A DNA stretch of 64,000 nucleotides from Tubulanus polymorphus (Eukaryota; Animalia; Nemertea): positions 5,914,231-5,978,230 of the forward strand of contig NC_134033.1 in assembly GCF_964204645.1 (NCBI RefSeq), given 5' to 3'. Below are positions 1-64,000 of the stretch, piece by piece; positions within the stretch are counted from its first letter, which is position 1; the number at the start of each line of letters is the position of its first letter. The translations under genes were made by a program, and so were the position numbers. The notes under the pieces are model-generated. The model was not told where the DNA came from and made no database searches. It was given only the letters and a program-made list of their open reading frames with translations.

Positions 1-3000
1 GGATAATCTGGTGAAGAGTCTGGTTAGCAAGGCCTCCGGTCACGTGGCTCGCCCTCTTATTGTGTATGTGATAGACGGAGTCAGGCGGATGTCACTACAG
101 GTAGGCGTCGATTATCAATCGAACCCAGTCACAGTCGTGGGGGTTGTGTTCATTGTAGAGTCGAATGAGTGAGAATTCATTCATATGTCGAATTTAACAG
201 AAACCCGTTGAAACGGCTGCTTGGTTTTAATCTATTTTCTTTGAAACAATGCATGCCTTCTAGTAGATAAATGGGTATCTATTGTAGATTATGATTTTAT
301 TCATACGAAAAATGAAAAAAAAATATAATAAGATCCCAATCACAAGAACGATGGGGAACGACAACGTAACGATAGGGAAGCAATTACATTACGCGCACTC
401 AACGTGATCGAACCGGGATCGCACGTTGCACCCAACCGATACACTGAAAGTCGATTCAGTTACAGCAACCATTCGGCAATAGTTATAGAGCTCGTCATAT
501 ATTCGTGCCAATTCAGTTTTAGCCAACGAATGTGGTACCAGATTCAGTGGCCAGACTAATCGAATTCACGATCGGTCACGTTCCCTGTAATAAAACTATA
601 CATATGCCGAATAATTTTAGGTCTGTCCTCTATTTTAGGACAGAGAAATGATAAAATGGCTGCTCGACGAGTCGGAAATCAAAGTAAAATTCGTCTTCTC
701 AAAGTGCGATATATCTCGTAAAAACGTAGAAATGGACACACCCGACGGCTATAACGTCGACGAAGAGCGTGGTAAGAAATTCGACTGTCTTAAGAACGAC
801 ATCGAACTCTTGTATAAACAAATGAAAGACGATTTGATGTATATACCGAACGAAGCTGGCGAGGGAGTCGGCGATGTGAAACTGGACGAATCGAGATGGT
901 GCAGTTGCGTGTCGGCCCTAAACTATAAACGAGCCAAGAGAAAGAAAGGACCTGGTGCTGCGATGGACGAATGGTTTATCCGTCAGTACGACCGCATGGT
1001 CAGGAATATAGTCACCATCTTGGTGGAGAATATTTCCGAGCAGATACTGTGCATATACGAGGACGCCATGTCTCCGTTGCATCGATGTTTGAATTTCGTT
1101 CGCAACGAAAATTCGATCTTGGCCGAGAATGAACGAGCGAACGTCGAATCGGAAAACGTCGAACAAAATGTCCGTCATAGAATATCGAAAAAATTCGCCA
1201 TTTTCGACGAGAACTGTTCGACTCTGTTGATTTTGCAAAGCGCGTTCACGACTCTGGTCCGAGTTTGGTCAGCGAAGTATATAACCTCTAGTTCAAACAC
1301 GTTGAAGTTGATTTTGTCGAAATTGAATCCTCAAATCGTCGAACTAACTAGAACATGGTTTCCGCACAATGAAAACTGCAACAAGGACAAACTAATACTG
1401 ATGTACCTGTCGATACTAGATACGCTGTTAGGCTACATCAAACGGGAAATGCAACGAATGCTACAGTACAATTTAGTATGTTTAGTTGTTGAAATATGTG
1501 AGGAAGGTGGACAGACTACGGCAGATGAATTTGCAGCTAGTTATGGGCTGTTACTGGCGACGTCGCCGCTACAGAAATTCCAACAGAAGTGCGTGGACAC
1601 AGTTTGGAAAACAACCGAGAAATACTTTCAAAAACTTGTGCGATCTGAACTAATGAAGAACATGTTGGAAAGGTAATTATGATTTTCTTTCTTAAATGAA
1701 CCATTTTGTTATCTGCTCAGAATGATGACAGGTTTCTATTTACCACGCTTGACTGGTCACCACTAGTTAAATGCATTGCCCAGACAATACTTACAAATTT
1801 TGGACTCATACATTGTCGGTCGTTTGCTGCATTGTTCAGAGATATTGATGGCCTAGGGTTGCTGGAGAGCTATCTTTATGGTAACTGTAGTTGGAGCCAT
1901 ACTTTTGGCCATATCAATGCAAAACCTTTGCCTCTCTTGAAAAGATCTCCCCTGTCAATTACAGTCGTTTTTTATCTGAATGAATATTTGAGCAGGGTTC
2001 ATTCGATAGCTAAGAATCTGGAACAAATGAAAGTGGCAATGCTTGAGGAACTAATTCATATATTTCCGAAACAAATCCTACCTGAGCTCGGTAAACAACT
2101 GTGCGACGCGTGTGCACTGGTGCTATCAGAAACTCACGACGAATTCAACGCATGTTTACAAAGGTATTTCTCGAATTCGTCATTGAGAATTCATTGTATT
2201 TGTTTTTATTTCATCATCTTTATTTCTAAATGAATTACAATTGAATATTACAAGTATAAATAAACTCGGAGAGTGTTACAATATCTATCATTGCATACAA
2301 AATATGATTCTAACACAACAGCAATGACACCTACGTAGAAAAGCCGAAGCTCGAATATTGAAGGCACATTCACAAAGCAAAAAAGAGACAATTCTAACCA
2401 GAAAAAAAGACTCAAAAATACAACTGACTTTCGTCGAGGAATCTATATATTTCAACGTTTAACTTTGATTTTAAGGCAGAGGTATTTGAGAAGCGCGTCG
2501 GTATGTGGACTATCAACGATATTCTTGGGACAAGTGAATGAAGACCATTTGGTTGAGATGGAGGTTTTTGCACAAGCTAGTATCAACTCGGTCATATTCG
2601 GCGATGTAACTGTACGTAACGGCGTCCTTTGTTTCAAAAATCACACGTATACTGGGATTGCATTTGATGTATGTCTATTCCAGTTAGGACCAGTGATCCA
2701 CGACGAGCCTCGCACCTACAATATCGAACGTGCCAATTCTAAGAACCCTAAATCAATAATGGCATTTGTACTTCAGAAAGATGACGTCACGAGGTAAACA
2801 AATATGATTTGCGAACCTTAATATAATATATAGAATTTGTATCAGTCGGGGCCCAATACAAGCCCGAATTCACCAAGAAACCAGTGGTTGTTCTACTTGG
2901 CCAGTATCCGCCAATGCTGTGAATCGATTCATAAACAACCCACGTGTTAGATCTAGTAGTTAGACGTCACTATAGTTGTGGGGTTCATCACGGGTCATTA

Positions 3001-4159
3001 CGGCAAAGCGTGTAGTTACCCTAAGTAACATTGGCTACTGCAATCAATAAATAATGTCAGCCCCTAGAAATTAAACTAACCGCCTATTGCAATCTTTGGG
3101 TCCCATTAGAGTGCTTATCAGTGTTTGTTGATTTTAGGGCGGCTCCCAGAATTAACTTCTCACTCGATTCCGCTGAGAAGAGCTCACTGCCCCTCACCCA
3201 AAACAAAATGGAAAACTTCATGGCACGTACTTCACCCCGGAAACGGAAATTGTCGAATTGGAGGCAGAGAGTTAAAAACCTTCAAAAAACCTGGTAATAT
3301 ATTACTGTATTCGCAAGTAATAAGTTATAGAAAAGCTGAAATTTTTTTTACCTAGAATGTTGTCATGCATTTTAGTAAGATCTGTCCAATAGAACATGGA
3401 AATGTGTTGAAGGTATATAACTTCGTGATGCCCAGTTATAGCGAATTGTGGATAGTGGTTGAGCGATGTCAGTGTAACCTTGCGACATACCTCTCAACTC
3501 ATCACCCGTCACTGCTCACTCGATATACTGTAGCGTTAGGAATTGCTGAGGGTTTTGGCGCCTTGGAGAAAGCGGGAAGTCAATTTCAGGGCTGTTCAGC
3601 TGCTGATATTTGGGTAAGTTCAATCAACCCTGCAAGTTTCAACCATCATGATTGATTAGTTTACACTTGTCAACCTTCCCGAATGGAAGCGTCAACTATT
3701 ATGATTGGTTGGTTCGCAATGTCTGTTAATTGGACGAATTAACGTGGACCATGTCATGTGATATTTAACTGCATTCTTATATTACATCCACAGATTAAAG
3801 AGATGTCGTCTAGTGGCGAGATTGAACACGAGGAACATATCAAAATCTGTCGTTTGGGTGAAAAGGAGAAACCAATCGGCAGGACGATGTCGGAATGTGA
3901 TATTTCATTTAAGAAATCCGGCCAGGGATTACAGCGCTCTAGCTCCACCAGGCGGAGAAGAATGAAACTAGACTATACATCGCAGTTGCTAGGCGACTGT
4001 TTTTGCGATCTCCTCGATATCATATTCCCATCAGCTGATTCTCGACTGCCAGCGCCATCTATACCAGCGCATATCGTAGCGATAGTGGGCTCTTTCAGAC
4101 AATATAAGATAACGTTAGAAGAAGCGTCGATGAAGATTAGAGAAATAAAAGACAAATAA
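1..4159 (+). CDS. 3' part of a multi-exon host gene: dynamin-like GTPase region plus C-terminal pseudokinase (DSTYK-like architecture). Inferred exons <1-100, 639-1672, 1732-2163, 2476-2793, 3138-3293, 3376-3613, 3794-4159
   Basis: Phase-consistent GT-AG introns join the ORFs. LIVYVIDG...FVFSKCD resembles dynamin-family GTPase strands and the G4 motif. HGNVLKVYNFV..LWIVVERCQCNL..ALGIAEG matches kinase subdomains IV-VIa, with HRD replaced by FQG and DFG by RLG. Confidence 0.6.
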
Positions 4160-7100
4160 CTGTCAAAAACCTTTTATTGATCGAATTTATTTAAGTTTCA
4201 AGCCTTATAGGTCGGTGCCATTTTACACAAGACTTTTAATTCGATGAATACCACATATAATGAAAATCCAGGTACGAAGAAAAACGCCTCAATTTCTATG
4301 AATCAAAGAGGACTATTTTTAATAAATAATCAGTACAATATGTGAACTTAGTGTTGCAATTTTAGAGGGGTTGGTTAGTGAGGGCACACCTAATCATGAC
4401 CTAGTAGTAAAGCTATATGAATTTGAATTGGTGAATTTGTATGAGTAAGTTCAATTAAGATTGTCACTGTGGATGGCCATAGATTAATTTTAGCCCAAAT
4501 TGTACTTTAAATCCAGCAGGGGCATTGCGTTCAGTTTTAATCCGTCGTCCGTCCGTCCGTCCGTGGACGAAATCAAGTTAATTTGGATAAGTATTGAAGA
4601 TCAAAAGCTCACATCATCCGTTCTATGATAATGGGGGTTTTAAGATCGTTGGCTATTGTATATGTTTACCACAGGGGGTGTTGAATTGGAGTCGTCCGAT
4701 TGAAAAGCATTATACTATGTGGGCATGGTATCCCAGATGGATCCTAGTTTAAAAGGTAAATGCCACCAAATCCAAAGAATGCTGTTTTGTATAATACATC
4801 TTTTACCTTGTCTTACATCTTTTAGTAATGTGTTGAATATTTATTCTAACCCATATCGACTTTAGAATGCTGTAAAAAAACAATTTGAAGTGAGCCCATT
4901 TGCAACTAGTATTCTCCACTGCACTGGTGATTGCGAAATCGAAATCGAATAATGACGTCATCATTGGCAAATTCCATGAATTCATCTAAATATAGGATAT
5001 TTCATTTTGGCACTATACAATATCGGATACGGATCGGATACAATGACAATAAAATCGGAAATAGAAAGGTTGTGATTGATATTAAGAGCTTATAGGCAAC
5101 GGTTCGGTGTCAACACCAAAATAGTATCGCATTTAGAAATCAAATAAACTTGCTACATCAGTACACTATAACCCTAGTAACCAATATTGATCTACTGGAA
5201 CATGTTATGAATAGTCATATCAGTAAAGTGGTAAGACTGATTTCGACGAAACGTTGTATGCTTTATAGTAGGGCTCTCTTAACTTTGACACCTTTTTTTA
5301 ATGGCAAATGCTTACCAAACGTTATTGCCATAGTCATGTATATGTGGATGGTCGTAGGTGTAGGTTCATTTTTGTATGCATATAACGCAATCTTGTCACT
5401 TTATAATTAATAACTGTAATATCCGTGTTAATTATATTAACTATGTATGGAGCAATAATGTTTGGACATTTTGAGGCGTGGTGAATTTACCAGATACTGT
5501 TAAAATCTCGTCTTAGTGGTTTGTTTACTTCGTCGGATACCGCACTACTTTAAAGAGGAAACATTTTGGTATATCTTGATTATATTCAAATGGTTACAGT
5601 TATGACGATGAAGATGATAATAACAATGTTTATACATGAATTTAGTTGGAATCGAGTAAAAACTGAAAAAAACTGATAATGTGTGTTTACGGGGCACTTT
5701 GTATTAACCGTATAGCAGCTGTATGACGTCACACGCATAGCAAATAGTTAGCAAAAATTCGCGCACCTGTAATTCATTTTTCAAACAATATACATTGATT
5801 CAAGTTCGGTGTTTATCGAAAAGTTAACATTTAGTATTGGTATGTGGGTTAGTTATCTTTTGGAACTCGTAACCTGCTTGTATCATATTCTCACTCCCTG
5901 CTGTGGGGACAAACTGCAGAAATATATAGATATGGGAAAAAACGGGACCGCAGTATGCTTGCACAAAGGAGCGATAACCACAATGACTTTCCAGTTTTTT
6001 TTTTCTTTTTGATTCCCCTACACTAAGAAACTCCACCAAACAGCACAGCTGGCCTTACCAACTCAACCAAAGCCAAACTGACTTCTTCCGTCAGTCCCCA
6101 GCGCTACGTAGTGAGAATAGTATAATATTCTCATTCCCTGTTGTGCGGACATACTACAGAAATGTATAGATACGGGAAAAAACCGGGGCCTAACAAGCGA
6201 TGGCCCCAAATACTTCGAAAAGGCATCGCAAAACCCCCAAAACTAACATGCCAAAACCCAAACACAAACAATAAAGCCGAATTGAACAAAAGATTAAACG
6301 GCAAGCGCAACGAAACAATACTGTTAACACATGTAAAAGCCCTACGGGACTAAACTTCCCTAAACGCTCGAGGAAAAATAACGTACAATGGTTTATAAGC
6401 ATCATCGGCAGCGGTAACGTGACCAGTGGGAAGGAAAAGCAACCCCTCAAAAGTTACCCAACGGTAATCACAAGCATCGCCAGAAAATAGAATCCACACC
6501 CTCAAAAGAGATCGTACCGTATCCCAAAGGCAACTTAAAAGGAGTATACTAAACCAACCCCCAGCATACATGACCGAAGCCATGACAACGGACACTAAGA
6601 GGCCCGCGGCAAGAGAGTTGAAAAAAGGACACGATAAAACAACAAATCTAAACTGATAGACGATCTAACTACCAGTGTAAACAACCGACGGGTTTAAGAC
6701 GCTCAAATCCTATGCAATCGGCTATTTCCACCTTGGAAAACGGTAAAAGACATTGCTCATCATCAAGTAAGACGCATGGAATACAAGGGCAAATGCAAAA
6801 AGAAGCTGACCAGCCATAAACAGAACTAAGAACGTGAAAATCTGAGTAGTCAAAAGGCGGCGTAAAACATGAAACATAAAACATCGCATACAACTAAAAT
6901 GTAGGGTACTTGTCACGCATCTCGCACGAACTAAAACTAAAGCAAACTAAATCACGCGAGTGCGACTAAACTCTCCATGGAGATGAAAATGCGCTAAATA
7001 AAATAGCCGAAACAGATCAGAAAACCGAAAAAATAGAAGAACTCCCAATTCATTAATACTCTTTACTTTTATTTGTTTTTAATTTTTAAAACGCAACGAT

Positions 7101-7283
7101 TCGTCCATTCTTTTATCACACACACAGCAGACTCCGGGGCGCACATCCCTTCAGCCCACGCACAGCAGGCAACAGGACACAGTCCCGGAGGCACACAGAC
7201 TCTAGTCCACACACAGTAGACTCCGGGTACACAGCGAGAAAGTTGCCGTCACTACGCTTGTACGGGCAGTAGTAGAAAAATAC

Positions 7284-7902
7284 TGTGAAAAGCGGGTTGC
7301 CCGTGTACTCTTATGAGAGCACTTGCGGCTCCTGTCGTAAGTTCGAACTCCCGATTAACTCGATGGAAAAAAGATGGTCGAAGGCTTCCAAGGCGGCGGG
7401 ATAACACGCCCTAAGTGATCCTGAAGAAGAAGAAGGAATAAACAAATTATCAATAGTCTCTCTAAAGATATAATTTATTTCTTCACAATTGATCTCTCAA
7501 ACATGGCGGTCACTGATCATCTCCCATATAAACATTAAAACCATTTTATAAGTCACATTGACTTACAATACATAGCACCAATTCAATTATGACTTAACAT
7601 TTACACAGACTAGAGATAGCCATATTGAATTTGCCAATACAAGAATCGGATTATTCAACTTTAAAAGTCCCGACAAAATTACCAAAGTGATAAATTTTCT
7701 AAATAATAAGGTGGACAAATGCAAGATAGAATTCACGAATAAGAATAAATAATTCTCACCTGAAGAAGAAGGAATAAACAAATTATCAATAGTCTCTGTA
7801 AACATATAATTTATTTCTTCACAATTGATCTCTCAAACATGGCGGTCACTGATCATCTGACAACCAGGTTTGAGCGATGAAAACTAAGGAAAGCTAAATA
7901 CC
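7284..7902 (-). repeat. 3' LTR of the Gypsy element (inner boundary uncertain)
   Basis: Starts TGTGA and aligns with 31455-32135. Contains an internal ~95-bp duplication (gaagaaggaataaacaaattatcaatagtctc...). Confidence 0.7.
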
Positions 7903-8317
7903 GAAAGGAACTGGTCGAATGCGACCCCAAACACTTTTAGATCCCTACATCTCCATAACATCCACAAACTCAGAACATACATAATTGAATATGACGAGCA
8001 AACTGAGGAACATATCTGAGGAACATAAAATCCCCATCACATGAAAAATAACAGAATACTACATCAATACCTCAAATAAATACAAACACACGAAATTTAC
8101 AAACAACGATATTAATACATGTAGGATGAATCAACAATCCTTCCTCAGCCAAGGAAAAGTCTGTCCTCAGATGGCAACAAACGTGATTCAAAAAGATATA
8201 TGTATGTATTGTATGCTTTTACTATTTTTTTTGTTTTGATTTTAATTAATGACCGACTACATGTATGAAATTCATAAAATCTCAAAACTCTTTCAGATCT
8301 CAAATACCAGAACTTAC

Positions 8318-10579
8318 TTAACCTGAATCGCGATGACGTAACAGAAGAGCCAGATTCAACCATGCTGGAGGACGTCGTTCCCTCCTACTTCGTTGCAGGC
8401 CAACTTCCTCGACTACTTCATTGTCCCCAAAATCGGTTTCTTCCTCACGACCTACTATAATTGCATTGTCTTCAATTACATCATCAGTACGATTTTCAAT
8501 GTCACTGTGCCATTTTCCAGATAATTGAACCCTTCGAATGCATGGGTCATCTTCCTGTAATTCCACAGATTCATGCTGTCCGATCTCAAGGTCAATCTCA
8601 TTGCTGCCTTCATCACCGGGATCTTCATCCACTCTGTTGGCTTTGTAAATAGCTGAGATAACGTCAGAGTTGTACAATCGAGATAAGGTGTCGGCATCGA
8701 TGTTCTTTGAGCCGCTGCGGTACTCAATTTCGAGACCATACGTAGAAATAGACTGTAACCATCTATGAGCGGTGGCATCCAACTTTGCAGTCTTCAAGAC
8801 ATACGTGAGAGGATTATTATCTGTCTTCACATGAACCTTGCTAACGTAAACATAATCATGAAATTTATCTAAGGCACATTTGAGGGCAAGAAATTTCAGC
8901 TTGTGTACCTCGTAATTCCGTTCTGCTTTATTCAAGGTTCGACTGGCGTACGCAATGACGTGTAACTTCTCGTCCCCTAGGCGTCGCTGATAAAGTACTG
9001 CACCTAGGCCTTGTCTCGAAGCGTCGGTGTGTAATTCGAATTCTCGAGAATAGTCGGCAAAGGCTAAGACTGGAGGAGTGACCAATGCTTCCTTCAGCAG
9101 TTCGAATGCCTTCTGACAGTCTTCTGTCCAGTTTACCGGCGAGTTCTTGTTTTCTTTGCCAGTACATCCAACCAAAAGTTCCGTAAGTGGTTTGGCAACC
9201 TGGGCGTAACCCCTGATGAACTTCCTATAATAGCTGGAAAAGCCAAGGAAACTCCGAACTTCAGCAATGGTCTCAATTTTGGAGGGATCCGGCTCAATCC
9301 CGGCAGCCGATACTTTATGGCCAAGATGGATCATACTTTCGAGTCCAAATGCGCACTTGGATGGCTTCAACTTAAGACCAGCGATGTACAAGCGTTCAAA
9401 CACCTCTTCAAGCTTGGTGATGTATTAATCGAAGTAAACGGCGTGTACGCTTATGTCGTCAATGTATACGCAGCTTCCTTTCAGGTTTAAATCTCCAAGA
9501 CACCGCTCCATAAGCCTTTGGAAGGTTGATGGCGAATTCGTGGGGCCGAAAGGCAGTACGTTGAACTCATAAAAGCCGAAACCTGGGCCTACATTAAATG
9601 CCGTCTTTTTGCGGTCCTGCTCTGCCACCTCTACTTGCCAGTAGCCACTCCCCAAGTCGAGGCTGGCAAAGTAACGGGCACCTGCCATGCTGTCAATGAG
9701 TTCATCAATACGTGGAAGCGGAAATTGGTCACGAATAGTTCGAGCATTCAGGGTCCTGTAGTCTATGCAGAAACGGTTTTCTCCATTCTTTTTCCTGACG
9801 AGTACAATCGGAGATGCAAATGGTGAATGAGAATGCCGAATTATCATCCCGGGCGGAACTCGACGATACCGTTCTCTGAAAGGAGTACTGTCGGACATCC
9901 CATGCCGCAAGACATTGGTCCTACCCATATGCAGGTCACCGATCGCAAAAACCTTTCTCCATTTGACGAGGACCTCCTTCTGAATCTTCAATTCATCGCT
10001 GGTGAGCCCAGTTGACTTCTCAAATGCGAACAAATTCAAGAAATCATCGTCTGATATATCTGGGGAGTTGTGATCCAGACAAGTGTTATTGCACACAGGA
10101 TGAACAGATGTGCCATTCTGCAAGGAACATAAAACAGCCTTCGATGGAATGGTCACTGAGCGAGTATCTATATTTCTGATGATAACACTCCCTGCTGGAC
10201 TGAGTCAAACTTAAATTACTTACCGAAGGTACCAATAAAAGATTACCGGGAATATTACTTCCTTCATCACACGTAATAATTTGCTATCCTGTGTCTGTTC
10301 TCTTACATCTTCGAATGCCATGGATGACCATCTGCGAATTTGGCGGAATAACTACTGCTTTGGTACACCGAACGATATCCAATTGCTGGTTATCAGCTGA
10401 AAAATTCCTAGTGCACTGCCAAATCGACGGTAAATTTCAAGATCTCGTATCTCCAGAAGAACATTCATACCGAGCAAAACTGGAACTCTCTGGTGATATG
10501 GGGTATCCAGTACTACAAGGCAGAAGATAGAAACGCTGGCATCTACTATTCCAAGGCTCAGCTCAATGCATCCAATATA
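8318..10579 (-). pseudogene. pol: Gypsy pol: end of protease, reverse transcriptase and RNase H; integrase core deleted
   Basis: SPFASPIVLVRKK..RFCIDYR, LDLGSGYWQV, YIDD, LHTDASRQGLGAVL, TDNNPL, DADTLSR. The sequence then jumps to the RSRRERRPP tail. Frameshifted. Confidence 0.93.
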
Positions 10580-10937
10580 AGTAATAGGGATAATAGGCTT
10601 TCATACCAAAGGTCGAAGGGTCGAGCTCGTAAAAATGAAAATAATAATAATTTACAGTTGAATTAGTCGCGCACACTCCTAATTCAACTATAAATTATTA
10701 TTATTTTCATTTTTTACTCACTCGCCCCTTCAACCTTTGATACGAAAGCCTATTATCCCTATTACTCTTAAAATATTCATATATATGAATAACATTTAAA
10801 TCATTGAACTTCTAAAATCAATTTTAATAAAAAATATAGTATTAAAATGGAAGCAAATAAATACTACTGCCCAACATGTAATATCGATATAGACAAGTCT
10901 CAAAAAAAGCAAGACACAATAAAACTATAACACATTT
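10580..10937 (+). repeat. Left TIR; the first 187 bp form an imperfect palindrome
   Basis: Reverse complement of 28620-28975 apart from 2 substitutions and a 2-nt A-run indel. Confidence 0.95.
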
Positions 10938-11277
10938 GTTTTTAGTCTAGTTGGTTAAAGCAAAAACATTTATCGAATTAAGGAACTCAACACATAGTGA
11001 AAAATACGTTGAATCGTTATAAACACCCGATAATACTCAGCTATATAGTTGGTTGTATTAGCTCTAATAAACATATGTTACCAGCTTATATTTCAATTGT
11101 AAAGAGTTAATTAATTTCATTGATCTACATGCCTTTATTATTGATTTTTTTCAACTATATTTACAAGTCTCAACGCGTTGTGTATTATACATCATACGGC
11201 GGACGTTAGCGAATCACAAATCTCATAATTTACAAGTCTCAACGCGTTTTTTAGATGTTTCTGGACAATTAAGCTCT

Positions 11278-11382
11278 AACCAATCAAAAGTCTCATAATT
11301 CACAAGTCTCAACACACTTGTTCTAGATGTTTCTGAGCATAGAATAGTATAAATAGGCGCGCACATCAGACGCTTAACAGTC
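11278..11382 (+). promoter_or_regulatory. Putative RNA Pol II promoter: CCAAT box, TATA box and initiator-like site
   Basis: AACCAATCA at 11278-11286, TATAAATA at 11348-11355, ACAGTC about 30 nt downstream. Repeated caagtctcaac and tctcataa motifs nearby. Confidence 0.55.
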
Positions 11383-11969
11383 TACGGGTGAAAAGCAATT
11401 AGTTGCGTATACACACACAGAACGAAATACCAGCATATATCGATCGCTTTTCAACGGATATAGTCTCATAAACATTGTGTCATAACCAGGATATTCTCAT
11501 AAACGCTGTATCATAACAGTCTCATAAACACCACATCATATACAGTTTACAGTTCGCGAGTTAAATGTAAGTACAGTTTTTGTTTTTTAAAATCGCTAAA
11601 TATGAAACCTTTAAATATATTTATGTGTAGCAATTTATATTTTGATATATCTTTTAGATAACTGTGGAACTAGACCCAGAGTCAAATTAAACACACACAA
11701 ACTAGAGTTACCATAACAGCGTTTATTGCGTAATAACTAACAGTTTCCGGTTCTTGAAGTAAATGTAAGTACTGTTTTTTGTTGTTATTAAGAAGTCGGG
11801 AAAAGGGGTCACTAAATATAAAACCTTTAGTGTATTTAAGTAATTTCTATTTTACGTTAGATAAACCATTATAAGTTATAATAATTAGAAACGATAGACT
11901 TGAAAATATCATTTAATATCGTAGTTGCGGTTCCTCCATCATTACCACGTTATCTTTTAGATTACAAAA

Positions 11970-12816
11970 ATGTCGTATGGATACAAAAACTACAGAGAAA
12001 CTAAAGATCTATCTATGGAAGGAACAGAAGATTCTCATAATACTACTCTATCTGAGGAATCAACAATAATAAATCTTAAAACACAAGATACTCCTCTATC
12101 GGTGGACCTAACAGGAATAAATCTTGAAACTCAAGCGGTGGAATCAAACGCAATGGATATTGACCCAATAGAAATGGGTGAAGAAGCGCGAGAATCACAA
12201 GACGACAAAGGAACTATACAAGAAGTTCAAAAACATTTGGAATACTACAAAGAAATGACATCAATTTTAGAAAAAATTATAAAAAACAATCAATCTAGTG
12301 TGCCGCCGTTGCCGAAAAGACCAACAACCAATCTCGAAATATTATTAGGATTAAAAGTAGCAAAAACTAAAAAGAAACTGAGTGGAAAGGAGTTACACAA
12401 TTTTTTGAAATCAAAATTAACAAATGAAAAAGATGTAAGTTTTAAAGAAATAGAAGGAATAGTATCATTTGACGAAATAACTGTCTTATTAAAAAAAAAA
12501 TTATAGAATCTTGTTATTTAAAAAATCAAAACATTTATGGGACCATATTATTTTTGGGGATTATTTAAATAGGGGGTTTTCAATGTTTGATAAAGAAACT
12601 GAGGGGATTTCTTGGGGGGCTTGGGTTAAAAAATATATAAGAATTGGCGCTAGACACGATAGAAAATTAAGAAGCGTAGGTAGATTATTTAGATATAAAA
12701 AATTCCAATTATTAAATTTATCATTTGTTGAAATTATTAAATACTTACCGGAAATTGAAAAAATGTTAGAAAATAATTTAGAAATTAAGAAGTTTTGGTT
12801 GGGGGGGGGGTTATAA
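11970..12816 (+). pseudogene. Polinton accessory gene with a spliced 5' leader; single frameshift in the A-run at ~12490-12500
   Basis: The 178-aa and 101-aa ORFs abut across an A homopolymer. Upstream GTAAGT...TATCTTTTAG introns at 11567-11657 and 11765-11960. Confidence 0.6.
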
Positions 12817-13292
12817 ATTAAATGATGTACAGATTTACATAATATATTTACAAGTATGTTCGGTTGTTTCAATTTGTGTAATAGATATAATTGTAATTGA
12901 CGCATGCGTATTGAGAAGCGGCCACAAATGGCCGCTTTGTATTGCAAACTGATTCAATTTTGTAATGATTATATAATTGTGTTATTGTAACTGATGAAAT
13001 TTGTGTAATAATTATATAATTGTGTTATTGTAACTGGTGGAATTTGTGTAATAGAAATAATTATGATATTGCAACTGATGGAATTTGTGTAATAGATATA
13101 ATTATAATTGACGCATGCGTATTGAGAAGCGGCCACAAATGTCCGGCCGCTTGTATGATTTTGATATCAAGGATCCGAAATGATTTATCAACTACGGCGG
13201 CGAGGAATGAAAAAGAACAAGGAATTGAAAAGAGCAGCACATAGATTTCGAACAAAAATAAATCAGTTTTAGTAAAAAAATATGTATAATAA

Positions 13293-13961
13293 ATGGAACC
13301 AGAACAACCACAAACTATCAATATTACAAATAACACTAGCGTTATAAACATATACTACAAGAAGTGTTCTAAATGTGAATTAGATAAATTAGCTATAACA
13401 GAATTTAGTAAGCGTAAGATTAGCAAAGATGGTTTTCAAAATTGTTGTAAAACTTGTGCTAAACTATACACAAAACAATATCGAGAAGATAATATAAAAC
13501 ATCATAATTATTATATGACAAAATATATGAGAGAAAGATATCAAACAGATCTTAATTTTAGATTGAAACAATGCTTAAGGACTAGAATAACACAATTATT
13601 CAACAAAGAAACACATTCAGAAACACTATCTAATTTGTTGGGTTGTTCAGATGAATTTCTCAAATCATGGATAATATTTCAATTCGATGATAAAATGAAT
13701 ATAGATAATTATGGGGATTATTACCACATTGATCACGTGTTACCAATATCTAAATTTAACATGAATGATGAATACAATAAAAAACTTATTTGGGGTTGGA
13801 AAAATTTAAGGCCTTCAGAAAAGAAAGAAAATCAAACCAAATCTAATAAACTAGATTTACAGTTATATTTGGAACAGTTAACAAAAGCAAAGAAATTTAT
13901 TGAATTATGGAACAATAATCCAAATAATGAACAATATGTTGAGTCTTTAATGAGTGGTTAA
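13293..13961 (+). CDS. HNH-type endonuclease with N-terminal Cys zinc-binding region
   Basis: KKCSKC...CCKTC, then YHIDHVLP...WKNLRP...EN.TKSNK, the pattern seen in phage and giant-virus HNH nucleases. Confidence 0.75.
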   Translation: MEPEQPQTINITNNTSVINIYYKKCSKCELDKLAITEFSKRKISKDGFQNCCKTCAKLYTKQYREDNIKHHNYYMTKYMRERYQTDLNFRLKQCLRTRITQLFNKETHSETLSNLLGCSDEFLKSWIIFQFDDKMNIDNYGDYYHIDHVLPISKFNMNDEYNKKLIWGWKNLRPSEKKENQTKSNKLDLQLYLEQLTKAKKFIELWNNNPNNEQYVESLMSG

Positions 13962-14186
13962 AGAATAATATATCTCAAATAAAATATAATAAAAATTACA
14001 TACCTTCAACTAGCCATTATTTCTATTTTAATTTTTAATATTTTCTTTTCAAAAAAGAATACTTTATATCACAAATAAAAAATACTAAAAAAACAATAAC
14101 TAATACTAGAATTCTTTAGCTTTAACTAGCTAGTATCATTTGAAGAATACTTATAATATTTTTTTTGCTTTTTTTCTCTAATATAA

Positions 14187-14789
14187 ATGTCAAAGAAATC
14201 TAATAAGAATAGTATTGATATTGAAAAGACATTAGATGATTTGGGTATAAGTGATAATAAAGATACAGTTGCAACTAATTGTGCTCAAGTTAATAACAAT
14301 ATAGATTATGAATACTATTTATATTGTAAGCATCATCTTGAATTATTAATTGCTGGCGGGAAATCTAAGGACTTCTTAGGAAAAATAATAACTTTTCAAG
14401 AACTAGACTCTATGAAACCCGATAAAGTAATTAAATATTTTAAGATTTATGAAGAGTCAAGATTAGCTAGAATAAACGACTCTATAAGTGATGGTATTAT
14501 CAAATGTTATTCAAAATTATGTAACCGGCTAATACCAATTGATGATGAAAATAAATTATATAATGATTTGAAAAATGACTATTTAGTTATGACTGAATTA
14601 CAAAAATGGGTTGGATATGCTTCATTCCAATTAGGATCGGTTATGACATTGATTTCTACTGGTGTCATAACATTTTCGAACATCAAACCTATGGAATATA
14701 AATCAGGTAAGAACGAAACAGATGTACTACAACCAAACGTCGAAACAGAAGATGAATCAGAACAAAAATTAACTAAAATAAATGAGTGA
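14187..14789 (+). CDS. Polinton hypothetical protein (200 aa) with a C-terminal hydrophobic segment
   Basis: Intact ORF, TAAATG start, overlaps the next gene. Confidence 0.7.
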   Translation: MSKKSNKNSIDIEKTLDDLGISDNKDTVATNCAQVNNNIDYEYYLYCKHHLELLIAGGKSKDFLGKIITFQELDSMKPDKVIKYFKIYEESRLARINDSISDGIIKCYSKLCNRLIPIDDENKLYNDLKNDYLVMTELQKWVGYASFQLGSVMTLISTGVITFSNIKPMEYKSGKNETDVLQPNVETEDESEQKLTKINE

Positions 14790-15123
14790 TGGAGTTAAGA
14801 AAAAGGCTAGATCCGAGAAACAAATTAAATGGGCAAGAGAATTAGGTAAAAGATCATCAGAATTAAAAAAAGCTAAGAAAAAGAAATTAACTGATATAAA
14901 TGAATCTGGTATTGATTCAAATAATAATCCATCTAATTCTTCTAATAGTGGAAGAAATAATTACTTATATATTACAATTGGGTTAATCACAATTATTATA
15001 TTCTCCGGTGTAATATATAAATCAAAATTCAATTCTGATGATAAAGATGATTCTGATGATAAACCTATCATACCAGAAAATAAATCAAATGAAAATAAAT
15101 ATAAAATATTATTAATGGATTAA
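14782..15123 (+). CDS. Small basic single-pass membrane protein (113 aa)
   Basis: Lys/Arg-rich N-terminus; YLYITIGLITIIIFSGVIY transmembrane-like helix; TAAATG start. Confidence 0.7.
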   Translation: MSDGVKKKARSEKQIKWARELGKRSSELKKAKKKKLTDINESGIDSNNNPSNSSNSGRNNYLYITIGLITIIIFSGVIYKSKFNSDDKDDSDDKPIIPENKSNENKYKILLMD

Positions 15124-15126
15124 AAT

Positions 15127-16215
15127 ATGATGAAAAAAGAACAATATTTAAGAGATTTATATTACAACCCAGAAAGTGAAGTATCATATTCAAGTGTTTC
15201 AGAATTATGGAATAAAATTAAATCTGATAAAGAAAAAATAAAATATAGTGAATTAAAATCATGGTTACAAAATCAACCCACATATCAAATTCATAAAAAG
15301 ATGGATAAAAAATATTTAACAAGAAAAGTAATGGTTTCATATATTGACCAACAATAGCAAGCTGATTTAATTGACATGAAAAACTTAGAAGAATATAACA
15401 AAGGATATTTTTGGATACTAAATGTTATAGATATATTCAGTAGATACGCATGGTCAATTCCAATCAAAAATAAAACTGGTATAGAAGTTACAAATTCTTT
15501 CAAATTAATATTTAAAGAAGCTATTCCAGATAAAATACAATTTGATGAAGGTAAAGAATTTTATAACAAACATTTTAAAAAACTATTATCTGATAACGAA
15601 GTAGAATATTTTTCAACACATTCAGATAAAAAAGCATCTGTTATAGAAAGATTTAATAAAACATTGAAAACTAGAATGTGGAAATATTTCACCGCTAATG
15701 AAACATATAAATATATCGATGTGTTAGATGATTTAGTGAAAGGTTATAATAATTCTAAACATAGTTCTATAAATATGAAACCCATACAAGCTAGAAAAGA
15801 AGATAATTCGGAAATAGTTTGGAATAATTTATATGGAGCATTTGTTACACATGATTTTGGAGAACCTAAATTTAAAATAGGACAACATGTTAGAATTTCT
15901 AAATATCGAAAAACATTTTATAAAGGTTATACCTCTAATTTTACTGAAGAAATATTCAAGATTAAAAAGATAATATTAACTAAACCTTTTGTTTATAAAT
16001 TAGAAGATTTAAAAGATGAAGAAATATTAGGTTATTTTTATGAACAAGAATTATCATTAGTACCAAATCCAGATGAAATAGAATACAAAATAGAAAAGGT
16101 ATTGAAAACAAAAACTCTTAAAGGAAAAAAGTATTCTTTGGTGAAATATGAAGGATATGATGATAAATTTAATGAATGGATTTTATCTAGTAAAATTAAA
16201 AGAATAAATGAATAA
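15127..16215 (+). pseudogene. int: Retroviral-type (rve) DDE integrase with C-terminal chromodomain; premature TAG at 15355-15357
   Basis: DQQ*QADLIDM (W codon to TAG), VIDIFSRYAW, QFDEGKEF, KASVIERFNKTLK, YKIEKVLK...LVKYEGYDDKFNEWI. Confidence 0.93.
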
Positions 16216-16826
16216 AGATTTATTTATATTTGAACCACATAATATGTTAGTTACTGGAGTTACAAATTGTGGTAAAACACACTTCATATTAGATTTGTTA
16301 GAAACTATTTATAAAAATCATTTTGATAATATAATATTATTCTGTCCTACATATGAAATGAATAAAACATATAATAGAGATATAGTTAAGATAAAAAAGT
16401 TTATTATATTAGACCCTAAAACAGTAAAAGAAAATTTAGATAATTGTATAAAAATTACATTAGATATTTATAAAGGATCTAATAAATTATTTATTATTGA
16501 TGATTGCGCAAATTTACATGATTCTAAAATTAGAGAAAGTGAATTATGTTATTTAGCTCTCTCTGGTAGACATTTTGGGATAACAACTTAAATCAGAAAA
16601 TTTAAATCAGAAATATAATTCAATTGTGAAAGATTTTAGAGAGAATATAAGATTTCTAGTTTTATTCTACAACAAAGATAGAACATCTATGCAACAATCA
16701 TTGGAAGAAAATCAAATTATACCTACTGAATTACATGATGAATATATGAATAAATTAAAAAATAATAAAGGTTCAAAATTATTACTGAGATTACAATTTC
16801 CTTATGAATATAAATTTATAAAATAA
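16208..16826 (+). pseudogene. A32/FtsK-like genome-packaging ATPase, disrupted at ~16589
   Basis: Walker A GVTNCGKT, Walker B FIIDD, GRH motif; the frame resumes NQKYNSIVKDFREN after a short duplication. Confidence 0.9.
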
Positions 16827-16849
16827 CTATTTGTATGCCTATGTATTAG

Positions 16850-16940
16850 ATACCCTATTATATACCCTAATACCTGATACCCCTAATACCTGATACCCTA
16901 ATACCTGATACCTTAATACCTGATACCCTATTAGATACCT
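16850..16940. repeat. 15-bp tandem repeat (TACCCTAATACCTGA, ~4.5 copies) at the convergence of the two gene blocks
   Basis: Directly visible. Confidence 0.85.
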
Positions 16941-16997
16941 TAAATAATTTAAAACCCTTTTTTATTTACTATTATTTTATACAATTTTTAACCTTTA

Positions 16998-17930
16998 TTA
17001 TTCAATTTCTGAATCACTTTCACTATCAGACGCTAACAACATATTTAAATACTCTACCGAATCTTCTTCAACATCTTTATAATTTTTTTTCACCTTTTTC
17101 GCCTTTTTTACCACACCACCAATAGTTGTTTCATTGTTACGCTTATTGATCCTTTTTATCATATCATCAAAAGTTTCTTCTTTATGTTTCATAGAATCTT
17201 TAATATCAATATGTTTAACTGTAACTATATCATCATGTGGGTGTATGGCATCATTTTCATTATCATCTTTATTAGTGTTTGCTCCTAATATTTCATTTAC
17301 AGTGTTTGATCCTAATATTTCATTAGCATCGGTTAAATCTAATTCATCTTTATTAGGTGTTGCTAATAATAAATCTTCATATATTTTTTCACCATTTACT
17401 TTTTTATTTGAAACAAACTTTGTAACATATCTAAATGGGTGTTCTATAAATTCTTTTTTGCCAACACGTTCTATAACATTAGTAATATGTGAATTTGAAT
17501 TCATATGTTTATTCCAATTTGATGGAGCGTTTGAAAATTCACCATTACAATAACCACAATAATTTCTATTTTCACTAACATTTAATATTATTGCATTATT
17601 AGATGTAGAAGGTATTACGTTATTAGATGTAGTAGGTATTACAGATGTAGTAGGTATTACGTTATTAGATGTAGTAGGTATTACAGATGTAGTAGTAGGT
17701 ATTACAGATGTAGTAGGTATTACAGGTGTAGTAGGTATTACATTATTATCAATTACACTATTATTAACAACACCACTTTTATTATTATTGATTTCTATCA
17801 GTTTAGTTTTATAATTTTTAAAAATAGGATCAAATATCAAAGCTATATTACAAGGTATTACATAATATAAACCATCATTATTTTCATGTGTATCGATGTA
17901 TGGAATATGTTTATATACTTTACCTTCCAT
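16998..17930 (-). CDS. Hypothetical protein with VIPTT(S) repeats and a C2H2/matrin-type zinc finger
   Basis: VIPT repeats; CGYCNGEFSNAPSNWNKHMNSNSH; TAAATG start. Confidence 0.7.
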   Translation of the reverse strand: MEGKVYKHIPYIDTHENNDGLYYVIPCNIALIFDPIFKNYKTKLIEINNNKSGVVNNSVIDNNVIPTTPVIPTTSVIPTTTSVIPTTSNNVIPTTSVIPTTSNNVIPSTSNNAIILNVSENRNYCGYCNGEFSNAPSNWNKHMNSNSHITNVIERVGKKEFIEHPFRYVTKFVSNKKVNGEKIYEDLLLATPNKDELDLTDANEILGSNTVNEILGANTNKDDNENDAIHPHDDIVTVKHIDIKDSMKHKEETFDDMIKRINKRNNETTIGGVVKKAKKVKKNYKDVEEDSVEYLNMLLASDSESDSEIE

Positions 17931-17962
17931 TTATTATATATATTTTTATTAAAGTTAAAATT

Positions 17963-19210
17963 TTAATACATAACACTATCTAATTGTGAATTTATAATAT
18001 TTAATTGTGCGTCAGATATAATATAAATGTGCATTTTAAAATTTTTGATTCCCTTTTTCTTTGTCATGAATAATTGTATCCCATCTTTTGTATTTTGTAA
18101 TTTTTTCCCAGAACCATGTAATAAGTTATCTTCAGTTGTTCTAAAATCTAACCATAATGCAAATTTATTACCGGTATAATAATCAATTTGATTAATGTTA
18201 CAATTTTCAAATGATTTTACTTTTTCATTCATAAAATGTTTTTTAATTTCTACCCATTGATCTATCATTCTCATTCCTTGACAAAATATTTTATTCGCTA
18301 TACCTTCGATAGTTATTTCTACTTTTGTTATTTCAGGATTATAATAATTATCAACATTTATTGCGCCATTAGTATACGTTCCAATAGTAAAAAATATTAA
18401 TATACCTTTAATAGATCTTCTAGGAAAGTTAATATTCTCATTTATTATTTCATCATTTGCATTAATAGTTACAGTTTTAAATTTATCAATATAATCATAT
18501 AATAATGAAAACCCTTGATTGTATTGAGTTTGAATTGTTCTAGCAATATTTTCATCAGTTACTGTATCATATTCTAAACATATATTCGATAATTTATAAC
18601 TCATATCTTTATTAACGCTAGATATTACAATTTCATTTACAGGAGCAAATGTTATCTCAAATATAATATCTTCTTGAATTGTGTATTTATATAAAGGTGC
18701 ATTATTATTTATCAATTCAAAGTCTAATGGAATTTTATATTTGCTTCCATATATACTTTTTATCAATTTATCTACATCATTAGTTAATATTGCGCTATTA
18801 GCTTCGGATCTTAATTTATTTTGGTTTTCTGATTGGATTCCTTGAAATATCATATTATTTCTGTTTTCTTTAGTTAACCATAAATCTTTATAATGCATAA
18901 ATAAATTATAATCATCTAATGAGAAAACTGTTTCTGGACCAATCTTTATTGTTAACTTTTTAATCAAATATCTTCCAACATTATCAACGACATAATTATT
19001 AGTATTACCGATTACTTTTATATCAGCTGATAAATAAATACTATTTGGAACATAAAAAGTATTTTGCGTTAATCGAGGGATTCTAACGTATAAAGTTTCA
19101 TCGGGATTAATATTTGAAGGGTTATGAGTAATTATATGATGTGATCTTTCTGCTTTAATAGCATTAGATATTCTATGATTCTTAGAAGGATTGATATAAC
19201 TCCCACTCAT
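17963..19210 (-). CDS. Major capsid protein (double jelly-roll), intact
   Basis: 415 aa, beta-strand-rich. RIPRL..VPNSIYLSADI..VVDNVGRYLIKKL and FALWLDFR..LHGSG motifs resemble Polinton major capsid proteins. Confidence 0.8.
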   Translation of the reverse strand: MSGSYINPSKNHRISNAIKAERSHHIITHNPSNINPDETLYVRIPRLTQNTFYVPNSIYLSADIKVIGNTNNYVVDNVGRYLIKKLTIKIGPETVFSLDDYNLFMHYKDLWLTKENRNNMIFQGIQSENQNKLRSEANSAILTNDVDKLIKSIYGSKYKIPLDFELINNNAPLYKYTIQEDIIFEITFAPVNEIVISSVNKDMSYKLSNICLEYDTVTDENIARTIQTQYNQGFSLLYDYIDKFKTVTINANDEIINENINFPRRSIKGILIFFTIGTYTNGAINVDNYYNPEITKVEITIEGIANKIFCQGMRMIDQWVEIKKHFMNEKVKSFENCNINQIDYYTGNKFALWLDFRTTEDNLLHGSGKKLQNTKDGIQLFMTKKKGIKNFKMHIYIISDAQLNIINSQLDSVMY

Positions 19211-19252
19211 TTATTTAACAAAAAAAATTAATTATTTATTTTTGATCATGGT

Positions 19253-20695
19253 TTACTTGATATTTTTTGATATCATATTTACTAAACCAAAAATAATAGC
19301 ACTTACAACTGTGATTAAAAATAAAATAATATGTTCAGCAGCAAAGTTAATAATGTTTCCTGCAGATTTCAATATAAAACCAACAATTGAAGCAATAACT
19401 CCTGGCAATGCTGCAGCAGATTTTTTAGATAGTTCCCATAAATATTTTGCTAATTTCTTTAAACCATCTTTAACTTTATCTTGTATAGAATTATTGCCTG
19501 GAGGTTTATCTGGTTTATTGGGAGTGGGAGTAGATTTCAAAGCATTTGATATTGCTAAACCAATTGTTGTAAATACCATAGTTACAGCTGTTAGAATTGA
19601 AAGAATTGTTATTCCTTCTAATTTAAATAATAATTTTATTCTATCTTTTAGTGATATGTCAGAATTTGGTTTTAGTATTAACTCTTTAACAACAACTTTT
19701 AATCTATTGATACAATAATCGTATGATGTTGATAATAATTTCATTTTTTCTTTCTGAAATTCTATGTTATATTCTAAATCATCAATTTCTTTTTCTAAAC
19801 GTAATTCTTTTTGTTTATATTCTATTTCATCAATTACTTGATAATCTAAATCAGACTTTAATTGTTCTATTTCTTTATTTTTATCAGTTAATTCTTTTTC
19901 TAAAGTTCTAATTTTTTGATCTCTTATACTTTTATTATATGCAATATTTTCAGATGCAAGTCTTATACTAACAATTTCTCTTATTGCTTTATCAGAAAAT
20001 ATATCTAAATCTTCTAATTGTTGATTTGTTGCATCAAGTAATCCATTTGGTAAAAGTTTTTCAGTTTGAACTTCTCTTGAATTAGGTTTACTAGTTTTGG
20101 AAGTTTTATCTTCTTTAGGAATTGTTTCTGGTTCTAAATTTTCATTAATTATCTTCAAAAAATCATTATTTCTTCGATTAAATTCTCTTCTATTTTGATT
20201 TATCTCTTCTTTTGTAACATCAGTTATAACATCATTATTGATTTTCTTAATTCTAGATTGTTCTAATTTAATAAAAGTTGATTTTGTTATTATTTTATCA
20301 AGACTTTTATTAGAAGAAATCTTAAAATAATAGTCATCTTTCAAATGCCAATAATAATCACCATTTAAATATTTCAAATCTTTTACTAAATAATTCACAC
20401 CTTTATTTGTTATATTGAATCCAGATTTTTCTAATATTGGTTTGAATTTATCAGTTAATTCGTCATATTCTAGTTCTTTTTTCATTAAATCTGGATTTTC
20501 ATTTTCAATGTCCAATCTTGAACGTGCTTTATTAACATATTCATTAGTATCAGGTCTTGCTAAATTAGAATTATATGCTGATTCATCATCATTATCAATA
20601 TTAGTTTCTGCATCATTATAATCATCATCAATATATCCTTCATTATCATTTCCCATTTCTCCCATTTCATAATCTTCTCCACCTTCTACATCCAT
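19253..20695 (-). CDS. Coiled-coil protein with C-terminal hydrophobic/amphipathic helices (480 aa)
   Basis: Acidic N-terminus, heptad-rich middle, ITILSILTAVTMVFTTIGLAI and IILFLITVVSAIIFGLV. Confidence 0.75.
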   Translation of the reverse strand: MDVEGGEDYEMGEMGNDNEGYIDDDYNDAETNIDNDDESAYNSNLARPDTNEYVNKARSRLDIENENPDLMKKELEYDELTDKFKPILEKSGFNITNKGVNYLVKDLKYLNGDYYWHLKDDYYFKISSNKSLDKIITKSTFIKLEQSRIKKINNDVITDVTKEEINQNRREFNRRNNDFLKIINENLEPETIPKEDKTSKTSKPNSREVQTEKLLPNGLLDATNQQLEDLDIFSDKAIREIVSIRLASENIAYNKSIRDQKIRTLEKELTDKNKEIEQLKSDLDYQVIDEIEYKQKELRLEKEIDDLEYNIEFQKEKMKLLSTSYDYCINRLKVVVKELILKPNSDISLKDRIKLLFKLEGITILSILTAVTMVFTTIGLAISNALKSTPTPNKPDKPPGNNSIQDKVKDGLKKLAKYLWELSKKSAAALPGVIASIVGFILKSAGNIINFAAEHIILFLITVVSAIIFGLVNMISKNIK

Positions 20696-20711
20696 TTACA
20701 TAATAAAAAAA

Positions 20712-22019
20712 TTAAAATTTAAAATATAATATTCCTCCGATTACAATTCCTATACAAGTTATAGCTAATTTAGTATTTTCATGGGATTTATTATCATCAT
20801 TAGTTTTAATTATATCATGTTGAATTTTATCAGTTCTATTATTTTCTGATGTATTGTAATCTTTTATTTTAGAATCATTATTTAATTTAATATTCTTAGT
20901 TTTAGTTTCTGTTGATTGAATATGTTTTTTATTTTTTTTTACCTTCCATTAATTTTGGAGCAGTAATAATCTTTTTATTTATACCATTCAATCCAAATGA
21001 ATTATTTATTGTTGCAGTTTTAATTAGATTATTATAACCAATTATGTTTCCCATCTTTAATACTAAATCATTAGAAATAATTAATAGATTAGGGCCTATA
21101 CAATAATTAAGTCTTACATGAGATTTATCTAAATAATTTTGATATCTTATAATGTTTTCTGGAATCGATCTATTTTTATCATCATGTATGGAATCTTCAA
21201 ATAAAACTTTAAACTGTTTCTGCGCATCGAATGAAGTGTTATCATTTCCAATTATTGGGGATCTTGTTTCAACTTGGGCGCCTAGAATACATATCAAATA
21301 AATTCTAATAGATTGATTTATTCTTTGTATACCTGATTTTGTAAAACCTTCACCATTTTCTAAAATGAAATTAACCCAACCATTATTATTATCAATTTTA
21401 TAATTATGATAAGCTGAAATTCTATGCATATAATCAATTCTTTTTATTTCAAACTCTTCACCAACACCTTGCAATTTACCATGCGCTCTAAAATCGGAAT
21501 TAATATTTATATTAAATTCATTACATATTTTATAAAACTTGGATATATTAATATTATTATCCAATTCTTTAAAATATTTAGACCCGGGTAAAGGACATTC
21601 TAATTCATTTAATATTATTCTGATTTGAAAATATGTGTGAAATCTAAATATTGTGTGAATTAATTTTAAATCAGAATACTTCAAATTTTTATCTAAGTTA
21701 TTTAAATGATCATTCCAACTTATTCCACATCCTGTTGTTGTACAATAAACAGCAAAATTTAATTGATTCTGCCAATATTTCATATTAGATTTTACTTTAT
21801 ATATATGATATTCATCTCGAGTAAAAGTAACTTCATATGTATTAAATATATTTTCCATTTTAGAAATAAAAAACTGTGATTCATTAACATAAATTTCTAA
21901 ATTAGTTAATGAATTTAAAACTATATTTTTATATGTAATATTTTCTTAAAATCTATTGCCGGAATATTATATTTAATTGATTTATTATATTGGAAAGCTT
22001 TTGGAAAACTATCTGCCAT
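20712..22019 (-). pseudogene. Polinton hypothetical protein (~435 aa when repaired) with a C-terminal membrane anchor; two A-run frameshifts
   Basis: MADSFPKAF start at TAAATG, frameshift ~21940, core ORF 20929-21858, frameshift ~20935, tail HENTKLAITCIGIVIGGILYFKF*. Confidence 0.7.
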
Positions 22020-22035
22020 TTATATAATTAAAAAA

Positions 22036-22470
22036 TTAATAATTTATTAATTCTTTTAATAATTTATCTTGTTCTTCAACTGTTATATGACCATTTAAAC
22101 TTATTATATAATCTAGTGTGTTCTTTGATTTATTAATTTCTTTTATATTAGTTTTGATTTTTTCTTTATTACTTTTTATATTTAATTTTGAACTTATACC
22201 AGTTAAAACACTTGAACTTAATCCTAATACACCAATTGATATAGCTAAAGGTGTTAATGGACTGAATATTGCTAGAAATGTTATTACAGAACTAATTGTA
22301 ACCGAACCACTTATAATCAAATAATATATAATTTTACTTTTTAAATATTTTTTCTTTTTTATCTTTAAGTCACTTTCAAATTCTAATATTTGTTTTTCTA
22401 AATATATTTTTAATTTAGTTTTATTTATATCATGAGGAATAATATCAATACTATCAACTTTATCTTCCAT
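22036..22470 (-). CDS. Two-transmembrane hairpin protein (144 aa)
   Basis: IIYYLIISGSVTISSVITFLAIF and LAISIGVLGLSSSVLTGI flanked by charged helices. Confidence 0.7.
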   Translation of the reverse strand: MEDKVDSIDIIPHDINKTKLKIYLEKQILEFESDLKIKKKKYLKSKIIYYLIISGSVTISSVITFLAIFSPLTPLAISIGVLGLSSSVLTGISSKLNIKSNKEKIKTNIKEINKSKNTLDYIISLNGHITVEEQDKLLKELINY

Positions 22471-22489
22471 TTATTTAGAATAAAAATTA

Positions 22490-22912
22490 CTAATTAGTAA
22501 ACTTATAAGCAACAAATATAACAATAACTGTTCCACCTAAAATCCATATTATTTCATATTTCTGTTGTTCTTTACTTGGGGTATAATAATCTGATAATTT
22601 AGGTTTGTATAGATGTAATTTTTCTTTATTTGTTACTGCGTTATATAAACTCATTGCATCATCAACTGATTGAAAATCTCTATGTGAAATCTTCTGATCA
22701 TATAATTCTTTATTGATGTCATCCATATAGTTTTGTCTTTTTTCTCTATATTCTTCTGCAGCTTTATTGTATTTCTCTAACGCTAAGTTATGTCTTCTTT
22801 GTTCACCTAATGAACTATTTTTATCAATATGTTTAAATAAATAACCACCACCAGTAAATGCTAAAGCGTTAACAATTGCTGATCCTATAATAGTTATAAT
22901 TGCAGAAGCCAT
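22490..22912 (-). CDS. Membrane-associated protein (140 aa)
   Basis: Hydrophobic N-terminus (AIITIIGSAIVNALAFTGGG) and C-terminal IIWILGGTVIVIFVAY. Confidence 0.7.
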   Translation of the reverse strand: MASAIITIIGSAIVNALAFTGGGYLFKHIDKNSSLGEQRRHNLALEKYNKAAEEYREKRQNYMDDINKELYDQKISHRDFQSVDDAMSLYNAVTNKEKLHLYKPKLSDYYTPSKEQQKYEIIWILGGTVIVIFVAYKFTN

Positions 22913-22937
22913 TTATTTAACAAAAAAAATTATGCAT

Positions 22938-23159
22938 TTATATGGGAGGAATATATTTTTGTTTTTCCAAATAATCAATAGTTAAATTAGATAAAGTAAC
23001 TGCTAACGTTAACTTTAAAATATCATTTATATCAAATCTATCAACATTAACACTTCCCATTTTGAATACTTTTTTTAATACCATTGAATAACCAACAGTT
23101 CCAACTGATAGTAATGCGCCATTATATAATCCAGTTATTATCCACTTATTATCACTCAT
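22938..23159 (-). CDS. Small hydrophobic protein (73 aa)
   Basis: TAAATG start; two apolar segments. Confidence 0.6.
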   Translation of the reverse strand: MSDNKWIITGLYNGALLSVGTVGYSMVLKKVFKMGSVNVDRFDINDILKLTLAVTLSNLTIDYLEKQKYIPPI

Positions 23160-23515
23160 TTATTTATCAAAAAATTACTATCATCAAAATATTTAGTTAA
23201 CTTATTTATAATTAATTCAACATTTATTTTATTACTAGTTTCATTTGTATATATTTCAATTATTATTTTTTTAATATCATCGATTATAAAATCTTCATCT
23301 AATTCATAAAATCTTAAAGATTCTCTAATTAAATTAGTAATCTTTTCTACATTTAAAGTTTCTTTATCAATTGTTGTTTCATACTCAAATGTTGTTTCAT
23401 TAGAAAATGCAATATTTTTGATATGTGTTATTACATCATTAATGTTAAATTTCATTTCTTTCTCACGTTTAAAATCAAATCCAAAACATATACTCGGTCC
23501 AACAGTTATATTCAT
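23156..23515 (-). CDS. Hypothetical protein (119 aa)
   Basis: TAAATG start; ATGA overlap with the downstream gene. Confidence 0.6.
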   Translation of the reverse strand: MNITVGPSICFGFDFKREKEMKFNINDVITHIKNIAFSNETTFEYETTIDKETLNVEKITNLIRESLRFYELDEDFIIDDIKKIIIEIYTNETSNKINVELIINKLTKYFDDSNFLINK

Positions 23516-23531
23516 TTATATATCAAAAAAA

Positions 23532-24287
23532 TTACTCTTTACATCTTATAACTAATTCATAAATTACAGGAAAGTTATTTAAATCAATTAAGCATCCATT
23601 ATGATTTCTTATTTCTAATTTAAAATTATTAAATTTAGGAATGCAAGGTTTAAAATCACATTCTGTTAAATTATAATTTATTTGAGTTCCAAATTGTTTA
23701 ACATTTTTTAGCGGTAAAATATTTAGTATACTAGAACTACAAATTGTTTCTTTAGTTGCTTCGAAAGTTTTTGTAGGCTCGATTAAATTGCAATAAATAT
23801 AAAAGTGTGTAAAAGGTATTATATTTGAGCTGCCTTCTGCGTTTCCAGTAACTGTAAGCGGTTTAATTCCTAACATTTTAGCCAGTGGTTTGTTTACCAT
23901 AAATTTATGTTGTTCATTAGATATTTTTATTCTAATTTTATTAGTACTATCAATTTCATTAAATTTAATTTCAAATACAGAAGTGCCCCCGATTTTCAAC
24001 CGAGCTCTTCTATTAATTTCCTGCGCTAATGATTCTAAATTATATAATCCTGGTTTTAAAAATATATGAAACCATTTATCTTTATTTCTCATATAAATCA
24101 TAAACCCTCTATGTTCAAAAGTTTTATCCGATATATTATAAAAAGAATTACATAAACTTATATTAACTAATTTTAAATCTACACAATTCTTAAATTCTCT
24201 ATCTAATTGAACTAATAAATTATGTGATTTATAATTTGTAAGCCTTCTAGAATCAACAAATATTCTGTATTCTTTTAATTCCGCCAT
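23532..24287 (-). CDS. Minor capsid protein (penton, single jelly-roll), intact
   Basis: IFVDS, NSFYNI, PGLYN, LAKMLG, YIYCNLI, LEIRN..G.LIDLN pattern of Polinton/virophage pentons. Confidence 0.8.
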   Translation of the reverse strand: MAELKEYRIFVDSRRLTNYKSHNLLVQLDREFKNCVDLKLVNISLCNSFYNISDKTFEHRGFMIYMRNKDKWFHIFLKPGLYNLESLAQEINRRARLKIGGTSVFEIKFNEIDSTNKIRIKISNEQHKFMVNKPLAKMLGIKPLTVTGNAEGSSNIIPFTHFYIYCNLIEPTKTFEATKETICSSSILNILPLKNVKQFGTQINYNLTECDFKPCIPKFNNFKLEIRNHNGCLIDLNNFPVIYELVIRCKE

Positions 24288-24304
24288 TTATTTTACATAT
24301 TTTC

Positions 24305-24646
24305 TTATTCGAAATCTATTTCATGGTGCCCTTTTTCATTCTTACCTTTGTATACGAAATAGAAATCTCCAGAACATAATTCTTCTAGATCTTCACTTGA
24401 TAATCTATGAAATCTATCTGGTAAATAAGTTCTGAATTTATATTTATTTCCTTTTAATCCTTCATATTCTAAATGAATTACTAATTTATCTCCATATTTG
24501 TTAGTAACTGTAACAATATTTGTAATTAAATATTTCTTGTGAATTGTTAATTCTGTTAACTTTTTGAATTTATAATCTACAGATTTTATATTTGTGGTAT
24601 CTTTAATTCTATCTAAGAATTCACTGTGTACTTGTTTACTCTCCAT
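24305..24646 (-). CDS. Small beta-rich protein, possible OB-fold ssDNA-binding protein
   Basis: KLTEL...KYLIT....TNKYGDKLVIHL...YLPDRF; adjacent to pPolB. The fold is a guess. Confidence 0.5.
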   Translation of the reverse strand: MESKQVHSEFLDRIKDTTNIKSVDYKFKKLTELTIHKKYLITNIVTVTNKYGDKLVIHLEYEGLKGNKYKFRTYLPDRFHRLSSEDLEELCSGDFYFVYKGKNEKGHHEIDFE

Positions 24647-24674
24647 TTATTATACAAATTTTTATTGAAATTTA

Positions 24675-27600
24675 TTAACAGTTTAGAATCCTTTTCATAA
24701 TCTCATTTTCTTTTGTTTCTTCTCTTTTGAATTTTATATATTCATCTAAATTGCAACCATAGGCGACTGTGTGGATTCCATCATCTAAAATATATCTTTT
24801 ATCATCAAATGGGTTTAGACTTATCTTCTCTATCTCTTCAATATACATTTCATGATCTTCAGATCTTAAACATTTCATTTTATGTTTTCTAACTTCTTCA
24901 TTAAATATACAATTGATGTAATCTTTGAAATGAATATTCTTTTCAACAACGCTTTTGGTAATTCCTTTTAACTTTTTAGCTTCATGTTCTTTAGTTTTAT
25001 ATGAATACATTTTAGATCTAATACCAATGAACTCTATCATTTCTTCACCACCTAATTCATCTTTGAATTTACCGGGAACTTTTTTATTATCATTGCTAAA
25101 CAATTCATGATTTTTTGGATAGTTACTGAAATCAAAATGATGATTTAATATTTTTAAATCATCTTTTATATTATCACTTTTTATCTTTAATATGTAAGAA
25201 TCTGTATCTAAATATAATATTTCTATATTTTTTTCTCCAAAATGGGGTTGTAATATGTTATAGTAAAATTGATACATTAATAATTTTGAAATTTCTAGAA
25301 CCGATGCACCAACATAAATTGGTTTATTAAATTTCATACTTGTTCTTCTCATTTTAACTGCTGCTAAATTTTCATCAAATATTCTGTTACCTATGAATTT
25401 CGGATACGATTGTAAATGTCTAATTCTTTTACCATTACTAACTAACTCAATATCACTTCTATTTCTTATGTTTTCACATGTTTTTCCATAGAACGCATTA
25501 TTCATTAGTTTAAAGTAATCCTTCTCAAAATCAGTTTTAGCTTCAGTTCTCTGTTTGGTGTTAAAATCTATATATTTTTCTAACCATTTAGATTGATTGA
25601 ATGAAATATATCTATGTACTTTTTTTAATATCATTCCTTGATTCAAATAAAACTTCAACATTCTATAATGTACTACATAATTATATTAATCTTCTTGAGT
25701 TACCATTAACTTTTCAGTATGAATATGATTATCGGGTTTAATTCTTTTTTGATAATTTGATAATTCTTCATGTTTAACAGTTTTATGTTCGGGACAATAT
25801 GCTAGATTTCTAGATTTAAATTTAATATTTTCAGGGTATTCTAAATCTACAACAAAGAAGTAACCAATATCTGAATCATCTGCAATATCTAGGATTCTTT
25901 TCTTCCAATCAAATTTATCAATTTGTAAAACTTCAGTTATTTCAAACATCCCATAAGGTTGTGGTTCCATCATTGCCCAACCATAAAGATTATTTGCATC
26001 TATGTATAATAATTTATATCCAGGATTATCATTTACATTGAAATATCTATCACCCAATACACCTGAAACACCTCCTCTTATAGATTTTTCAAATAATAGT
26101 AATTGATCTATATTTGTTAACAAATCCATTTTTATATCTGTAAATTTTAATCCACAATCCCATGTTAATCCTGGTGATGAATAACAATGACAAGGATCAA
26201 TGTTAAAATATTTTAGGTTTACATCTCTAAACCTTTCGAATATATCGGTTAATAATAATACATCTGATTTTAAATATAAATCTACTAATTGTCCATGATT
26301 TTTAATTTCAAAATGATTCCAAATATTCAATGTTCTATTATAGACTTCATCTTTAACATATTCATTTTTTAATTCATCATAGAATTGTTCTTTCAATAAT
26401 TCAGTTATTTTAAAATCATTATGATTTTTATAGAAAGAATATGGAATCGCTCCTTTATATCTCATTAATTTAAAATCATCATAATTTGGGTAATATTCTT
26501 TTAATATCTTTAATTCATCATCAACTAATGATTTAGATAAATTATCTAATGAACTATTTAAAAATCTATATGAATCTATAAATCTTAGACACCCAAATTG
26601 GAATGATATATAATTCTCAGATGTTTTAGCTAACATTCTAAATTTATAAGTTGGTATTTTATCTTTTGATCTATTTGAATTTAAAATTTTTTTATTTCAT
26701 TATTAATTTCTTCTATTTTATGACATAGTTGCTTAATGAATAAATGCGCGTCATACCCCGATAGATTATGAAATATAACTGGTACAAAATTAATTTTCTT
26801 AGCTTGTAAATTACAATTCTCATATGCTACACCTCTAAATTTACCATTCAAATGATCATGGTCTCTTACTTTTTTATCTTTATAATTAAATATCTTTTCA
26901 CAATAATAACATTTATCTGTAAACTCAAATACTTCTTTATCTTCTGTCATAATTATTTCTTTATTTGTATTCAATAATTTACTAAATCTTATTTCATATT
27001 CAATTAATAAGTCACAAAAATGATTGATAACATTTTCATTTCTATAATGATAATATTCACTTTCAATTAGTTCTGGATAATCAGATTTAATATATAACCC
27101 GAAAGCAGCAGCTGATTGATGAATCTTTTTAATAGTATTTGTTATTGGTGGTTCTTCTGAATAATCACTTTCATTAGAATTTAATTTCTTTCTTTTATAA
27201 TATATATCTTTTCTATCTTTATCTGTTAATTCTTTATTTAATGATTCAAAAAAATCTCCATATATTACAAATGGTACTTTATTTTTGTAATCATATTTTT
27301 TGAATTCTAATATTTTATCCTTTTCATTTGGTAAAACTAATTTACAGTAATCATGATTATCACATAGTTGTTTATGATTTAATAATATACTTTCATTACT
27401 AAATTTATGTAAACATTTTCTACATAGATATATTTTATTATGGTGATCACTTTCTGTTCTAAAAAATAAATCTATTTGTTTAATCCACATATAATGATTC
27501 TCATAATATAGTATATCTATAACATCATTTGAATCATAATCTTTTGATAGGTATAAAGGTTCTAATGTATAATGTTTAATATTATTTCCTTTTGTATTTG

Positions 27601-28708
27601 GTAATTTAATTAAATCAAATACATATATCTTTAAATTATTATCTCTTTCTATTTTGGGGATGTTTTTAATTCTAACAGGATACTTATCTATCTTATAATT
27701 ATTTTCAAATGGTTTATAATGAGTTAATCTAAAACTATGTGTAATATCTTCTGTTGGATGTAAACAACTTATTATAGCCCATAGAAAACATTTATCATCT
27801 TCATTTTGTATATTTATTACAGCATTAGTTTTAAATGGTAGTTTAATATAACTTGATGCTTCAATATATGGTTCTTTATAATATGATAAATTATTTTCAT
27901 CAATTGGTTTTGATTTAGTTAACTTATTATATTTTGTGTTATAAACATGTAAAGTTATAAATATTATCTCATCAAATATTAAACCAGATCCTTCAAAATA
28001 TTTCTCTTCTATTTTAGTTTTTATTTCATTATAACATTTATTTAATTTATCATCTATATGTTGTTTAGATATAATATGTTGTGAATGAGAATTTTTATTA
28101 TATATTGGTTTATCTTCAGATTTTATAAACTTTACTTTAACTGATATACTAATTTTAGGATATTCAACATCCGTAATTATTTTTATTATTTCTTTCATAT
28201 TTTCTAAATGTTTTTTATTTTCTTCTATTGTTTTTCCTTTATGAAATTTAAACTCGATAGCTTCTGGACCAATATCACTTTTAAATGCTTCGGTTATCTC
28301 TATATCTTTTTTATTATCTAATGAATTAATATAATTTCTTACATCTTCCATGTATGGTCTTTTATTGTTTAATTTATTTTTTATTCTTTTAATTGTCTTC
28401 TGTTTCTTATCGTTATCATTATCAAAATAATCTTCACCTAAATTATCATTATTCTTATTTCTAATATGACTTATAGATTTTAAATGTTCTTTATAATATC
28501 TTTTATCACTGAATGATTGATTACATGTATCACATTTATATGTTTCTTTTTCATTCTTTAATTCTTCTAATTTAGTTTCTAATATATCATCCTTATATTC
28601 TAGTTTCAATTTATTCTCTAAATGTGTTATAGTTTTATTGTGTCTTGCTTTTTGAGACTTGTCTATATCGATATTACATGTTGGGCAGTAGTATTTATTT
28701 GCTTCCAT
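24675..28708 (-). pseudogene. polB: Protein-primed family B DNA polymerase with N-terminal zinc fingers, OTU-like Cys/His motifs and an EndoVII/HNH-like insert; one frameshift (~26690) and one in-frame TAA (25686-25688)
   Basis: FHNLSGYD (ExoII), YLKSDV (ExoIII), YIDANNLYGWAM, KLMNNAFYGK, YLDTDS, VRDHDHLNGKFRG, NEDDKCFLWAI...ENHYMWI. Adding one A at ~26690 and reading through the TAA gives one continuous frame. Confidence 0.95.
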
Positions 28709-28975
28709 TTTAATACTATATTTTTTATTAAAATTGATTTTAGAAGTTCAATGATTTAAATGTTATTCATTTATGTGAATATTTTAAGAGTAATAGGGAT
28801 AATAGGCTTTCGTATCAAAGGTTGAAGGGGCGAGTGAGTAAAAAATGAAAATAATAATAATTTATAGTTGAATTAGGAGTGTGCGCGACTAATTCAACTG
28901 TAAATTATTATTATTTTCATTTTTACGAGCTCGACCCTTCGACCTTTGGTATGAAAGCCTATTATCCCTATTACT
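28620..28975 (-). repeat. Right TIR; contains the pPolB start and the terminal palindrome 28789-28975
   Basis: Reverse complement of 10580-10937. Confidence 0.95.
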
Positions 28976-30283
28976 AATATAAGGAAGAATCTCTCCAGTT
29001 GCAGACTTCACTTCTATTAGATCCGAAACAGGAGTTATATCCCGAGTACGTCCAAAAATCCATAACTGACAGTAGACACCATTGAACCAGTATCTAGCAA
29101 CATCTTACAGGAAATCCCATCAACTGTGACTGACGCTTCATTGGGACGACCAACCAATCTATCAACGACAACATCATCATCCCTTGTCCTATGGTTGCCA
29201 TGATTTCTCACCTTAGTTAATTTTACATGTCTGTTAACTTTCCTACTGTTATTACGTATATATTTATTCCTTCGGCCTATTTCCTGACTGCACCCTGTGG
29301 GCGGCCGTTGTCCCGAGGGTGGATGGCATTTAAATCTGACGAATTTTCAGTGGTTCCATGCGTTCTGTAGGGCTGTTGACACTTTCGCCAACCATGGCCT
29401 TCTCTACTACAGTTTTAACAAATCCACTGCGTAGTTCTGTTCTCGTTGGGTGACGATCTGTTCATGATCTTAGGATCCCAACGCTTCGACTTTGCACCAG
29501 TTTTAAGCCGCTCTAGCCGTGACTGAATACTTGTCATCCTGGTGTCAGTAGCTTTAAATCGATCCTCGATTCGGTCCAGTTTCTTATCGATTGAAGGCAA
29601 AGTTGGTCCAGAAGAAGTTGAGGGTCCCGAGTTGACGGACACCTCCACGGCCGATGCTTAAGCTTTGGTAGAGATAGCCGTCACTGAGCGGGATAACTCC
29701 TGCTCAACTTTCCTGGCTTCGGTTACTAAACTTCTGAAATTCACATCGTATGTGTTTACAAACGCCCTCTAATCGTCATCTTCAGTTGCATATTCTGCAG
29801 TCCAGCCCAGAACTGGGGCTTCAACATCGCTTCGGAAATGTCCTTGAATGCCTTGGATCACAATTCCTCTAACCGACAACTCCATTGTGCGACGGATTCC
29901 AATGGTTCTTGAGCACTGCAATAAAACTTCGAAAACACCTGCGATGGTGTAAGTACGTCGCCATAAATCGTTTCAAATTTTTGAAGTATATCCTTTAGAG
30001 TAGCCTCCTCTCCTAAGTTCAGAACCACTTCCGCAGCTGTACCTCGAAGAGACCTCCAGACGGCTTGAATAACCGTAGGGGTCTTGATAGATGCATCTTC
30101 CATTAAGGCTTTCAGCTCGAACCTCCATTGCTTAAAAGATACTTCACCTTTATCACCCTCTATACCAGAAAAAGTACCCAAGCGAGGTGTATGGAGCACG
30201 ACGCAGTTTCTAGAACCTACATGGCTGACCTTAGGTTTTGTATCCTTATTACCCTCATCCATTTCGGAGCAAGAATGGAACAC
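28976..30283 (-). pseudogene. gag: Gypsy gag (PNMA-like, CCHC knuckle) and N-terminal half of the aspartic protease
   Basis: FSG...SFKQWRFE..RSLRGTA; C*NCSREGHGWRKC; LLDTGSMVS. Confidence 0.85.
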
Positions 30284-31433
30284 AGTTTAATTTTGGAAAT
30301 ATCTTTGGACCAAAGATAAAATTCTATCTACCTAGCTTCAGGTGAACACACTTAATACTCTCCTGATAAAGTTAGCCTACTTAATAAGTCAAAATTTGCA
30401 ATCTCAATACGGCTTACTGTTGTTTATACCTAACTAACCTATACAGGACTTTACCTAGCCAGGGTTGACGAGGTTAACCAATATTTGCCACAGAAAATTA
30501 ATACAAATTGGATCACCAAACTCTGACAGAATATGAACAAGTTAAGACATGCACATGCAACAAATAACCAAAGCTACTTCCAAATAAATATCACAGGTAT
30601 TTTTTCCGATAGAAATATATTAAGATATCACACCACTTGGTATGATTGGAAACAAAATAGCTAAATGAAATTAGTTTTCTACATAACCACCAGGTGTCAG
30701 GAGCAGTAAATACACGTTTCAACCAATTCAGTTATCGTAGAACACCCCAGGTAGCACTTTAGGCATAACCTTCAGAATTTGTTAACCCAATTAGTTGTCA
30801 CTCATGACACCAGATGACTCTGCCACACCACAATAATATTATAGAAGCACAGAATAATACGAGCACAAGCACAGAATAAGATTGTCAAATAAATAAACAG
30901 AAATGAAAATATCAGTCTCTCTCCGGGAAATATTCACACTTCACGAACTAAACTAAAGTCACAAGCTCTCACTGTGAGATCAGCTTACCCTTACACACAA
31001 CCGTAAAGCTAGCTAGCTATAATATCATGCATGCATGCACATGTATAATTTTTACCGTAATCCTTCAACCTTGAGTTGTAACCAGACGACGAACTTACGT
31101 CCAAATAACTCACATTCCAGACGAATTTCGGTCAACCATCAGTTGTCAATTTTCTCAATTTCGACGATAACAATAAACGGCAAATAATCAAGAATCTAGA
31201 CGCAACAATTTCAACGAATACGAAGTTCATACACAGCGTATACACTCTCTTTACTTCACATATTTCCTCAGACGTGATACAAACCGCGAGCAGAATCTAG
31301 ATCAACCTTGAATTCATAGTTGGCTGCGCCGAATTAATAACACGACTTCATTCAAACGCTTCGAAAATCACCACTGAATAACTGTGCGATATTTCATTTC
31401 GATTCAACCACTGATCCAACATCGGGTGAATGA

Positions 31434-31451
31434 GTCCTGTCGCGGACGCCA
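31434..31451 (-). promoter_or_regulatory. Primer-binding site (tRNA-Arg-like)
   Basis: TGGCGTCCGCGACAGGAC on the minus strand, 3 nt from the LTR edge; complementary to a tRNA CCA end. Confidence 0.7.
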
Positions 31452-31454
31452 AAA

Positions 31455-32135
31455 TGTGACAGGCTGGTTGCCCGTGTACTCTTATGAGAGCACTTGCGGC
31501 TCTTGTCGTAGGTTCGGACTCCCGATTAACTCGAAGGAAAAAAGATGGTCGAAGGCATCCAAGGCCGCGGGATAACACGCCCCTAAGAAGAAGGAATAAA
31601 CAAATTATCAATAGTCTCTCTAAAGATATAATTTATTTCTTCACAACAATGGGGACCTCGAGGGACCGCCACAAAATGGCGCCTAGAAACTGGAAACTTT
31701 TTTATTGATCTCTCAAACATGGCGGTCACTGATCATCTCCCATATAAACATTAAAACCATTTTATTTTTATAAGTTATCACACTGACTTACAATACATAG
31801 CACCAATTCAATTATGACTTAACATTTACACAGACAAGAGAAAGCCATATTGAATTTGCCAATACAAGAATCGGATTATTCAACTTTTAAAGTCCCGAAA
31901 AAATTACCAAAGTGATAAATTTTCTAAATAATAATGTGGACAAATGCAGGATAGAATTCACGAATAAGAGTAAATAATTCTCACCTGAAGAACAAGGAAT
32001 AAACAAATTATCAATAGTCTCTCTAAACATATAATTTATTTCTTCACAATTGATCTCTCAAACATGGCGGTCACTGATTATCTGACAATCAGGTTTGAGC
32101 GATGAAAACGCCACCTATAAGGAAAGCTAAATACC
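31455..32135 (-). repeat. 5' LTR of the Gypsy element (outer boundary uncertain)
   Basis: Aligns with 7284-7902 and abuts the PBS. Confidence 0.75.
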
Positions 32136-34365
32136 TGCATAAAGAAACAATAAAACATACCCAGGCATGAAATGTCGGCTATCAACATACGATTTGAAAG
32201 GTATAAAGACAAATATACGAAAATGAGCTTAATTTTACGATTAATTTATGAAATTAGTATGAGACATTTTTTTCTTAATTTTACGATTTCAAATGATACC
32301 TACGGTAATTTTACCATTGCTTGTAGAAATATGAATAAATTTCCCATGGGCAAAGTGTGGTTTACCTTGAAAGCTAGAGGTTGTTTGGAGCAAGGGCATT
32401 GTTTATGAAAAATCTTTTTAATTCTTGACTTCAAAGTTCTATAAGTTTACCTTGTATTTTATATCTCTGAAAGAATTATTTTGTGGTCAAATGAGGCAAA
32501 TATATACATTTGTTTATGGTCCACGTCCGAAAATTCTTAGGGTACAGGTAGGCAGGGAAACTATTTCACATTTAGAAAAAATATCTTCCACAATTTAAAA
32601 AAAAATATTCAAATAAAATTCATATGATGTCATCAATCAGAGGGTGGCTGAATATTGAAACTTTTTGAAACCTCTTCCAATGTAGGGCCGCAGAAGCTAA
32701 AATACCGATACCGTAAAAAATCGGGGTACGTAAAACGATCGTCTTAATCCCGGATTTTACTACTAAAATATTCAGACCTCGACCGATACCTAAAGTTTGC
32801 TGCTTAGTATTTTCAGGTCACAAGAAACTCTACAATTTATTACAAATTCTATCATACAGAAAACAGAGCGCGCATCTTCTGCTATAGAAATTTAAATTTT
32901 CATGTCAAACTTGCGGTTGTAGGTAAAATCCCCTGGGTAAAAATCCCCCGGGAAGAAAGCTAGGTAAATATCCCTGGGTAAAAATCCCCTATTTAAAAAT
33001 CCCCAAATATTCAAGTAGGTAAAAATCCACACTTTTTCAAGAATATTTCAAAGCAAAATGTTTCTCCAATTTTATTCATTTGCAATGAGACTGAAATATG
33101 TTTGATCTGCGCATTTATATCTTTCACTATCTTTCATCGTCGTTCCGGGGATCAGCTGCGAGTTTTTTCCTCATCATGAGAATCAAATCGAGTACAACTT
33201 ATTTGATTACTACCAGTGATTTGGCTGCGGGCTTCAATTAGTTAAAATTAACCGTGTATTTACTAAGATAGATCGTTAGTTTACCGGGGAGTCGTAGACC
33301 TAAACTAAACACGCCGAAGATATATAGCGGAGAAAAGCTGTTGTGTCGACGAGGTATCAAAATAAAAAAGAATGTATTACTTTATTCGGCCGCGGGCTTC
33401 AACCTCTATATCAATACCATCAATACTTACATACCGATCATTGTCAAATGCACAAGGTATTTACTAAATACAAGTATATAACACACTCCTATCCGTATGG
33501 TTGACTCACACTTGACATTCGGAGTAAGCGTTCGCTGTGGGGAAAAGGAGATCGTTCGCTGCGTCGCTTGAAAATTCTTTCGTCGGAACAAAATTTATTT
33601 CTTTCGAACCAATAATATTCTGTTCGATTGAACCAATTTGAAAAAATCGTTAGAATAAAGTTGAAAAAAGTTTTTTTGTCCAAACGAAAGGTTTTTGATT
33701 CAAACAATCATTCGATCGAACAGAATCGTTTTAATTTGAACAGAATTTTCTTGTCAGAACATTAAGTTTTTCGTTCGAACAAGTATATTGTAAAAGTTTT
33801 TTCTCCGAACCAACAGTATTAAGTATTTCGCTCAATTGAACAGAATTGTTTTCATTCAAACATTCGTTCGAAAAAAATTGTTTTCGCTCAACCAAATTTT
33901 CATTTTCAAGTTTTTCATTTCAACAATAACATAGCTTTTTATTCGAAACACATTTTTTTGTCAGAATGAAAAAAAGTTTTGGTTCAAACAAAAAGCGTAT
34001 TGTTCGATCAAACAGAATTGTTTTCATTCGAACAAGATTTTCTTGTCGGAACATTAAGTTTTTTGGTCGTTTTGGAAATTTACTCGGTCTCGTATATTTT
34101 GGATTACTGTGTATGTCATTTGTCAGGACATTAAGCAGAAATACCACTTGGGATATGACCTTGCGTGATAAAAGCATAGAGACAGGCAAACTTGTGTTCA
34201 ACAGGAATGGACGTTTATCAACTCGCGGTTGATTAGAGCGATACCGAGTATCGGGGATAGATGTAGTACATGAATGAATAGGCATCAAAACCCCTTATGG
34301 AAATTAACTGACGCATCCGGTTCACCGGCTCAACCGGTATTTGGTTTTTGTTTTTTACAATTCAG

Positions 34366-34505
34366 CTCATCGACTGCCAATTTGCGTCGCAGATTTTTTG
34401 TCAATTCGAATTACGGCGGATGCCCTTACGATCAGTTATGGATGGCAGTGCAAGATCCAAAGCCTTTGTTGGGAGACTGTATTTACGATAGAAGAACAGA
34501 TACAC
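34366..34505 (+). pseudogene. Orphan exon-4 copy of the PAN-domain gene family
   Basis: LRRRFFVNSNYGGCPYDQLWMAVQDPKP is homologous to 63573-63748 and then breaks into an ATT/ATC microsatellite. Confidence 0.75.
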
Positions 34506-35229
34506 ATATTACAATTATTATTATCATCATCATCATTTCCCTCTCTTTCTATGCAGATAAACCGCAAAAGTTGCTTAAAGCTCCTAAACATCTCAACGGA
34601 TTCTACCATATTTTAAAGGAGTTTTCTTAACCCCAGTACGCACAAAGTAACTCGTTCCCCAAAGGAGAGTAAATTAATTTGTTCGTTTGTAAATGCTTGA
34701 TGATAATTTGTATTATCATTGATTTCTGCATAATAATGTAGGCTTTTTATTTGTTTACGGATGACAATAGTGGTTATGTCGTAATTCGAAGTCTCCTCTA
34801 CATACCAAATTACATCGAAAAAACAGATATTATTTCGGACGAGAAAATATTTCTAACTGTTTTAATGTCCAACACGGCTAGTCATCATTGCGTTCGAACC
34901 GTGTTTCGACTCCAACAAATTCGAAACCGCCGTTTTGGAATTTGAAAAGTTAACTTGAAATTAATTGAATTTTAACTTGAATTGGTGTGTATTGGAAACA
35001 CGCCAATTCAAGTTGACATGTATTGAATAGTCATTGTTCGACTTTCATCACATCGAAAATAATTTGATATGTATGGTCGTATTATGATATAAATTGCCGT
35101 AGTTGTACCAGTCATACCCCGACAAAAAATAATTTTTTTTCGTTTGCATTTATAATTGTTTATCATTTATAATTATAAAGATCGGTTCTGTAATAGCACT
35201 CGACGTATTATAGTCTTCTATATCTCTCA

Positions 35230-35490
35230 ACACCGTAGACCAAGCGCCAAGACCGGAACACCAGGTCACAAAACGTTCTCTCCAGTTTCATCATGTTTGG
35301 CAGCCCACTGCACCTCGTTCCATGTCAGCCACATCAGTTACAGCTCGTCGGTCATTATTCGCCTCCAGGTGAATTTTGGTTGTCCTCTTGTTCTCGTTCC
35401 TTGAATGGTCCAATGTTGGACTTTGATATGATGTCAGGCTCCATTCGAATGACATGCCCAAGTTTCCTTCGTCTGTGCCGTAAAATTTGA
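35230..35490 (-). mobile_element. RTE-like LINE 3' fragment
   Basis: LGHVIRM...GTRTRGQPKFTWRR-like C-terminal motif on the minus strand. Confidence 0.55.
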
Positions 35491-36379
35491 GTTAATCTGA
35501 TTTCGTTGGTCAAATCCTCTGTGTACTAAATCGGAGGTAATTCCCCGGGAGCGAATTCAAATAAATTAAGAATCGGTAGAAGAACAAACAGTTCCATCAT
35601 TCAGATTATACCATGTTTAAATCATTAAGTCGAACGGTTTCTGTTTAACATACTCCTTCTCAACGCAAGCCACAAATGATGCAAAAATACAGTACGTTAA
35701 GATATAATTTTAGAGAAACAGGTCGATAGTGGTGCTCCAAATAGCAGAAGGTGACATTATGTGATATGGCATCAGCCAAAACAGGCCGTGTTATCGGAAG
35801 ACATTAACAATGAACGAGGATCAATTTCGAAGTTTATGGTTAACTCAGAATTTGGCAAATTAAAGTCATCAAATCAGAAAAAGGTCCGTGTTTTCATTAA
35901 AAAGGACTTTTTTCTTGTGCCTGCTTCGGATCAATCCAGAGGATTGTAAAAGTTCATCGTGCCTTTCAAATTCGTGATCAAGAACATTCGTAATTTGTCT
36001 TCATTTCTTATATCATTGAATCAAATCAATCACAATTTCCACTTCTTTTTTGTTTTTCCGCAGTGTATTTTGCGAGGTTTTGTGTTCACAATATGCAACT
36101 CATAAACTTTTTATTGAAACCTTTACGTACCTTCTTTTTTCCTTGAAAAATGTGTTCCCAGGAACAGACCCGTTCATATCTATCACAAGGCACAATCCTA
36201 CAGGCCTAATCGGCCCACGCCACTCGAAGTTCCAATAGAACAGCCGGCACTTCTCGGCTATATCAACGCGATGCTTCGAGGAGTTAGCAGCGATTGAAAC
36301 GCAATCCATCGTCAAACAATGTATGTTTATATACTTATAACGACTGCGTTGCAGGACCATCGTTAGTGGATCAGACTGG

Positions 36380-38350
36380 AACACAGAGTCAAAAATAAAG
36401 GACGATTTGAGACATGCAACACAGTCGTTTTTACATAGTGGAAAGACTATTTGTGGTTCTAGGATTAGTCAAAACTCCCATAGAACTCTTAAGGACTTAA
36501 AAAACTACTCAGATATCAAGGTTTGTTCTTTTGATAAAGGAAATGGTATAGTCATTATTAATTCAAATGAATATTTTGAAAAAGTAGACAACATTGTTTT
36601 TGACAAATCTAAGTTTCAGGAAATTCTGGTTAATCCTAATTTATCGCACCCAGTGATAAGAAATGAAAATTCTATCAAAAATTATATACGAAAAAATGTC
36701 AAAGACTCGATTAATGAAAAGGTATATGTCTCGATTTATCAATCTGGCAGCCAACCAGGCAATCTTAATGGCCTTAATAAAGCTCATAAACCAGGTCTTC
36801 CTTTCAGACCTGTAGTTTCAATGTTAAACACAGCAGAGTATAATTTGGCTAAATACTTGACAGTATTATCAAACCACATAACATTCCTTCTAATTACATG
36901 CTAGACAGTACCTCCAATTTTTTGGAGCGATTGAAACAATTCTATTTCAAACCTACTGATATACTACTGATCAGCTTTGACGTCGAGTCACTTTTTACTA
37001 ATGTACCATTGGGACAAACAATCAATATGATAGCAGACCATATCTATGGATCGACTACTAAACCAGATTTTGATAAGGCTACCTTTAAACAACTTATGAA
37101 AATAGCAACATGTGGAATCTTTATGTATCGCGAAAGATTTTTCCGACAGGTAGATGGAGTTTACAATGGGCAGCCCTCTAGGGCCCACAATGGCTAATTT
37201 CTGTCTGGCTTATTTTGAATCTAAGCTGCTAGATGACTGTTCTGGGAAAAGTTTCGCGCCATCGTTATACCTACGTTATGTTGATGATATTTTCTGTGTA
37301 TTCAGACGTGATTCAATACATGCATCTTTCCTGGAGAAAGTAAATGCACTACACCCAAATCTTAAATTTACTTCAGAAATAGGGCCTGTCTACACTTCCA
37401 TTTCTAGATACGTATATTTCGCTCCCAACAACGGATGATGGTACCTTCACTTCTCATGTATTTAGAAAATCAACTTACACTAGCTTGATTCTAAACTTTT
37501 CAGCTATGTGTCATCAAAAAATGGAAATTTGGCTTAATCCAATGTCTGCTCCATAGAGTATATACCATTAGCAGTAGTTGGCTTGTTTTCTCACAAGAAA
37601 TTGATTTCCTCAAAAACGTTTTCCACAAAAAATGGCTACCCACAAGATTTGTTTAATTCGTGTCTAAGGAGATTTTGGAATAACAAATGTAGTGATGATA
37701 CTCCAGCTAGTATGGTCAGGGAAGATAAGGTTAAAACACTTTTTTCATTCCTTACATAGGTTTCCCTACTATTATATTTAGCAGAAAACTCAAGAGTCTA
37801 AACAATATTACAACGTGGATATTCGTAATATTAGGAACTACTTTTCACTCAAGTCCCATATTCCTTCACCCTTGTTGGCCAATGTAATTTATAAATTCAA
37901 ATGTTTGCGTGATGCAAATAACACATACATTGGTAAAACAATGCGACATTTGGCCACAAGGGAGCATGGAATTTCGCCTTCAGAAATTAAGGAACATAAC
38001 ATCATGTAAAAATTGTGCATCAAATTTTTCTTTAAAAAACAACGCTTCGATCACTGATTCTGGAAAAAATGACTTTGAAATCACCATCAAAGAGGCATTA
38101 TATAAAAAATCTAAAAAACCAAGTATTAACAAACAACTTTCCACACATGGTGTCTCATTTTTACTGAACGTATTTTGATATGTTTATAATCCATTTGTAC
38201 TTTGTAAACTAGGCCACTTCGCCCCTGCATGATATTCTCTGTTATAGTCACAGTATACTACGCATAGTTTGTAACTTTCATGTCATTTCTTGAAAAGGAA
38301 TCAAAGCGATGATTCGAAATCGATCGAAACGTTTGAACATGTAAATAAAC
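36380..38350 (+). mobile_element. Decayed Penelope-like retroelement (RT plus GIY-YIG)
   Basis: DKGNGIVI, PFRPVVS, SFDVESLFTNVP, MGSPLGPTMAN, YVDD, VIYKFKC...YIGKTMRHL; several frameshifts. Confidence 0.9.
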
Positions 38351-40439
38351 TCATTATTATCATGAGGATTGTGATAGTTGCGTTTTTACTATTATTTATT
38401 TATATATATAGGTTTAGATTATTTTCAAACGGCCTCTTGGAAGCAGATAGATGCTTACACAGCTAAATACTCATCAGACGGTGACAAAAACATACTTCAT
38501 TGAAATTGCTATATAAAATCTTTTTATATCAAATAAACGTTGAATATTTTATCAGTTGGGGTGCCCTTCAATTTTGAGGTCCCTTAAAAATTTCAAGCTA
38601 AGAAATTTTGGACTATTTTCTGAAAATAGATCATGATTTAGGTTAAGAAACGGAAATATCAAAACTTTGGCAATGAACTATTTTTTTAAACAGAAAAAAT
38701 ATACCATTCTAGAAGATCCAAAAACCATTTGTGTATGTGGAGCTAAGAAAAAGGCCCTAAAATATGGACACACTTCCCACTCCTTCGTTTAACCCTTAGA
38801 TACGTTAACGCATAGTACATAAATTGAATATTTTTACGGTTTTTAAGGTATCAAGAAACAGCCGTATCTAATGAAATCTGAACAGTTTCACAATTTATTC
38901 GTCAAACTAAAGGTCTACAATTTAGATATTATGAGTGAATAATGTTCCAATGGCCCAGTGACTCACCAAAATGATAATCTGGGAAGAAAAAGGAAGAAAG
39001 TGAAATACGCTTTCAAAGTTGTGGCTGCTGACCTGGTCCCAATAAGAAATGGTCAGGAAGATCTTAACGAGAGCCTGGCAATGTAAATCTTAATAATCAG
39101 TCCCTGTGACAACATTGAACTTTGCCTTTGTAATGGTGGTGGGGGAGGGGGGGGGTACTTAAAGCTTAGTTGACAAAGAACCATGAGATGAGAGGTGAAA
39201 CACTTCATATAAAATTGCATGTTTTATTTATTTATTTGCATGATAAAAAGTGAATTTCTTACAATGACTTGAATCTTCAATAGTTCAGATGTACCGTCTA
39301 CCGTATACATGTATCTAGGTTATGGTTTTCCGTGAACGTCGTTATTTTCTTATGAGTTTAATGGCAGCTACTCGCTAGATCATTGCCTAAAAAGAGAGAA
39401 TTTATGTGTTACTGATGCTTTTGCATTCCATTGCCATAGCAAACTAATTAATGACCAAATATCGCGAGCTGCTAAATTACGCTAAAATATCAAGTTCGTT
39501 CGTATCATCTCGATAAAGTAGCCTGGCCACCCTCAGCTTAAGAAACGCATGTGCAATGTTCTATCAAAATCATTGAAGAAACTGTTTTCATGCACAAACA
39601 CGTATTGTAGCGACAGATTAGAAGACAAAGCAATTCAAACCCACCTTCCTATCGCTCAATCAGGTCTTTAATTATGTCGTTTTAAACTTTTTTTCGGAAA
39701 TAATTCAGTAATTTCACATTCGCTATTAAAATAGCTTCAGGGACAGCCGAAAATGTGGAGAGCTCTCAATTGGCAAGCTGGTGCTGCCATCATTAATTGG
39801 TAATGCGCAATCGCAGGGCCCAGCAGATCCACTGAGTAAAAAGTTAGTGCAGATTATGTTTTTCTTCTAAATAACTATGGTAGCAAACGAAATGGCTAAT
39901 AGGAATTTGCATTCCGATTCACCTGGCATTTTTTTGACAAACAGGTTCTGTCATCAAAGAGTGAAGGCCTTTTGATTGAATATACATTGTAATTCGTTAA
40001 TTCATCAGGAGAAACTGAGGACTTACCTCCCTCGTACATGTATCATACCCAACGACTGGTGGAAGTTAATACGCTACGGTTTCTTCGTGTACCTTGACGC
40101 CGACGGTACTCCGTATTTCACGAGTCAGTGACCAAAACATAAAAATGTAACGTGCACTTGTTTTCTTAACAGTAATTGTCAATACACAAGTTGATATTCT
40201 ACAAAATAACATAATAATTCCGGATCTATTATAGCGAGGATTCACCTGACATTTTACACAGTGCATGCGCATCTGCTTATGATTACAGAATGACAATATA
40301 CAGGATAAGCGAAAATTTTCATCCCATATGTGGTAAAGCCATACGGAATACAGAATATTTTTTACGTTTCTAATCCATTTAAAATTTGGAACTATGCCGC
40401 TAGTGTAAAATGATCGCATAACTGATTTGAACAGAATAC

Positions 40440-40720
40440 TAGAAAGTTTGTTCTGAGAACTAAGTAAATTAGCCGTAAAGGAAACAATTCTCGATTGAAT
40501 TACTAAGAAAGGGGGACCTACCAGTTTCTCCGTACAACATGGACGTTGGCGTACTATTTTGTGCTTTCAGTACGTGTCTGAAAAGTCTTTGTACAGACTC
40601 GATAAGATCTATGTTTGAGAAAAGAGGAGCATACTTATTCATTATTGCCACCGAAATAGTTCAAATGATGATTCACGATAATAAACCGTTCCTAATAAAA
40701 CTTATAATTGATTTGAAACT
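40440..40720 (-). mobile_element. L2/CR1-group LINE fragment
   Basis: IESVQRLFRHVLK..NSTPTSMLYGETGR resembles the post-RT region of these LINEs. Confidence 0.5.
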
Positions 40721-42957
40721 TCTTTCTTTGGAAGAGACGCCGTGCGACAGTTTTAATGATACACGCTAGTATTAAGAGCGCGGTATAGTACAGCGTGTAC
40801 ATATACAGGTACGTACATTATAACATGTAGATTACATACTAGCGCTGTTACGCGAACAGTTGTTGAATATACAACGTCAAAAAACTAATATTCAATAGAC
40901 AATAACAAACGAAAAAGCGCATAAAACTGTGTGGAACCAATTTACTCTGATGTCATCAAAAAAGGATGCCATTTGTCGACCGTCCATAAACGGCGTTGTA
41001 GCTGCCGGCCTCTGTCATCGTCTATCTTTTTCCAAGAATGCATTTTATTGGAAAAATAAGAGAATGACAAGACAAATCTAAGCTAAGGCTTTATTGAAAT
41101 TGCCATACTAACTAAGTTCGGGATACTAAATTAGAATGACGATTTCATTATAATTCTCACAACGCACAAACTATAAGCGAACTAAGCACGGCGCGAACGT
41201 CAAATGAATTGTTCGCCATTTGTGACTCCCATAATTACGTAAGAGGTGCCGAAATTCCGAGAACTTCCCGTATTCACGTCGGAAACACAAATATAGGTCA
41301 TCGCAAGTAACTTATAGAAAGCGGATAATTTTCGATGCTTTTCGCGTCTTTCTCGGAAAATATTGCATCGTTCGTCCGAAGCTTACCGGCCTGACCTCCG
41401 CGCCTCAATTCAAGACAACCCCGTAAGTATTACCACTGAATATTGTGCAGTAATTTAACATACTTCTGGCAGACTGCCAACCAACACCCATGACATACGT
41501 AAACCAAAACAAGAAACGAAATTCTCAATATGGACTTTCCTTAATTACATAAGTGTATGTTTAATCAGCATCAAAATTAACCAATGGTAGTCTAAGATAA
41601 GAGATTATAAGCAGAACAAATGAAGTGAAAATTATTGGATTGAATTCAAATGATGGGAGAAGACTGTACAGACTATTAGATCGAAAATAAGGACGGAAAA
41701 TATCAAGAAAAAAATGTCATTTTTCGAATTATGAGTGGAAACGCGTACCTATCTTCGGCATGGAGTTTTCTGGCAGAATTCCAGCCGTGCTCCAAGTGAT
41801 CAAAAAAGCATAAGATGTCCCCTTGATTGAATCCAGAAGTTTTCATGGAAGTAGTCTGTCTATTGATACGAACTGCATGATGATTCATCATGAATATACA
41901 CGGTAGCGGGTATTCCCCACTGACTCAAATAAAAACTCTCCACGTTCGTGGTGTGACGATTTCTATACACTGTGTACGAAGTTTGTTAGTCAAATTATTT
42001 TCGTCAATTGAACATATTCCAAGATTCACTCCCCACTTTCGCAATTTTACTGCTCTTCTATAAAATTCACTGCTTTTCACGGCCGGCCGCGACGCACCCT
42101 GGCAGATGAATCATTTGCAGTTGTTTCCAAGAAAACTTTAACTAGCTTTTCATATACATGCACAGATCAATGCACGACATTGCTGCGAGTATATGAGTCT
42201 CGCTGGTGTGTGAAGCATGAATAATATGTAAAAGGGCATGTGTTCTTCCGAAACGAGATGTAGTACCAACAACAAATAAATAACTAAATTGATAAATAAG
42301 CAACGGATTCCGATAAAATTCAATAGAGTTAGAACTTTTATTACTGCATTGAATGTTTTAAAAGTTTCGAAGAGAAACTAGGCCTCGTTTGGAAGTTATT
42401 TTGTACCAAAGGTAGAAGGTTTCATATGCGATAACAAAATGGACTTCGCTAAAGCGAAAGTCCATAAAAATTAGGATATTAGCAATGCTTACCAGCGGCT
42501 TACGTTACTGTCATCCGTAAATCTGCAATATAAGACTTGCTCACTCATTGCTGATGAAATTTTTATTTTATCAATATCGTTCCATTATAATCACGAGGTG
42601 CCTGGACCTCTCCCATGGGTTCACAGCGTTCATCGCACCGTCAGGTTCCGGTCATCGATTTTTCATTGCTATCATAATTGAAATGTCATATGCCATATAT
42701 GTAAGTGTTATTGCTTTCGATGACGAAAATAATAGAAAAAAATAATCGTGATGATAGACATCACCATTTCTTGAATTCCTGCCCGTCAGTTCAGTCGAAT
42801 CGTGAGATGTCATCCTCTAGGGTAGCAACCCTCGAAGCAACTCATGTGAAATCACCAAGGTAGTTTAACAAACGCGGGCGAATTGTAGCAGCGGAGATGG
42901 CCATGGTACGTCATGTCATTTGGGGGGTACTGGTTTACTCGACCCAGAGCATCAAAT

Positions 42958-45900
42958 TATAAAATCACAATCATGCAAGTCATGTAACTTACCATTATCT
43001 TGTGCGTTTATTTCGTCAGCAAAAGTGAGACGTATAAATCTTTTGAATCGATGCTAAAACTTTCTACGAAAATGAATGCCATGACAGAACGACAGCAACA
43101 ACAACAACAACAACATGCTGATCTGTCCTTATTGGGATGCGCGATACTTTGCCCAACGTGGTATCAAACTTGTAACTATATGACTTACAACTCCGAAAAT
43201 AGAAGTTGTGGGATTCCTTTCAGAAACTATTCTGATGTTCTCGTGTTATACGATCTGGATATTCCAAGGGTCCCAGCATTCTTTGAAGAGATGTTCATGA
43301 CCGGTAAGTAGTTGTCAGTGGTGGGTTAGTCAACCTACCTTTTGATTGTTAGTTTTGCTACGACGTATAACTGTGTATGTTTAACATGTTCTAAGTTCTG
43401 TTGTTGCGGATTATGGCAGTGAGATACAAGAAAGGGACTTCCTGTATCGTAATCACATACTCTTTTTTATCTTTTAACAGCTGAATGAGATATTTTGGAT
43501 TTTGGCCCATAAATCTACTAAAACCGCTACCTTTGCGCTCGCATAACCACATTTCTTATAAACAGTTTGTCAGCTGTCTGGTAAATGGTAAATACATGTG
43601 GTGAAACACCTACCGCATATATTGGAACTAAATATTTCGGAAAGTTTTTTTTTTTCTCAGAACGTGTCGGAAAAATGTTTTTGCAACAGAAAATGAGAAG
43701 AAACTACACGTTTGTGCAAAAAGGCATGAAGCTCAAACCACGTACTAAATGAAAATATTTCGTACAGGTGGTATTCGTATGAATTAATCTTTCTTTTACC
43801 ATTTCCCATCCATTTTAAAACATTGCGGTGATAATTTTCATGCGTTGTTGGGTGGGGGCGTACTGTATTCACTTCGTCGTCCGTTCGTCCGTCCATCCGT
43901 CTGTTCGTCCGCAGAGGTTTCCGTATCCTAGCACAGACCCTTTAACAGATTTTCCTCAAATTCAACTGTTGTGCTGAACGATATGAGGTAAATAATTGAG
44001 TCGATTTTGGGTCCTGTAGATCCAGGGTCAGGGTCACAGGAAGCCATTTTGTAAATGGTATTTCCGGGTTCTAGCTCGTAAACGGTTTGAGATAACAAAC
44101 TGAAATTCTGGATGAATTATTATAGAGACTGTGGGTAACTGCTTATATTTCGGGTCATGTAGGTCCAAGGTCAAGGACACACAGGACTGACTGATCAGGT
44201 GAATGACTGATAAGATTTCTGCTCCTGAAGGTCAAAGTTCTAGGTCATCTGTTTTGTATTTCTTATTTCCTGCATTCAATCATAAACGGGTCGACATACG
44301 CTCGGGTGTATATTACACCCAGGCATTTCACCTAACGTGAGGCATTAGTTATCTTCAGCGACATTCGGTTTTTTTATTTTCGGCCTAGCTCAATTTTACC
44401 ATACTTCAGGTAATTAAGAAAAGTCCTCAAGATAGCGATGGTGCAAGTTTTCCTGAATTTACGATTATGTAGTAGAACCCCTTCGTTGATGCAACCAGGC
44501 ATGATCTTTCAAAGGCCACTTTCAGTACTGCGTAAAATAGAGACATACTTGTAGCTTAAATTGTTTTCTCTTTTGCTGATGCGTTGGTTCCGTTGTTCAT
44601 AGCTACCTCTGGAGACCGCGATTTATCTCCTGGTAGACCTTTATGATGGTTGGATAGGTGCACCATCTACAGAAGAACCACCACCTGGGGTGTAAAATAT
44701 AGATGTAAATGTATCTGGAAAAGTCCAGTCGTTGCACAGTGGAACCCCTTAGGTCTTAAAAAGGTATGGCATATATTGTTAGATACCCATACAGCCTCGA
44801 AGGTGACATGGTGAAAATGAATATTTCCTTTTTTCGTGGGAACGAAATAATCTTTCTGTCTGAAATGATATTTCCGTGGGAACGAAAACTTTTTCGTTCA
44901 AACCAATTAATCTTTTCGTTGTGAAAAGCGGTGGCATGGAGACATTGTAAAAATATTGATTTTTACCTTCATGACGTAGTCATGAAGGTTATAAGATGGT
45001 AGTGAGTCGATGACGTCATTTTCGTGTCGCCACTTATAACTTGTTGGTTGGAGTTCAGAGGAAGATTTGTCAAACGAATAAATACTTCAATCTTATTTAA
45101 TGCATAGTGTGAAATTTCGCTTTTTTAAGATATTTCCCTAAATTATAAGAAAATGCCGAAAGTTAGACCGTGGGAAAGTTTTTATCGTTGAATGGGCGAA
45201 TCACGGCGGCAGAGTGCACCTGCGATAAGGCGGAAATAGTTCAATGTGAAGGCGAAGATTTTAAATGATTAGACAGTCGGATGTGGTATATCAACTTTTT
45301 TCAACTATAGTGCTGCTATTTCCCCAATCAACTTGATAGATTTCGATTGTTTCTCATAAGTCAACACTTGTTATTCAAGTATGATTTTAATGTGTGTAGA
45401 GATACATCGTGACTAGCGTATTGAATGGCGGCGCCATGTTTAAGCTGCGCGTTGATAGTTGAATAGTGGAATTATAGGGTGGAATTATCTTGATTGTATC
45501 CATACGAAGCTCATTAAAGGTTAGTGTCAACAAATGGTCCATTACAGTCGCTCTAATTTATGTGGAGAGACCCTCTTAACCGGCCTACTTGACTGACCTT
45601 GCTTGAGCGGTCGCTGCCGGCGCGCTGCTTCAAAGTTATGAATAAAGTACTGTACAACTGATTGTTAACATGCAACAAATACACCACTAATGAAATATTC
45701 CGGATTGATCCACCGCATAGTTTTTTCATAGTGAGCATTTTAGTATATGAATCAATTGAGATGATTGACAGACGCGGGTGCGGTCGGCGGACCAGCTGTT
45801 GAAGAAATTCGATGTAAACAATAATTTTAACCACGTGCGCGATGAAAACAGGGACATCAAACTAAGAAGCACTTTTTGATTACATGTGATTTGAATAGGC

Positions 45901-48538
45901 ATCTGTGCTAGTTTTTCAAAAAGTCGTATCTTAATTGACTCCTATTACATAGGCCTAAGCCAGGAACTCTGGAATTGAATTGAATTCGACACAGTAATTC
46001 GCCTGTAATTTGCGATTAATCTTTTTGAAAATTAGCAGAAGATTGGGTCTGGCGAGATGTCCACCCATATTGTAAAAAAATGGCATTGGTGATCAAATAT
46101 GGCTGCCATTGGGGTGGCCATGTTGAATTTCTTGTATGCACGATGCAGCCCGCAATTCTTGATGGATTTCCACACAATTTGGTGTGAGGATCAGGGTCAA
46201 ACTGTCCATGCCTTTTGGTCATCGGCCTTCAAATATGGCCGTCAGGTCAGCCATCTTGAATTTCTAGCACGAAACGGCCTGCAATTCTTGATGCATTTTC
46301 AAGATACTAGGTGTAAGAAGTTTGGTAGGAAATGTCTACCCCTTGTGTCCACCAGGGATGCCATCCATCTTAAGGGCAGCTAAAATGGGCTTGTCTTTTC
46401 ATGTAAGGATATATTAACAGAAAATGAATATTATCGCCACATAGCCTATACCTCTTAACTATCCAATTTCCGGTTCTGACTAGCGCCATCAAACGAGTAA
46501 TTCAAGAACTTGAATTTGTCGATATCCCGTATTAGTCCATCCGATCGAGGGACGCTCGTTTGAATTTTCAACGCGGCAAAACTCGTTAAATCTTGCATCT
46601 TTGCGATGACTGGTTTTCGCAAAATCGATTACTCTCATCAACATGGAATGATTAAACACGCGATTCGCCAATAAATTATTTTTCAGTAGGAGAGTAAGTC
46701 TTTGGAGAGGATTTTCTGTAATTTACGTTAAGCAATAACTGAAAGTTTCCTTTCTTGTAGTCCGGGACCATTGAAGTAATTTATACTACCTTGTTTGCCC
46801 TTTTACGATCTTGTTTTGTTCATTATATGCTTAGTCAGTGCTGTTCATAGAATAGAATATATTTCGTCTAATGAAAAAATGTCCACTACGAAATTATCTA
46901 TCAGATGAAAACTATCGAAATGAAGCTCTATAATGTCGGTTGCTGATGGCTAACAGCTATCTTCAGATGGAATGACCAGAAACAGAAAAATCATATCAAC
47001 TCACATGACATCTAGCCCCAGTTTTTTTTTTCAGAAACAAAAACAATTAGGGGTAGGGCCTACCTTAACACAACAATAAACAGTTTAGATACTTTAGTGG
47101 CAATAGATAGCAGAGTAACACACGGTAAAATAAATCGCAGTCTAATACACAGTGTCTAGTATCTAGTAGATATTCGATTATGCGGAGAAAACCCCGTCTT
47201 CAAATTAGTAGATACGTTATGAATATTATATTCCCAATGATAGATGGGTTCCGAATTCTGAAAATCAAATTGGTTGTTGGTATTGGCTGCGAATACATAT
47301 TTTAGGATTTACGTTTATATGAATGAATTCAATGATAAAATAAATATACGTATGCCATTCACCAGGATCAATATGTCGCCTTATAGAATAATGATATGAT
47401 AAACTGTGTTCATTTAATTCTACCTAAAATAAAGTTATTTAATAATAAATAATAACTTTATTTCGAATAGGCTTATTAATTGGGCCTGGCCTATTAACTG
47501 TTAGGCCCTACTGTAAATATTTATTAGCTGTGAATTGTATATCGAATTATAAATTTTAGCGTTGAAATTGGTTTTCAAAGGATTTGGTTTCCTTTACCTT
47601 AATTAAATAATAAAACATTTTTATTTTCAACACATTTGTTTGGTTTTATGGCCATAAGGAATCCCCTGTTTGATACATGTACCGTACACGTATGTCTACC
47701 CCGGGATGCGGCTCGTATTGCCTTGCTCCAACTATAAGTTCAGATTAATCTAAAATCAGTCATGATTCAAAAGTTCCTAATTCTCTCTCTTGGAAATGGC
47801 TGGTTGAATACCGAGTGACGGCATCGTAAAATAGGACTGTGGTACCGGTACCCGGCAGTTAAAACTGACCCCGCTGGGACGTTAGATCAGAGACTTGTGA
47901 TATCTTTTGTAGCCCTAATCTACTGAGCCATGGCTCTTAGCCATATGTTTCATTGTTATTTCAGTAATTTATTTGATTACATTCGGGTCTTGAAAAATAA
48001 CAGTAAAGTTAAATTGAATTGAATATATTTTGGCCTTTACGGCTTCCCATAGTCACTCTCCTAGGAGCGCCACTGCATATGAACTTTGAACTAAAATGGT
48101 TGGCAGCCGCTCGAAATATACGCACATTTCGCGAAACAATAGGATATTTCTCAGGCCTACGGATGCGATAAGGTAAGTCTATAGCACCCTCAGAATGATA
48201 ATAACACACTGATTATAAATCAGTTGCTCGATACTTACCTCAAATGATCATTAAGTCGTAGATGAAGATTTAATCGTCTTTTACTAGGTGATTGTTAAGC
48301 GCCATCTAGTGGTCATTGGCAACCACGAGAAAAATGGCATTAGAGATAACGAAATTCTCTATTCAGTTTGACGTTCGACAATAAACGCAGATTTTTTGTC
48401 AATTTGGCTTTCGGTGGATGCCAAAATGATTTATTATGGATGACAGTTCAAGATCCGAAGCCTCAGTCGGGTCTTGTAGTTACGATAGAAGAACGAATAC
48501 ACCTTTAATAGCTTATTCTCCATTTAAAACGAAAACAG
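42958..48538 (+). pseudogene. Pseudogenised paralog of the PAN-domain secreted-protein gene (exon remnants 42958-43303, 44579-44763, 46608-46693, 48367-48538)
   Basis: Close match to the 57410 gene but ATG lost, TAA at 42985, acceptor AG to TG at 44577, half of exon 3 missing, TAA at 46653. Confidence 0.85.
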
Positions 48539-51500
48539 GTGAGGCGAAGCCATTGTACACCTATATACGTATCGTACTTGAGACCCGTACTAAGTACTAA
48601 GTAGAAATTTGCCCAGAAAAAGTTATGCATATTCCAACAAAAAAAGAATCAATAAAGACTCATGTTATTAGAATTTAAATGAAGAGACGAGTAGTACTTT
48701 AAAGGTTAACTATTTATTTCGACGCACGAGCTTTCGCTTCTAATGTATAGAAGCTTCAATGAGTGAATTATTAGAATTGGTACATTTAGTAAATTCCGGA
48801 AACAAAACCTAGTCTTAAGAACTACCATTAACCAAGTTTCAAAGAATTTTGTTCCCTTATGATATTGAATGGTGTGAAATTGAAGTGTCCCTAATGATAT
48901 ATCTTTATGTAAGTTCAACTAACTTACCCAGTTAGTGATGATAGTTGAATAATTAACAAAATAATAGTTGGAATATCGTTTAGGACAAATTAGGATTTTA
49001 CCGGGTAAGTTTTTTTCCTAATAGGCTACCTTTTTTAAGAGCATGCATCCCGAGATACGTATACAAAAATTCGTTTGACGCTAAATGCAGAGTTTTCACG
49101 GTAGAACATATTTGGACATCAATTAATCACGTGAAGGGGATGAAATGACAATTTGTCACTGCTGAGCTTATTTTCCTTCACTGAACTTTTTCTAAGTTTT
49201 TTCAATATTCTCTAATCCGACAGTATATACGCTGCGTACTAACTGTACACAATTATATATTTTAGAACACGATCGATTTCACTGAATTTAGCCTCATCAT
49301 GTAGGATAAAATGAACTTCTGTTGATATTGCGATTGTGCTGTCGTTAGCTGTCGCATAGCTTATTCGAATCGCTATCGAAAGTAATCAAACAATGGTCAC
49401 ATGTGTCAATGAACTTATCGCTTTCCGATTGCTTAATCGCCAAATTTGCATTCGAAATATTAAGCCAATCTATTCTAATTCATACCTAGTCGTGTTATAA
49501 GCAATTCAAGCGTTTAGTTTGTACTTTAAAATAGAATGAAATAGATTGATTGATGAAATACAAAACAAGTCAAACAAACTCAACTAACTGACTACTGCTG
49601 TGTTATTTATATTTGATGAAAGAACATCTAGTTACTGACATTGGCTCGCGCCTTGATTATTGTCTAAGTTGTACTATAACTTACATGCCAATGGATGTTT
49701 ACATGCGCCTCTCTGATTGGCTAGAATCCTTGCATTCGATAGAAACTGACGGCATCAGTGAACTAACGGGGAAATTAGAATTGTATGTTTGTCCACGGAT
49801 TCTTCGTTTTTGAGTCCATGGTTTTGGCTCTGGTTTTATCGTGAGTTTGATTAACGTACATTGTAGAGAACAATGGTGGGGATTCGAATAACGTGCATCT
49901 TTTATTCAGAAAGAGTATCATTACGTATATACATGTAGAAATTAATACAATAACTTTAATCAGAATCATCTCATCACGCAGAACCAGTGAAATAGCCGTT
50001 GTAAAGCCGCAAAGTAAATTGAATGAAATTGACATAATGTCAACGTCTTACGGTCAACAAATGAAACATATTGTACAATAATGAACGAATCAATGAGTAG
50101 TGCTCACGCATTTGTTTCCATTTCATAAGAATCAATTCCAAACAGATGGTTCAGATTCGAATTTTTGCTTCTTCGTTATGCAAAGTTTTTTTTTATACCA
50201 GGGACTCTTAAACGATTTAGGTTTTAGAGTCCATGGTTATATGAATATCTTATGATTTCTCAACTTTCATCAAATACTTAGGAATGCCATTGAAAGATTT
50301 TCAAACCATTAAACGTTTGGGTAAAAAGTTCTGCTAAATTTGATTACCATCGGCTTTTTAGATAATCTCCACGAAGGTCACAATTTTAGTGATTTTACCT
50401 TGGGAGGTTTAAACCTCCCGAATCCAATTTGCGAAATATCGGTCCTCTTTGTCGGCGGTAATGAAAGAATACATAGAGCGAAGTTTCTATTGTGCGCCGG
50501 CAGCATTTTGTTCATAAATAGCTTACGTAATAAATTGAAAGTCGAGATCACAGGCGGATATAGCACTCTATGGCCCACGTTCAATTCATAAACTGGTCCA
50601 CAAATAAAGTGTTTAGAAGTATAATTGACACGTTTGTACGATTTTGCGCTGTAAATTTATCATTTTTTTGGACTCAAGGACCAGGAATTGGCAATATTTT
50701 TGATACAAACTGAGAAAGTATCAAAACATTTGGGAACGTGTTACTTGTGTTTGTCGATGGAAAGGTTTCATTTTGAGTCTCGTGTAGTAAGCTAGGTTCA
50801 TTTGCAGATAATTAAGCGCTGTGAAACTATTGCAATTTTATCGTTAACCCTTATTCACTGTATATAAGCATGTGATCGATAGTACTGTATTAGCAATTGA
50901 TGAATTGTTAACGATAATGATGTACATTTAAAATCTGCTTTGTCTTTGTCTCAGGCATTTCAAAACTGCAGTATTTTGTCATAGATTTATAGAATCTATG
51001 AACAATTCTGCACCAGACAGGCAGGATTTTGTTTTTACTTTAAGCTAATTCAATGATTTAAAAAAAAATGAAATTTCTAAAGCAAGCCAGCATTATAACC
51101 TACTGACTGCGTATTGATGTTTTTAAGTGCTATATATTGCCGGTAATTCAATCCAGCGTGAAATCGATAATTACCGATCTCTAAACGACAATGCTGTTTG
51201 GCAATAACGCTATGGATACGGTGTTATATACGGTATCTACTTTAATTTAGTACCGTTGCGTGAAACAGCTAAATATTAGCTAGAGGGATGGTTTCAGCAA
51301 TTTTGCTCAAATTTAGCACACATATGTTTGGACTCGTAGTGGGAAAAACTAAAGGTTATCGTTTGGTTGGACTGTTTTTGACAGATTGACGCTGTTTTCT
51401 ATGAACAATATCGAATTATTTCCATTTATTTGTTCAAAATACCTGGTAGGTGTTTGGCCCAGCTAATATACATAAATACTAGCATACAGTTTGTTTGGAG

Positions 51501-52298
51501 CATTTTCTCATTCTTGATTGTCAGGTCGATGATAAGGAATTCAAAAGGGCTGGACAATGTTTGCTGTTGATGTTATTTTTAGATCAGAATTGTCCTAACA
51601 CGATGCTTAGTCCGCGAGGTATTTGAACTGATGAATTCAGATACCTAAGATATTAACTGAACCAATACCTGTGTGTTCCAATACCTATGCAACACAAATT
51701 GAAAACGATAGTAAACATGATGCATGGTGTGATATGAATATAATAGTTTCAAGGCAGCAATAACAGGTTTTCTGCCTTGCTGGTTATATACAAAGTTACC
51801 GTTGGAATCAGTCTCATCAGTTGATAGAATAGGAGTTGCTTCTTAAAAGCATCGTCCAGTAGATAAAACCATGAACTACAAATACAATTTAGAGGAATTC
51901 ATTGAGTTGCATCTTCGCCCGCGTCAATAGTTTCGAACCCTCTACTCTACTGCTACGTTCAAAACCAATCAGTGATTTGTTCGCGGATTTAAATTCGTTT
52001 TTAATCCATTCGATTCATCATTTTCTAGAGGATGTAAATATTTAGGTCACATTTTTACAACACGGATATTCAAAACACTCGTTGTGATGATGTTAATTTG
52101 TTCTATTGAATTTTTACACAAATTGTTGTAATCATCTTTGTACCCCTATTAAGCGCGGTAAGAGTGTAAATAAATCTTATTCCATCTACCTTATCTCATA
52201 TTGTTACAAAGTCAAACGTCATTTGAAGAATCGAGTTAAGGGCTACTGAACGCAATTTCAACCACCACTATTTCTTATATTCATACGATCGACGAGCT

Positions 52299-53535
52299 CA
52301 CAGGGACTTGTCACGACTGATAATGGATGAGACCAATGATGGGGGTACCAGTATCCCTGCAACTGTATAATAAAATAACAAGGGTGGCAACAAATTTTCA
52401 ATCTGACAATGACCTCTCCACTTCAATCGACTGTAATTCCAAAAATTCTCAACCGATTCACATGAAATAAGCTTTAATACAACCTAGAAGACTTTCTGCT
52501 TCGAACGAGCCTACAACCACCACTCTCCGACAATTATCTCACAACGAAATCACCTTTTTTTGACGAGAGATAGCTCAAAATGGAGGTGTACCGATTCTAT
52601 GGTGGACAGCAAAATGGTCGTTTTTTTCAATTCAAACGATGATTTCTATGTGAGATCTTAGAGAAAACCCCAACAAACCATACATTTTTTAAAACTACGC
52701 GGTCATACCTGTACGCTTATCTCATTTATTTGTATAATCCACGCGATGGGTGAGCTCACAAGCTCAAAATCGAAAATGAGGACAAACACGGCGTTCAACT
52801 TGTCATCAACTGGGCGGCCATTAATCACGTGATATCGTAGTAACGGGCTAAATATTTCACGCGCATTGATTGGCTTAGAGATTTCGAAAAACATTACAAA
52901 ATTTATTAAAAGTTCTGTTAATTAATAAAATATCCGTATTATGAAAATATAGTGCAATATTCGTCTGAGGGGTGGTAATATTAGCAAATATTTCCTTTTT
53001 TCAAGTCTACAGAAGTAGACTTGTGCGATCGTGCGAGGTGACTTTTTCGTATATTTGTTCGATTTTGAGCTTGCGAGCTCACCCATCGCGTGGATTATAC
53101 AAATAAATGAGATAAGCGTACAGGTATGACCGCGTAGTTTTAAAAAATGTATGGTTTGTTGGGGTTATCTCTAAGATTTCACATAGAAATCATCGTTTGA
53201 AGTGAAAAATACGACCATTTTGCTGTCCACCATAGAATCGGTACACCTCCAATTTGAGCTATCTCTCGTCAAAAAACGGTGATTTCGTTGTGAGATAATT
53301 GTCCTAGGTGGTGGTTAAAGGCTCGTTGGAAGCAGAAAGTCTTCTAGGTTGTATTAAAGCTTATTTCATGTGAATCGGTTGAGAATTTTTGGAATTACAG
53401 TCGATTGAAGTGGAGAAGTCATTGTCAGATTGAAAATTTGTTGCCACCCTTGTTTTTTATGTTATACAGGGATAGTGGACCTGGTCATTGATATTGGTTT
53501 TATTCATTCACTATCAATTGTGACAAGTCCCTGTG
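52299..53535. mobile_element. Non-autonomous foldback DNA transposon with ~476-bp TIRs and 8-bp TSD GACGAGCT
   Basis: CACAGGGACTTGTCAC...GTGACAAGTCCCTGTG; TSD at 52291-52298 and 53536-53543. Confidence 0.9.
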
Positions 53536-53949
53536 GACGAGCTAGTAGCAAATTTCGTCTAAAAAATTTAGGGTATCCAAACGTAAACGCCCCGTGGCAA
53601 AAACGGTGCGTTGTAAAAAAGCACTCTCACTCTCATTGAAGAAAGTCCGGGCTCTATCTAGTCGAGCTGAAATCACAAATATGAAATGTAGCTGCAAAGC
53701 AGCGATAACGGGTTTTCTGCACAGCCTTGTTCGTATCCTTGATCTTGTGTGGATAATGTGTCGACCAATAAATGCGTCTGATCTGTCGCAGCCCCCAATA
53801 TGCTATGAAGGGAATTTAGAATCCTGTTCAACGGTCAACACGGTTTTATTTTAAGGAAGGTCTACCAACAGTCAATTGGGCTTACTTGAAAACATGGATA
53901 ATTGGACCAGATGGTTTTTTGACTTGAAAATCGATTGTTAGGGCTTAAT

Positions 53950-54230
53950 TAGTGTTTATAGATTTCGAAAAAGCATTTGGTAAGGTAATACATCAGCGAT
54001 TAATAAACAAGCTATTAGGGGTATCAATGATCATGGGTCGCTTAAATGGCTCAGCATTTTTCTACAAAAGAAAAAAGGTGGCCGAAATCAACTGTCTCAT
54101 CTTAGTAATAAGATCTAGTTAGTGGAGTAACGCATGGTAGTATCCTAAGTCGCCTTCTCTTCACTGTCAAATGATATACAGAATAATCCAAAATGTAGAA
54201 GACCAGTGAATTTCCGAAACGACCTAAACA
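53950..54230 (+). mobile_element. CR1-like RT fragment
   Basis: DFEKAFGKVIHQRLINKL and SGVTHGSILSRLLF, degenerate forms of DFxKAFD and GVPQGSVLGP. Confidence 0.65.
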
Positions 54231-57200
54231 AGCTGTGCTCTGTATATGGTCAGAAACAAGGCATAATATGGATATATTATAGGTTCTTATTATTTTACGT
54301 ACGAGTGAAAAAGATTATTATGTTCGAATGAAGATTACTCCTTACCACGAAAAGACTATTTAGTTCCACGAGAAGATTTTTCCTTTGGAATGAACACTTC
54401 GATCGATATACTTGTTCAAACGAAAATCTTTTGTTCCGAAAAATTTTGTTCAAATGAAAAAACAATTCTGTTCGATCGAGCACTATATTTTTTGTACGAG
54501 AGAAAAACTTTTTTCCGACAAAAAAAAAATTTGAGCGAAAACAACAAAAAGTTTTGCTTGAACGAAAGCAACTTTGATCTGACAAAAAAGATGTTCAAAC
54601 GAAGAAAGGATCTTCTTCAACTTGGGCTCCGTAGTAACAAAAGTCATCAGGAATTAATGAAATACCAGTTTCATTTATGATGAAAAAACTCAAATGAACA
54701 CTCTGGTTTATAAAAATAGCTGCTCAGACGAACGTTTACAGCTTAAAAAAACAAAATCGTTATATGTAGGCCTACGTATGCGCGTAGGCCTGACAGAAGG
54801 CGCTTAGGCCTATTGCTATTCAACCCTCCTAAACATCGTATTTCTACACCTTATTTAACAGGGGTAGGTCTCTGGTGTATTCGATTCATAGAATCAATTT
54901 CATTTTTCGGATTATGAAGAAACATATCTTTCGTTGCCGGATTTTTTATTGCAAATTTTCTTCGAAGTTCAATCCATGTGTCCGTAGATAATCACAACAT
55001 TTATACTGTATTTGTTTGAAACAGTCAAGCACAGTAGGCCTAAGGTCGCGTTCAACTTACTCAAAAAACACTTAAATCGCCCTCGAAACGATCTCCTATC
55101 ACCCGCGGCATCGAAAACACTAACTCCAAATATCAAGCGTAAGTCCAGCTTACGGGTGTTATATACAGGCATTTTGTCAATAACCTGTGGATTTGGTAAA
55201 GATCGGTATGTACTGTAGGAAAAATAGATTATTGATAAATGGTTGAAGCCCGCGGCCGAATCACTGGTAGAAATTAATTCAATTGTTTTGATACCTCGTC
55301 AACACAACAGCTTTTCTCCGCTGCATCAGTTCGGCGTGGTTAGGCCTACGACTTATCGTAGTAAAGATCCGGTACATTTGGTGGAAGAAAATGGAATATT
55401 GTTAAACTAACTGTTTGAAGCCCGCGGCAAAATCGCTGGATGAAATACATTGATTTGTACTTGATTTGATTCCCATGGTGAGGAGAAACTCGCAGCGGAT
55501 CCGAAAAAAGTGTGGAAAAGGAAAAAAAAGATTAAATCACGCGAATATCAATAGGGTTTTCTGTGGAGAAACAGAAAACCCTAATCATACCGATGGATCG
55601 ATGCCTCGTTTTAAGAGTTCATAGGGGACATCCTTTCTCATCGCTACCGTTCTACACTCTATTCTATGGAATTTATTAAGCAAATAATAATTCATGTAGC
55701 CAATAACATCAGTCATACAATCGATGTTTTTACACTTGTTCGTTAAAAACATTAGCTTATAATAACCAACAAGAACAACAACAAGTTAACAACCGAATTT
55801 TATTTTTATTTTCTTTGAGAGCACAACGGCGATTTCATTTTATTCTCTAATAGTTTTGCCGTACATCTATTGCAATATATCGTTCATTGTAATTGTATGT
55901 TTTAGAAGATATCACTCAAAAGCAGTATTGGCCAAGTAATGGACCAAGGAAAATATATTCTTAGAACGTTGATAATATATCAGGAGTAACTGCCTCCTCA
56001 AGAAATAGCAGTAGTTTCATATTTTAGCGTGAATTTGTAAAATAATCGGGATGATCAATTCAAAAGTGGAACGAGTGCAAATATGTCGGAAAATGCATTA
56101 CATACGACGAATATTTGTGAAGACTAACGGATTTCGTACCGAGTTCATTAAAGCGGTATGAACATGTCTTTTGACTAACGAAAAATTTCGGTTTTGTGCG
56201 CGATAGGAATAGTCCAAGCAGCTGAATATGAATAGCAACTTTCCAATTACCTACTCCTCTAAGCTTTTAGCGGAAAACGGATGTGAAAAGCTCGATCAAA
56301 TGTCACTATCAAAGTAGTAGATGATGCTCGTCATTTGGGGAATCCACATTTAGTGTTTACGGTGACAACATCAGTTAGTTCAACAACACAGTTTCGATTA
56401 AATATGACGATAATATAAGTGTAGAGAGTTATTTTAAATAAATCTTTGCAACGTTCTATACTTGTCAGTATTAGTCTTTATTTTGCATTGCTCGAAAACT
56501 TCCCTCCCTTCCTTCTGTAGAACACTGGTTGAACCTTTTAATTTCAACTTTGTTTTAAAACAAAGATAAAATTCGCCAGCCCTCGTAACTCAACAGAAAG
56601 AATTCTGGTGAAAACTAGGGTTTTTATGTGGCCTAGCACGCGGGTTTGTCACAATACCAAACCATCCAATCGGACCTATCATGGATGCAACAAGATTCCA
56701 CACAACGCGATCGTGACAGACACAATTCTTGAAAAATGTTGCTTAAAAAATCATCGCTTAAAGGCATGGTTTCCATTAAAATTGAATTGGCAAATCTGCG
56801 TAAACATCCTTTATCGTATCGCTTTAGGCACGGTTTCCATTAAAATTGTATTCTGGAATTGTTTTGGTGGGCCATTTACAAAATCTCTGTCAAGTTCAAA
56901 TGATTTTCAATTTGCACTAGAAGACTCTGTCATAGCTGATTAAATTTCATTAGATATTGATTTCCATTGGTTCAATATCGTTCCATTACCATCACAGGGT
57001 GCCTGGACGTATGTGGACGCACAGCGTCAATGGCACCGTCCAGGGTCCTGTCATCGATTCTACATTGTTATCGCTATTGAAATATGCTATGTTTGCTACT
57101 GTGATTGCATTTTGATGACGAAATAAATAACGATAATTGTAATGAAGATAATAATAATGACAATAGATCTCCGTTGTGTCGATCCCTGCATATCAGTCTC

Positions 57201-57409
57201 ATTGATCTCATTCGAATGTTCATCTGCACTTATCCCCGAATCAGGGAATCGATCATGAGAACTGACATTTTGTTTGCAACGCTCAAAGCGTCACCAGTGC
57301 GATCACTAGTGTAGTTAAACACACACGGAAGAAATGTATCAACAGAGATGGTCATATCGCACGATTTAACTTTGGAGGTAAATGCTTATTCGATCCAGTC
57401 TAACAAAGT

Positions 57410-60400
57410 ATGGAAATCACAACGATTCAAATCGCGTATCTTACCATCATCTGGGTCTCTTATTGCATTGGCAAAACTGAGGCGTATACATCTTCTAAAT
57501 CGACGCTCAAACTTTCTACGGAAATGAATGTCGTGACAGAACAACAGCAACAACAACAACATCATGCTGATGTGTCGTTATTGGGATGCGCGATACTTTG
57601 TTCAACGCGGTATCAAACTTGTAACTATATGACCTACAACTCCGAAAATAGAAGTTGCGGAATTCCATTCAGAAACTATTCTGATGTCCTCGTGTTATAC
57701 GATCTGGATATTCCAAGGATTCCAGCTTTCTTTGAAGAGATGTTCATGACTGGTAAGTGGCTATATTGTCAGTGGCCTGGTTTTTTAGTCTGCGGCCCGT
57801 TAATTATTTTGTGAAGATCAAGTTATAAAGTTGTTGTGCGTTTGACGTGTATTCTAACGTTTGTAGTTGGTGTGGAGTAAGCCGGTGAGGCGGTTATAAG
57901 TAAGGGACTTTCTACATTGTATTCAGCGTGGTCTTGTTCTGTTTTGGTTATTGTATTATTTGCTGTTAGGGATGTCTAGAATGTTGGCTCCGGAAATCGA
58001 TTCAATCCCCAACTTTCTGCTCATATAGCCACTTTTCTATTCATGTCTTTATTCTTAAGCCATGTGACTAATTACTAACCGATTGTTAGTTGATTGTCTG
58101 TCCGGTCGAAATTACTCGGTTAAACAGTTGGGATGTTTGGTTCCGGACGTATGTAGAAAATCTGGGTTTTAAAAAGTAGGTTAATATCCATTCAGTATGC
58201 CTATGCCAAATGCACTTTAAAGCGGTACCCCTAGTAGGACAAGACTTCTCCTGGAATCACTTTTTGTTTCTCATAGTAAAAATTACGATCTTTATGCTTA
58301 CTACTTACTGCACTACGGAATTGGTCGAACACAACCACAAAAAAAGAAAAGTATCTCGACAAGAAACCTTATTGTGATAATCCGTTTGGAAGTTTTATTC
58401 ACCTACGTACCATGAATTGAATCGATTTCATGATCGAAAACAAGATATTTGCTTACGGAATAATACTACATGTATTATAGTATATTCCGTTTCAGAGCAA
58501 CGTGCGCATTCTCGAAACATCATGTGAAAATCAGGCTTTGTTTTGCTTTCTGAGTTTAATGATTCGTGTTTAATAAGCACTGTGTGCACCAGGCGTTTAA
58601 CCCGCCGCCAATAGATATTGCGTGAATCGAAATGACAAATAAAGATTATCCACAGGATAGTAGGCTACATAATTGATGCGTGTATTTTCCGCATTTTTAG
58701 AAACAAAAGAGAGGCGTCACATACGATTAAGTTAGATAACCGTCGTTTGGTATACAATTAGATAGTTTTGCGATAAACTTAACGTTGCTATGATAGAACA
58801 TTAATTAGTTGATGAACCACAATGTCAGTATGTTACTTCCGCACGATATTTGTCGTTATTAGACATCAATTAGATGTCGAGATTACTCAGTCGTGACATT
58901 ATCTACGCTAGTTGCAATGTGGTTTGAAATGATCGCATTATTATGTATTAGAAATCATAATCATATCGAATGGTATCAATTAAAAGAGGCGAATAGTTTA
59001 CAGATTGTATAACGTATGATATGCTTGCGAATGTTATAACTAAGCTGAGGCTGGCCATCTATTCATGGTTGTGCCAATGCGATCAAGAAACAAAATCGCA
59101 CATCATCGTCTTGTCGGATTTCCCACTCATTAGATTCAACACGGAAATTGTGTGTCATTTGTATCTCTGTCTCTAAAACGTTTCCGTAGATCTCAATGGG
59201 ATATCGGCACGGCTACTGTGACAAGCGAGGATTGCTCGATAATTCCATCTTATTTCAATTTTTATTCATTTTCATTTCAATTTTATTCTGTTGCTTCAAT
59301 TTCTTCTACATTTCAGTTAAATTTGAATGAACATCGCCAATTAAGATGCAGATTTTTAGTGAAATTTATATAGCATGCTCTTATATCAACTCTCAACACA
59401 ACAATTTGATGTTATTTGGATTGTGGCGAACGCCAGTTAATAGTTTATGTTTAGTAGAAATAGGTCATCTTTGTAGTATTCCCGCCATGCATGTCAATCA
59501 TATTAGCATGAGCATGTGCTGTCCGCGGAGTCGGAAACAAACAGTTGTATTCTGCATATCAAACAAAAAGGTCTTCTTTCATTCTTTCTCTGCGTCGAAC
59601 TGATTTCTTTTGTGGAACTCCAAGATCTCCACATGGATTTCGGAGCCGGAAAGACCTGTTCAAATTTCTTAAAAAGATAACCTATTTTTCTCTACGAGTA
59701 CGTAACTCTGAATGCGCCATCTGGTGTGAGCCGGTACCCAGGTCAGTATTTCACTCCTCAATTTTTACGATGCTTTTCTAATTTTCAATTTTTCCCACTT
59801 ATTTATTCTTTTCTATTTCAAGACATCAGCAAAGAATTTCTACTTTACACTTTTCCAGCCAAAATCTGTACTCCAAGTAAGGAAGAACATGCCTTTAGAG
59901 ACCGATGGTTCAAATTGTCCAATATATAAGAACACGTGCTAAGAACTTATAATACAATCGGTCACCAAAAATTTCGATATTGGTGTACTAAATACTGCCT
60001 AATCCGAATACGAAAAACCTGTTACTTTCAAGTTTAAGGTGAAACAGTGACATACTTGTAGCTCAATGATATCGTTTTCTCTTTTGCAGACGCGTGGGTT
60101 TTGCTGTTCATAGCTAGCTCTGCAGAAAGCGATTCATCCCCTGGTAGTATATATGATGGGTGGGTAGGGGCACCATCTTCAAAAGAGCCACCGCCAGGGG
60201 GCGTTAAATATAGGTGTAACTGTATTTGGAAAAGTCCAATCGTTACACAGTGGAACTCACTAGGCTTTAAAAAGGTACGTATGGCAAATATTTCTCGAAC
60301 TCTATTATCAGTTATCCATAATGTATTAATTCTACTTCCGTTTTTTTATGAAATTTTGCGGTAGAAACCGTTACAACAATGTTTATATACATCGATAACC

Positions 60401-63400
60401 ACTATGCATCATTCTTATGACTACCGCATGATTCGATGTTCACTACGTCATCAATATCGGCGTTTAAAATATGTAAAATACAGTTCTGCATTTTGGCGTT
60501 TATTTTATTATCATTTTTTAATGCTATGACTTATTTTCTAATGCAATGAATTAAGTAGATATTTTCCTCATTTTGGATTTTGAACGGATTTTGGGGTTAG
60601 CCTGGTTTATATTGGTTGCCAGTCAATCCAATTCAAACTAAATCGTCGATATATTCAAATTCAAAATAACTTTTTTGTTCCATTAATATTATATTCTATA
60701 AGCGTTCGTTACCTCAAGTGCATTATAGCATTAAATAGTTCCAGCAAAGACTAATCACAACGGATAGGTATTTGAAATTAATCTGCCAATATTGGTTTTA
60801 TTGAAGTACGACATACTGACAAACCGATATACCGACATACCCGTGGCAGGGGGCTTGGATCGAGGGGCTGTGTGTTTGCGTACATTACCCTATTATAAAG
60901 TGGCTGGGATCGTGTGGCTGGATTTTTGCGTGGATTATCCCCGGCTGGATCGAGGGACTATGAGTATATCGGTCAGTCGGTTTGTCGGTATGTCGGGAGG
61001 AAAACTCAAGCCGAATTGCTCCTTTTATATAATGTTACTTTTAGCGGGGCACTATTCAACACTATACTGGACTTGAAACAGTTCGTATTAGTTTTGAGTT
61101 ATATCTGTTCAAAATTTTCTACTGTGCATCGCCCTTTTGAAGACTCAAAACTTCCTCTCATTCTATCGTTGACTTAGGTAAAACTCAGCCTGTATACCGG
61201 TGGCCACCAGGTCGCATTTCTAGAATTCGATGGTACCGGATCCGATACGATTAACTGGTTTTCGAAAAGTCGATTGCTCTCATCAACATGGACGGATCTA
61301 CGATTCGATTCGCCAACAAACTATTTTTCAATAGTAGGACAGTAAGTTGCCACGTTGTGGTAGGAGGGAATTTACGTAATATTCTTTTCTTATAGTTTGT
61401 AACCACAATGTATATCTTGTGTGCCCTTTTTGCTCATGTGTTTTTTTCTTGCATGAAACGCCTCTTTAGTGACTTGTATAGATTGAAATGTATTTTGTCT
61501 CAATGCTCTCAGTTAAAATGAGCCCCTCTTTGAAAAGTGATAAGATTAATTTAAATGAAGCCACCACATTTCGGCGATTGATGCCTATCAACCGTCATCA
61601 GATGGAGTAACCAAAAACAGAAAACTCAGAGAGTCAGAAACTGAGAAAAAAATGGGTAATGCAACAAGGGGTACCTTAAAAACCTCAAGTGGAACCTCGT
61701 TTAAACTCGAATACAACTTTTTATCGGAGAAGTAAGCAAGAAGAAGCCCCAAGTAAGAAAATTTAATTAATTTCATTTCTGGTTATAACGAACTAATCGG
61801 TTAACGAACATATTTTCTGGTCCCGTTCATTGTTACGAGGTTCCGCTGTAGAGGATATGGATTACACAGTGACAGGTTCAGGAATTAACCGAATATAAAT
61901 AAAGATTTTGTCCAGACATCAATTGATAATGTGCAGAAAACGGAGTATTCGTTAAATTTCGAAAATTCATAAATAAGAGCTGACTCCATATTGTATCTAG
62001 TGGTAAATATCTTAACAGGATAAGTTAGTTACGAATTCTGAAAATGCAATAGGTGATTGGATAAAAAACGTAATTAGCAACCACACTTTCGGGCTTTTGG
62101 TTGCAAATGTATATAAAATAGGATAAAAACCCACTATGTACAATTAAAAGAATTTAAAATCGAGAATTTATTCATAGAATGTAAAAAAGACGACGTTTCG
62201 ATCTCACACTAGATATCATCGTCACGGTGATCTCTAGTGTGAGATCGAAACGTCGTGTTTTTACATTTTAGAAATGAATTCTCGAATTGGATTTTAAATT
62301 CTTTTAATTGTACATAGTGGGTTTTTATCATGTGATTCGTTCACCACGTTTGAGTGAGGTTATCGTACTTATATATTCAATAATTGGCCCAAGTCCGATA
62401 TACGACATTATAGTGCAACGTGTAGAGATACTTTTGGAGTAAATCGGGGAATTAATGCGCAAGCTGAAATATAAAAGCGTAGTAATATGGAACTAAAAGA
62501 AGTTCCATGAAAATAGATCCTTGATTGGGGATCCATATTCTACAGCTGATGACAGGCGACACCTTACATACTAGGGTGATGGCTCTAAATGACGGTTGAC
62601 AGATGACACCCAACACACCAGTTAGGTGACGACTCCACAGGACGGTTGACAGATGACACCCTACACACCAGTTAGGTGACGACTCCACAGGAAGGTTGAC
62701 AGATGACACCCTACACACCAGTTAGGTGACGACTCCACAGGACGGTAGACAGATGACACCCTACACACCAGTTAGGTGACGACTCCACAGGACGGTAGAC
62801 AGATGACACCCTACACACCATTTTGGTGACGACTCCACAGGAAGGTTGACAGGTGGACACCCTACACACCAGTTAGGTGACGACTCCACAGGACGTTTGA
62901 CATGTGACACTCACACATCCTCCCTATGATAACCCAAGATGAACGACTTTTCTGGTTGCATTAGAAGAGAAAGAAATATCATTAAAAAGTAAACGTCGTT
63001 GCCATCTGCAATTCGATCAAATTGAAACCCCACCGATACGATTACGAGCGCACCGTCATACCACAAGACCAACGAGGCCGCTGACAACCAAGTGAATGTT
63101 TTAACTATCTACAGTACCTCACCTTACCCTAATCCTATCCCTAGGGGTAAAACGGAACCCTCTGGACCCTCTTCTCACCCTTTTGACACTAACCCTATCG
63201 AAACCCTAGCCCTAGACCCAATATAATGATTTTATTGTTACTTTTATTAGTTAATACTATATATATATATATATATAAGAATACTTATGATTCTTACACA
63301 CTGCATATATGATAAACAATATCAGCAAAAGGCAGATGAAATAAAAGCCACACTGCAGTCATGGTTGACAGGTTGCCAGCTCGTCTCGTCGTGGACTCTA

Positions 63401-63748
63401 ACTGTCAACTGTCAACTGTCAAACGCTGTTAACACTGACCGAAGAACGCAGTGTAACTCTACACACGCACTATAATGTCGTATACTGGACTAGCGCCCAA
63501 TGCTTTATTAACGGGTTAAATGCTAAATGCATATCAGGATCAATTCTATTCTACATCTTTTCTACATTTTAGCTTTAGGTCCAGCGATTTACGTCGGAGA
63601 TTTTTTGTCAGTTCGGTTTACGGTGGATGCCCGAACGATCAGTTATGGATGGCAGTTCAAGACCCGAAGCCTCAGTTGGGAGGTTGTAGTTACGACAGAA
63701 AATCAAATACACCTTTAATAGCTTATTCTCCATTCAAGACGAAAACAG
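57410..63748 (+). CDS. Secreted protein: signal peptide, poly-Q, PAN/apple-like domain and an uncharacterised Cys/Trp domain. Exons 57410-57752, 60090-60274, 61178-61341, 63573-63748; probably continues beyond the window
   Basis: Hydrophobic N-terminus; SLLGCAILC...CNYMTYN....C; phase-consistent GT-AG junctions giving WVLLF..., VKLSLY..FDGTGS..NWFSKSRL, RRFFV..YGGCPND. Confidence 0.75.
60809..60996. mobile_element. Small MITE-like inverted repeat in an intron
   Basis: cgacatactgacaaaccga...tcggtttgtcggtatgtcg. Confidence 0.55.
61686..61850. mobile_element. Tc1/pogo-like MITE
   Basis: agtggaacctcgt...acgaggttccgctgTA termini. A similar TA|CAGTGAACCCTC start occurs at ~63950. Confidence 0.5.
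62122..62329. repeat. ~208-bp palindrome containing Penelope-type hammerhead-like cores
   Basis: Arms gataaaaacccactatgtac.../...gtacatagtgggtttttatc; centre GATCTC-tagtgt-GAGATC-GAAAC-GTC. Confidence 0.75.
62541..62915. repeat. 50-bp minisatellite, ~6.5 good copies plus one degenerate copy
   Basis: Unit gacggttgacagatgacaccctacacaccagttaggtgacgactccacag. Confidence 0.95.
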
Positions 63749-64000
63749 GTGAATCAAATTTGTTGTACACCGACGTATCGTACTTGTACTAAAGATCGTA
63801 ATTGATTATTTCAAATCTAGCGATTGTGATGTGCGATAGACTAGTGATGTAAGCTATATTTTATTTGCAGACTATAGGCTTAAATTAAATCATTGCGATC
63901 CTATTGTTAACGATATACACAGTACATAAATACATGATCCAAAACATTGTACAGTGAACCCTCCGATATACCGCCCTCCCATATACCGCCACCCCCGCCT

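Follow-up and report, generated by a model that had tools for sequence, protein, structure and literature searches.

Protein-primed DNA polymerases B (pPolBs) of the pfam03175 type, termed 'Alpha PolB', were binned with Polinton group 2 by Starrett et al. (PMC8502044), who detected an N-terminal OTU domain in PolB by structure-based means, and in whose text the words 'promoter' and 'hairpin' are absent. Virophages are described as sharing promoters with their helper viruses (PMC6428243). Pox-associated Polinton-like viruses (PLVs) have been published from entomopoxvirus occlusion bodies, two described with divergent mavpol2-type capsids and one with a PolB (Barth et al. 2024, PMC11296320); that text contains neither 'promoter' nor 'transcription' and offers no promoter analysis. 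In vaccinia, late promoters are summarised as carrying TAAAT(G) on the start codon with a conserved T ~10 nt upstream, and intermediate promoters as carrying TAAA with an A/T-rich block further upstream (PMC11980589, PMC12917281). The vaccinia resolution site, itself a late promoter, reads T7-N8-TAAAT when counted by eye from a published table (PMC8956199). TAAATG promoters of animal Polintons were reported in none of the papers found by a literature search of open main texts, and a search by titles likewise gave none on hairpins in Polinton terminal inverted repeats (TIRs).

The window, a 64,000-nucleotide stretch of the genome of the nemertean Tubulanus polymorphus, contains an 18,396-bp integrated Polinton encoding a pPolB, an rve integrase, an A32 ATPase and a double-jelly-roll capsid protein (Table 1). 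The element begins with AGT and ends with ACT, its TIRs of ~357 bp are 99% alike, and its 6-bp target duplication is typical of Polinton/Maverick elements. An empty-site joint connecting 10573 to 28976 was present in 6 reads and 2 contigs, and may derive from paralogous copies of a flanking retroelement. Read depth indicated ~75–125 integrated copies in the host, and most reads were 90–99% alike to the window copy, with few above 99%. Sequencing run X1, whose longest non-host contig measures 83,013 nt, contained element DNA in an unexplained 7–26-fold excess.

Table 1 Features of the element, with coordinates in the window.
Feature	Position	Strand	Remarks
Left target-site duplication AATATA	10574..10579	+	Paired with right copy 28976..28981
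Left terminal inverted repeat	10580..10937	.	Contains copy of pPolB promoter and first codons
Terminal imperfect palindrome (hairpin)	10580..10766	.	Apex 10667-10678
Accessory stretch	10938..13159	.	Pol II-like TATA 11348; splice donors 11567 and 11765; orphan ORF 11970-12506; read depth low, and many copies skip the stretch
HNH/endonuclease VII-type nuclease	13293..13961	+	phrog_1035 E 3e-14; TAAATG start, A-run
Conserved helical protein	14187..14789	+	TAAATG start, T-run; model pLDDT 67
Small protein, one hydrophobic segment	14782..15123	+	TAAATG start
rve integrase with chromodomain	15127..16215	+	In-frame stop 15355-15357; TAAAAT directly upstream of start
A32-type packaging ATPase	16208..16830	+	Pox_A32 E 1e-7; frameshift near 16590; TAAATG start
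Zinc-finger/repeat protein	16998..17930	-	TAAATG start, A-run
Double-jelly-roll major capsid protein, intact	17963..19210	-	TAAATG start, T8 run
Coiled-coil protein, three hydrophobic segments	19253..20695	-	TAAATG start, T-run
Conserved gene, 416-442 aa in relatives	20715..22019	-	Frameshifted here; 22019 is the inferred TAAATG start, and the 3' end is approximate
Two-helix membrane protein	22036..22470	-	SLATT-like match weak, below cut-off; TAAATG start
Conserved protein, hydrophobic ends	22490..22912	-	TAAATG start, T8 run
Conserved 73-aa protein	22938..23159	-	TAAATG start
119-aa protein	23156..23515	-	TAAATG start
Candidate penton/minor capsid protein	23532..24287	-	DUF5901 weak; TAAATG start
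113-aa protein, small family	24305..24646	-	TAAATG start, A-run
Protein-primed DNA polymerase B, zinc fingers, endonuclease VII domain	24675..28708	-	TAAAATG start within TIR
Right terminal inverted repeat	28620..28975	.	Hairpin at 28789-28975
Right target-site duplication AATATA	28976..28981	+	

The window copy is decayed, with breaks in the integrase, ATPase, pPolB and 20715–22019 genes that the preliminary description did not mention, and with these genes broken would be unable to replicate or integrate by itself. Close relatives carry full-length pPolB, integrase and ATPase ORFs. The window pPolB (PF03175, E 1e-11) has a frameshift near 26690 and an in-frame stop at 25686–25688, and matches a 1365-aa relative at 81% and 71% across two frames. 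The integrase was recognised in the window by PF00665 (E 3e-7) and a chromodomain, and above the cut-off in relative L001, where it is a single 362-aa ORF with a TAAATG start. The capsid model (pLDDT 88) matched the PBCV-1 capsid fold with E 3e-17; searches of PDB sequences with capsid and ATPase profiles returned nothing useful. By its sequence pattern 23532–24287 is a candidate penton or minor capsid gene, and no above-cut-off family match was found for it in Pfam or PHROGs. The 24305–24646 protein family gave 26 matches in a family search and matched no Pfam or PDB entry, and a search with the HNH nuclease returned one relative only, without a clue to a helper. Hydrophobic segments in 4 of 14 scanned proteins bear out the earlier mention of several membrane-protein genes.

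TAAATG occurs at 14 of 17 gene starts, a set picked by us, compared with 45/693 among the remaining ATGs (p 1e-14) or, under a stricter null of out-of-frame ATGs, 46 of 615 (p 9e-14); the TAAATG starts noted previously stand out from a background of ~7%. The raw list of 21 ORFs, including four break-created starts, gives 13/21. Coupling of stop and start codons was rejected, as gaps from the upstream stop to the ATG are 16–42 nt, overlaps, or larger, and TAAATG never serves as the stop of the preceding gene. At every one of the 14 TAAATG starts, exactly 8 nt separate TAAAT from a T further upstream, and the pattern W4-T-N8-TAAATG is found at 14/14 of them against 4/45 other TAAATG in the element. 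Across 12 related loci it is present at 36/46 starts and 12/78 non-starts, with a peak at spacer 8. Both features of poxvirus post-replicative promoters are present, TAAAT(G) on the start and a T or A/T block ~10–19 nt upstream, the position of the T agreeing within one base with that given for vaccinia in a review. A-runs precede the pPolB, HNH, zinc-finger and ATPase genes, and T-runs the capsid and membrane-protein genes.

The signal tracks the capsid tree, a quick, midpoint-rooted tree built without reference Polintons that flags the amino-acid bias of the window: within the window's capsid clade, two related sub-clades have TAAATG at 51/57 starts (44/49 and 7/8), against 4/239 in the sister clade. 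Five loci in the same 24-row clade mostly lack it (1/17 starts), and some other lineages have an asfarvirus-like TATA near the start instead. AT content was rejected as the cause, since the AT-rich controls largely lack the signal: AT-rich members of the sister clade have it at 2/45 starts (GC-rich members, 2/194), and ten unrelated viral loci of 25–35% GC at 6/86, while relative L006 retains it at 44% GC (3/4 starts). A purine at -3 is found at 4/49 near-clade starts, where T stands instead, versus 38/45 and 136/194 in the sister groups. T5NT is depleted in coding strands of the near clade (15 vs 36, z -5.0) and of the window (6 vs 12), with a milder effect (z -2.3, -1.5) in the sister groups; tests for depletion of AATAAA and splice donors failed to tell the groups apart. 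IMG/VR scans with the capsid, a capsid alignment, alignments of the ATPase and 22912 genes, and the terminal 18-mer found no relative, and a 19-nt promoter pattern found 10 chance loci, none dominated by TAAATG.

These promoters could be relics of helper-dependent ancestors, the family in this host being now dead or a passively copied repeat. The four broken genes of the window copy, the divergence of most reads from it and the fact that no helper was seen fit such a history, which we nevertheless regard as very improbable given that the signal has persisted in lineages 25–65% apart in their capsids, that close relatives have the intact ORFs, and that run X1 shows its unexplained excess.

No match to an RNA polymerase or adenain was found in Pfam (21 ORFs), NCBIfam (13) or PHROGs (12), and the 14 proteins examined contain no Q..CG motif, in agreement with the earlier statements that neither an RNA polymerase nor an adenain protease is encoded. 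A polymerase gene is likewise absent from the subset of clade ORFs scanned. Sequence-based searches detected no OTU domain in the window pPolB piece or in three full-length relatives. Pfam gave no match to TBP or TFIIB, and a fold search with the model of the 14187 protein gave neither these nor any other clear match. Several proteins without assigned function might be transcription factors.

The last point, together with the many integrated copies, would suit an element autonomous in the nucleus, in which host Pol II, directed by an unrecognised element protein, makes leaderless mRNAs at TAAAT, or TAA-ATG acts as an ORF-insulating translation device. Contigs of run X8, whose molecule type is not on record, span the HNH and 14187 genes, both TAAATG-started, and could be read the same way. 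We consider this account improbable: the searches revealed no TBP or TFIIB, a T at -3 makes for poor translation, a T held one helical turn upstream makes sense for a promoter in DNA and not for a ribosome, and the coding strands contain 74 AATAAA in 14.5 kb, at which nuclear 3' processing would be expected to cleave; no group is depleted in AATAAA.

Alternatively, the polymerase might come from another partner with a TAAA initiator, either an egovirus- or iridovirus-like large DNA virus or a resident sister element with a pox-derived polymerase, as pGKL2 serves pGKL1. TAAAT-like elements are reported within ranavirus polymerase promoters (PMC5294985) and in yeast pPolB linear elements, which are described as having a pox-related polymerase that starts at TAAAN (PMC6211774), and poxviruses are thus not alone in having the signal; basal egoviruses have been reported from marine sediments (10.1101/2024.03.23.586382). 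Such a partner appears unlikely, as no polymerase gene is found in the element or the scanned clade ORFs and the T-N8-TAAATG spacing specifically fits vaccinia late promoters.

Two features previously offered in support of a poxvirus connection did not hold. The terminal 187 nt fold as a mismatched hairpin (-63.8 kcal/mol, z -19.6), as described; the ends are AT-rich only in the inner stem (11–14% GC), the outer arms having 42–45% and the loop 67% GC. Relatives that lack TAAATG have such hairpins too, and the hairpins were rejected as a poxvirus hallmark on the control of one such relative at 45% GC (L085). The resolution sequence T5+ N5-10 TAAAT is absent from both strands of 10580–11200, and no flop-type loose ends appeared among the rows listed, beyond which there are 699 more. 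The single gene said to carry host Pol II signals, at 11970–12506, does have a TATA, two GTAAGT donors, acceptors and downstream AATAAA/ATTAAA. Read depth over 12123–12763 is 13, where the core has a median of 465, which indicates that most copies lack the region or have a much diverged form of it, and the gene was rejected as a constant part of the family. The orphan ORF had no usable Atlas match and no relative in 87 loci.

The proposal of promoters for a pox-type polymerase loses the hairpins and the Pol II gene, and is strengthened by the exact spacing, the clade restriction, the AT-matched controls and the T in place of a purine at -3. The element, its start signal and spacing, their confinement to a single capsid clade and the absence of any recognisable polymerase lead us to judge from sequence that a poxvirus-like cytoplasmic virus probably supplies the RNA polymerase on which this lineage relies, both helper and promoters being predicted. 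In such a system, TAAAT would be the transcription start, and polymerase slippage on AAA would yield mRNAs with a 5' poly(A) leader. The A-run promoters may be of intermediate type and the T-run promoters of late type. Intact copies would be silent in the nucleus and transcribed upon helper infection, followed by replication by their own pPolB, packaging by their own capsid and ATPase, and re-integration via the rve integrase, as for mavirus with CroV. The ~75–125 integrated copies require many nuclear integration events, which counts against a cytoplasmic helper.

Dependence of this kind would bear on how animal Polintons express capsid genes and become virions, and would carry over to animal germlines the mavirus model known from protists, in which silent proviruses are activated by a helper. 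The clade-specific pox-type promoter leads one to expect a poxvirus-like helper, as yet unseen, in marine invertebrates, and suggests that Polinton promoter 'dialects' could be read to name helpers. More speculatively, and with considerable doubt, animal Polintons may include endogenous hyperparasite lineages whose gene starts record the helper polymerase, that of a poxvirus in the window clade (T-N8-TAAATG), reflecting this unseen virus, and of an asfarvirus in its neighbours (a T-run followed by TATA; one of them has a VLTF3-like gene); run X1 may then show the element replicating.

By its pPolB, rve integrase, TIRs with 6-bp duplication, double-jelly-roll capsid and ATPase, the element belongs to the Polintons/Mavericks (Polintoviricetes). 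The adenain protease of adintoviruses was not found, nor was the virophage-type capsid and cysteine protease of Lavidaviridae, the capsid fold search returning a general double jelly roll only. With Polintons bearing pfam03175-type pPolBs, the element shares the pPolB, rve-chromodomain integrase, A32/FtsK ATPase, double-jelly-roll capsid, TIRs, small membrane-active proteins and integration in an animal genome; it differs from them in having no detected adenain or OTU, a pox-type start at nearly all genes, and palindromic TIR ends. AHEV_PLV1 and CBEV_PLV1 are, as proposed here, described as putative poxvirus hyperparasites (PMC11296320); by their description they are set apart by a size of ~12 kb, by their occurrence in insect occlusion bodies and, in two PLVs, by a primase-helicase and tyrosine recombinase. 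Mavirus and other virophages are described as having an rve integrase, a pPolB, a silent provirus and a late promoter common with a cytoplasmic helper, but they have protist hosts, mimivirus-type helpers with other late motifs, a cysteine protease, and a known and tested helper (PMC6428243). The linear, AT-rich yeast elements pGKL1/pGKL2 are similarly reported to have a TAAAN initiator that a pox-related polymerase reads, but the polymerase lies on pGKL2, they have no capsid or integrase, and they are not integrated (PMC6211774). Similar in the signal itself are the vaccinia intermediate and late promoters as reviewed, with TAAAT(G) on the start and a T- or A-rich block 10–19 nt upstream (PMC11980589, PMC12917281), a signal that here stands on a non-pox element as a predicted start of transcription.

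The Polinton copy spans 18,396 bp, with 24% GC against ~37% in its surroundings, and has AGT...ACT ends, TIRs of ~357 bp that are 99% identical to each other, and a 6-bp flanking duplication, AATATA. Domain searches identified a pPolB of the pfam03175 type that includes an endonuclease VII domain, an integrase with rve and chromodomain regions, and a Pox_A32 packaging ATPase, and the modelled capsid protein (pLDDT 88) adopts a double jelly roll that matched the PBCV-1 capsid in a fold search (E 3e-17). The integrase, ATPase, pPolB and the gene starting at 22019 are disrupted in this copy, and are uninterrupted ORFs in close relatives. In run X5 (raw DNA reads, same species), 1,564 reads exit the element terminus into varied flanks, and a depth of 465 over the core vs 6 in unique-looking host bins corresponds to roughly 75-125 integrated copies. 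The element lies within an LTR retrotransposon with LTR-like direct repeats, which its motifs suggest to be Gypsy-like.

Features of the window and of related loci
Feature	Sequence	Position	Strand	Remark
Polinton	window	10580-28975		
Accessory stretch	window	10938-13159		ORF 11970-12506
HNH gene	window	13293-13961	+	
Gene 14187	window	14187-14789	+	
Gene 14782	window	14782-15123	+	
Gene 22019	window	20715-22019	-	
Gene 24646	window	24305-24646	-	
LTR retrotransposon	window	7284-7852, 8318-9928, 29858-30262, 31455-32077		
MITE-like element	window	52299-53535		1.2 kb, long inverted arms
Tandem array	window	62591-62917		50-bp unit
Terminal palindromes	L085	290-465, 15249-15432		243-nt TIRs, outer 176 nt = hairpin
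Palindromic end	L083	3802-3966		45% GC, no TAAATG
Palindromic end	L084	15594-15680		45% GC, no TAAATG
Deoxynucleoside kinase	L002	10343-10981		close relatives; P0192; PF01712, E 2e-31
Weak Pox_VLTF3 match	L049	6543-7049		E 6e-4, below cut-off

Seventeen gene starts were scored: those of 21 ORFs, less four made by breaks (15376, 21858, 25661, 26636) and one without relatives (12583), plus 22019. TAAATG occurs at 14 of the 17, vs 45 of the element's 693 remaining ATGs (p 1e-14) or, against a stricter background, 46 of the 615 ATGs that lie out of frame (p 9e-14). Searches of Pfam (21 ORFs), NCBIfam (13) and PHROGs (12) and a motif scan (14 proteins) brought up neither an RNA polymerase nor a capping enzyme nor an adenain. 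TAAATG starts without a recognisable polymerase gene, as claimed in the preliminary description, are borne out. The other three starts belong to the accessory gene, to pPolB, which reads TAAAATG, and to the integrase, where TAAAAT lies immediately ahead of the start. Stop-start coupling was ruled out, the TAA of TAAATG never being the preceding gene's stop. Four A/T bases, a T and eight further bases (W4-T-N8) precede all 14 TAAATG starts vs 4 of 45 other TAAATG in the element; the upstream block is a T-run of 5-8 in eight genes, including the capsid and three of four membrane proteins, and an A-run in the HNH, zinc-finger, 14782, 24646 and pPolB genes. No report of TAAATG starts in animal Polintons was found among the open-access main texts searched.

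A capsid profile search of metagenomes retrieved 80 loci among 200 confirmed. A quick midpoint-rooted tree of 77 rows (four short rows dropped, no reference sequences) resolved two clades, one of 24 rows that includes the window and one of 53 rows, both with SH-aLRT 100. Starts were counted in 69 of the 80 loci, omitting seven near-duplicate or ORF-less and four short ones. TAAATG occupies 44 of 49 starts in the 12 nearest loci, 7/8 in a second sub-clade and 1/17 in a third; in the 53-row clade the counts are 2/45 (AT-rich members) and 2/194 (GC-rich members). Low-GC loci L022, L023 and L039 (26-28% GC) have it at 1/13 starts, and L006, at 44% GC, keeps it at 3/4. As judged from these sequences, the signal tracks descent rather than base content. 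That the promoters are a relic is improbable, the least favoured of the explanations weighed. W4-T-N8 marks 36/46 starts vs 12/78 non-starts in the nearest loci, and a purine at -3 is found at 4/49 near-clade starts vs 38/45 and 136/194 in the sister groups. TATA stands near the ATG in place of TAAATG in the third sub-clade and in the AT-rich members of the 53-row clade, a pattern that appears to resemble the asfarvirus late initiator, TATA (available part of PMC7163114).

TATA or TATAG lies within ~14 nt of the ATG in one set of loci (L049/L050, L012, L020, L057) and in another (L038, L045, L053), with seven TATAG observed vs 0.4 expected. An intein that carries an endonuclease of the LAGLIDADG type is present in the related pPolB proteins P0190 and P0201 (the latter representing 136 sequences, contig 657 kb). 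Capsid relatives P0046 and L081-L087 are labelled bacterial (Bartonella sp., an Anaerolineae MAG and others) and are likely animal DNA within those assemblies.

Strong folding is predicted for the outermost 187 nt (z -19.6), AT-richness being limited to the inner stem, and other copies have shorter stems around the same loop motif. No pox-type resolution sequence, printed for vaccinia as T7-N8-TAAAT (PMC8956199, in part), occurs near the terminus, and nothing in the read rows listed points to a flop form. Since L085, a complete relative with 45% GC and TAAATG at 1/11 starts, has a 176-nt palindrome at each end, the hairpin is a wider-group trait with no evidence of a poxvirus link, and its earlier designation as a poxvirus hallmark is withdrawn. 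Its probable role is that of an origin, local to the element end, from which protein-primed replication starts. In this Polinton group, TIRs that end in palindromes may be a general trait that has been little described.

The accessory stretch carries one orphan ORF, a TATA box and splice signals (two donors, with acceptors), as expected of the single host Pol II gene proposed previously. Run X5 covers 12123-12763 at a depth of 13, however, and direct joints between the TIR/pPolB start and the HNH region (13855/28597 and 13943/13160) occur in hundreds of reads. The stretch is thus carried by a minority of copies or has diverged strongly, and does not belong to the constant parts of the system; the joints imply a common left-end layout lacking it, in an inferred orientation. 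Contigs of the small 2014 run X8 (10 records) cover the accessory, HNH and 14187 regions (11482-14686) and are almost absent from the high-copy core; if X8 is RNA, transcription would be confined to the left end.

Relative to host, element DNA in run X1 (longest record 83,013 nt) is 7.5- to 26-fold above X5, less at the termini, as estimated from contig depth, a poor measure that does not equal copy number. X1/X5 ratios, over 14046-28788 and 10428-11000 (likeness: core 90%, host 88%), were 142-402 (median 229) in 23 core bins vs 3-30 (median 9) in 27 host bins, and 39 at the outer TIR; X1/X2 was 35 at the inner TIR bin vs 1.9-5.1 at six host repeat bins. Free element genomes may account for the excess, which is no proof of replication.

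The best reading, which we hold with some confidence, is that a putative helper would supply a pox-type RNA polymerase transcribing the element from its predicted starts, as modelled by mavirus (PMC6428243, in part). Counted against it are the third sub-clade without the signal, element proteins lacking assigned function, starts that are predicted only, a helper not seen, and the step that would be needed from chromosome to cytoplasm. Supply of the polymerase by another TAAA-reading partner, viral or resident, is unlikely; parts of PMC6211774, PMC5294985 and the egovirus preprint (10.1101/2024.03.23.586382) can be cited for it. Autonomy of the element in the nucleus seems quite unlikely. Polintons as such are established elements (PMC8502044). 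Entomopoxvirus-associated Polinton-like hyperparasites are in print, with no promoter analysis in the available part of PMC11296320, and the accessible portion of a 2026 survey (10.64898/2026.10.13.758929) does not mention 'promoter'.

Divergent gene pairs share a promoter, CATTTA-N18-24-TAAATG, in 5 of 11 cases (L007, L008, L009, L010, L046); the vaccinia G8R scaffold, counted by eye, is 23 nt (PMC12917281, in part). In the available parts of PMC11980589 and PMC12917281, vaccinia intermediate promoters have TAAA and an A/T-rich block 15-19 bases upstream, and late promoters have TAAAT(G) over the start codon, with T conserved at the 10th upstream base. The T-N8-TAAATG spacing of the element agrees with that late promoter to within one base.

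What the first reader, a model, noticed from the sequence alone, without database searches (positions are those of the whole stretch)
10580..10766. Each Polinton end is a 187-nt imperfect palindrome that folds into a flush terminal hairpin
Arms 10580-10666 and 10679-10766 pair around a 12-nt loop (TCGCGCACACTC) with 8 mismatches and 1 bulge. The same structure, mismatches included, is at 28789-28975. The standard Polinton model uses TIR-to-TIR pairing and protein priming; self-folding ends are more like parvovirus or poxvirus termini. On a single strand the 3'-terminal ACT would pair with the inner AGT and could prime synthesis inward. Each 187-bp unit also has AGT...ACT ends, so it could be mobilised alone as a mini-element, or allow excision at the inner ends.
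Basis: partly seen in the sequence, partly recalled or inferred. Interest (0 to 1): 0.8.

Follow-up and report, generated by a model that had tools for sequence, protein, structure and literature searches.

The report
Self-folding ends on protein-primed Polinton
Each end of this virus-like jumping gene (a Polinton) is a 187-base mirror-image sequence whose two halves vary in step across the family and recur in a distant relative; it likely folds back to protect and repair the DNA tip, while a protein likely still starts the copying.

Summary
It is a family trait. In reads from a separate study, inner arms are about as deep as tips, 9 base pairs vary on both arms in step, and stem length varies on both arms. 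A relative (polymerase 71% identical) has a diverged 257-nt flush palindrome. Three first-reader ideas are not borne out: no flip/flop (104 of 104 loop-bearing reads shown have one orientation), no large pool of solo 187-bp units, and the terminal-protein domain with its predicted priming serine is kept. All mismatches are G-T or G-A on the 3'-terminal strand. Best reading (0.45): protein priming plus a fold-back of the 3' end that shields the tip and re-templates it from the inner arm, as in Streptomyces telomeres. Hairpin priming (0.25) and neutral template switching (0.22) remain open. Terminal palindromes are in print for virophages and PLVs, mostly those without pPolB. This scan noted similar ends on other Polintons. 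New variant of a known kind.

The parts
10574..10579 (.). left target-site duplication (AATATA)
10580..10666 (+). left end, outer arm of the terminal palindrome
10667..10678 (+). left loop, 12 nt; one orientation in the family rows shown
10679..10766 (+). left end, inner arm (inverted second copy of the tip)
10580..10937 (+). left TIR, 358 bp (palindrome plus 171 bp, including a copy of the polymerase gene start)
13293..13961 (+). endonuclease VII/HNH-like ORF; similar ORFs follow pPolB in L006 and L008
   Evidence: phrog_1035, E 3e-14
15127..16215 (+). retroviral-type integrase with chromodomain, read as two ORFs in this copy
   Evidence: (rve E 1e-7, Chromo E 2e-4)
16208..16826 (+). A32-type packaging ATPase, probably read as two ORFs in this copy
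   Evidence: Pox_A32 E 1e-7 for 16208-16591
17963..19210 (-). likely major capsid protein, 415 aa
   Evidence: Capsid_N E 0.009, weak; 771 relatives; no PDB sequence match
24675..28708 (-). protein-primed family B polymerase, read as three ORFs in this copy (26681-28708, 25686-26636, 24675-25661)
   Evidence: (DNA_pol_B_2 E 1e-11)
27941..28303 (-). terminal-protein domain (residues 136-256) with predicted linking Ser241 in a Gly-Ser-Gly loop; vOTU Cys307/His405 follow
   Evidence: fold definition from PMC11161782 section 6
28620..28975 (-). right TIR, 356 bp
28789..28876 (+). right end, inner arm; on + this is the 3'-terminal strand; tandem G-A at 28836-28837 against 28927-28928
28877..28888 (+). 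right loop; its first two and last two bases can form tandem G-A pairs on this strand
28889..28975 (+). right end, outer arm ending in the 3'-terminal ACT
28976..28981 (.). right target-site duplication (AATATA)

Best explanation
The 187-nt palindrome is a family-wide end structure of a Polinton lineage that keeps its terminal-protein domain and likely still starts replication by protein priming; the 3'-terminal strand likely folds back on the inner arm, which would shield the tip and serve as a built-in template to restore it. Shown: the palindrome, its flush position, matched variation on both arms, one loop orientation in the reads shown, G-only mismatches on the 3'-terminal strand, and the kept terminal-protein and vOTU motifs. 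Inferred: a single-stranded 3' end arises (excised strand, displaced strand or trimmed end); it folds; a polymerase extends a shortened outer arm on the inner arm, which makes the arms alike without turning the loop; protein priming then copies the end in one fixed orientation and both TIRs stay identical. This is the logic of Streptomyces telomere repair at a larger scale.
For: (1) Of 31 variant rows shown inside the palindrome, 18 form 9 two-sided compensated pairs, 5 restore a pair that is broken in this copy, 7 are unmatched and 1 is in the loop; 10 of 12 outer-arm positions have their partner listed, against 2.2 by chance (max 7 in 20,000 draws). (2) Shorter-stem and apparently longer-stem forms change both arms together (joints 10635>10701/10704; loose ends at the partner places 10671 and 10674). 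(3) L008 (polymerase 71% identical) has a 257-nt AGT...ACT palindrome, -69.4 against -23.3 +/- 3.1 for 40 shuffles; its arms match each other at 76 of 84 columns but match this element's arms at 60 of 82 and 58 of 85. L007 has an inner arm ending in ACT and a 16-bp stem cut by the contig start. (4) One loop orientation in 10 of 10 loop-bearing rows shown (104 reads), and no 10580/10767 strand-change joint among the 15 shown (smallest 9 reads). (5) All 8 stem mismatches are G-T (5) or G-A (3) on the 3'-terminal strand, which folds better (-75.2 against -63.8); L008 has a C-GAA-G triloop on that strand. GNA loops with sheared G-A mark Streptomyces 3' overhangs and resemble parvovirus 3' ends (PMC4513846 passages). 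(6) Terminal-protein topology at residues 136-256, Ser241 in 55 of 56 rows, Cys307 and His405 in 56 of 56; top PDB matches are Y-family little-finger domains, the fold reported for these terminal proteins (PMC11161782). (7) Fold-back repair of a protein-primed end is shown for Streptomyces Tap (PMC5449611 abstract, introduction, passages).
Against: No experiment shows a single-stranded or folded end. TIR-to-TIR pairing is far more stable than two hairpins (-404.6 against -139 kcal/mol), so the hairpins would have to win by speed or form on overhangs. Nothing known stops extension at the tip, so the same fold could run on into the interior (rival 1). Generic template switching also makes arms alike (PMC8604942). 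The read tables give letters per place, not linkage within one molecule, and not the direction of copying. Most table rows are hidden (122 letter rows, 28 joints, 63 loop rows, 176 loose ends), so a flop minority is not excluded; one contig row (10635>10700) ends in the last six letters of the reversed loop. In L008 both strands fold equally (-69.4, -69.5) and 2 of 8 confidently placed mismatches are G-A on the other strand. The strand bias was noticed after the fact. PDB fold matches are weak (E 0.003 and above; pTM 0.37).
Confidence: 0.45

Rival explanations
1. Hairpin-primed second-strand synthesis: the folded 3' end primes copying of the interior and gives a hairpin-closed duplex, which is later opened in a way that keeps the loop orientation. 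The terminal protein would be kept for a later step or a second mode.
For: The geometry is right; the 3'-terminal strand folds better; the same model is proposed for virophages and PLVs (bioRxiv 10.64898/2026.07.28.741278 section 7); an endonuclease VII-like gene lies in the element and beside pPolB in relatives and could in principle nick; single-orientation hairpin ends exist in autonomous parvoviruses (recalled, no call).
Against: AAV- or pox-type resolution predicts both loop orientations; only one is seen in the rows shown. The terminal-protein serine and vOTU are conserved. The preprint links palindromes mainly to elements without pPolB. No Rep or resolvase was identified, and HNH-type genes are common passengers in these elements.
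Confidence: 0.25
2. An old inverted duplication of the tip with no folding function: protein-primed copying carries it along, ordinary template switching keeps the arms alike, and at most it offers a second protein-binding site near the polymerase promoter.
For: Template switching makes imperfect inverted repeats alike with no selection (PMC8604942 passages). Distant Polinton-like loci lack it: 3 of 27 viral loci show TIR pairs and none of the 3 has an end palindrome of 30 bp or more. L008 has a lone second copy of its terminal 17-mer just before pPolB. Symmetric deletions of the centre occur (10626>10719, 34 reads), so integrated copies do lose it.
Against: It has been kept flush with the tip across a 29% polymerase divergence and in most ends of the family (tip depth 2961, inner junction 2833). 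Long arms favour loop inversion under template switching, and none is seen in the rows shown. The mismatch bias and loop motifs favour one strand.
Confidence: 0.22
3. The 187-bp unit is a mini-element (MITE-like) and the Polinton is a composite bounded by two such units.
For: Each unit has AGT...ACT ends; a 262-nt AGTAG...CTACT fold-back unit lies near a decayed polymerase in L041/L042.
Against: No duplication around the unit alone; depth is continuous across 10766/10767, and no loose-end pile there is among the 6 largest shown; no other copy in the window; L041/L042 shows no 6-bp TSD and cannot be tied to an end.
Confidence: 0.05
4. An assembly or fold-back read artefact, or a one-off rearrangement of this copy.
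For: Palindromes are a known artefact class (general knowledge).
Against: The arms differ at 9 places, identically at both ends; raw reads of another study and contigs of three other runs hold it; relatives have it.
Confidence: 0.01

Closest known systems
Polintons/Mavericks (polintoviruses), racket model of Kapitonov and Jurka 2006 (paper not held; read second-hand in PMC4196379 passages and the Halocafeteria preprint)
   Same: About 18 kb, 6-bp TSD, TIRs of several hundred bp, AG...CT ends, pPolB with terminal-protein and vOTU domains, rve integrase, A32 ATPase, likely capsid.
   Different: The outer 187 bp of each TIR is itself a flush palindrome, where the model has only short terminal tandem repeats and TIR-to-TIR pairing. 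No maturation protease was found.
Terminal palindromes of Halocafeteria virophages (subtypes 1, 2, 5, 6) and PLV subtype 4 (bioRxiv 10.64898/2026.07.28.741278, section 7)
   Same: Palindromes inside the TIRs next to the TSD, rve integrase, hairpin priming proposed and untested.
   Different: There 52 nt (subtype 5) and mainly in elements without pPolB; here 150-260 nt in a pPolB lineage that keeps the terminal-protein motif, with data on arm covariation and loop orientation.
Streptomyces telomeres, Tap/Tpg end patching and fold-back repair (PMC5449611, PMC4513846)
   Same: Protein-primed ends, a palindromic 3' end of about 180 nt, G-A/GNA motifs on the 3' strand, a fold-back as template to restore a shortened tip. 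It works like this by inference; it is not a member.
   Different: Several short palindromes, repair of up to 4 nt, an internal origin, Tap and Tpg, no family B polymerase, no integration. That paper states no such repair was reported for whole-genome protein-primed replicons.
Poxvirus flip/flop telomeres (PMC8956199 passages) and AAV/parvovirus hairpin ends (mostly recalled)
   Same: Long imperfect terminal hairpin with mismatches.
   Different: Those come as two inverted isomers (pox, AAV) and need a resolvase or Rep; here one orientation in the reads shown and a terminal-protein domain.
Casposon TIRs (PMC4046053 passage)
   Same: Self-synthesizing elements; some TIRs hold internal palindromes.
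   Different: Prokaryotic, Cas1 integrase, palindromes described as internal.

Membership tests
Polinton/Maverick | protein-primed family B polymerase gene | tested here: met
   DNA_pol_B_2 E 1e-11; three ORFs in this copy, one 1363-aa ORF in L008
Polinton/Maverick | retroviral-type integrase | tested here: met
   rve E 1e-7 plus chromodomain
Polinton/Maverick | TIRs of 100-1500 bp and a 5-8-bp TSD, 13-25 kb | tested here: met
   358/356 bp, AATATA, 18.4 kb; ranges
Polinton/Maverick | packaging ATPase and major capsid protein | tested here: met
   Pox_A32 E 1e-7; the capsid call rests on a weak Pfam match (E 0.009) and size
Polinton/Maverick | adenovirus-like maturation protease (typical, not part of the name-giving pair) | tested here: inconclusive
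   No match among the ORFs scanned; short or broken frames were listed but not all scanned
Polinton/Maverick | terminal-protein domain with linking Ser/Tyr, then vOTU | tested here: met
   Predicted topology, Ser241 in 55 of 56, Cys307/His405 in 56 of 56; little-finger fold matches, weak
Pox/AAV-type flip-flop hairpin ends | two loop orientations in similar amounts | tested here: not met
   10 of 10 loop rows shown (104 reads) in one orientation; 7 of 8 flop letters absent from the 40 letter rows shown; hidden rows leave a minority open
Pox/AAV-type flip-flop hairpin ends | covalently closed or self-priming end in free DNA | not testable with these tools
   needs extrachromosomal DNA
Pox/AAV-type flip-flop hairpin ends | HUH Rep or Holliday-junction resolvase | tested here: inconclusive
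   No Rep match; an endonuclease VII/HNH-like ORF is present
Streptomyces-type telomere | Tap/Tpg genes and an internal origin | tested here: not met
   The element encodes pPolB with a fused terminal-protein domain; no Tap/Tpg match
Streptomyces-type telomere | fold-back-templated repair of the 3' tip | not testable with these tools
   only its expected sequence traces were seen
MITE / solo mini-element | many solo units with their own TSD | tested here: not met
   depth continuous across the inner end, no large loose-end pile there; rare solos not excluded

The most novel reading that the evidence does not exclude
A eukaryotic virus-like element with a hybrid end: the excised strand snaps back at its 3' palindrome, primes its own second strand, and the terminal protein then patches the 187-nt end in a fixed orientation before integration. 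That would join hairpin priming and protein priming in one replicon and give a concrete route from protein-primed Polintons to hairpin-ended genomes.
Probability: 0.2. Interest if true: 0.9.

Novelty: new variant of a known kind. Interest (0 to 1): 0.62.

Why it matters
Polinton replication has never been shown; the racket model is a proposal, and how ends survive excision and are readied for integration is stated as unclear (PMC11161782 section 6). A lineage with long flush palindromes, matched arms, a fixed loop and a kept terminal protein makes sharp, cheap predictions: loop orientation counts, direction of arm copying, and the chemistry of free ends. Fold-back end repair is known from Streptomyces and was reported as absent from whole-genome protein-primed replicons (PMC5449611, 2017). 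The finding also extends the terminal palindromes seen in 2026 in mostly non-pPolB virophages and PLVs to a pPolB Polinton.

Tried and rejected
No host assembly was available, so siblings were studied only through read tables. No RNA holder listed. Viral-contig scans with the capsid protein, its alignment, the integrase and a 19-nt tip pattern found nothing. Of 98 loci are close (71%): L008 has the full palindrome, L007 a cut one that the seed scan missed and I read from the sequence, and L005/L006 have too little upstream DNA. The other 94 (22-41%) gave 15 candidate hairpins in 11 loci, 14 of them examined (L050, a near-duplicate of L049, and one of the two in L052 were left out; one further L-range overlap was not re-cut); none could be tied to an element end, and their ends are not defined, so this is not evidence of absence. 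An energy bias between strands was not reproduced in L008. A capsid profile found no PDB sequence. The 113-aa and 309-aa ORFs stay unassigned. No look-alike earlier findings by place. A search for tandem G-A stability papers returned none, so the stability of tandem G-A pairs in DNA is recalled, while GNA loops and sheared G-A in telomeres come. A likeness of the tip to the I-SceI site is recalled and judged chance.

Full report
Observation. The palindrome is as described. Arms 10580-10666 and 10679-10766 differ at 8 places plus one bulged base, around a 12-nt loop, and the unit is the exact reverse complement of 28789-28975; AATATA is duplicated outside both ends. It folds as one hairpin, -63.8 kcal/mol, z -19.6, 0 of 200 shuffles as stable. 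The TIR is 358/356 bp and 98.9% identical, so the palindrome is its outer half.

The element. Between the ends lie a protein-primed polymerase (three ORFs in this copy), an rve integrase with chromodomain (two ORFs), an A32 ATPase, a likely major capsid protein and an endonuclease VII-like ORF. It is a Polinton; no protease was found. It sits between the gag-like and RT parts of an LTR retrotransposon whose repeats are 89-95% alike, so it is the younger insertion. An animal host is inferred from this context.

The family. No host genome was held, so I laid reads. Run X5 (raw reads, a study other than that of the best holders, about 12% read) gives depth 4-7 on the flank and 1,200-3,500 on the palindrome, which points to several hundred ends if the flank is near single copy (an estimate). 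1783 reads stop matching exactly at 10580 with unlike flanks (agreement 0.33). Depth at the tip (2961) and at the inner junction (2833, then 2768 inside) is about equal, so most ends likely carry the inner arm, and solo units are not a large class. Only the 6 largest of 182 loose-end rows are shown; none is at 10766.

The arms change together. Of the 31 variant rows shown inside the palindrome, 18 form 9 two-sided compensated pairs (for example 10590/10756, 10645/10700, 10657/10688), 5 restore a pair that is broken in this copy, 7 are unmatched and 1 is in the loop. Ten of 12 outer-arm positions have their partner listed, against 2.2 expected. The four pairs near the loop lie within one read length of it, so the loop fixes their orientation and mis-mapping between arms is an unlikely cause. 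The tables do not show linkage within molecules. A shorter-stem form (joints 10635>10701/10704, 53 and 141 reads) is shortened on both arms and keeps the loop motif. Loose ends at the partner places 10671 and 10674 point to a longer-stem form. Symmetric losses of the centre also occur (10626>10719, 34 reads).

Loop orientation. Pox telomeres come as flip and flop isomers (PMC8956199, passages). In one search, 10 of the 12 rows of replaced letters shown contain the loop, and all 10 (104 reads) read TC-C...CTC in the same direction as this copy; 63 rows are hidden. Of the 8 loop letters that a flop would change, 1 is listed (10672, 25%) and 7 are not (lowest share listed in the palindrome 16%). 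No strand-change joint links 10580 to 10767 among the 15 shown. One contig row ends in the last six letters of the reversed loop; it may be a flop or a deletion product of the longer-stem form. Equal flip/flop is unlikely; a minority is open.

Relatives. Four of 98 fetched loci are close (polymerase 71%). L008 has a 257-nt palindrome from AGT to ACT with GC-richer DNA outside it, -69.4 against -23.3 +/- 3.1 (40 shuffles); its arms match each other at 76 of 84 columns and this element's arms at about 70%. Only this end of L008 is held, so there is no TSD check. L007 has the inner arm and a 16-bp stem, cut by the contig start. L005 and L006 are too short upstream. The 94 distant loci gave no palindrome that could be tied to an end, and 3 of 27 further viral loci with TIR pairs have none of 30 bp or more at those repeats; true tips are not established there. 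The trait looks lineage-specific.

Which strand folds. All 8 stem mismatches are G-T (5) or G-A (3) on the strand that carries the 3' end, with a tandem G-A in the stem and another possible at the loop base; that strand folds better, -75.2 against -63.8. By my arithmetic 8 of 8 on one side has p about 0.008 if independent, noticed after the fact. Five of the 7 unmatched family rows lean the same way, one is A-A and one leans the other way. L008 has a C-GAA-G triloop on the same strand and no G-T on the other among 8 placed mismatches, but 2 of these are G-A on the other strand and its strands fold equally. The signal is suggestive only.

Protein priming is kept. The model of the first polymerase ORF (mean pLDDT 72, pTM 0.37) shows the strand-strand-helix-strand-strand-helix-strand pattern at residues 136-256 with a Gly-Ser-Gly loop after the second helix, the place given for the linking residue (PMC11161782 section 6). 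Ser241 is in 55 of 56 rows, vOTU Cys307 and His405 in 56 of 56, including the three closest relatives. Top PDB matches are Y-family little-finger domains (E 0.003-0.03), the fold that paper relates to these terminal proteins (passage); top viral matches are adintovirus-type proteins.

Mechanism. The data need a process that copies one arm onto the other, leaves the loop unturned and keeps both ends alike. Extension of a folded, shortened 3' end on the inner arm does the first two, and protein priming does the rest. Streptomyces Tap repairs truncated protein-primed telomeres in this way, and the authors say no such repair was reported for adenovirus- or phi29-type replicons (PMC5449611: abstract, introduction, passages). 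I give this 0.45. Against it, the TIR-to-TIR duplex is far more stable than two hairpins, and no stop signal at the tip is known. If extension runs on, the result is hairpin priming (0.25); the two can coexist. Template switching alone also makes arms alike, but is reported to invert spacers, more so with long arms (PMC8604942, passages); I give the neutral reading 0.22.

What is in print. A 2026 preprint reports palindromes inside TIRs next to the TSD in Halocafeteria virophages and one PLV subtype, mostly without pPolB, and proposes hairpin priming (10.64898/2026.07.28.741278: section 7 and passages; figures and supplements not seen, and they may include pPolB elements). Some casposon TIRs hold internal palindromes (PMC4046053, passage). 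The nematode Polinton preprint (10.1101/2023.08.22.554363) has no occurrence of hairpin or palindrome in its main text; two other preprints mention them only in passing. Kapitonov and Jurka 2006 was not held; the racket model is taken from PMC4196379 (passages) and the preprint's legend. PMC4513846 and PMC6061790 were read as passages. Searches (listings only) showed no paper on long flush palindromes in pPolB Polintons; Repbase and most subscription papers were not searchable. Earlier notes of this scan describe similar ends on other Polintons (e1-8618573, e1-637947, e1-9976435); they are unchecked leads, and the arm-copying idea of e1-8618573 shaped my reading before I tested it here.

Verdict. 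Real, conserved and likely functional; a new variant of Polinton end. It is not shown to be parvovirus- or pox-like, and it is not a mini-element. Interest 0.62.

Noticed in passing
L008 948-964: A second, lone copy of the terminal 17 bases lies just upstream of the polymerase gene; the tip motif may double as a protein-binding or promoter site.
   Followed up: no
window 24305-24646 (-); L007 338-688; L008 571-936: A 113-121-aa ORF lies after the polymerase here but between the hairpin and the polymerase in both relatives; function unassigned.
   Followed up: partly
window 10801 and 10937: Reads leave the TIR in two piles: 634 at 10801 and 840 at 10937 (the latter run on into the polymerase gene), against 1647 tips. 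Many family members likely have a shorter TIR of palindrome plus about 35 bp.
   Followed up: partly
window 10626-10719: The best-supported clean centre deletion (34 reads) breaks at the three-base mismatch bubble of the stem, as expected if the hairpin or cruciform forms in the host genome.
   Followed up: no
L042 15646-15907 (same unit in L041 13962-14223): A 262-nt fold-back unit with AGTAG...CTACT ends and 76-bp arms lies about 3 kb from a decayed Polinton polymerase; no 6-bp TSD seen.
   Followed up: partly
window 52299-53535 and 62122-62329: Two other long fold-back elements (arms of about 430 and 40-80 bp), probably non-autonomous DNA transposons.
   Followed up: no
window 7284-32110: The Polinton is nested in an LTR retrotransposon, between its gag-like ORF (29858-30262) and RT/RNase H (8318-9928).
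   Followed up: partly
window 10599: 351 reads join here from a different tip sequence, so a second tip subfamily exists.
   Followed up: no

Follow-up and report, generated by a model that had tools for sequence, protein, structure and literature searches.

The window, 64,000 nt of DNA from the nemertean Tubulanus polymorphus, contains an integrated Polinton/Maverick element at positions 10580–28975 (18.4 kb, 24% GC, termini AGT...ACT). It lies between two copies of a 6-bp target-site duplication, AATATA (10574–10579 on the plus strand, and 28976–28981), and ends in terminal inverted repeats at 10580–10937 (plus strand) and 28620–28975 (minus strand). The first 187 nt of the left repeat form a near-perfect hairpin (z −15.3), and this repeat also duplicates the promoter of polB together with its first codons. 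In three other runs we found the empty site, with 10573 joined to 28976. One possible RNA run gave almost no coverage, which weighs in neither direction. The family is multi-copy in its host according to a rough depth measure (run X1), in which family contigs reached up to 3441 compared with about 55–80 at the flank and empty site.

The inverted repeats, AG termini and 6-bp duplication are those of the Maverick/Polinton group (Polintoviricetes), and the genes agree: a protein-primed PolB (PF03175, E 1e-11 at 25689–26636, the gene lying in three pieces), an rve integrase with chromodomain (PF00665, E 3e-7; 31.1 bits, slightly below the cut-off of 32.6), a double jelly-roll capsid protein and an A32-like packaging ATPase (PF04665, E 1e-7). 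The capsid model (pLDDT 87.5) matched the PBCV-1 and SGIV capsids structurally (E 2e-16); its relatives include a bivalve copy (38%), and capsid searches of viral contigs found none. An adenain-type protease, common in Polintons though not universal, gave neither a Pfam or PHROG match nor a tblastn match from outgroup ORFs. Sputnik_MCP did not match the window capsid, whereas it matched that of locus L150 at E 2e-93; judged by its capsid, the element would fall outside the virophage family Lavidaviridae. The window copy is broken in int, the ATPase gene, the 22019 gene and polB.

Nearly all of the genes share a bipartite start signal, consisting of an A/T core at −18 to −13, a T at −12 and then TAAATG. 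On the plus strand it precedes an HNH/endonuclease VII-like gene (13293–13961; signal at 13275–13295), for which the search gave one match, a conserved Polinton gene (14187–14789; signal at 14169–14189) and, placed within the upstream coding end (KINE*), the gene 14782–15123 (signal at 14764–14784). The rve-chromo integrase gene (15127–16215), interrupted by a stop, has the variant TAAAATATG (15109–15129), and the ATPase gene has a GTAAAAT core and TAAATG inside the integrase end (RINE*; 16190–16210). On the minus strand, core and TAAATG stand before a zinc-finger-like gene (17930–16998; signal at 17928–17948), the major capsid gene (19210–17963; 19208–19228), a 480-aa gene with C-terminal hydrophobic helices (20693–20713) and a conserved gene (22019–20929; 22017–22037) whose frame is broken here and intact in locus L003, where dNK has one relative at 37%. 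The same arrangement is found at a 144-aa gene (22468–22488), a conserved 140-aa gene (22910–22930), a 73-aa gene, here in the upstream coding end (INK*; 23157–23177), and a 119-aa gene (23513–23533). A 251-aa gene with a weak DUF5901 match, which from the usual Polinton gene layout we take to encode the penton, has an AGAAAAT core with TAAATG (24285–24305). It is followed by the signal (24644–24664) of a 113-aa OB-fold protein, whose best fold match was the PRD1 P12 ssDNA-binding protein (E 0.004, weak), and by the polB gene (28708–24675), with an AAAAAAT core and the variant TAAAATG (28706–28726). Two ORFs, at 11970 and 12583, lack a TAAA-type start; their region is poorly covered in other runs, where one joint (10824 to 13275) bypasses the stretch that holds them. 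The only large ORFs lacking an assignment are the 480-aa gene and one of about 360 aa, both shared with outgroups.

A sequence-only reading of this DNA had listed 14 starts as TAA-ATG, and on re-reading each was correct, as were the TAAAATG of polB and the int start. The TAA is the stop codon of the upstream gene in 0/14 cases, and the three overlaps embed the motif in upstream coding ends, as claimed. Taking an ORF start as the first ATG after a stop, the null expectation for TAA is 6–10%; TAAATG at 14/18 ORF starts of the element has a p value between 9e-14 and 2e-11 under this model. In the background, TAA precedes 24/255 out-of-frame sense ATGs (9.4%) and 12/227 antisense ATGs. The enrichment at the starts is borne out (p<1e-10). 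The stops before first ATGs were 59 TAA, 16 TAG and 10 TGA, so that TAA alone is favoured.

The fixed-spacing upstream core is an addition to that reading, which had the start motif without the core. T occupies −12 in 65/71 starts and A in 2/71; T is found at −13 in 71% of clade starts, and +4 is G in 48/70. The W6+T core accompanies 55/71 start TAAATG compared with 9/129 non-start TAAATG. Across the 64-kb window the full motif (core and TAAATG) has 13 matches, all within the element and 12 at starts, whereas 200 block shuffles gave a mean of 2.5 and a maximum of 8. We also considered a split into intermediate and late classes by A-rich or T-rich core. It was only partly conserved per gene and was not established, because the A class takes in the ATPase and putative penton genes, and Lys-rich coding ends contain some of the cores. 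Matches to the pox early motif AAAAnTGAAAA occurred in the terminal repeats and at a few other places at about chance level, and this motif was rejected.

The TAA shares the reading frame of the ATG, 33/70 starts overlap an AATAAA, and the genes are tightly packed. These observations would fit a signal in translation or 3′-end formation, in which the TAA stops read-in or drives stop-restart on a polycistronic mRNA, or the preceding gene uses AATAAA as its polyadenylation signal. However, the motif is present at 17/20 head-to-head starts, which have no co-oriented gene upstream; such genes are 19–30 nt apart and carry the signal on both sides, which argues against stop-restart and polyadenylation. 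An upstream in-frame ATG ending at the motif TAA exists in just 12/70 cases, AATAAA is missing at 37/70 starts, and an AG within −20 to −1, as for trans-splicing, occurs in just 16/70. Nor would a stop signal predict the preference for TAA over the other stops, the exceptional starts, which retain TAAA(T) out of frame with the ATG, or a fixed core at −12. We consider such a role quite improbable.

The survey of related Polintons that the sequence-only reading had proposed showed that the motif marks one clade and is nearly absent elsewhere. TAAATG-type ORF starts made up 57/69 in the clade and 6/410 in 65 outgroup loci; with homology-anchored starts the figures were 29/34 in close relatives and 1/99 in other Polintons. 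Among AT-rich outgroup loci (n=15), 1/56 starts had the motif, and in clade loci above 29% GC it was present at 28/33. TAAA lay within 9 nt of the homology-anchored start in 34/34 clade and 15/99 outgroup cases. It was within 8 nt in 30/56 AT-rich outgroup starts, and TAAA-ATG can therefore arise in AT-rich Kozak contexts. Capsid genes with TAA starts formed one branch (SH-aLRT 99) in a quick tree. The motif of locus L167 may have originated independently. A sister lineage locus, L027, carries a VLTF3-like gene, for which BLAST found no match within the motif clade.

Integrated copies are nuclear, the family is multi-copy by the rough depth measure above, and transcription of other polintoviruses occurs with no helper known. 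A compact promoter for host RNA polymerase II (or III), used with host or small element-encoded factors and very short leaders, would accommodate these points, and its likeness to poxvirus signals would be convergent or a relic. The earlier argument that gaps of 15–35 nt leave no room for Pol II promoters does not discriminate, since motif-less outgroup Polintons cope with gaps just as short. Pol II starts 25–30 nt from a TATA box, however, and a TATA-like box 12–18 nt from the ATG would place the start at or after the ATG. The initiator moreover extends over the start codon and places a T, against the Kozak preference, at −3, where 94/99 homology-anchored outgroup starts have the normal purine. 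No transcription-factor domain was found in the window ORFs, and the 113-aa ORF, tried as a transcription factor, resembles an ssDNA-binding protein instead. Taken together, these findings make a host-polymerase promoter unlikely.

The vaccinia late consensus consists of TAAATG across the start codon and a conserved upstream T, and the viral polymerase itself recognises TAAA (PMC11980589, PMC12917281). The clade signal likewise has TAAAT(G) overlapping the start codon. By the same measurement, chordopoxvirus starts are A-rich at −19 to −15 with a T peak at −13, the 10th base upstream of TAAAT (73%), whereas the clade peak is at −12, the 9th base (91%). The skew correlation between the clade and chordopoxvirus profiles was 0.61–0.63 at offsets 0 and −1 and near 0 or negative at ±3–4; this comparison covered chordopoxviruses. 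The strict W6T core fits just 25/174 pox starts. As these viruses' late and intermediate promoters are described (PMC11980589, PMC12917281, PMC5294985), the clade shares with them TAAATG over the start, an A-then-T core lying upstream by roughly one helical turn, location inside upstream coding ends, head-to-head pairs 24–30 nt apart (chordopoxvirus gaps are mostly 24–29 nt) and the TAAATATG and TAAAATG variants. It differs in marking nearly all genes of a small, polymerase-less element, where the promoter role is read from sequence. The signal resembles a poxvirus late promoter and would work like one without being identical to it. The proposal of a poxvirus-late-type transcription signal, as opposed to a translation context, is partly supported: the core, head-to-head pairs, variants, clade restriction and profile speak for it; the label 'poxvirus' is non-diagnostic, given the shifted T peak and TAAATG starts in an iridovirus-like (5/22) and an algal-virus-like record (9/16).

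Searches found no RNA polymerase gene among the element ORFs, as for a virophage lifestyle, and reading by a helper virus polymerase is likely for this reason. We propose that the clade's signal is probably a post-replicative promoter of poxvirus/NCLDV type and that its likely reader is an RNA polymerase supplied by a co-infecting large DNA virus. Each gene would then be a separate transcription unit. Transcripts would initiate inside the AAA, and slippage of the polymerase would extend them by a 5′ poly(A) leader, putting A at −3 and so restoring the Kozak context. The element would be silent until helper infection, then be expressed, copied by its own pPolB and SSB and packaged, as for mavirus. 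It counts against helper reading that integrated copies are nuclear whereas the poxvirus polymerase is cytoplasmic, and that coral polintoviruses show expression although no helper is known for them (PMC11131425). An element-encoded factor may also be the reader, since the functions of several small ORFs are unassigned.

Among helper candidates, the best fit is a divergent poxvirus of invertebrates; an iridovirus-like virus or other NCLDV may serve instead. Motif scans of viral contigs (60 loci, then at least 120, full flanks being present for 80 of these 120) identified no virus whose core was a clear match among the matches listed. Locus L103 had the core at 3/3 TAAATG starts, one of them picked by pattern; in a further 20 kb of its bin the starts were mostly AAA-ATG and lacked the core. 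Yeast virus-like elements carry TGA-type upstream boxes, whereas the clade core is A/T-only. Their DNA is linear and protein-primed, and they use a TAAAN initiator of pox-like type and poly(A) leaders made by slippage (PMC6211774), which would suit a cytoplasmic polymerase encoded by a helper plasmid or sister element as the reader, as pGKL2 serves pGKL1. These are, however, cytoplasmic plasmids without capsid or integrase, the polymerase lying on pGKL2 (PMC6211774); the clade loci examined, which are fragments, yielded no polymerase gene, and no such plasmid was seen within the window. We regard a plasmid-borne polymerase as very improbable.

Mavirus has pPolB and rve integrase. Helper promoters are carried by virophages and PgVV, namely mavirus/EMALE, Sputnik and PgVV-14T (Gezel-14T) (10.1101/2022.07.28.501842, PMC8547959, PMC6401483). 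Like the window element, these are described as small, integrating, capsid-coding DNA viruses that place one motif ahead of most genes and lack an RNA polymerase; they differ in infecting protists, in their Imitervirales helpers and in their motifs, whereas the window element has a Maverick-type capsid and a pox-type motif. For animals, PLVs present in entomopoxvirus occlusion bodies have been proposed to act as hyperparasites of the poxviruses (Barth et al. 2024, PMC11296320). They have a cysteine protease and no rve integrase, and the main text of that paper contains no promoter analysis; the window element is linked to poxviruses by promoter, not by physical association. We favour the view that the window element is a virophage-like Polinton whose host is probably an animal.

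We found no report of such a promoter in Polintons in the literature searched. The presence of an NCLDV-type late promoter throughout one clade and its absence in sister Polintons suggest that a single lineage depends on a helper, which would account for the inert appearance of such elements. More tentatively, this integrase-bearing animal Maverick/Polinton branch could represent endogenous virophages whose helper is a still undiscovered poxvirus-like virus of invertebrates, germline-silent, helper-activated via pox-type late promoters and possibly an inherited antiviral defence. The core with TAAATG provides a sequence tag by which the helper virus could be traced among host reads.

The sequence-only reading held that 14 of the 17 genes of the AT-rich, 18.4-kb Polinton/Maverick element begin at TAAATG, an initiator of the poxvirus late type. 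We checked the sequence and found TAA immediately 5′ of the ATG in all 14, as well as the variants described for polB (TAAAATG) and int (TAAAATATG). It was also correct that the TAA is in no case the stop codon of the upstream gene and that some (3 of the 14) are embedded in upstream coding ends. At internal positions, TAA precedes 24 of 255 out-of-frame sense ATGs and 12 of 227 antisense ATGs. ORF starts are, by construction, the first ATGs to follow an in-frame stop, so the null was given this first-ATG bias, which yielded TAA rates of 6.0% in Markov-resampled element sequence and 6.7–10.1% in random sequence of 78–92% AT. Against the biased null, TAA-ATG at 14 of the 18 ORF starts of the element has a p value of 9×10−14 to 2×10−11. 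The 16 core genes carry either the exact motif (14) or a TAAA variant (2), and the remaining two ORFs, without the motif, sit in a variable stretch. This cargo region (window 10940-13270) also contains short repeats and has low cover in other runs.

The element (window 10580-28975) has the ends AGT...ACT, terminal repeats of about 358 nt each and a flanking target duplication, AATATA. An empty site and many variant copies are present in three runs, all of one study. The outer 187 nt of the terminal repeats (window 10580-10766 and 28789-28975) form a near-perfect hairpin from an imperfect palindrome (z −15.3), recalling viral hairpin telomeres. The encoded proteins comprise pPolB, an rve-chromo integrase, an A32-like ATPase, a double jelly-roll capsid with a bivalve relative, an HNH-like nuclease and, on a weak match, a probable PRD1 P12-like ssDNA-binding protein; four genes of the window copy are broken. 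The Polinton appears to sit inside a Ty3/Gypsy retroelement (window 7284-7885, 8318-10530, 29858-30286 and 31455-32110), with RT/RNase H at the left, a PNMA-type gag at the right and matching direct repeats outside. The host flank holds an inverted-repeat element and a 50-nt tandem array (window 52373-53458 and 62525-62905). According to a 2026 preprint, this class of Polintons is almost always found in animals. Together with the neighbouring PNMA-type gag and the bivalve relative of the capsid, this suggests an animal host.

Relatives were collected by capsid alignment, which gave 80 metagenome loci (the best 80 of 141) and two genome loci. In a quick capsid tree, in which 24 rows had no scored start, the 14 TAA-start rows fell within one branch (SH-aLRT 99), whose sole exception, locus L015, has TAAATG 4 nt upstream of its start; outside the branch, TAA occurred at 0 of 43 scored starts. 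For ORFs of at least 70 aa, TAA was found at 57 of 69 starts in the 15 loci of this clade (omitting the near-copy L002 and the unplaced L079), versus 6 of 410 in the 65 others; the clade loci are related and non-independent, and the tally represents one clade rather than multiple events. Base composition does not explain the motif: TAA stood at 1 of 56 ORF starts in the 15 AT-rich outgroup loci, whereas clade loci whose GC exceeds 29% had it at 28 of 33. When homology was used to anchor the starts, the motif was present at 29 of 34 in the clade versus 1 of 99 in the outgroup. All five clade exceptions retained TAAA a few bases upstream, and 94 of the 99 outgroup starts had a purine at −3.

Several single loci deserve mention. 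The clade member L003 carries a deoxynucleoside kinase gene (10340-10981; PF01712, E 2e-31) preceded by the same putative promoter, and L079, a short locus outside the tree (721-1889), has TAAATG at 2/2 starts. A clade capsid protein listed under a Bartonella name (P0046, 54% identity) is probably host DNA within a bacterial assembly. The sister-lineage Polinton L027 encodes a VLTF3-like protein (5082-5579; PF04947, E 4e-5), and several of its gene starts are preceded, at a distance of 10-17 nt, by a word resembling GTATA(T/C)AC. Another Polinton, L167 (9034 nt), whose integrase and polB are 47% and 37% identical to those of the window element, has TAAATG without the A/T core at 7/7 starts, two of which are picked by the pattern that found the locus; this is possibly a second origin.

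The clade starts share more than TAAATG. Of 70 such starts, 53 have A at −18, the bases from −17 to −13 are nearly all A/T, and 64 have T at −12 against 2 with A; G/C reappears at −11 to −8 and beyond −19. This core (an A/T run at −18 to −13 plus T at −12) accompanies 55 of 71 start TAAATGs versus 9 of 129 non-start ones, which lie mainly in coding sequence and have a higher GC content. Composition does not account for the preference of T over A at −12; in the AT-rich outgroup, 25/56 starts have T there and 13/56 have the core. All 13 occurrences of the full motif in the 64-kb window lie within the element, 12 of them at starts. Head-to-head starts in the clade have TAAATG at 17/20, with ATG-to-ATG gaps of 19, 24, 24, 28, 28, 30, 64 and 72 nt. 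The argument that the short intergenic gaps leave no room for Pol II promoters does not discriminate, as outgroup elements are equally compact. Stop-restart, a poly(A) signal and trans-splicing were considered as roles of the motif, and each goes against the majority of clade sites. Nearly every start in one clade has a DNA signal of fixed geometry, independent of gene order and orientation.

The poxvirus label was retained in part. In 19 chordopoxvirus loci from 17 records (orthologous regions, hence non-independent), TAAATG occurs at 5-15 of 19-24 starts per locus, and 17 of 21 head-to-head gaps measure 24-29 nt. The 174 distinct start contexts show A at −19 to −15 and a T peak at −13, and their skew profile correlates with that of the clade (0.63 at offset −1, 0.61 at offset 0, declining either side). 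The published consensus matches this profile (PMC11980589), salmon gill poxvirus uses TAAAT, consistent with it (PMC4542343), the poxviral polymerase itself recognizes TAAA (PMC12917281) and slippage at TAAA-type initiators produces poly(A) leaders (PMC6211774). However, the clade T peak is one base off, the strict clade core matches only 25 of the 174 starts, and TAAATG also occurs in an iridovirus-like (5/22 starts) and an algal-virus-like record (9/16), both found by a TAAATG pattern.

We infer that the signal is a promoter. Transcription would begin within the AAA of TAAATG, and a leader made by slippage would replace the non-Kozak T at −3 by A, which fits the G at +4 in 48 of 70 clade starts. 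The ORFs of the element were searched for a polymerase, capping enzyme, transcription factor and protease, and none was detected. The promoter may be read by the polymerase of a helper, a co-infecting large virus. We moderately favour an NCLDV in this role, with somewhat more than half of that expectation falling to a pox-like one. Reading by a helper would have to bridge nuclear element copies and a cytoplasmic polymerase. Integrated mavirus is reportedly reactivated upon giant-virus infection. Iridoviruses have a nuclear phase, so an iridovirus helper would ease access to nuclear copies.

Helper-virus promoters are already known for protist virophages and PLVs. Our literature search, with subscription papers largely outside its scope, turned up no description of pox-type promoters, or of TAAATG, in Polintons; term searches revealed no promoter analysis in the main texts of PMC11296320, PMC11131425, PMC8502044, PMC11071308 and two 2026 preprints, whose supplements could report a motif. 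The TAAATG signal is real and spans a whole clade of Polintons, probably as a regulatory code.
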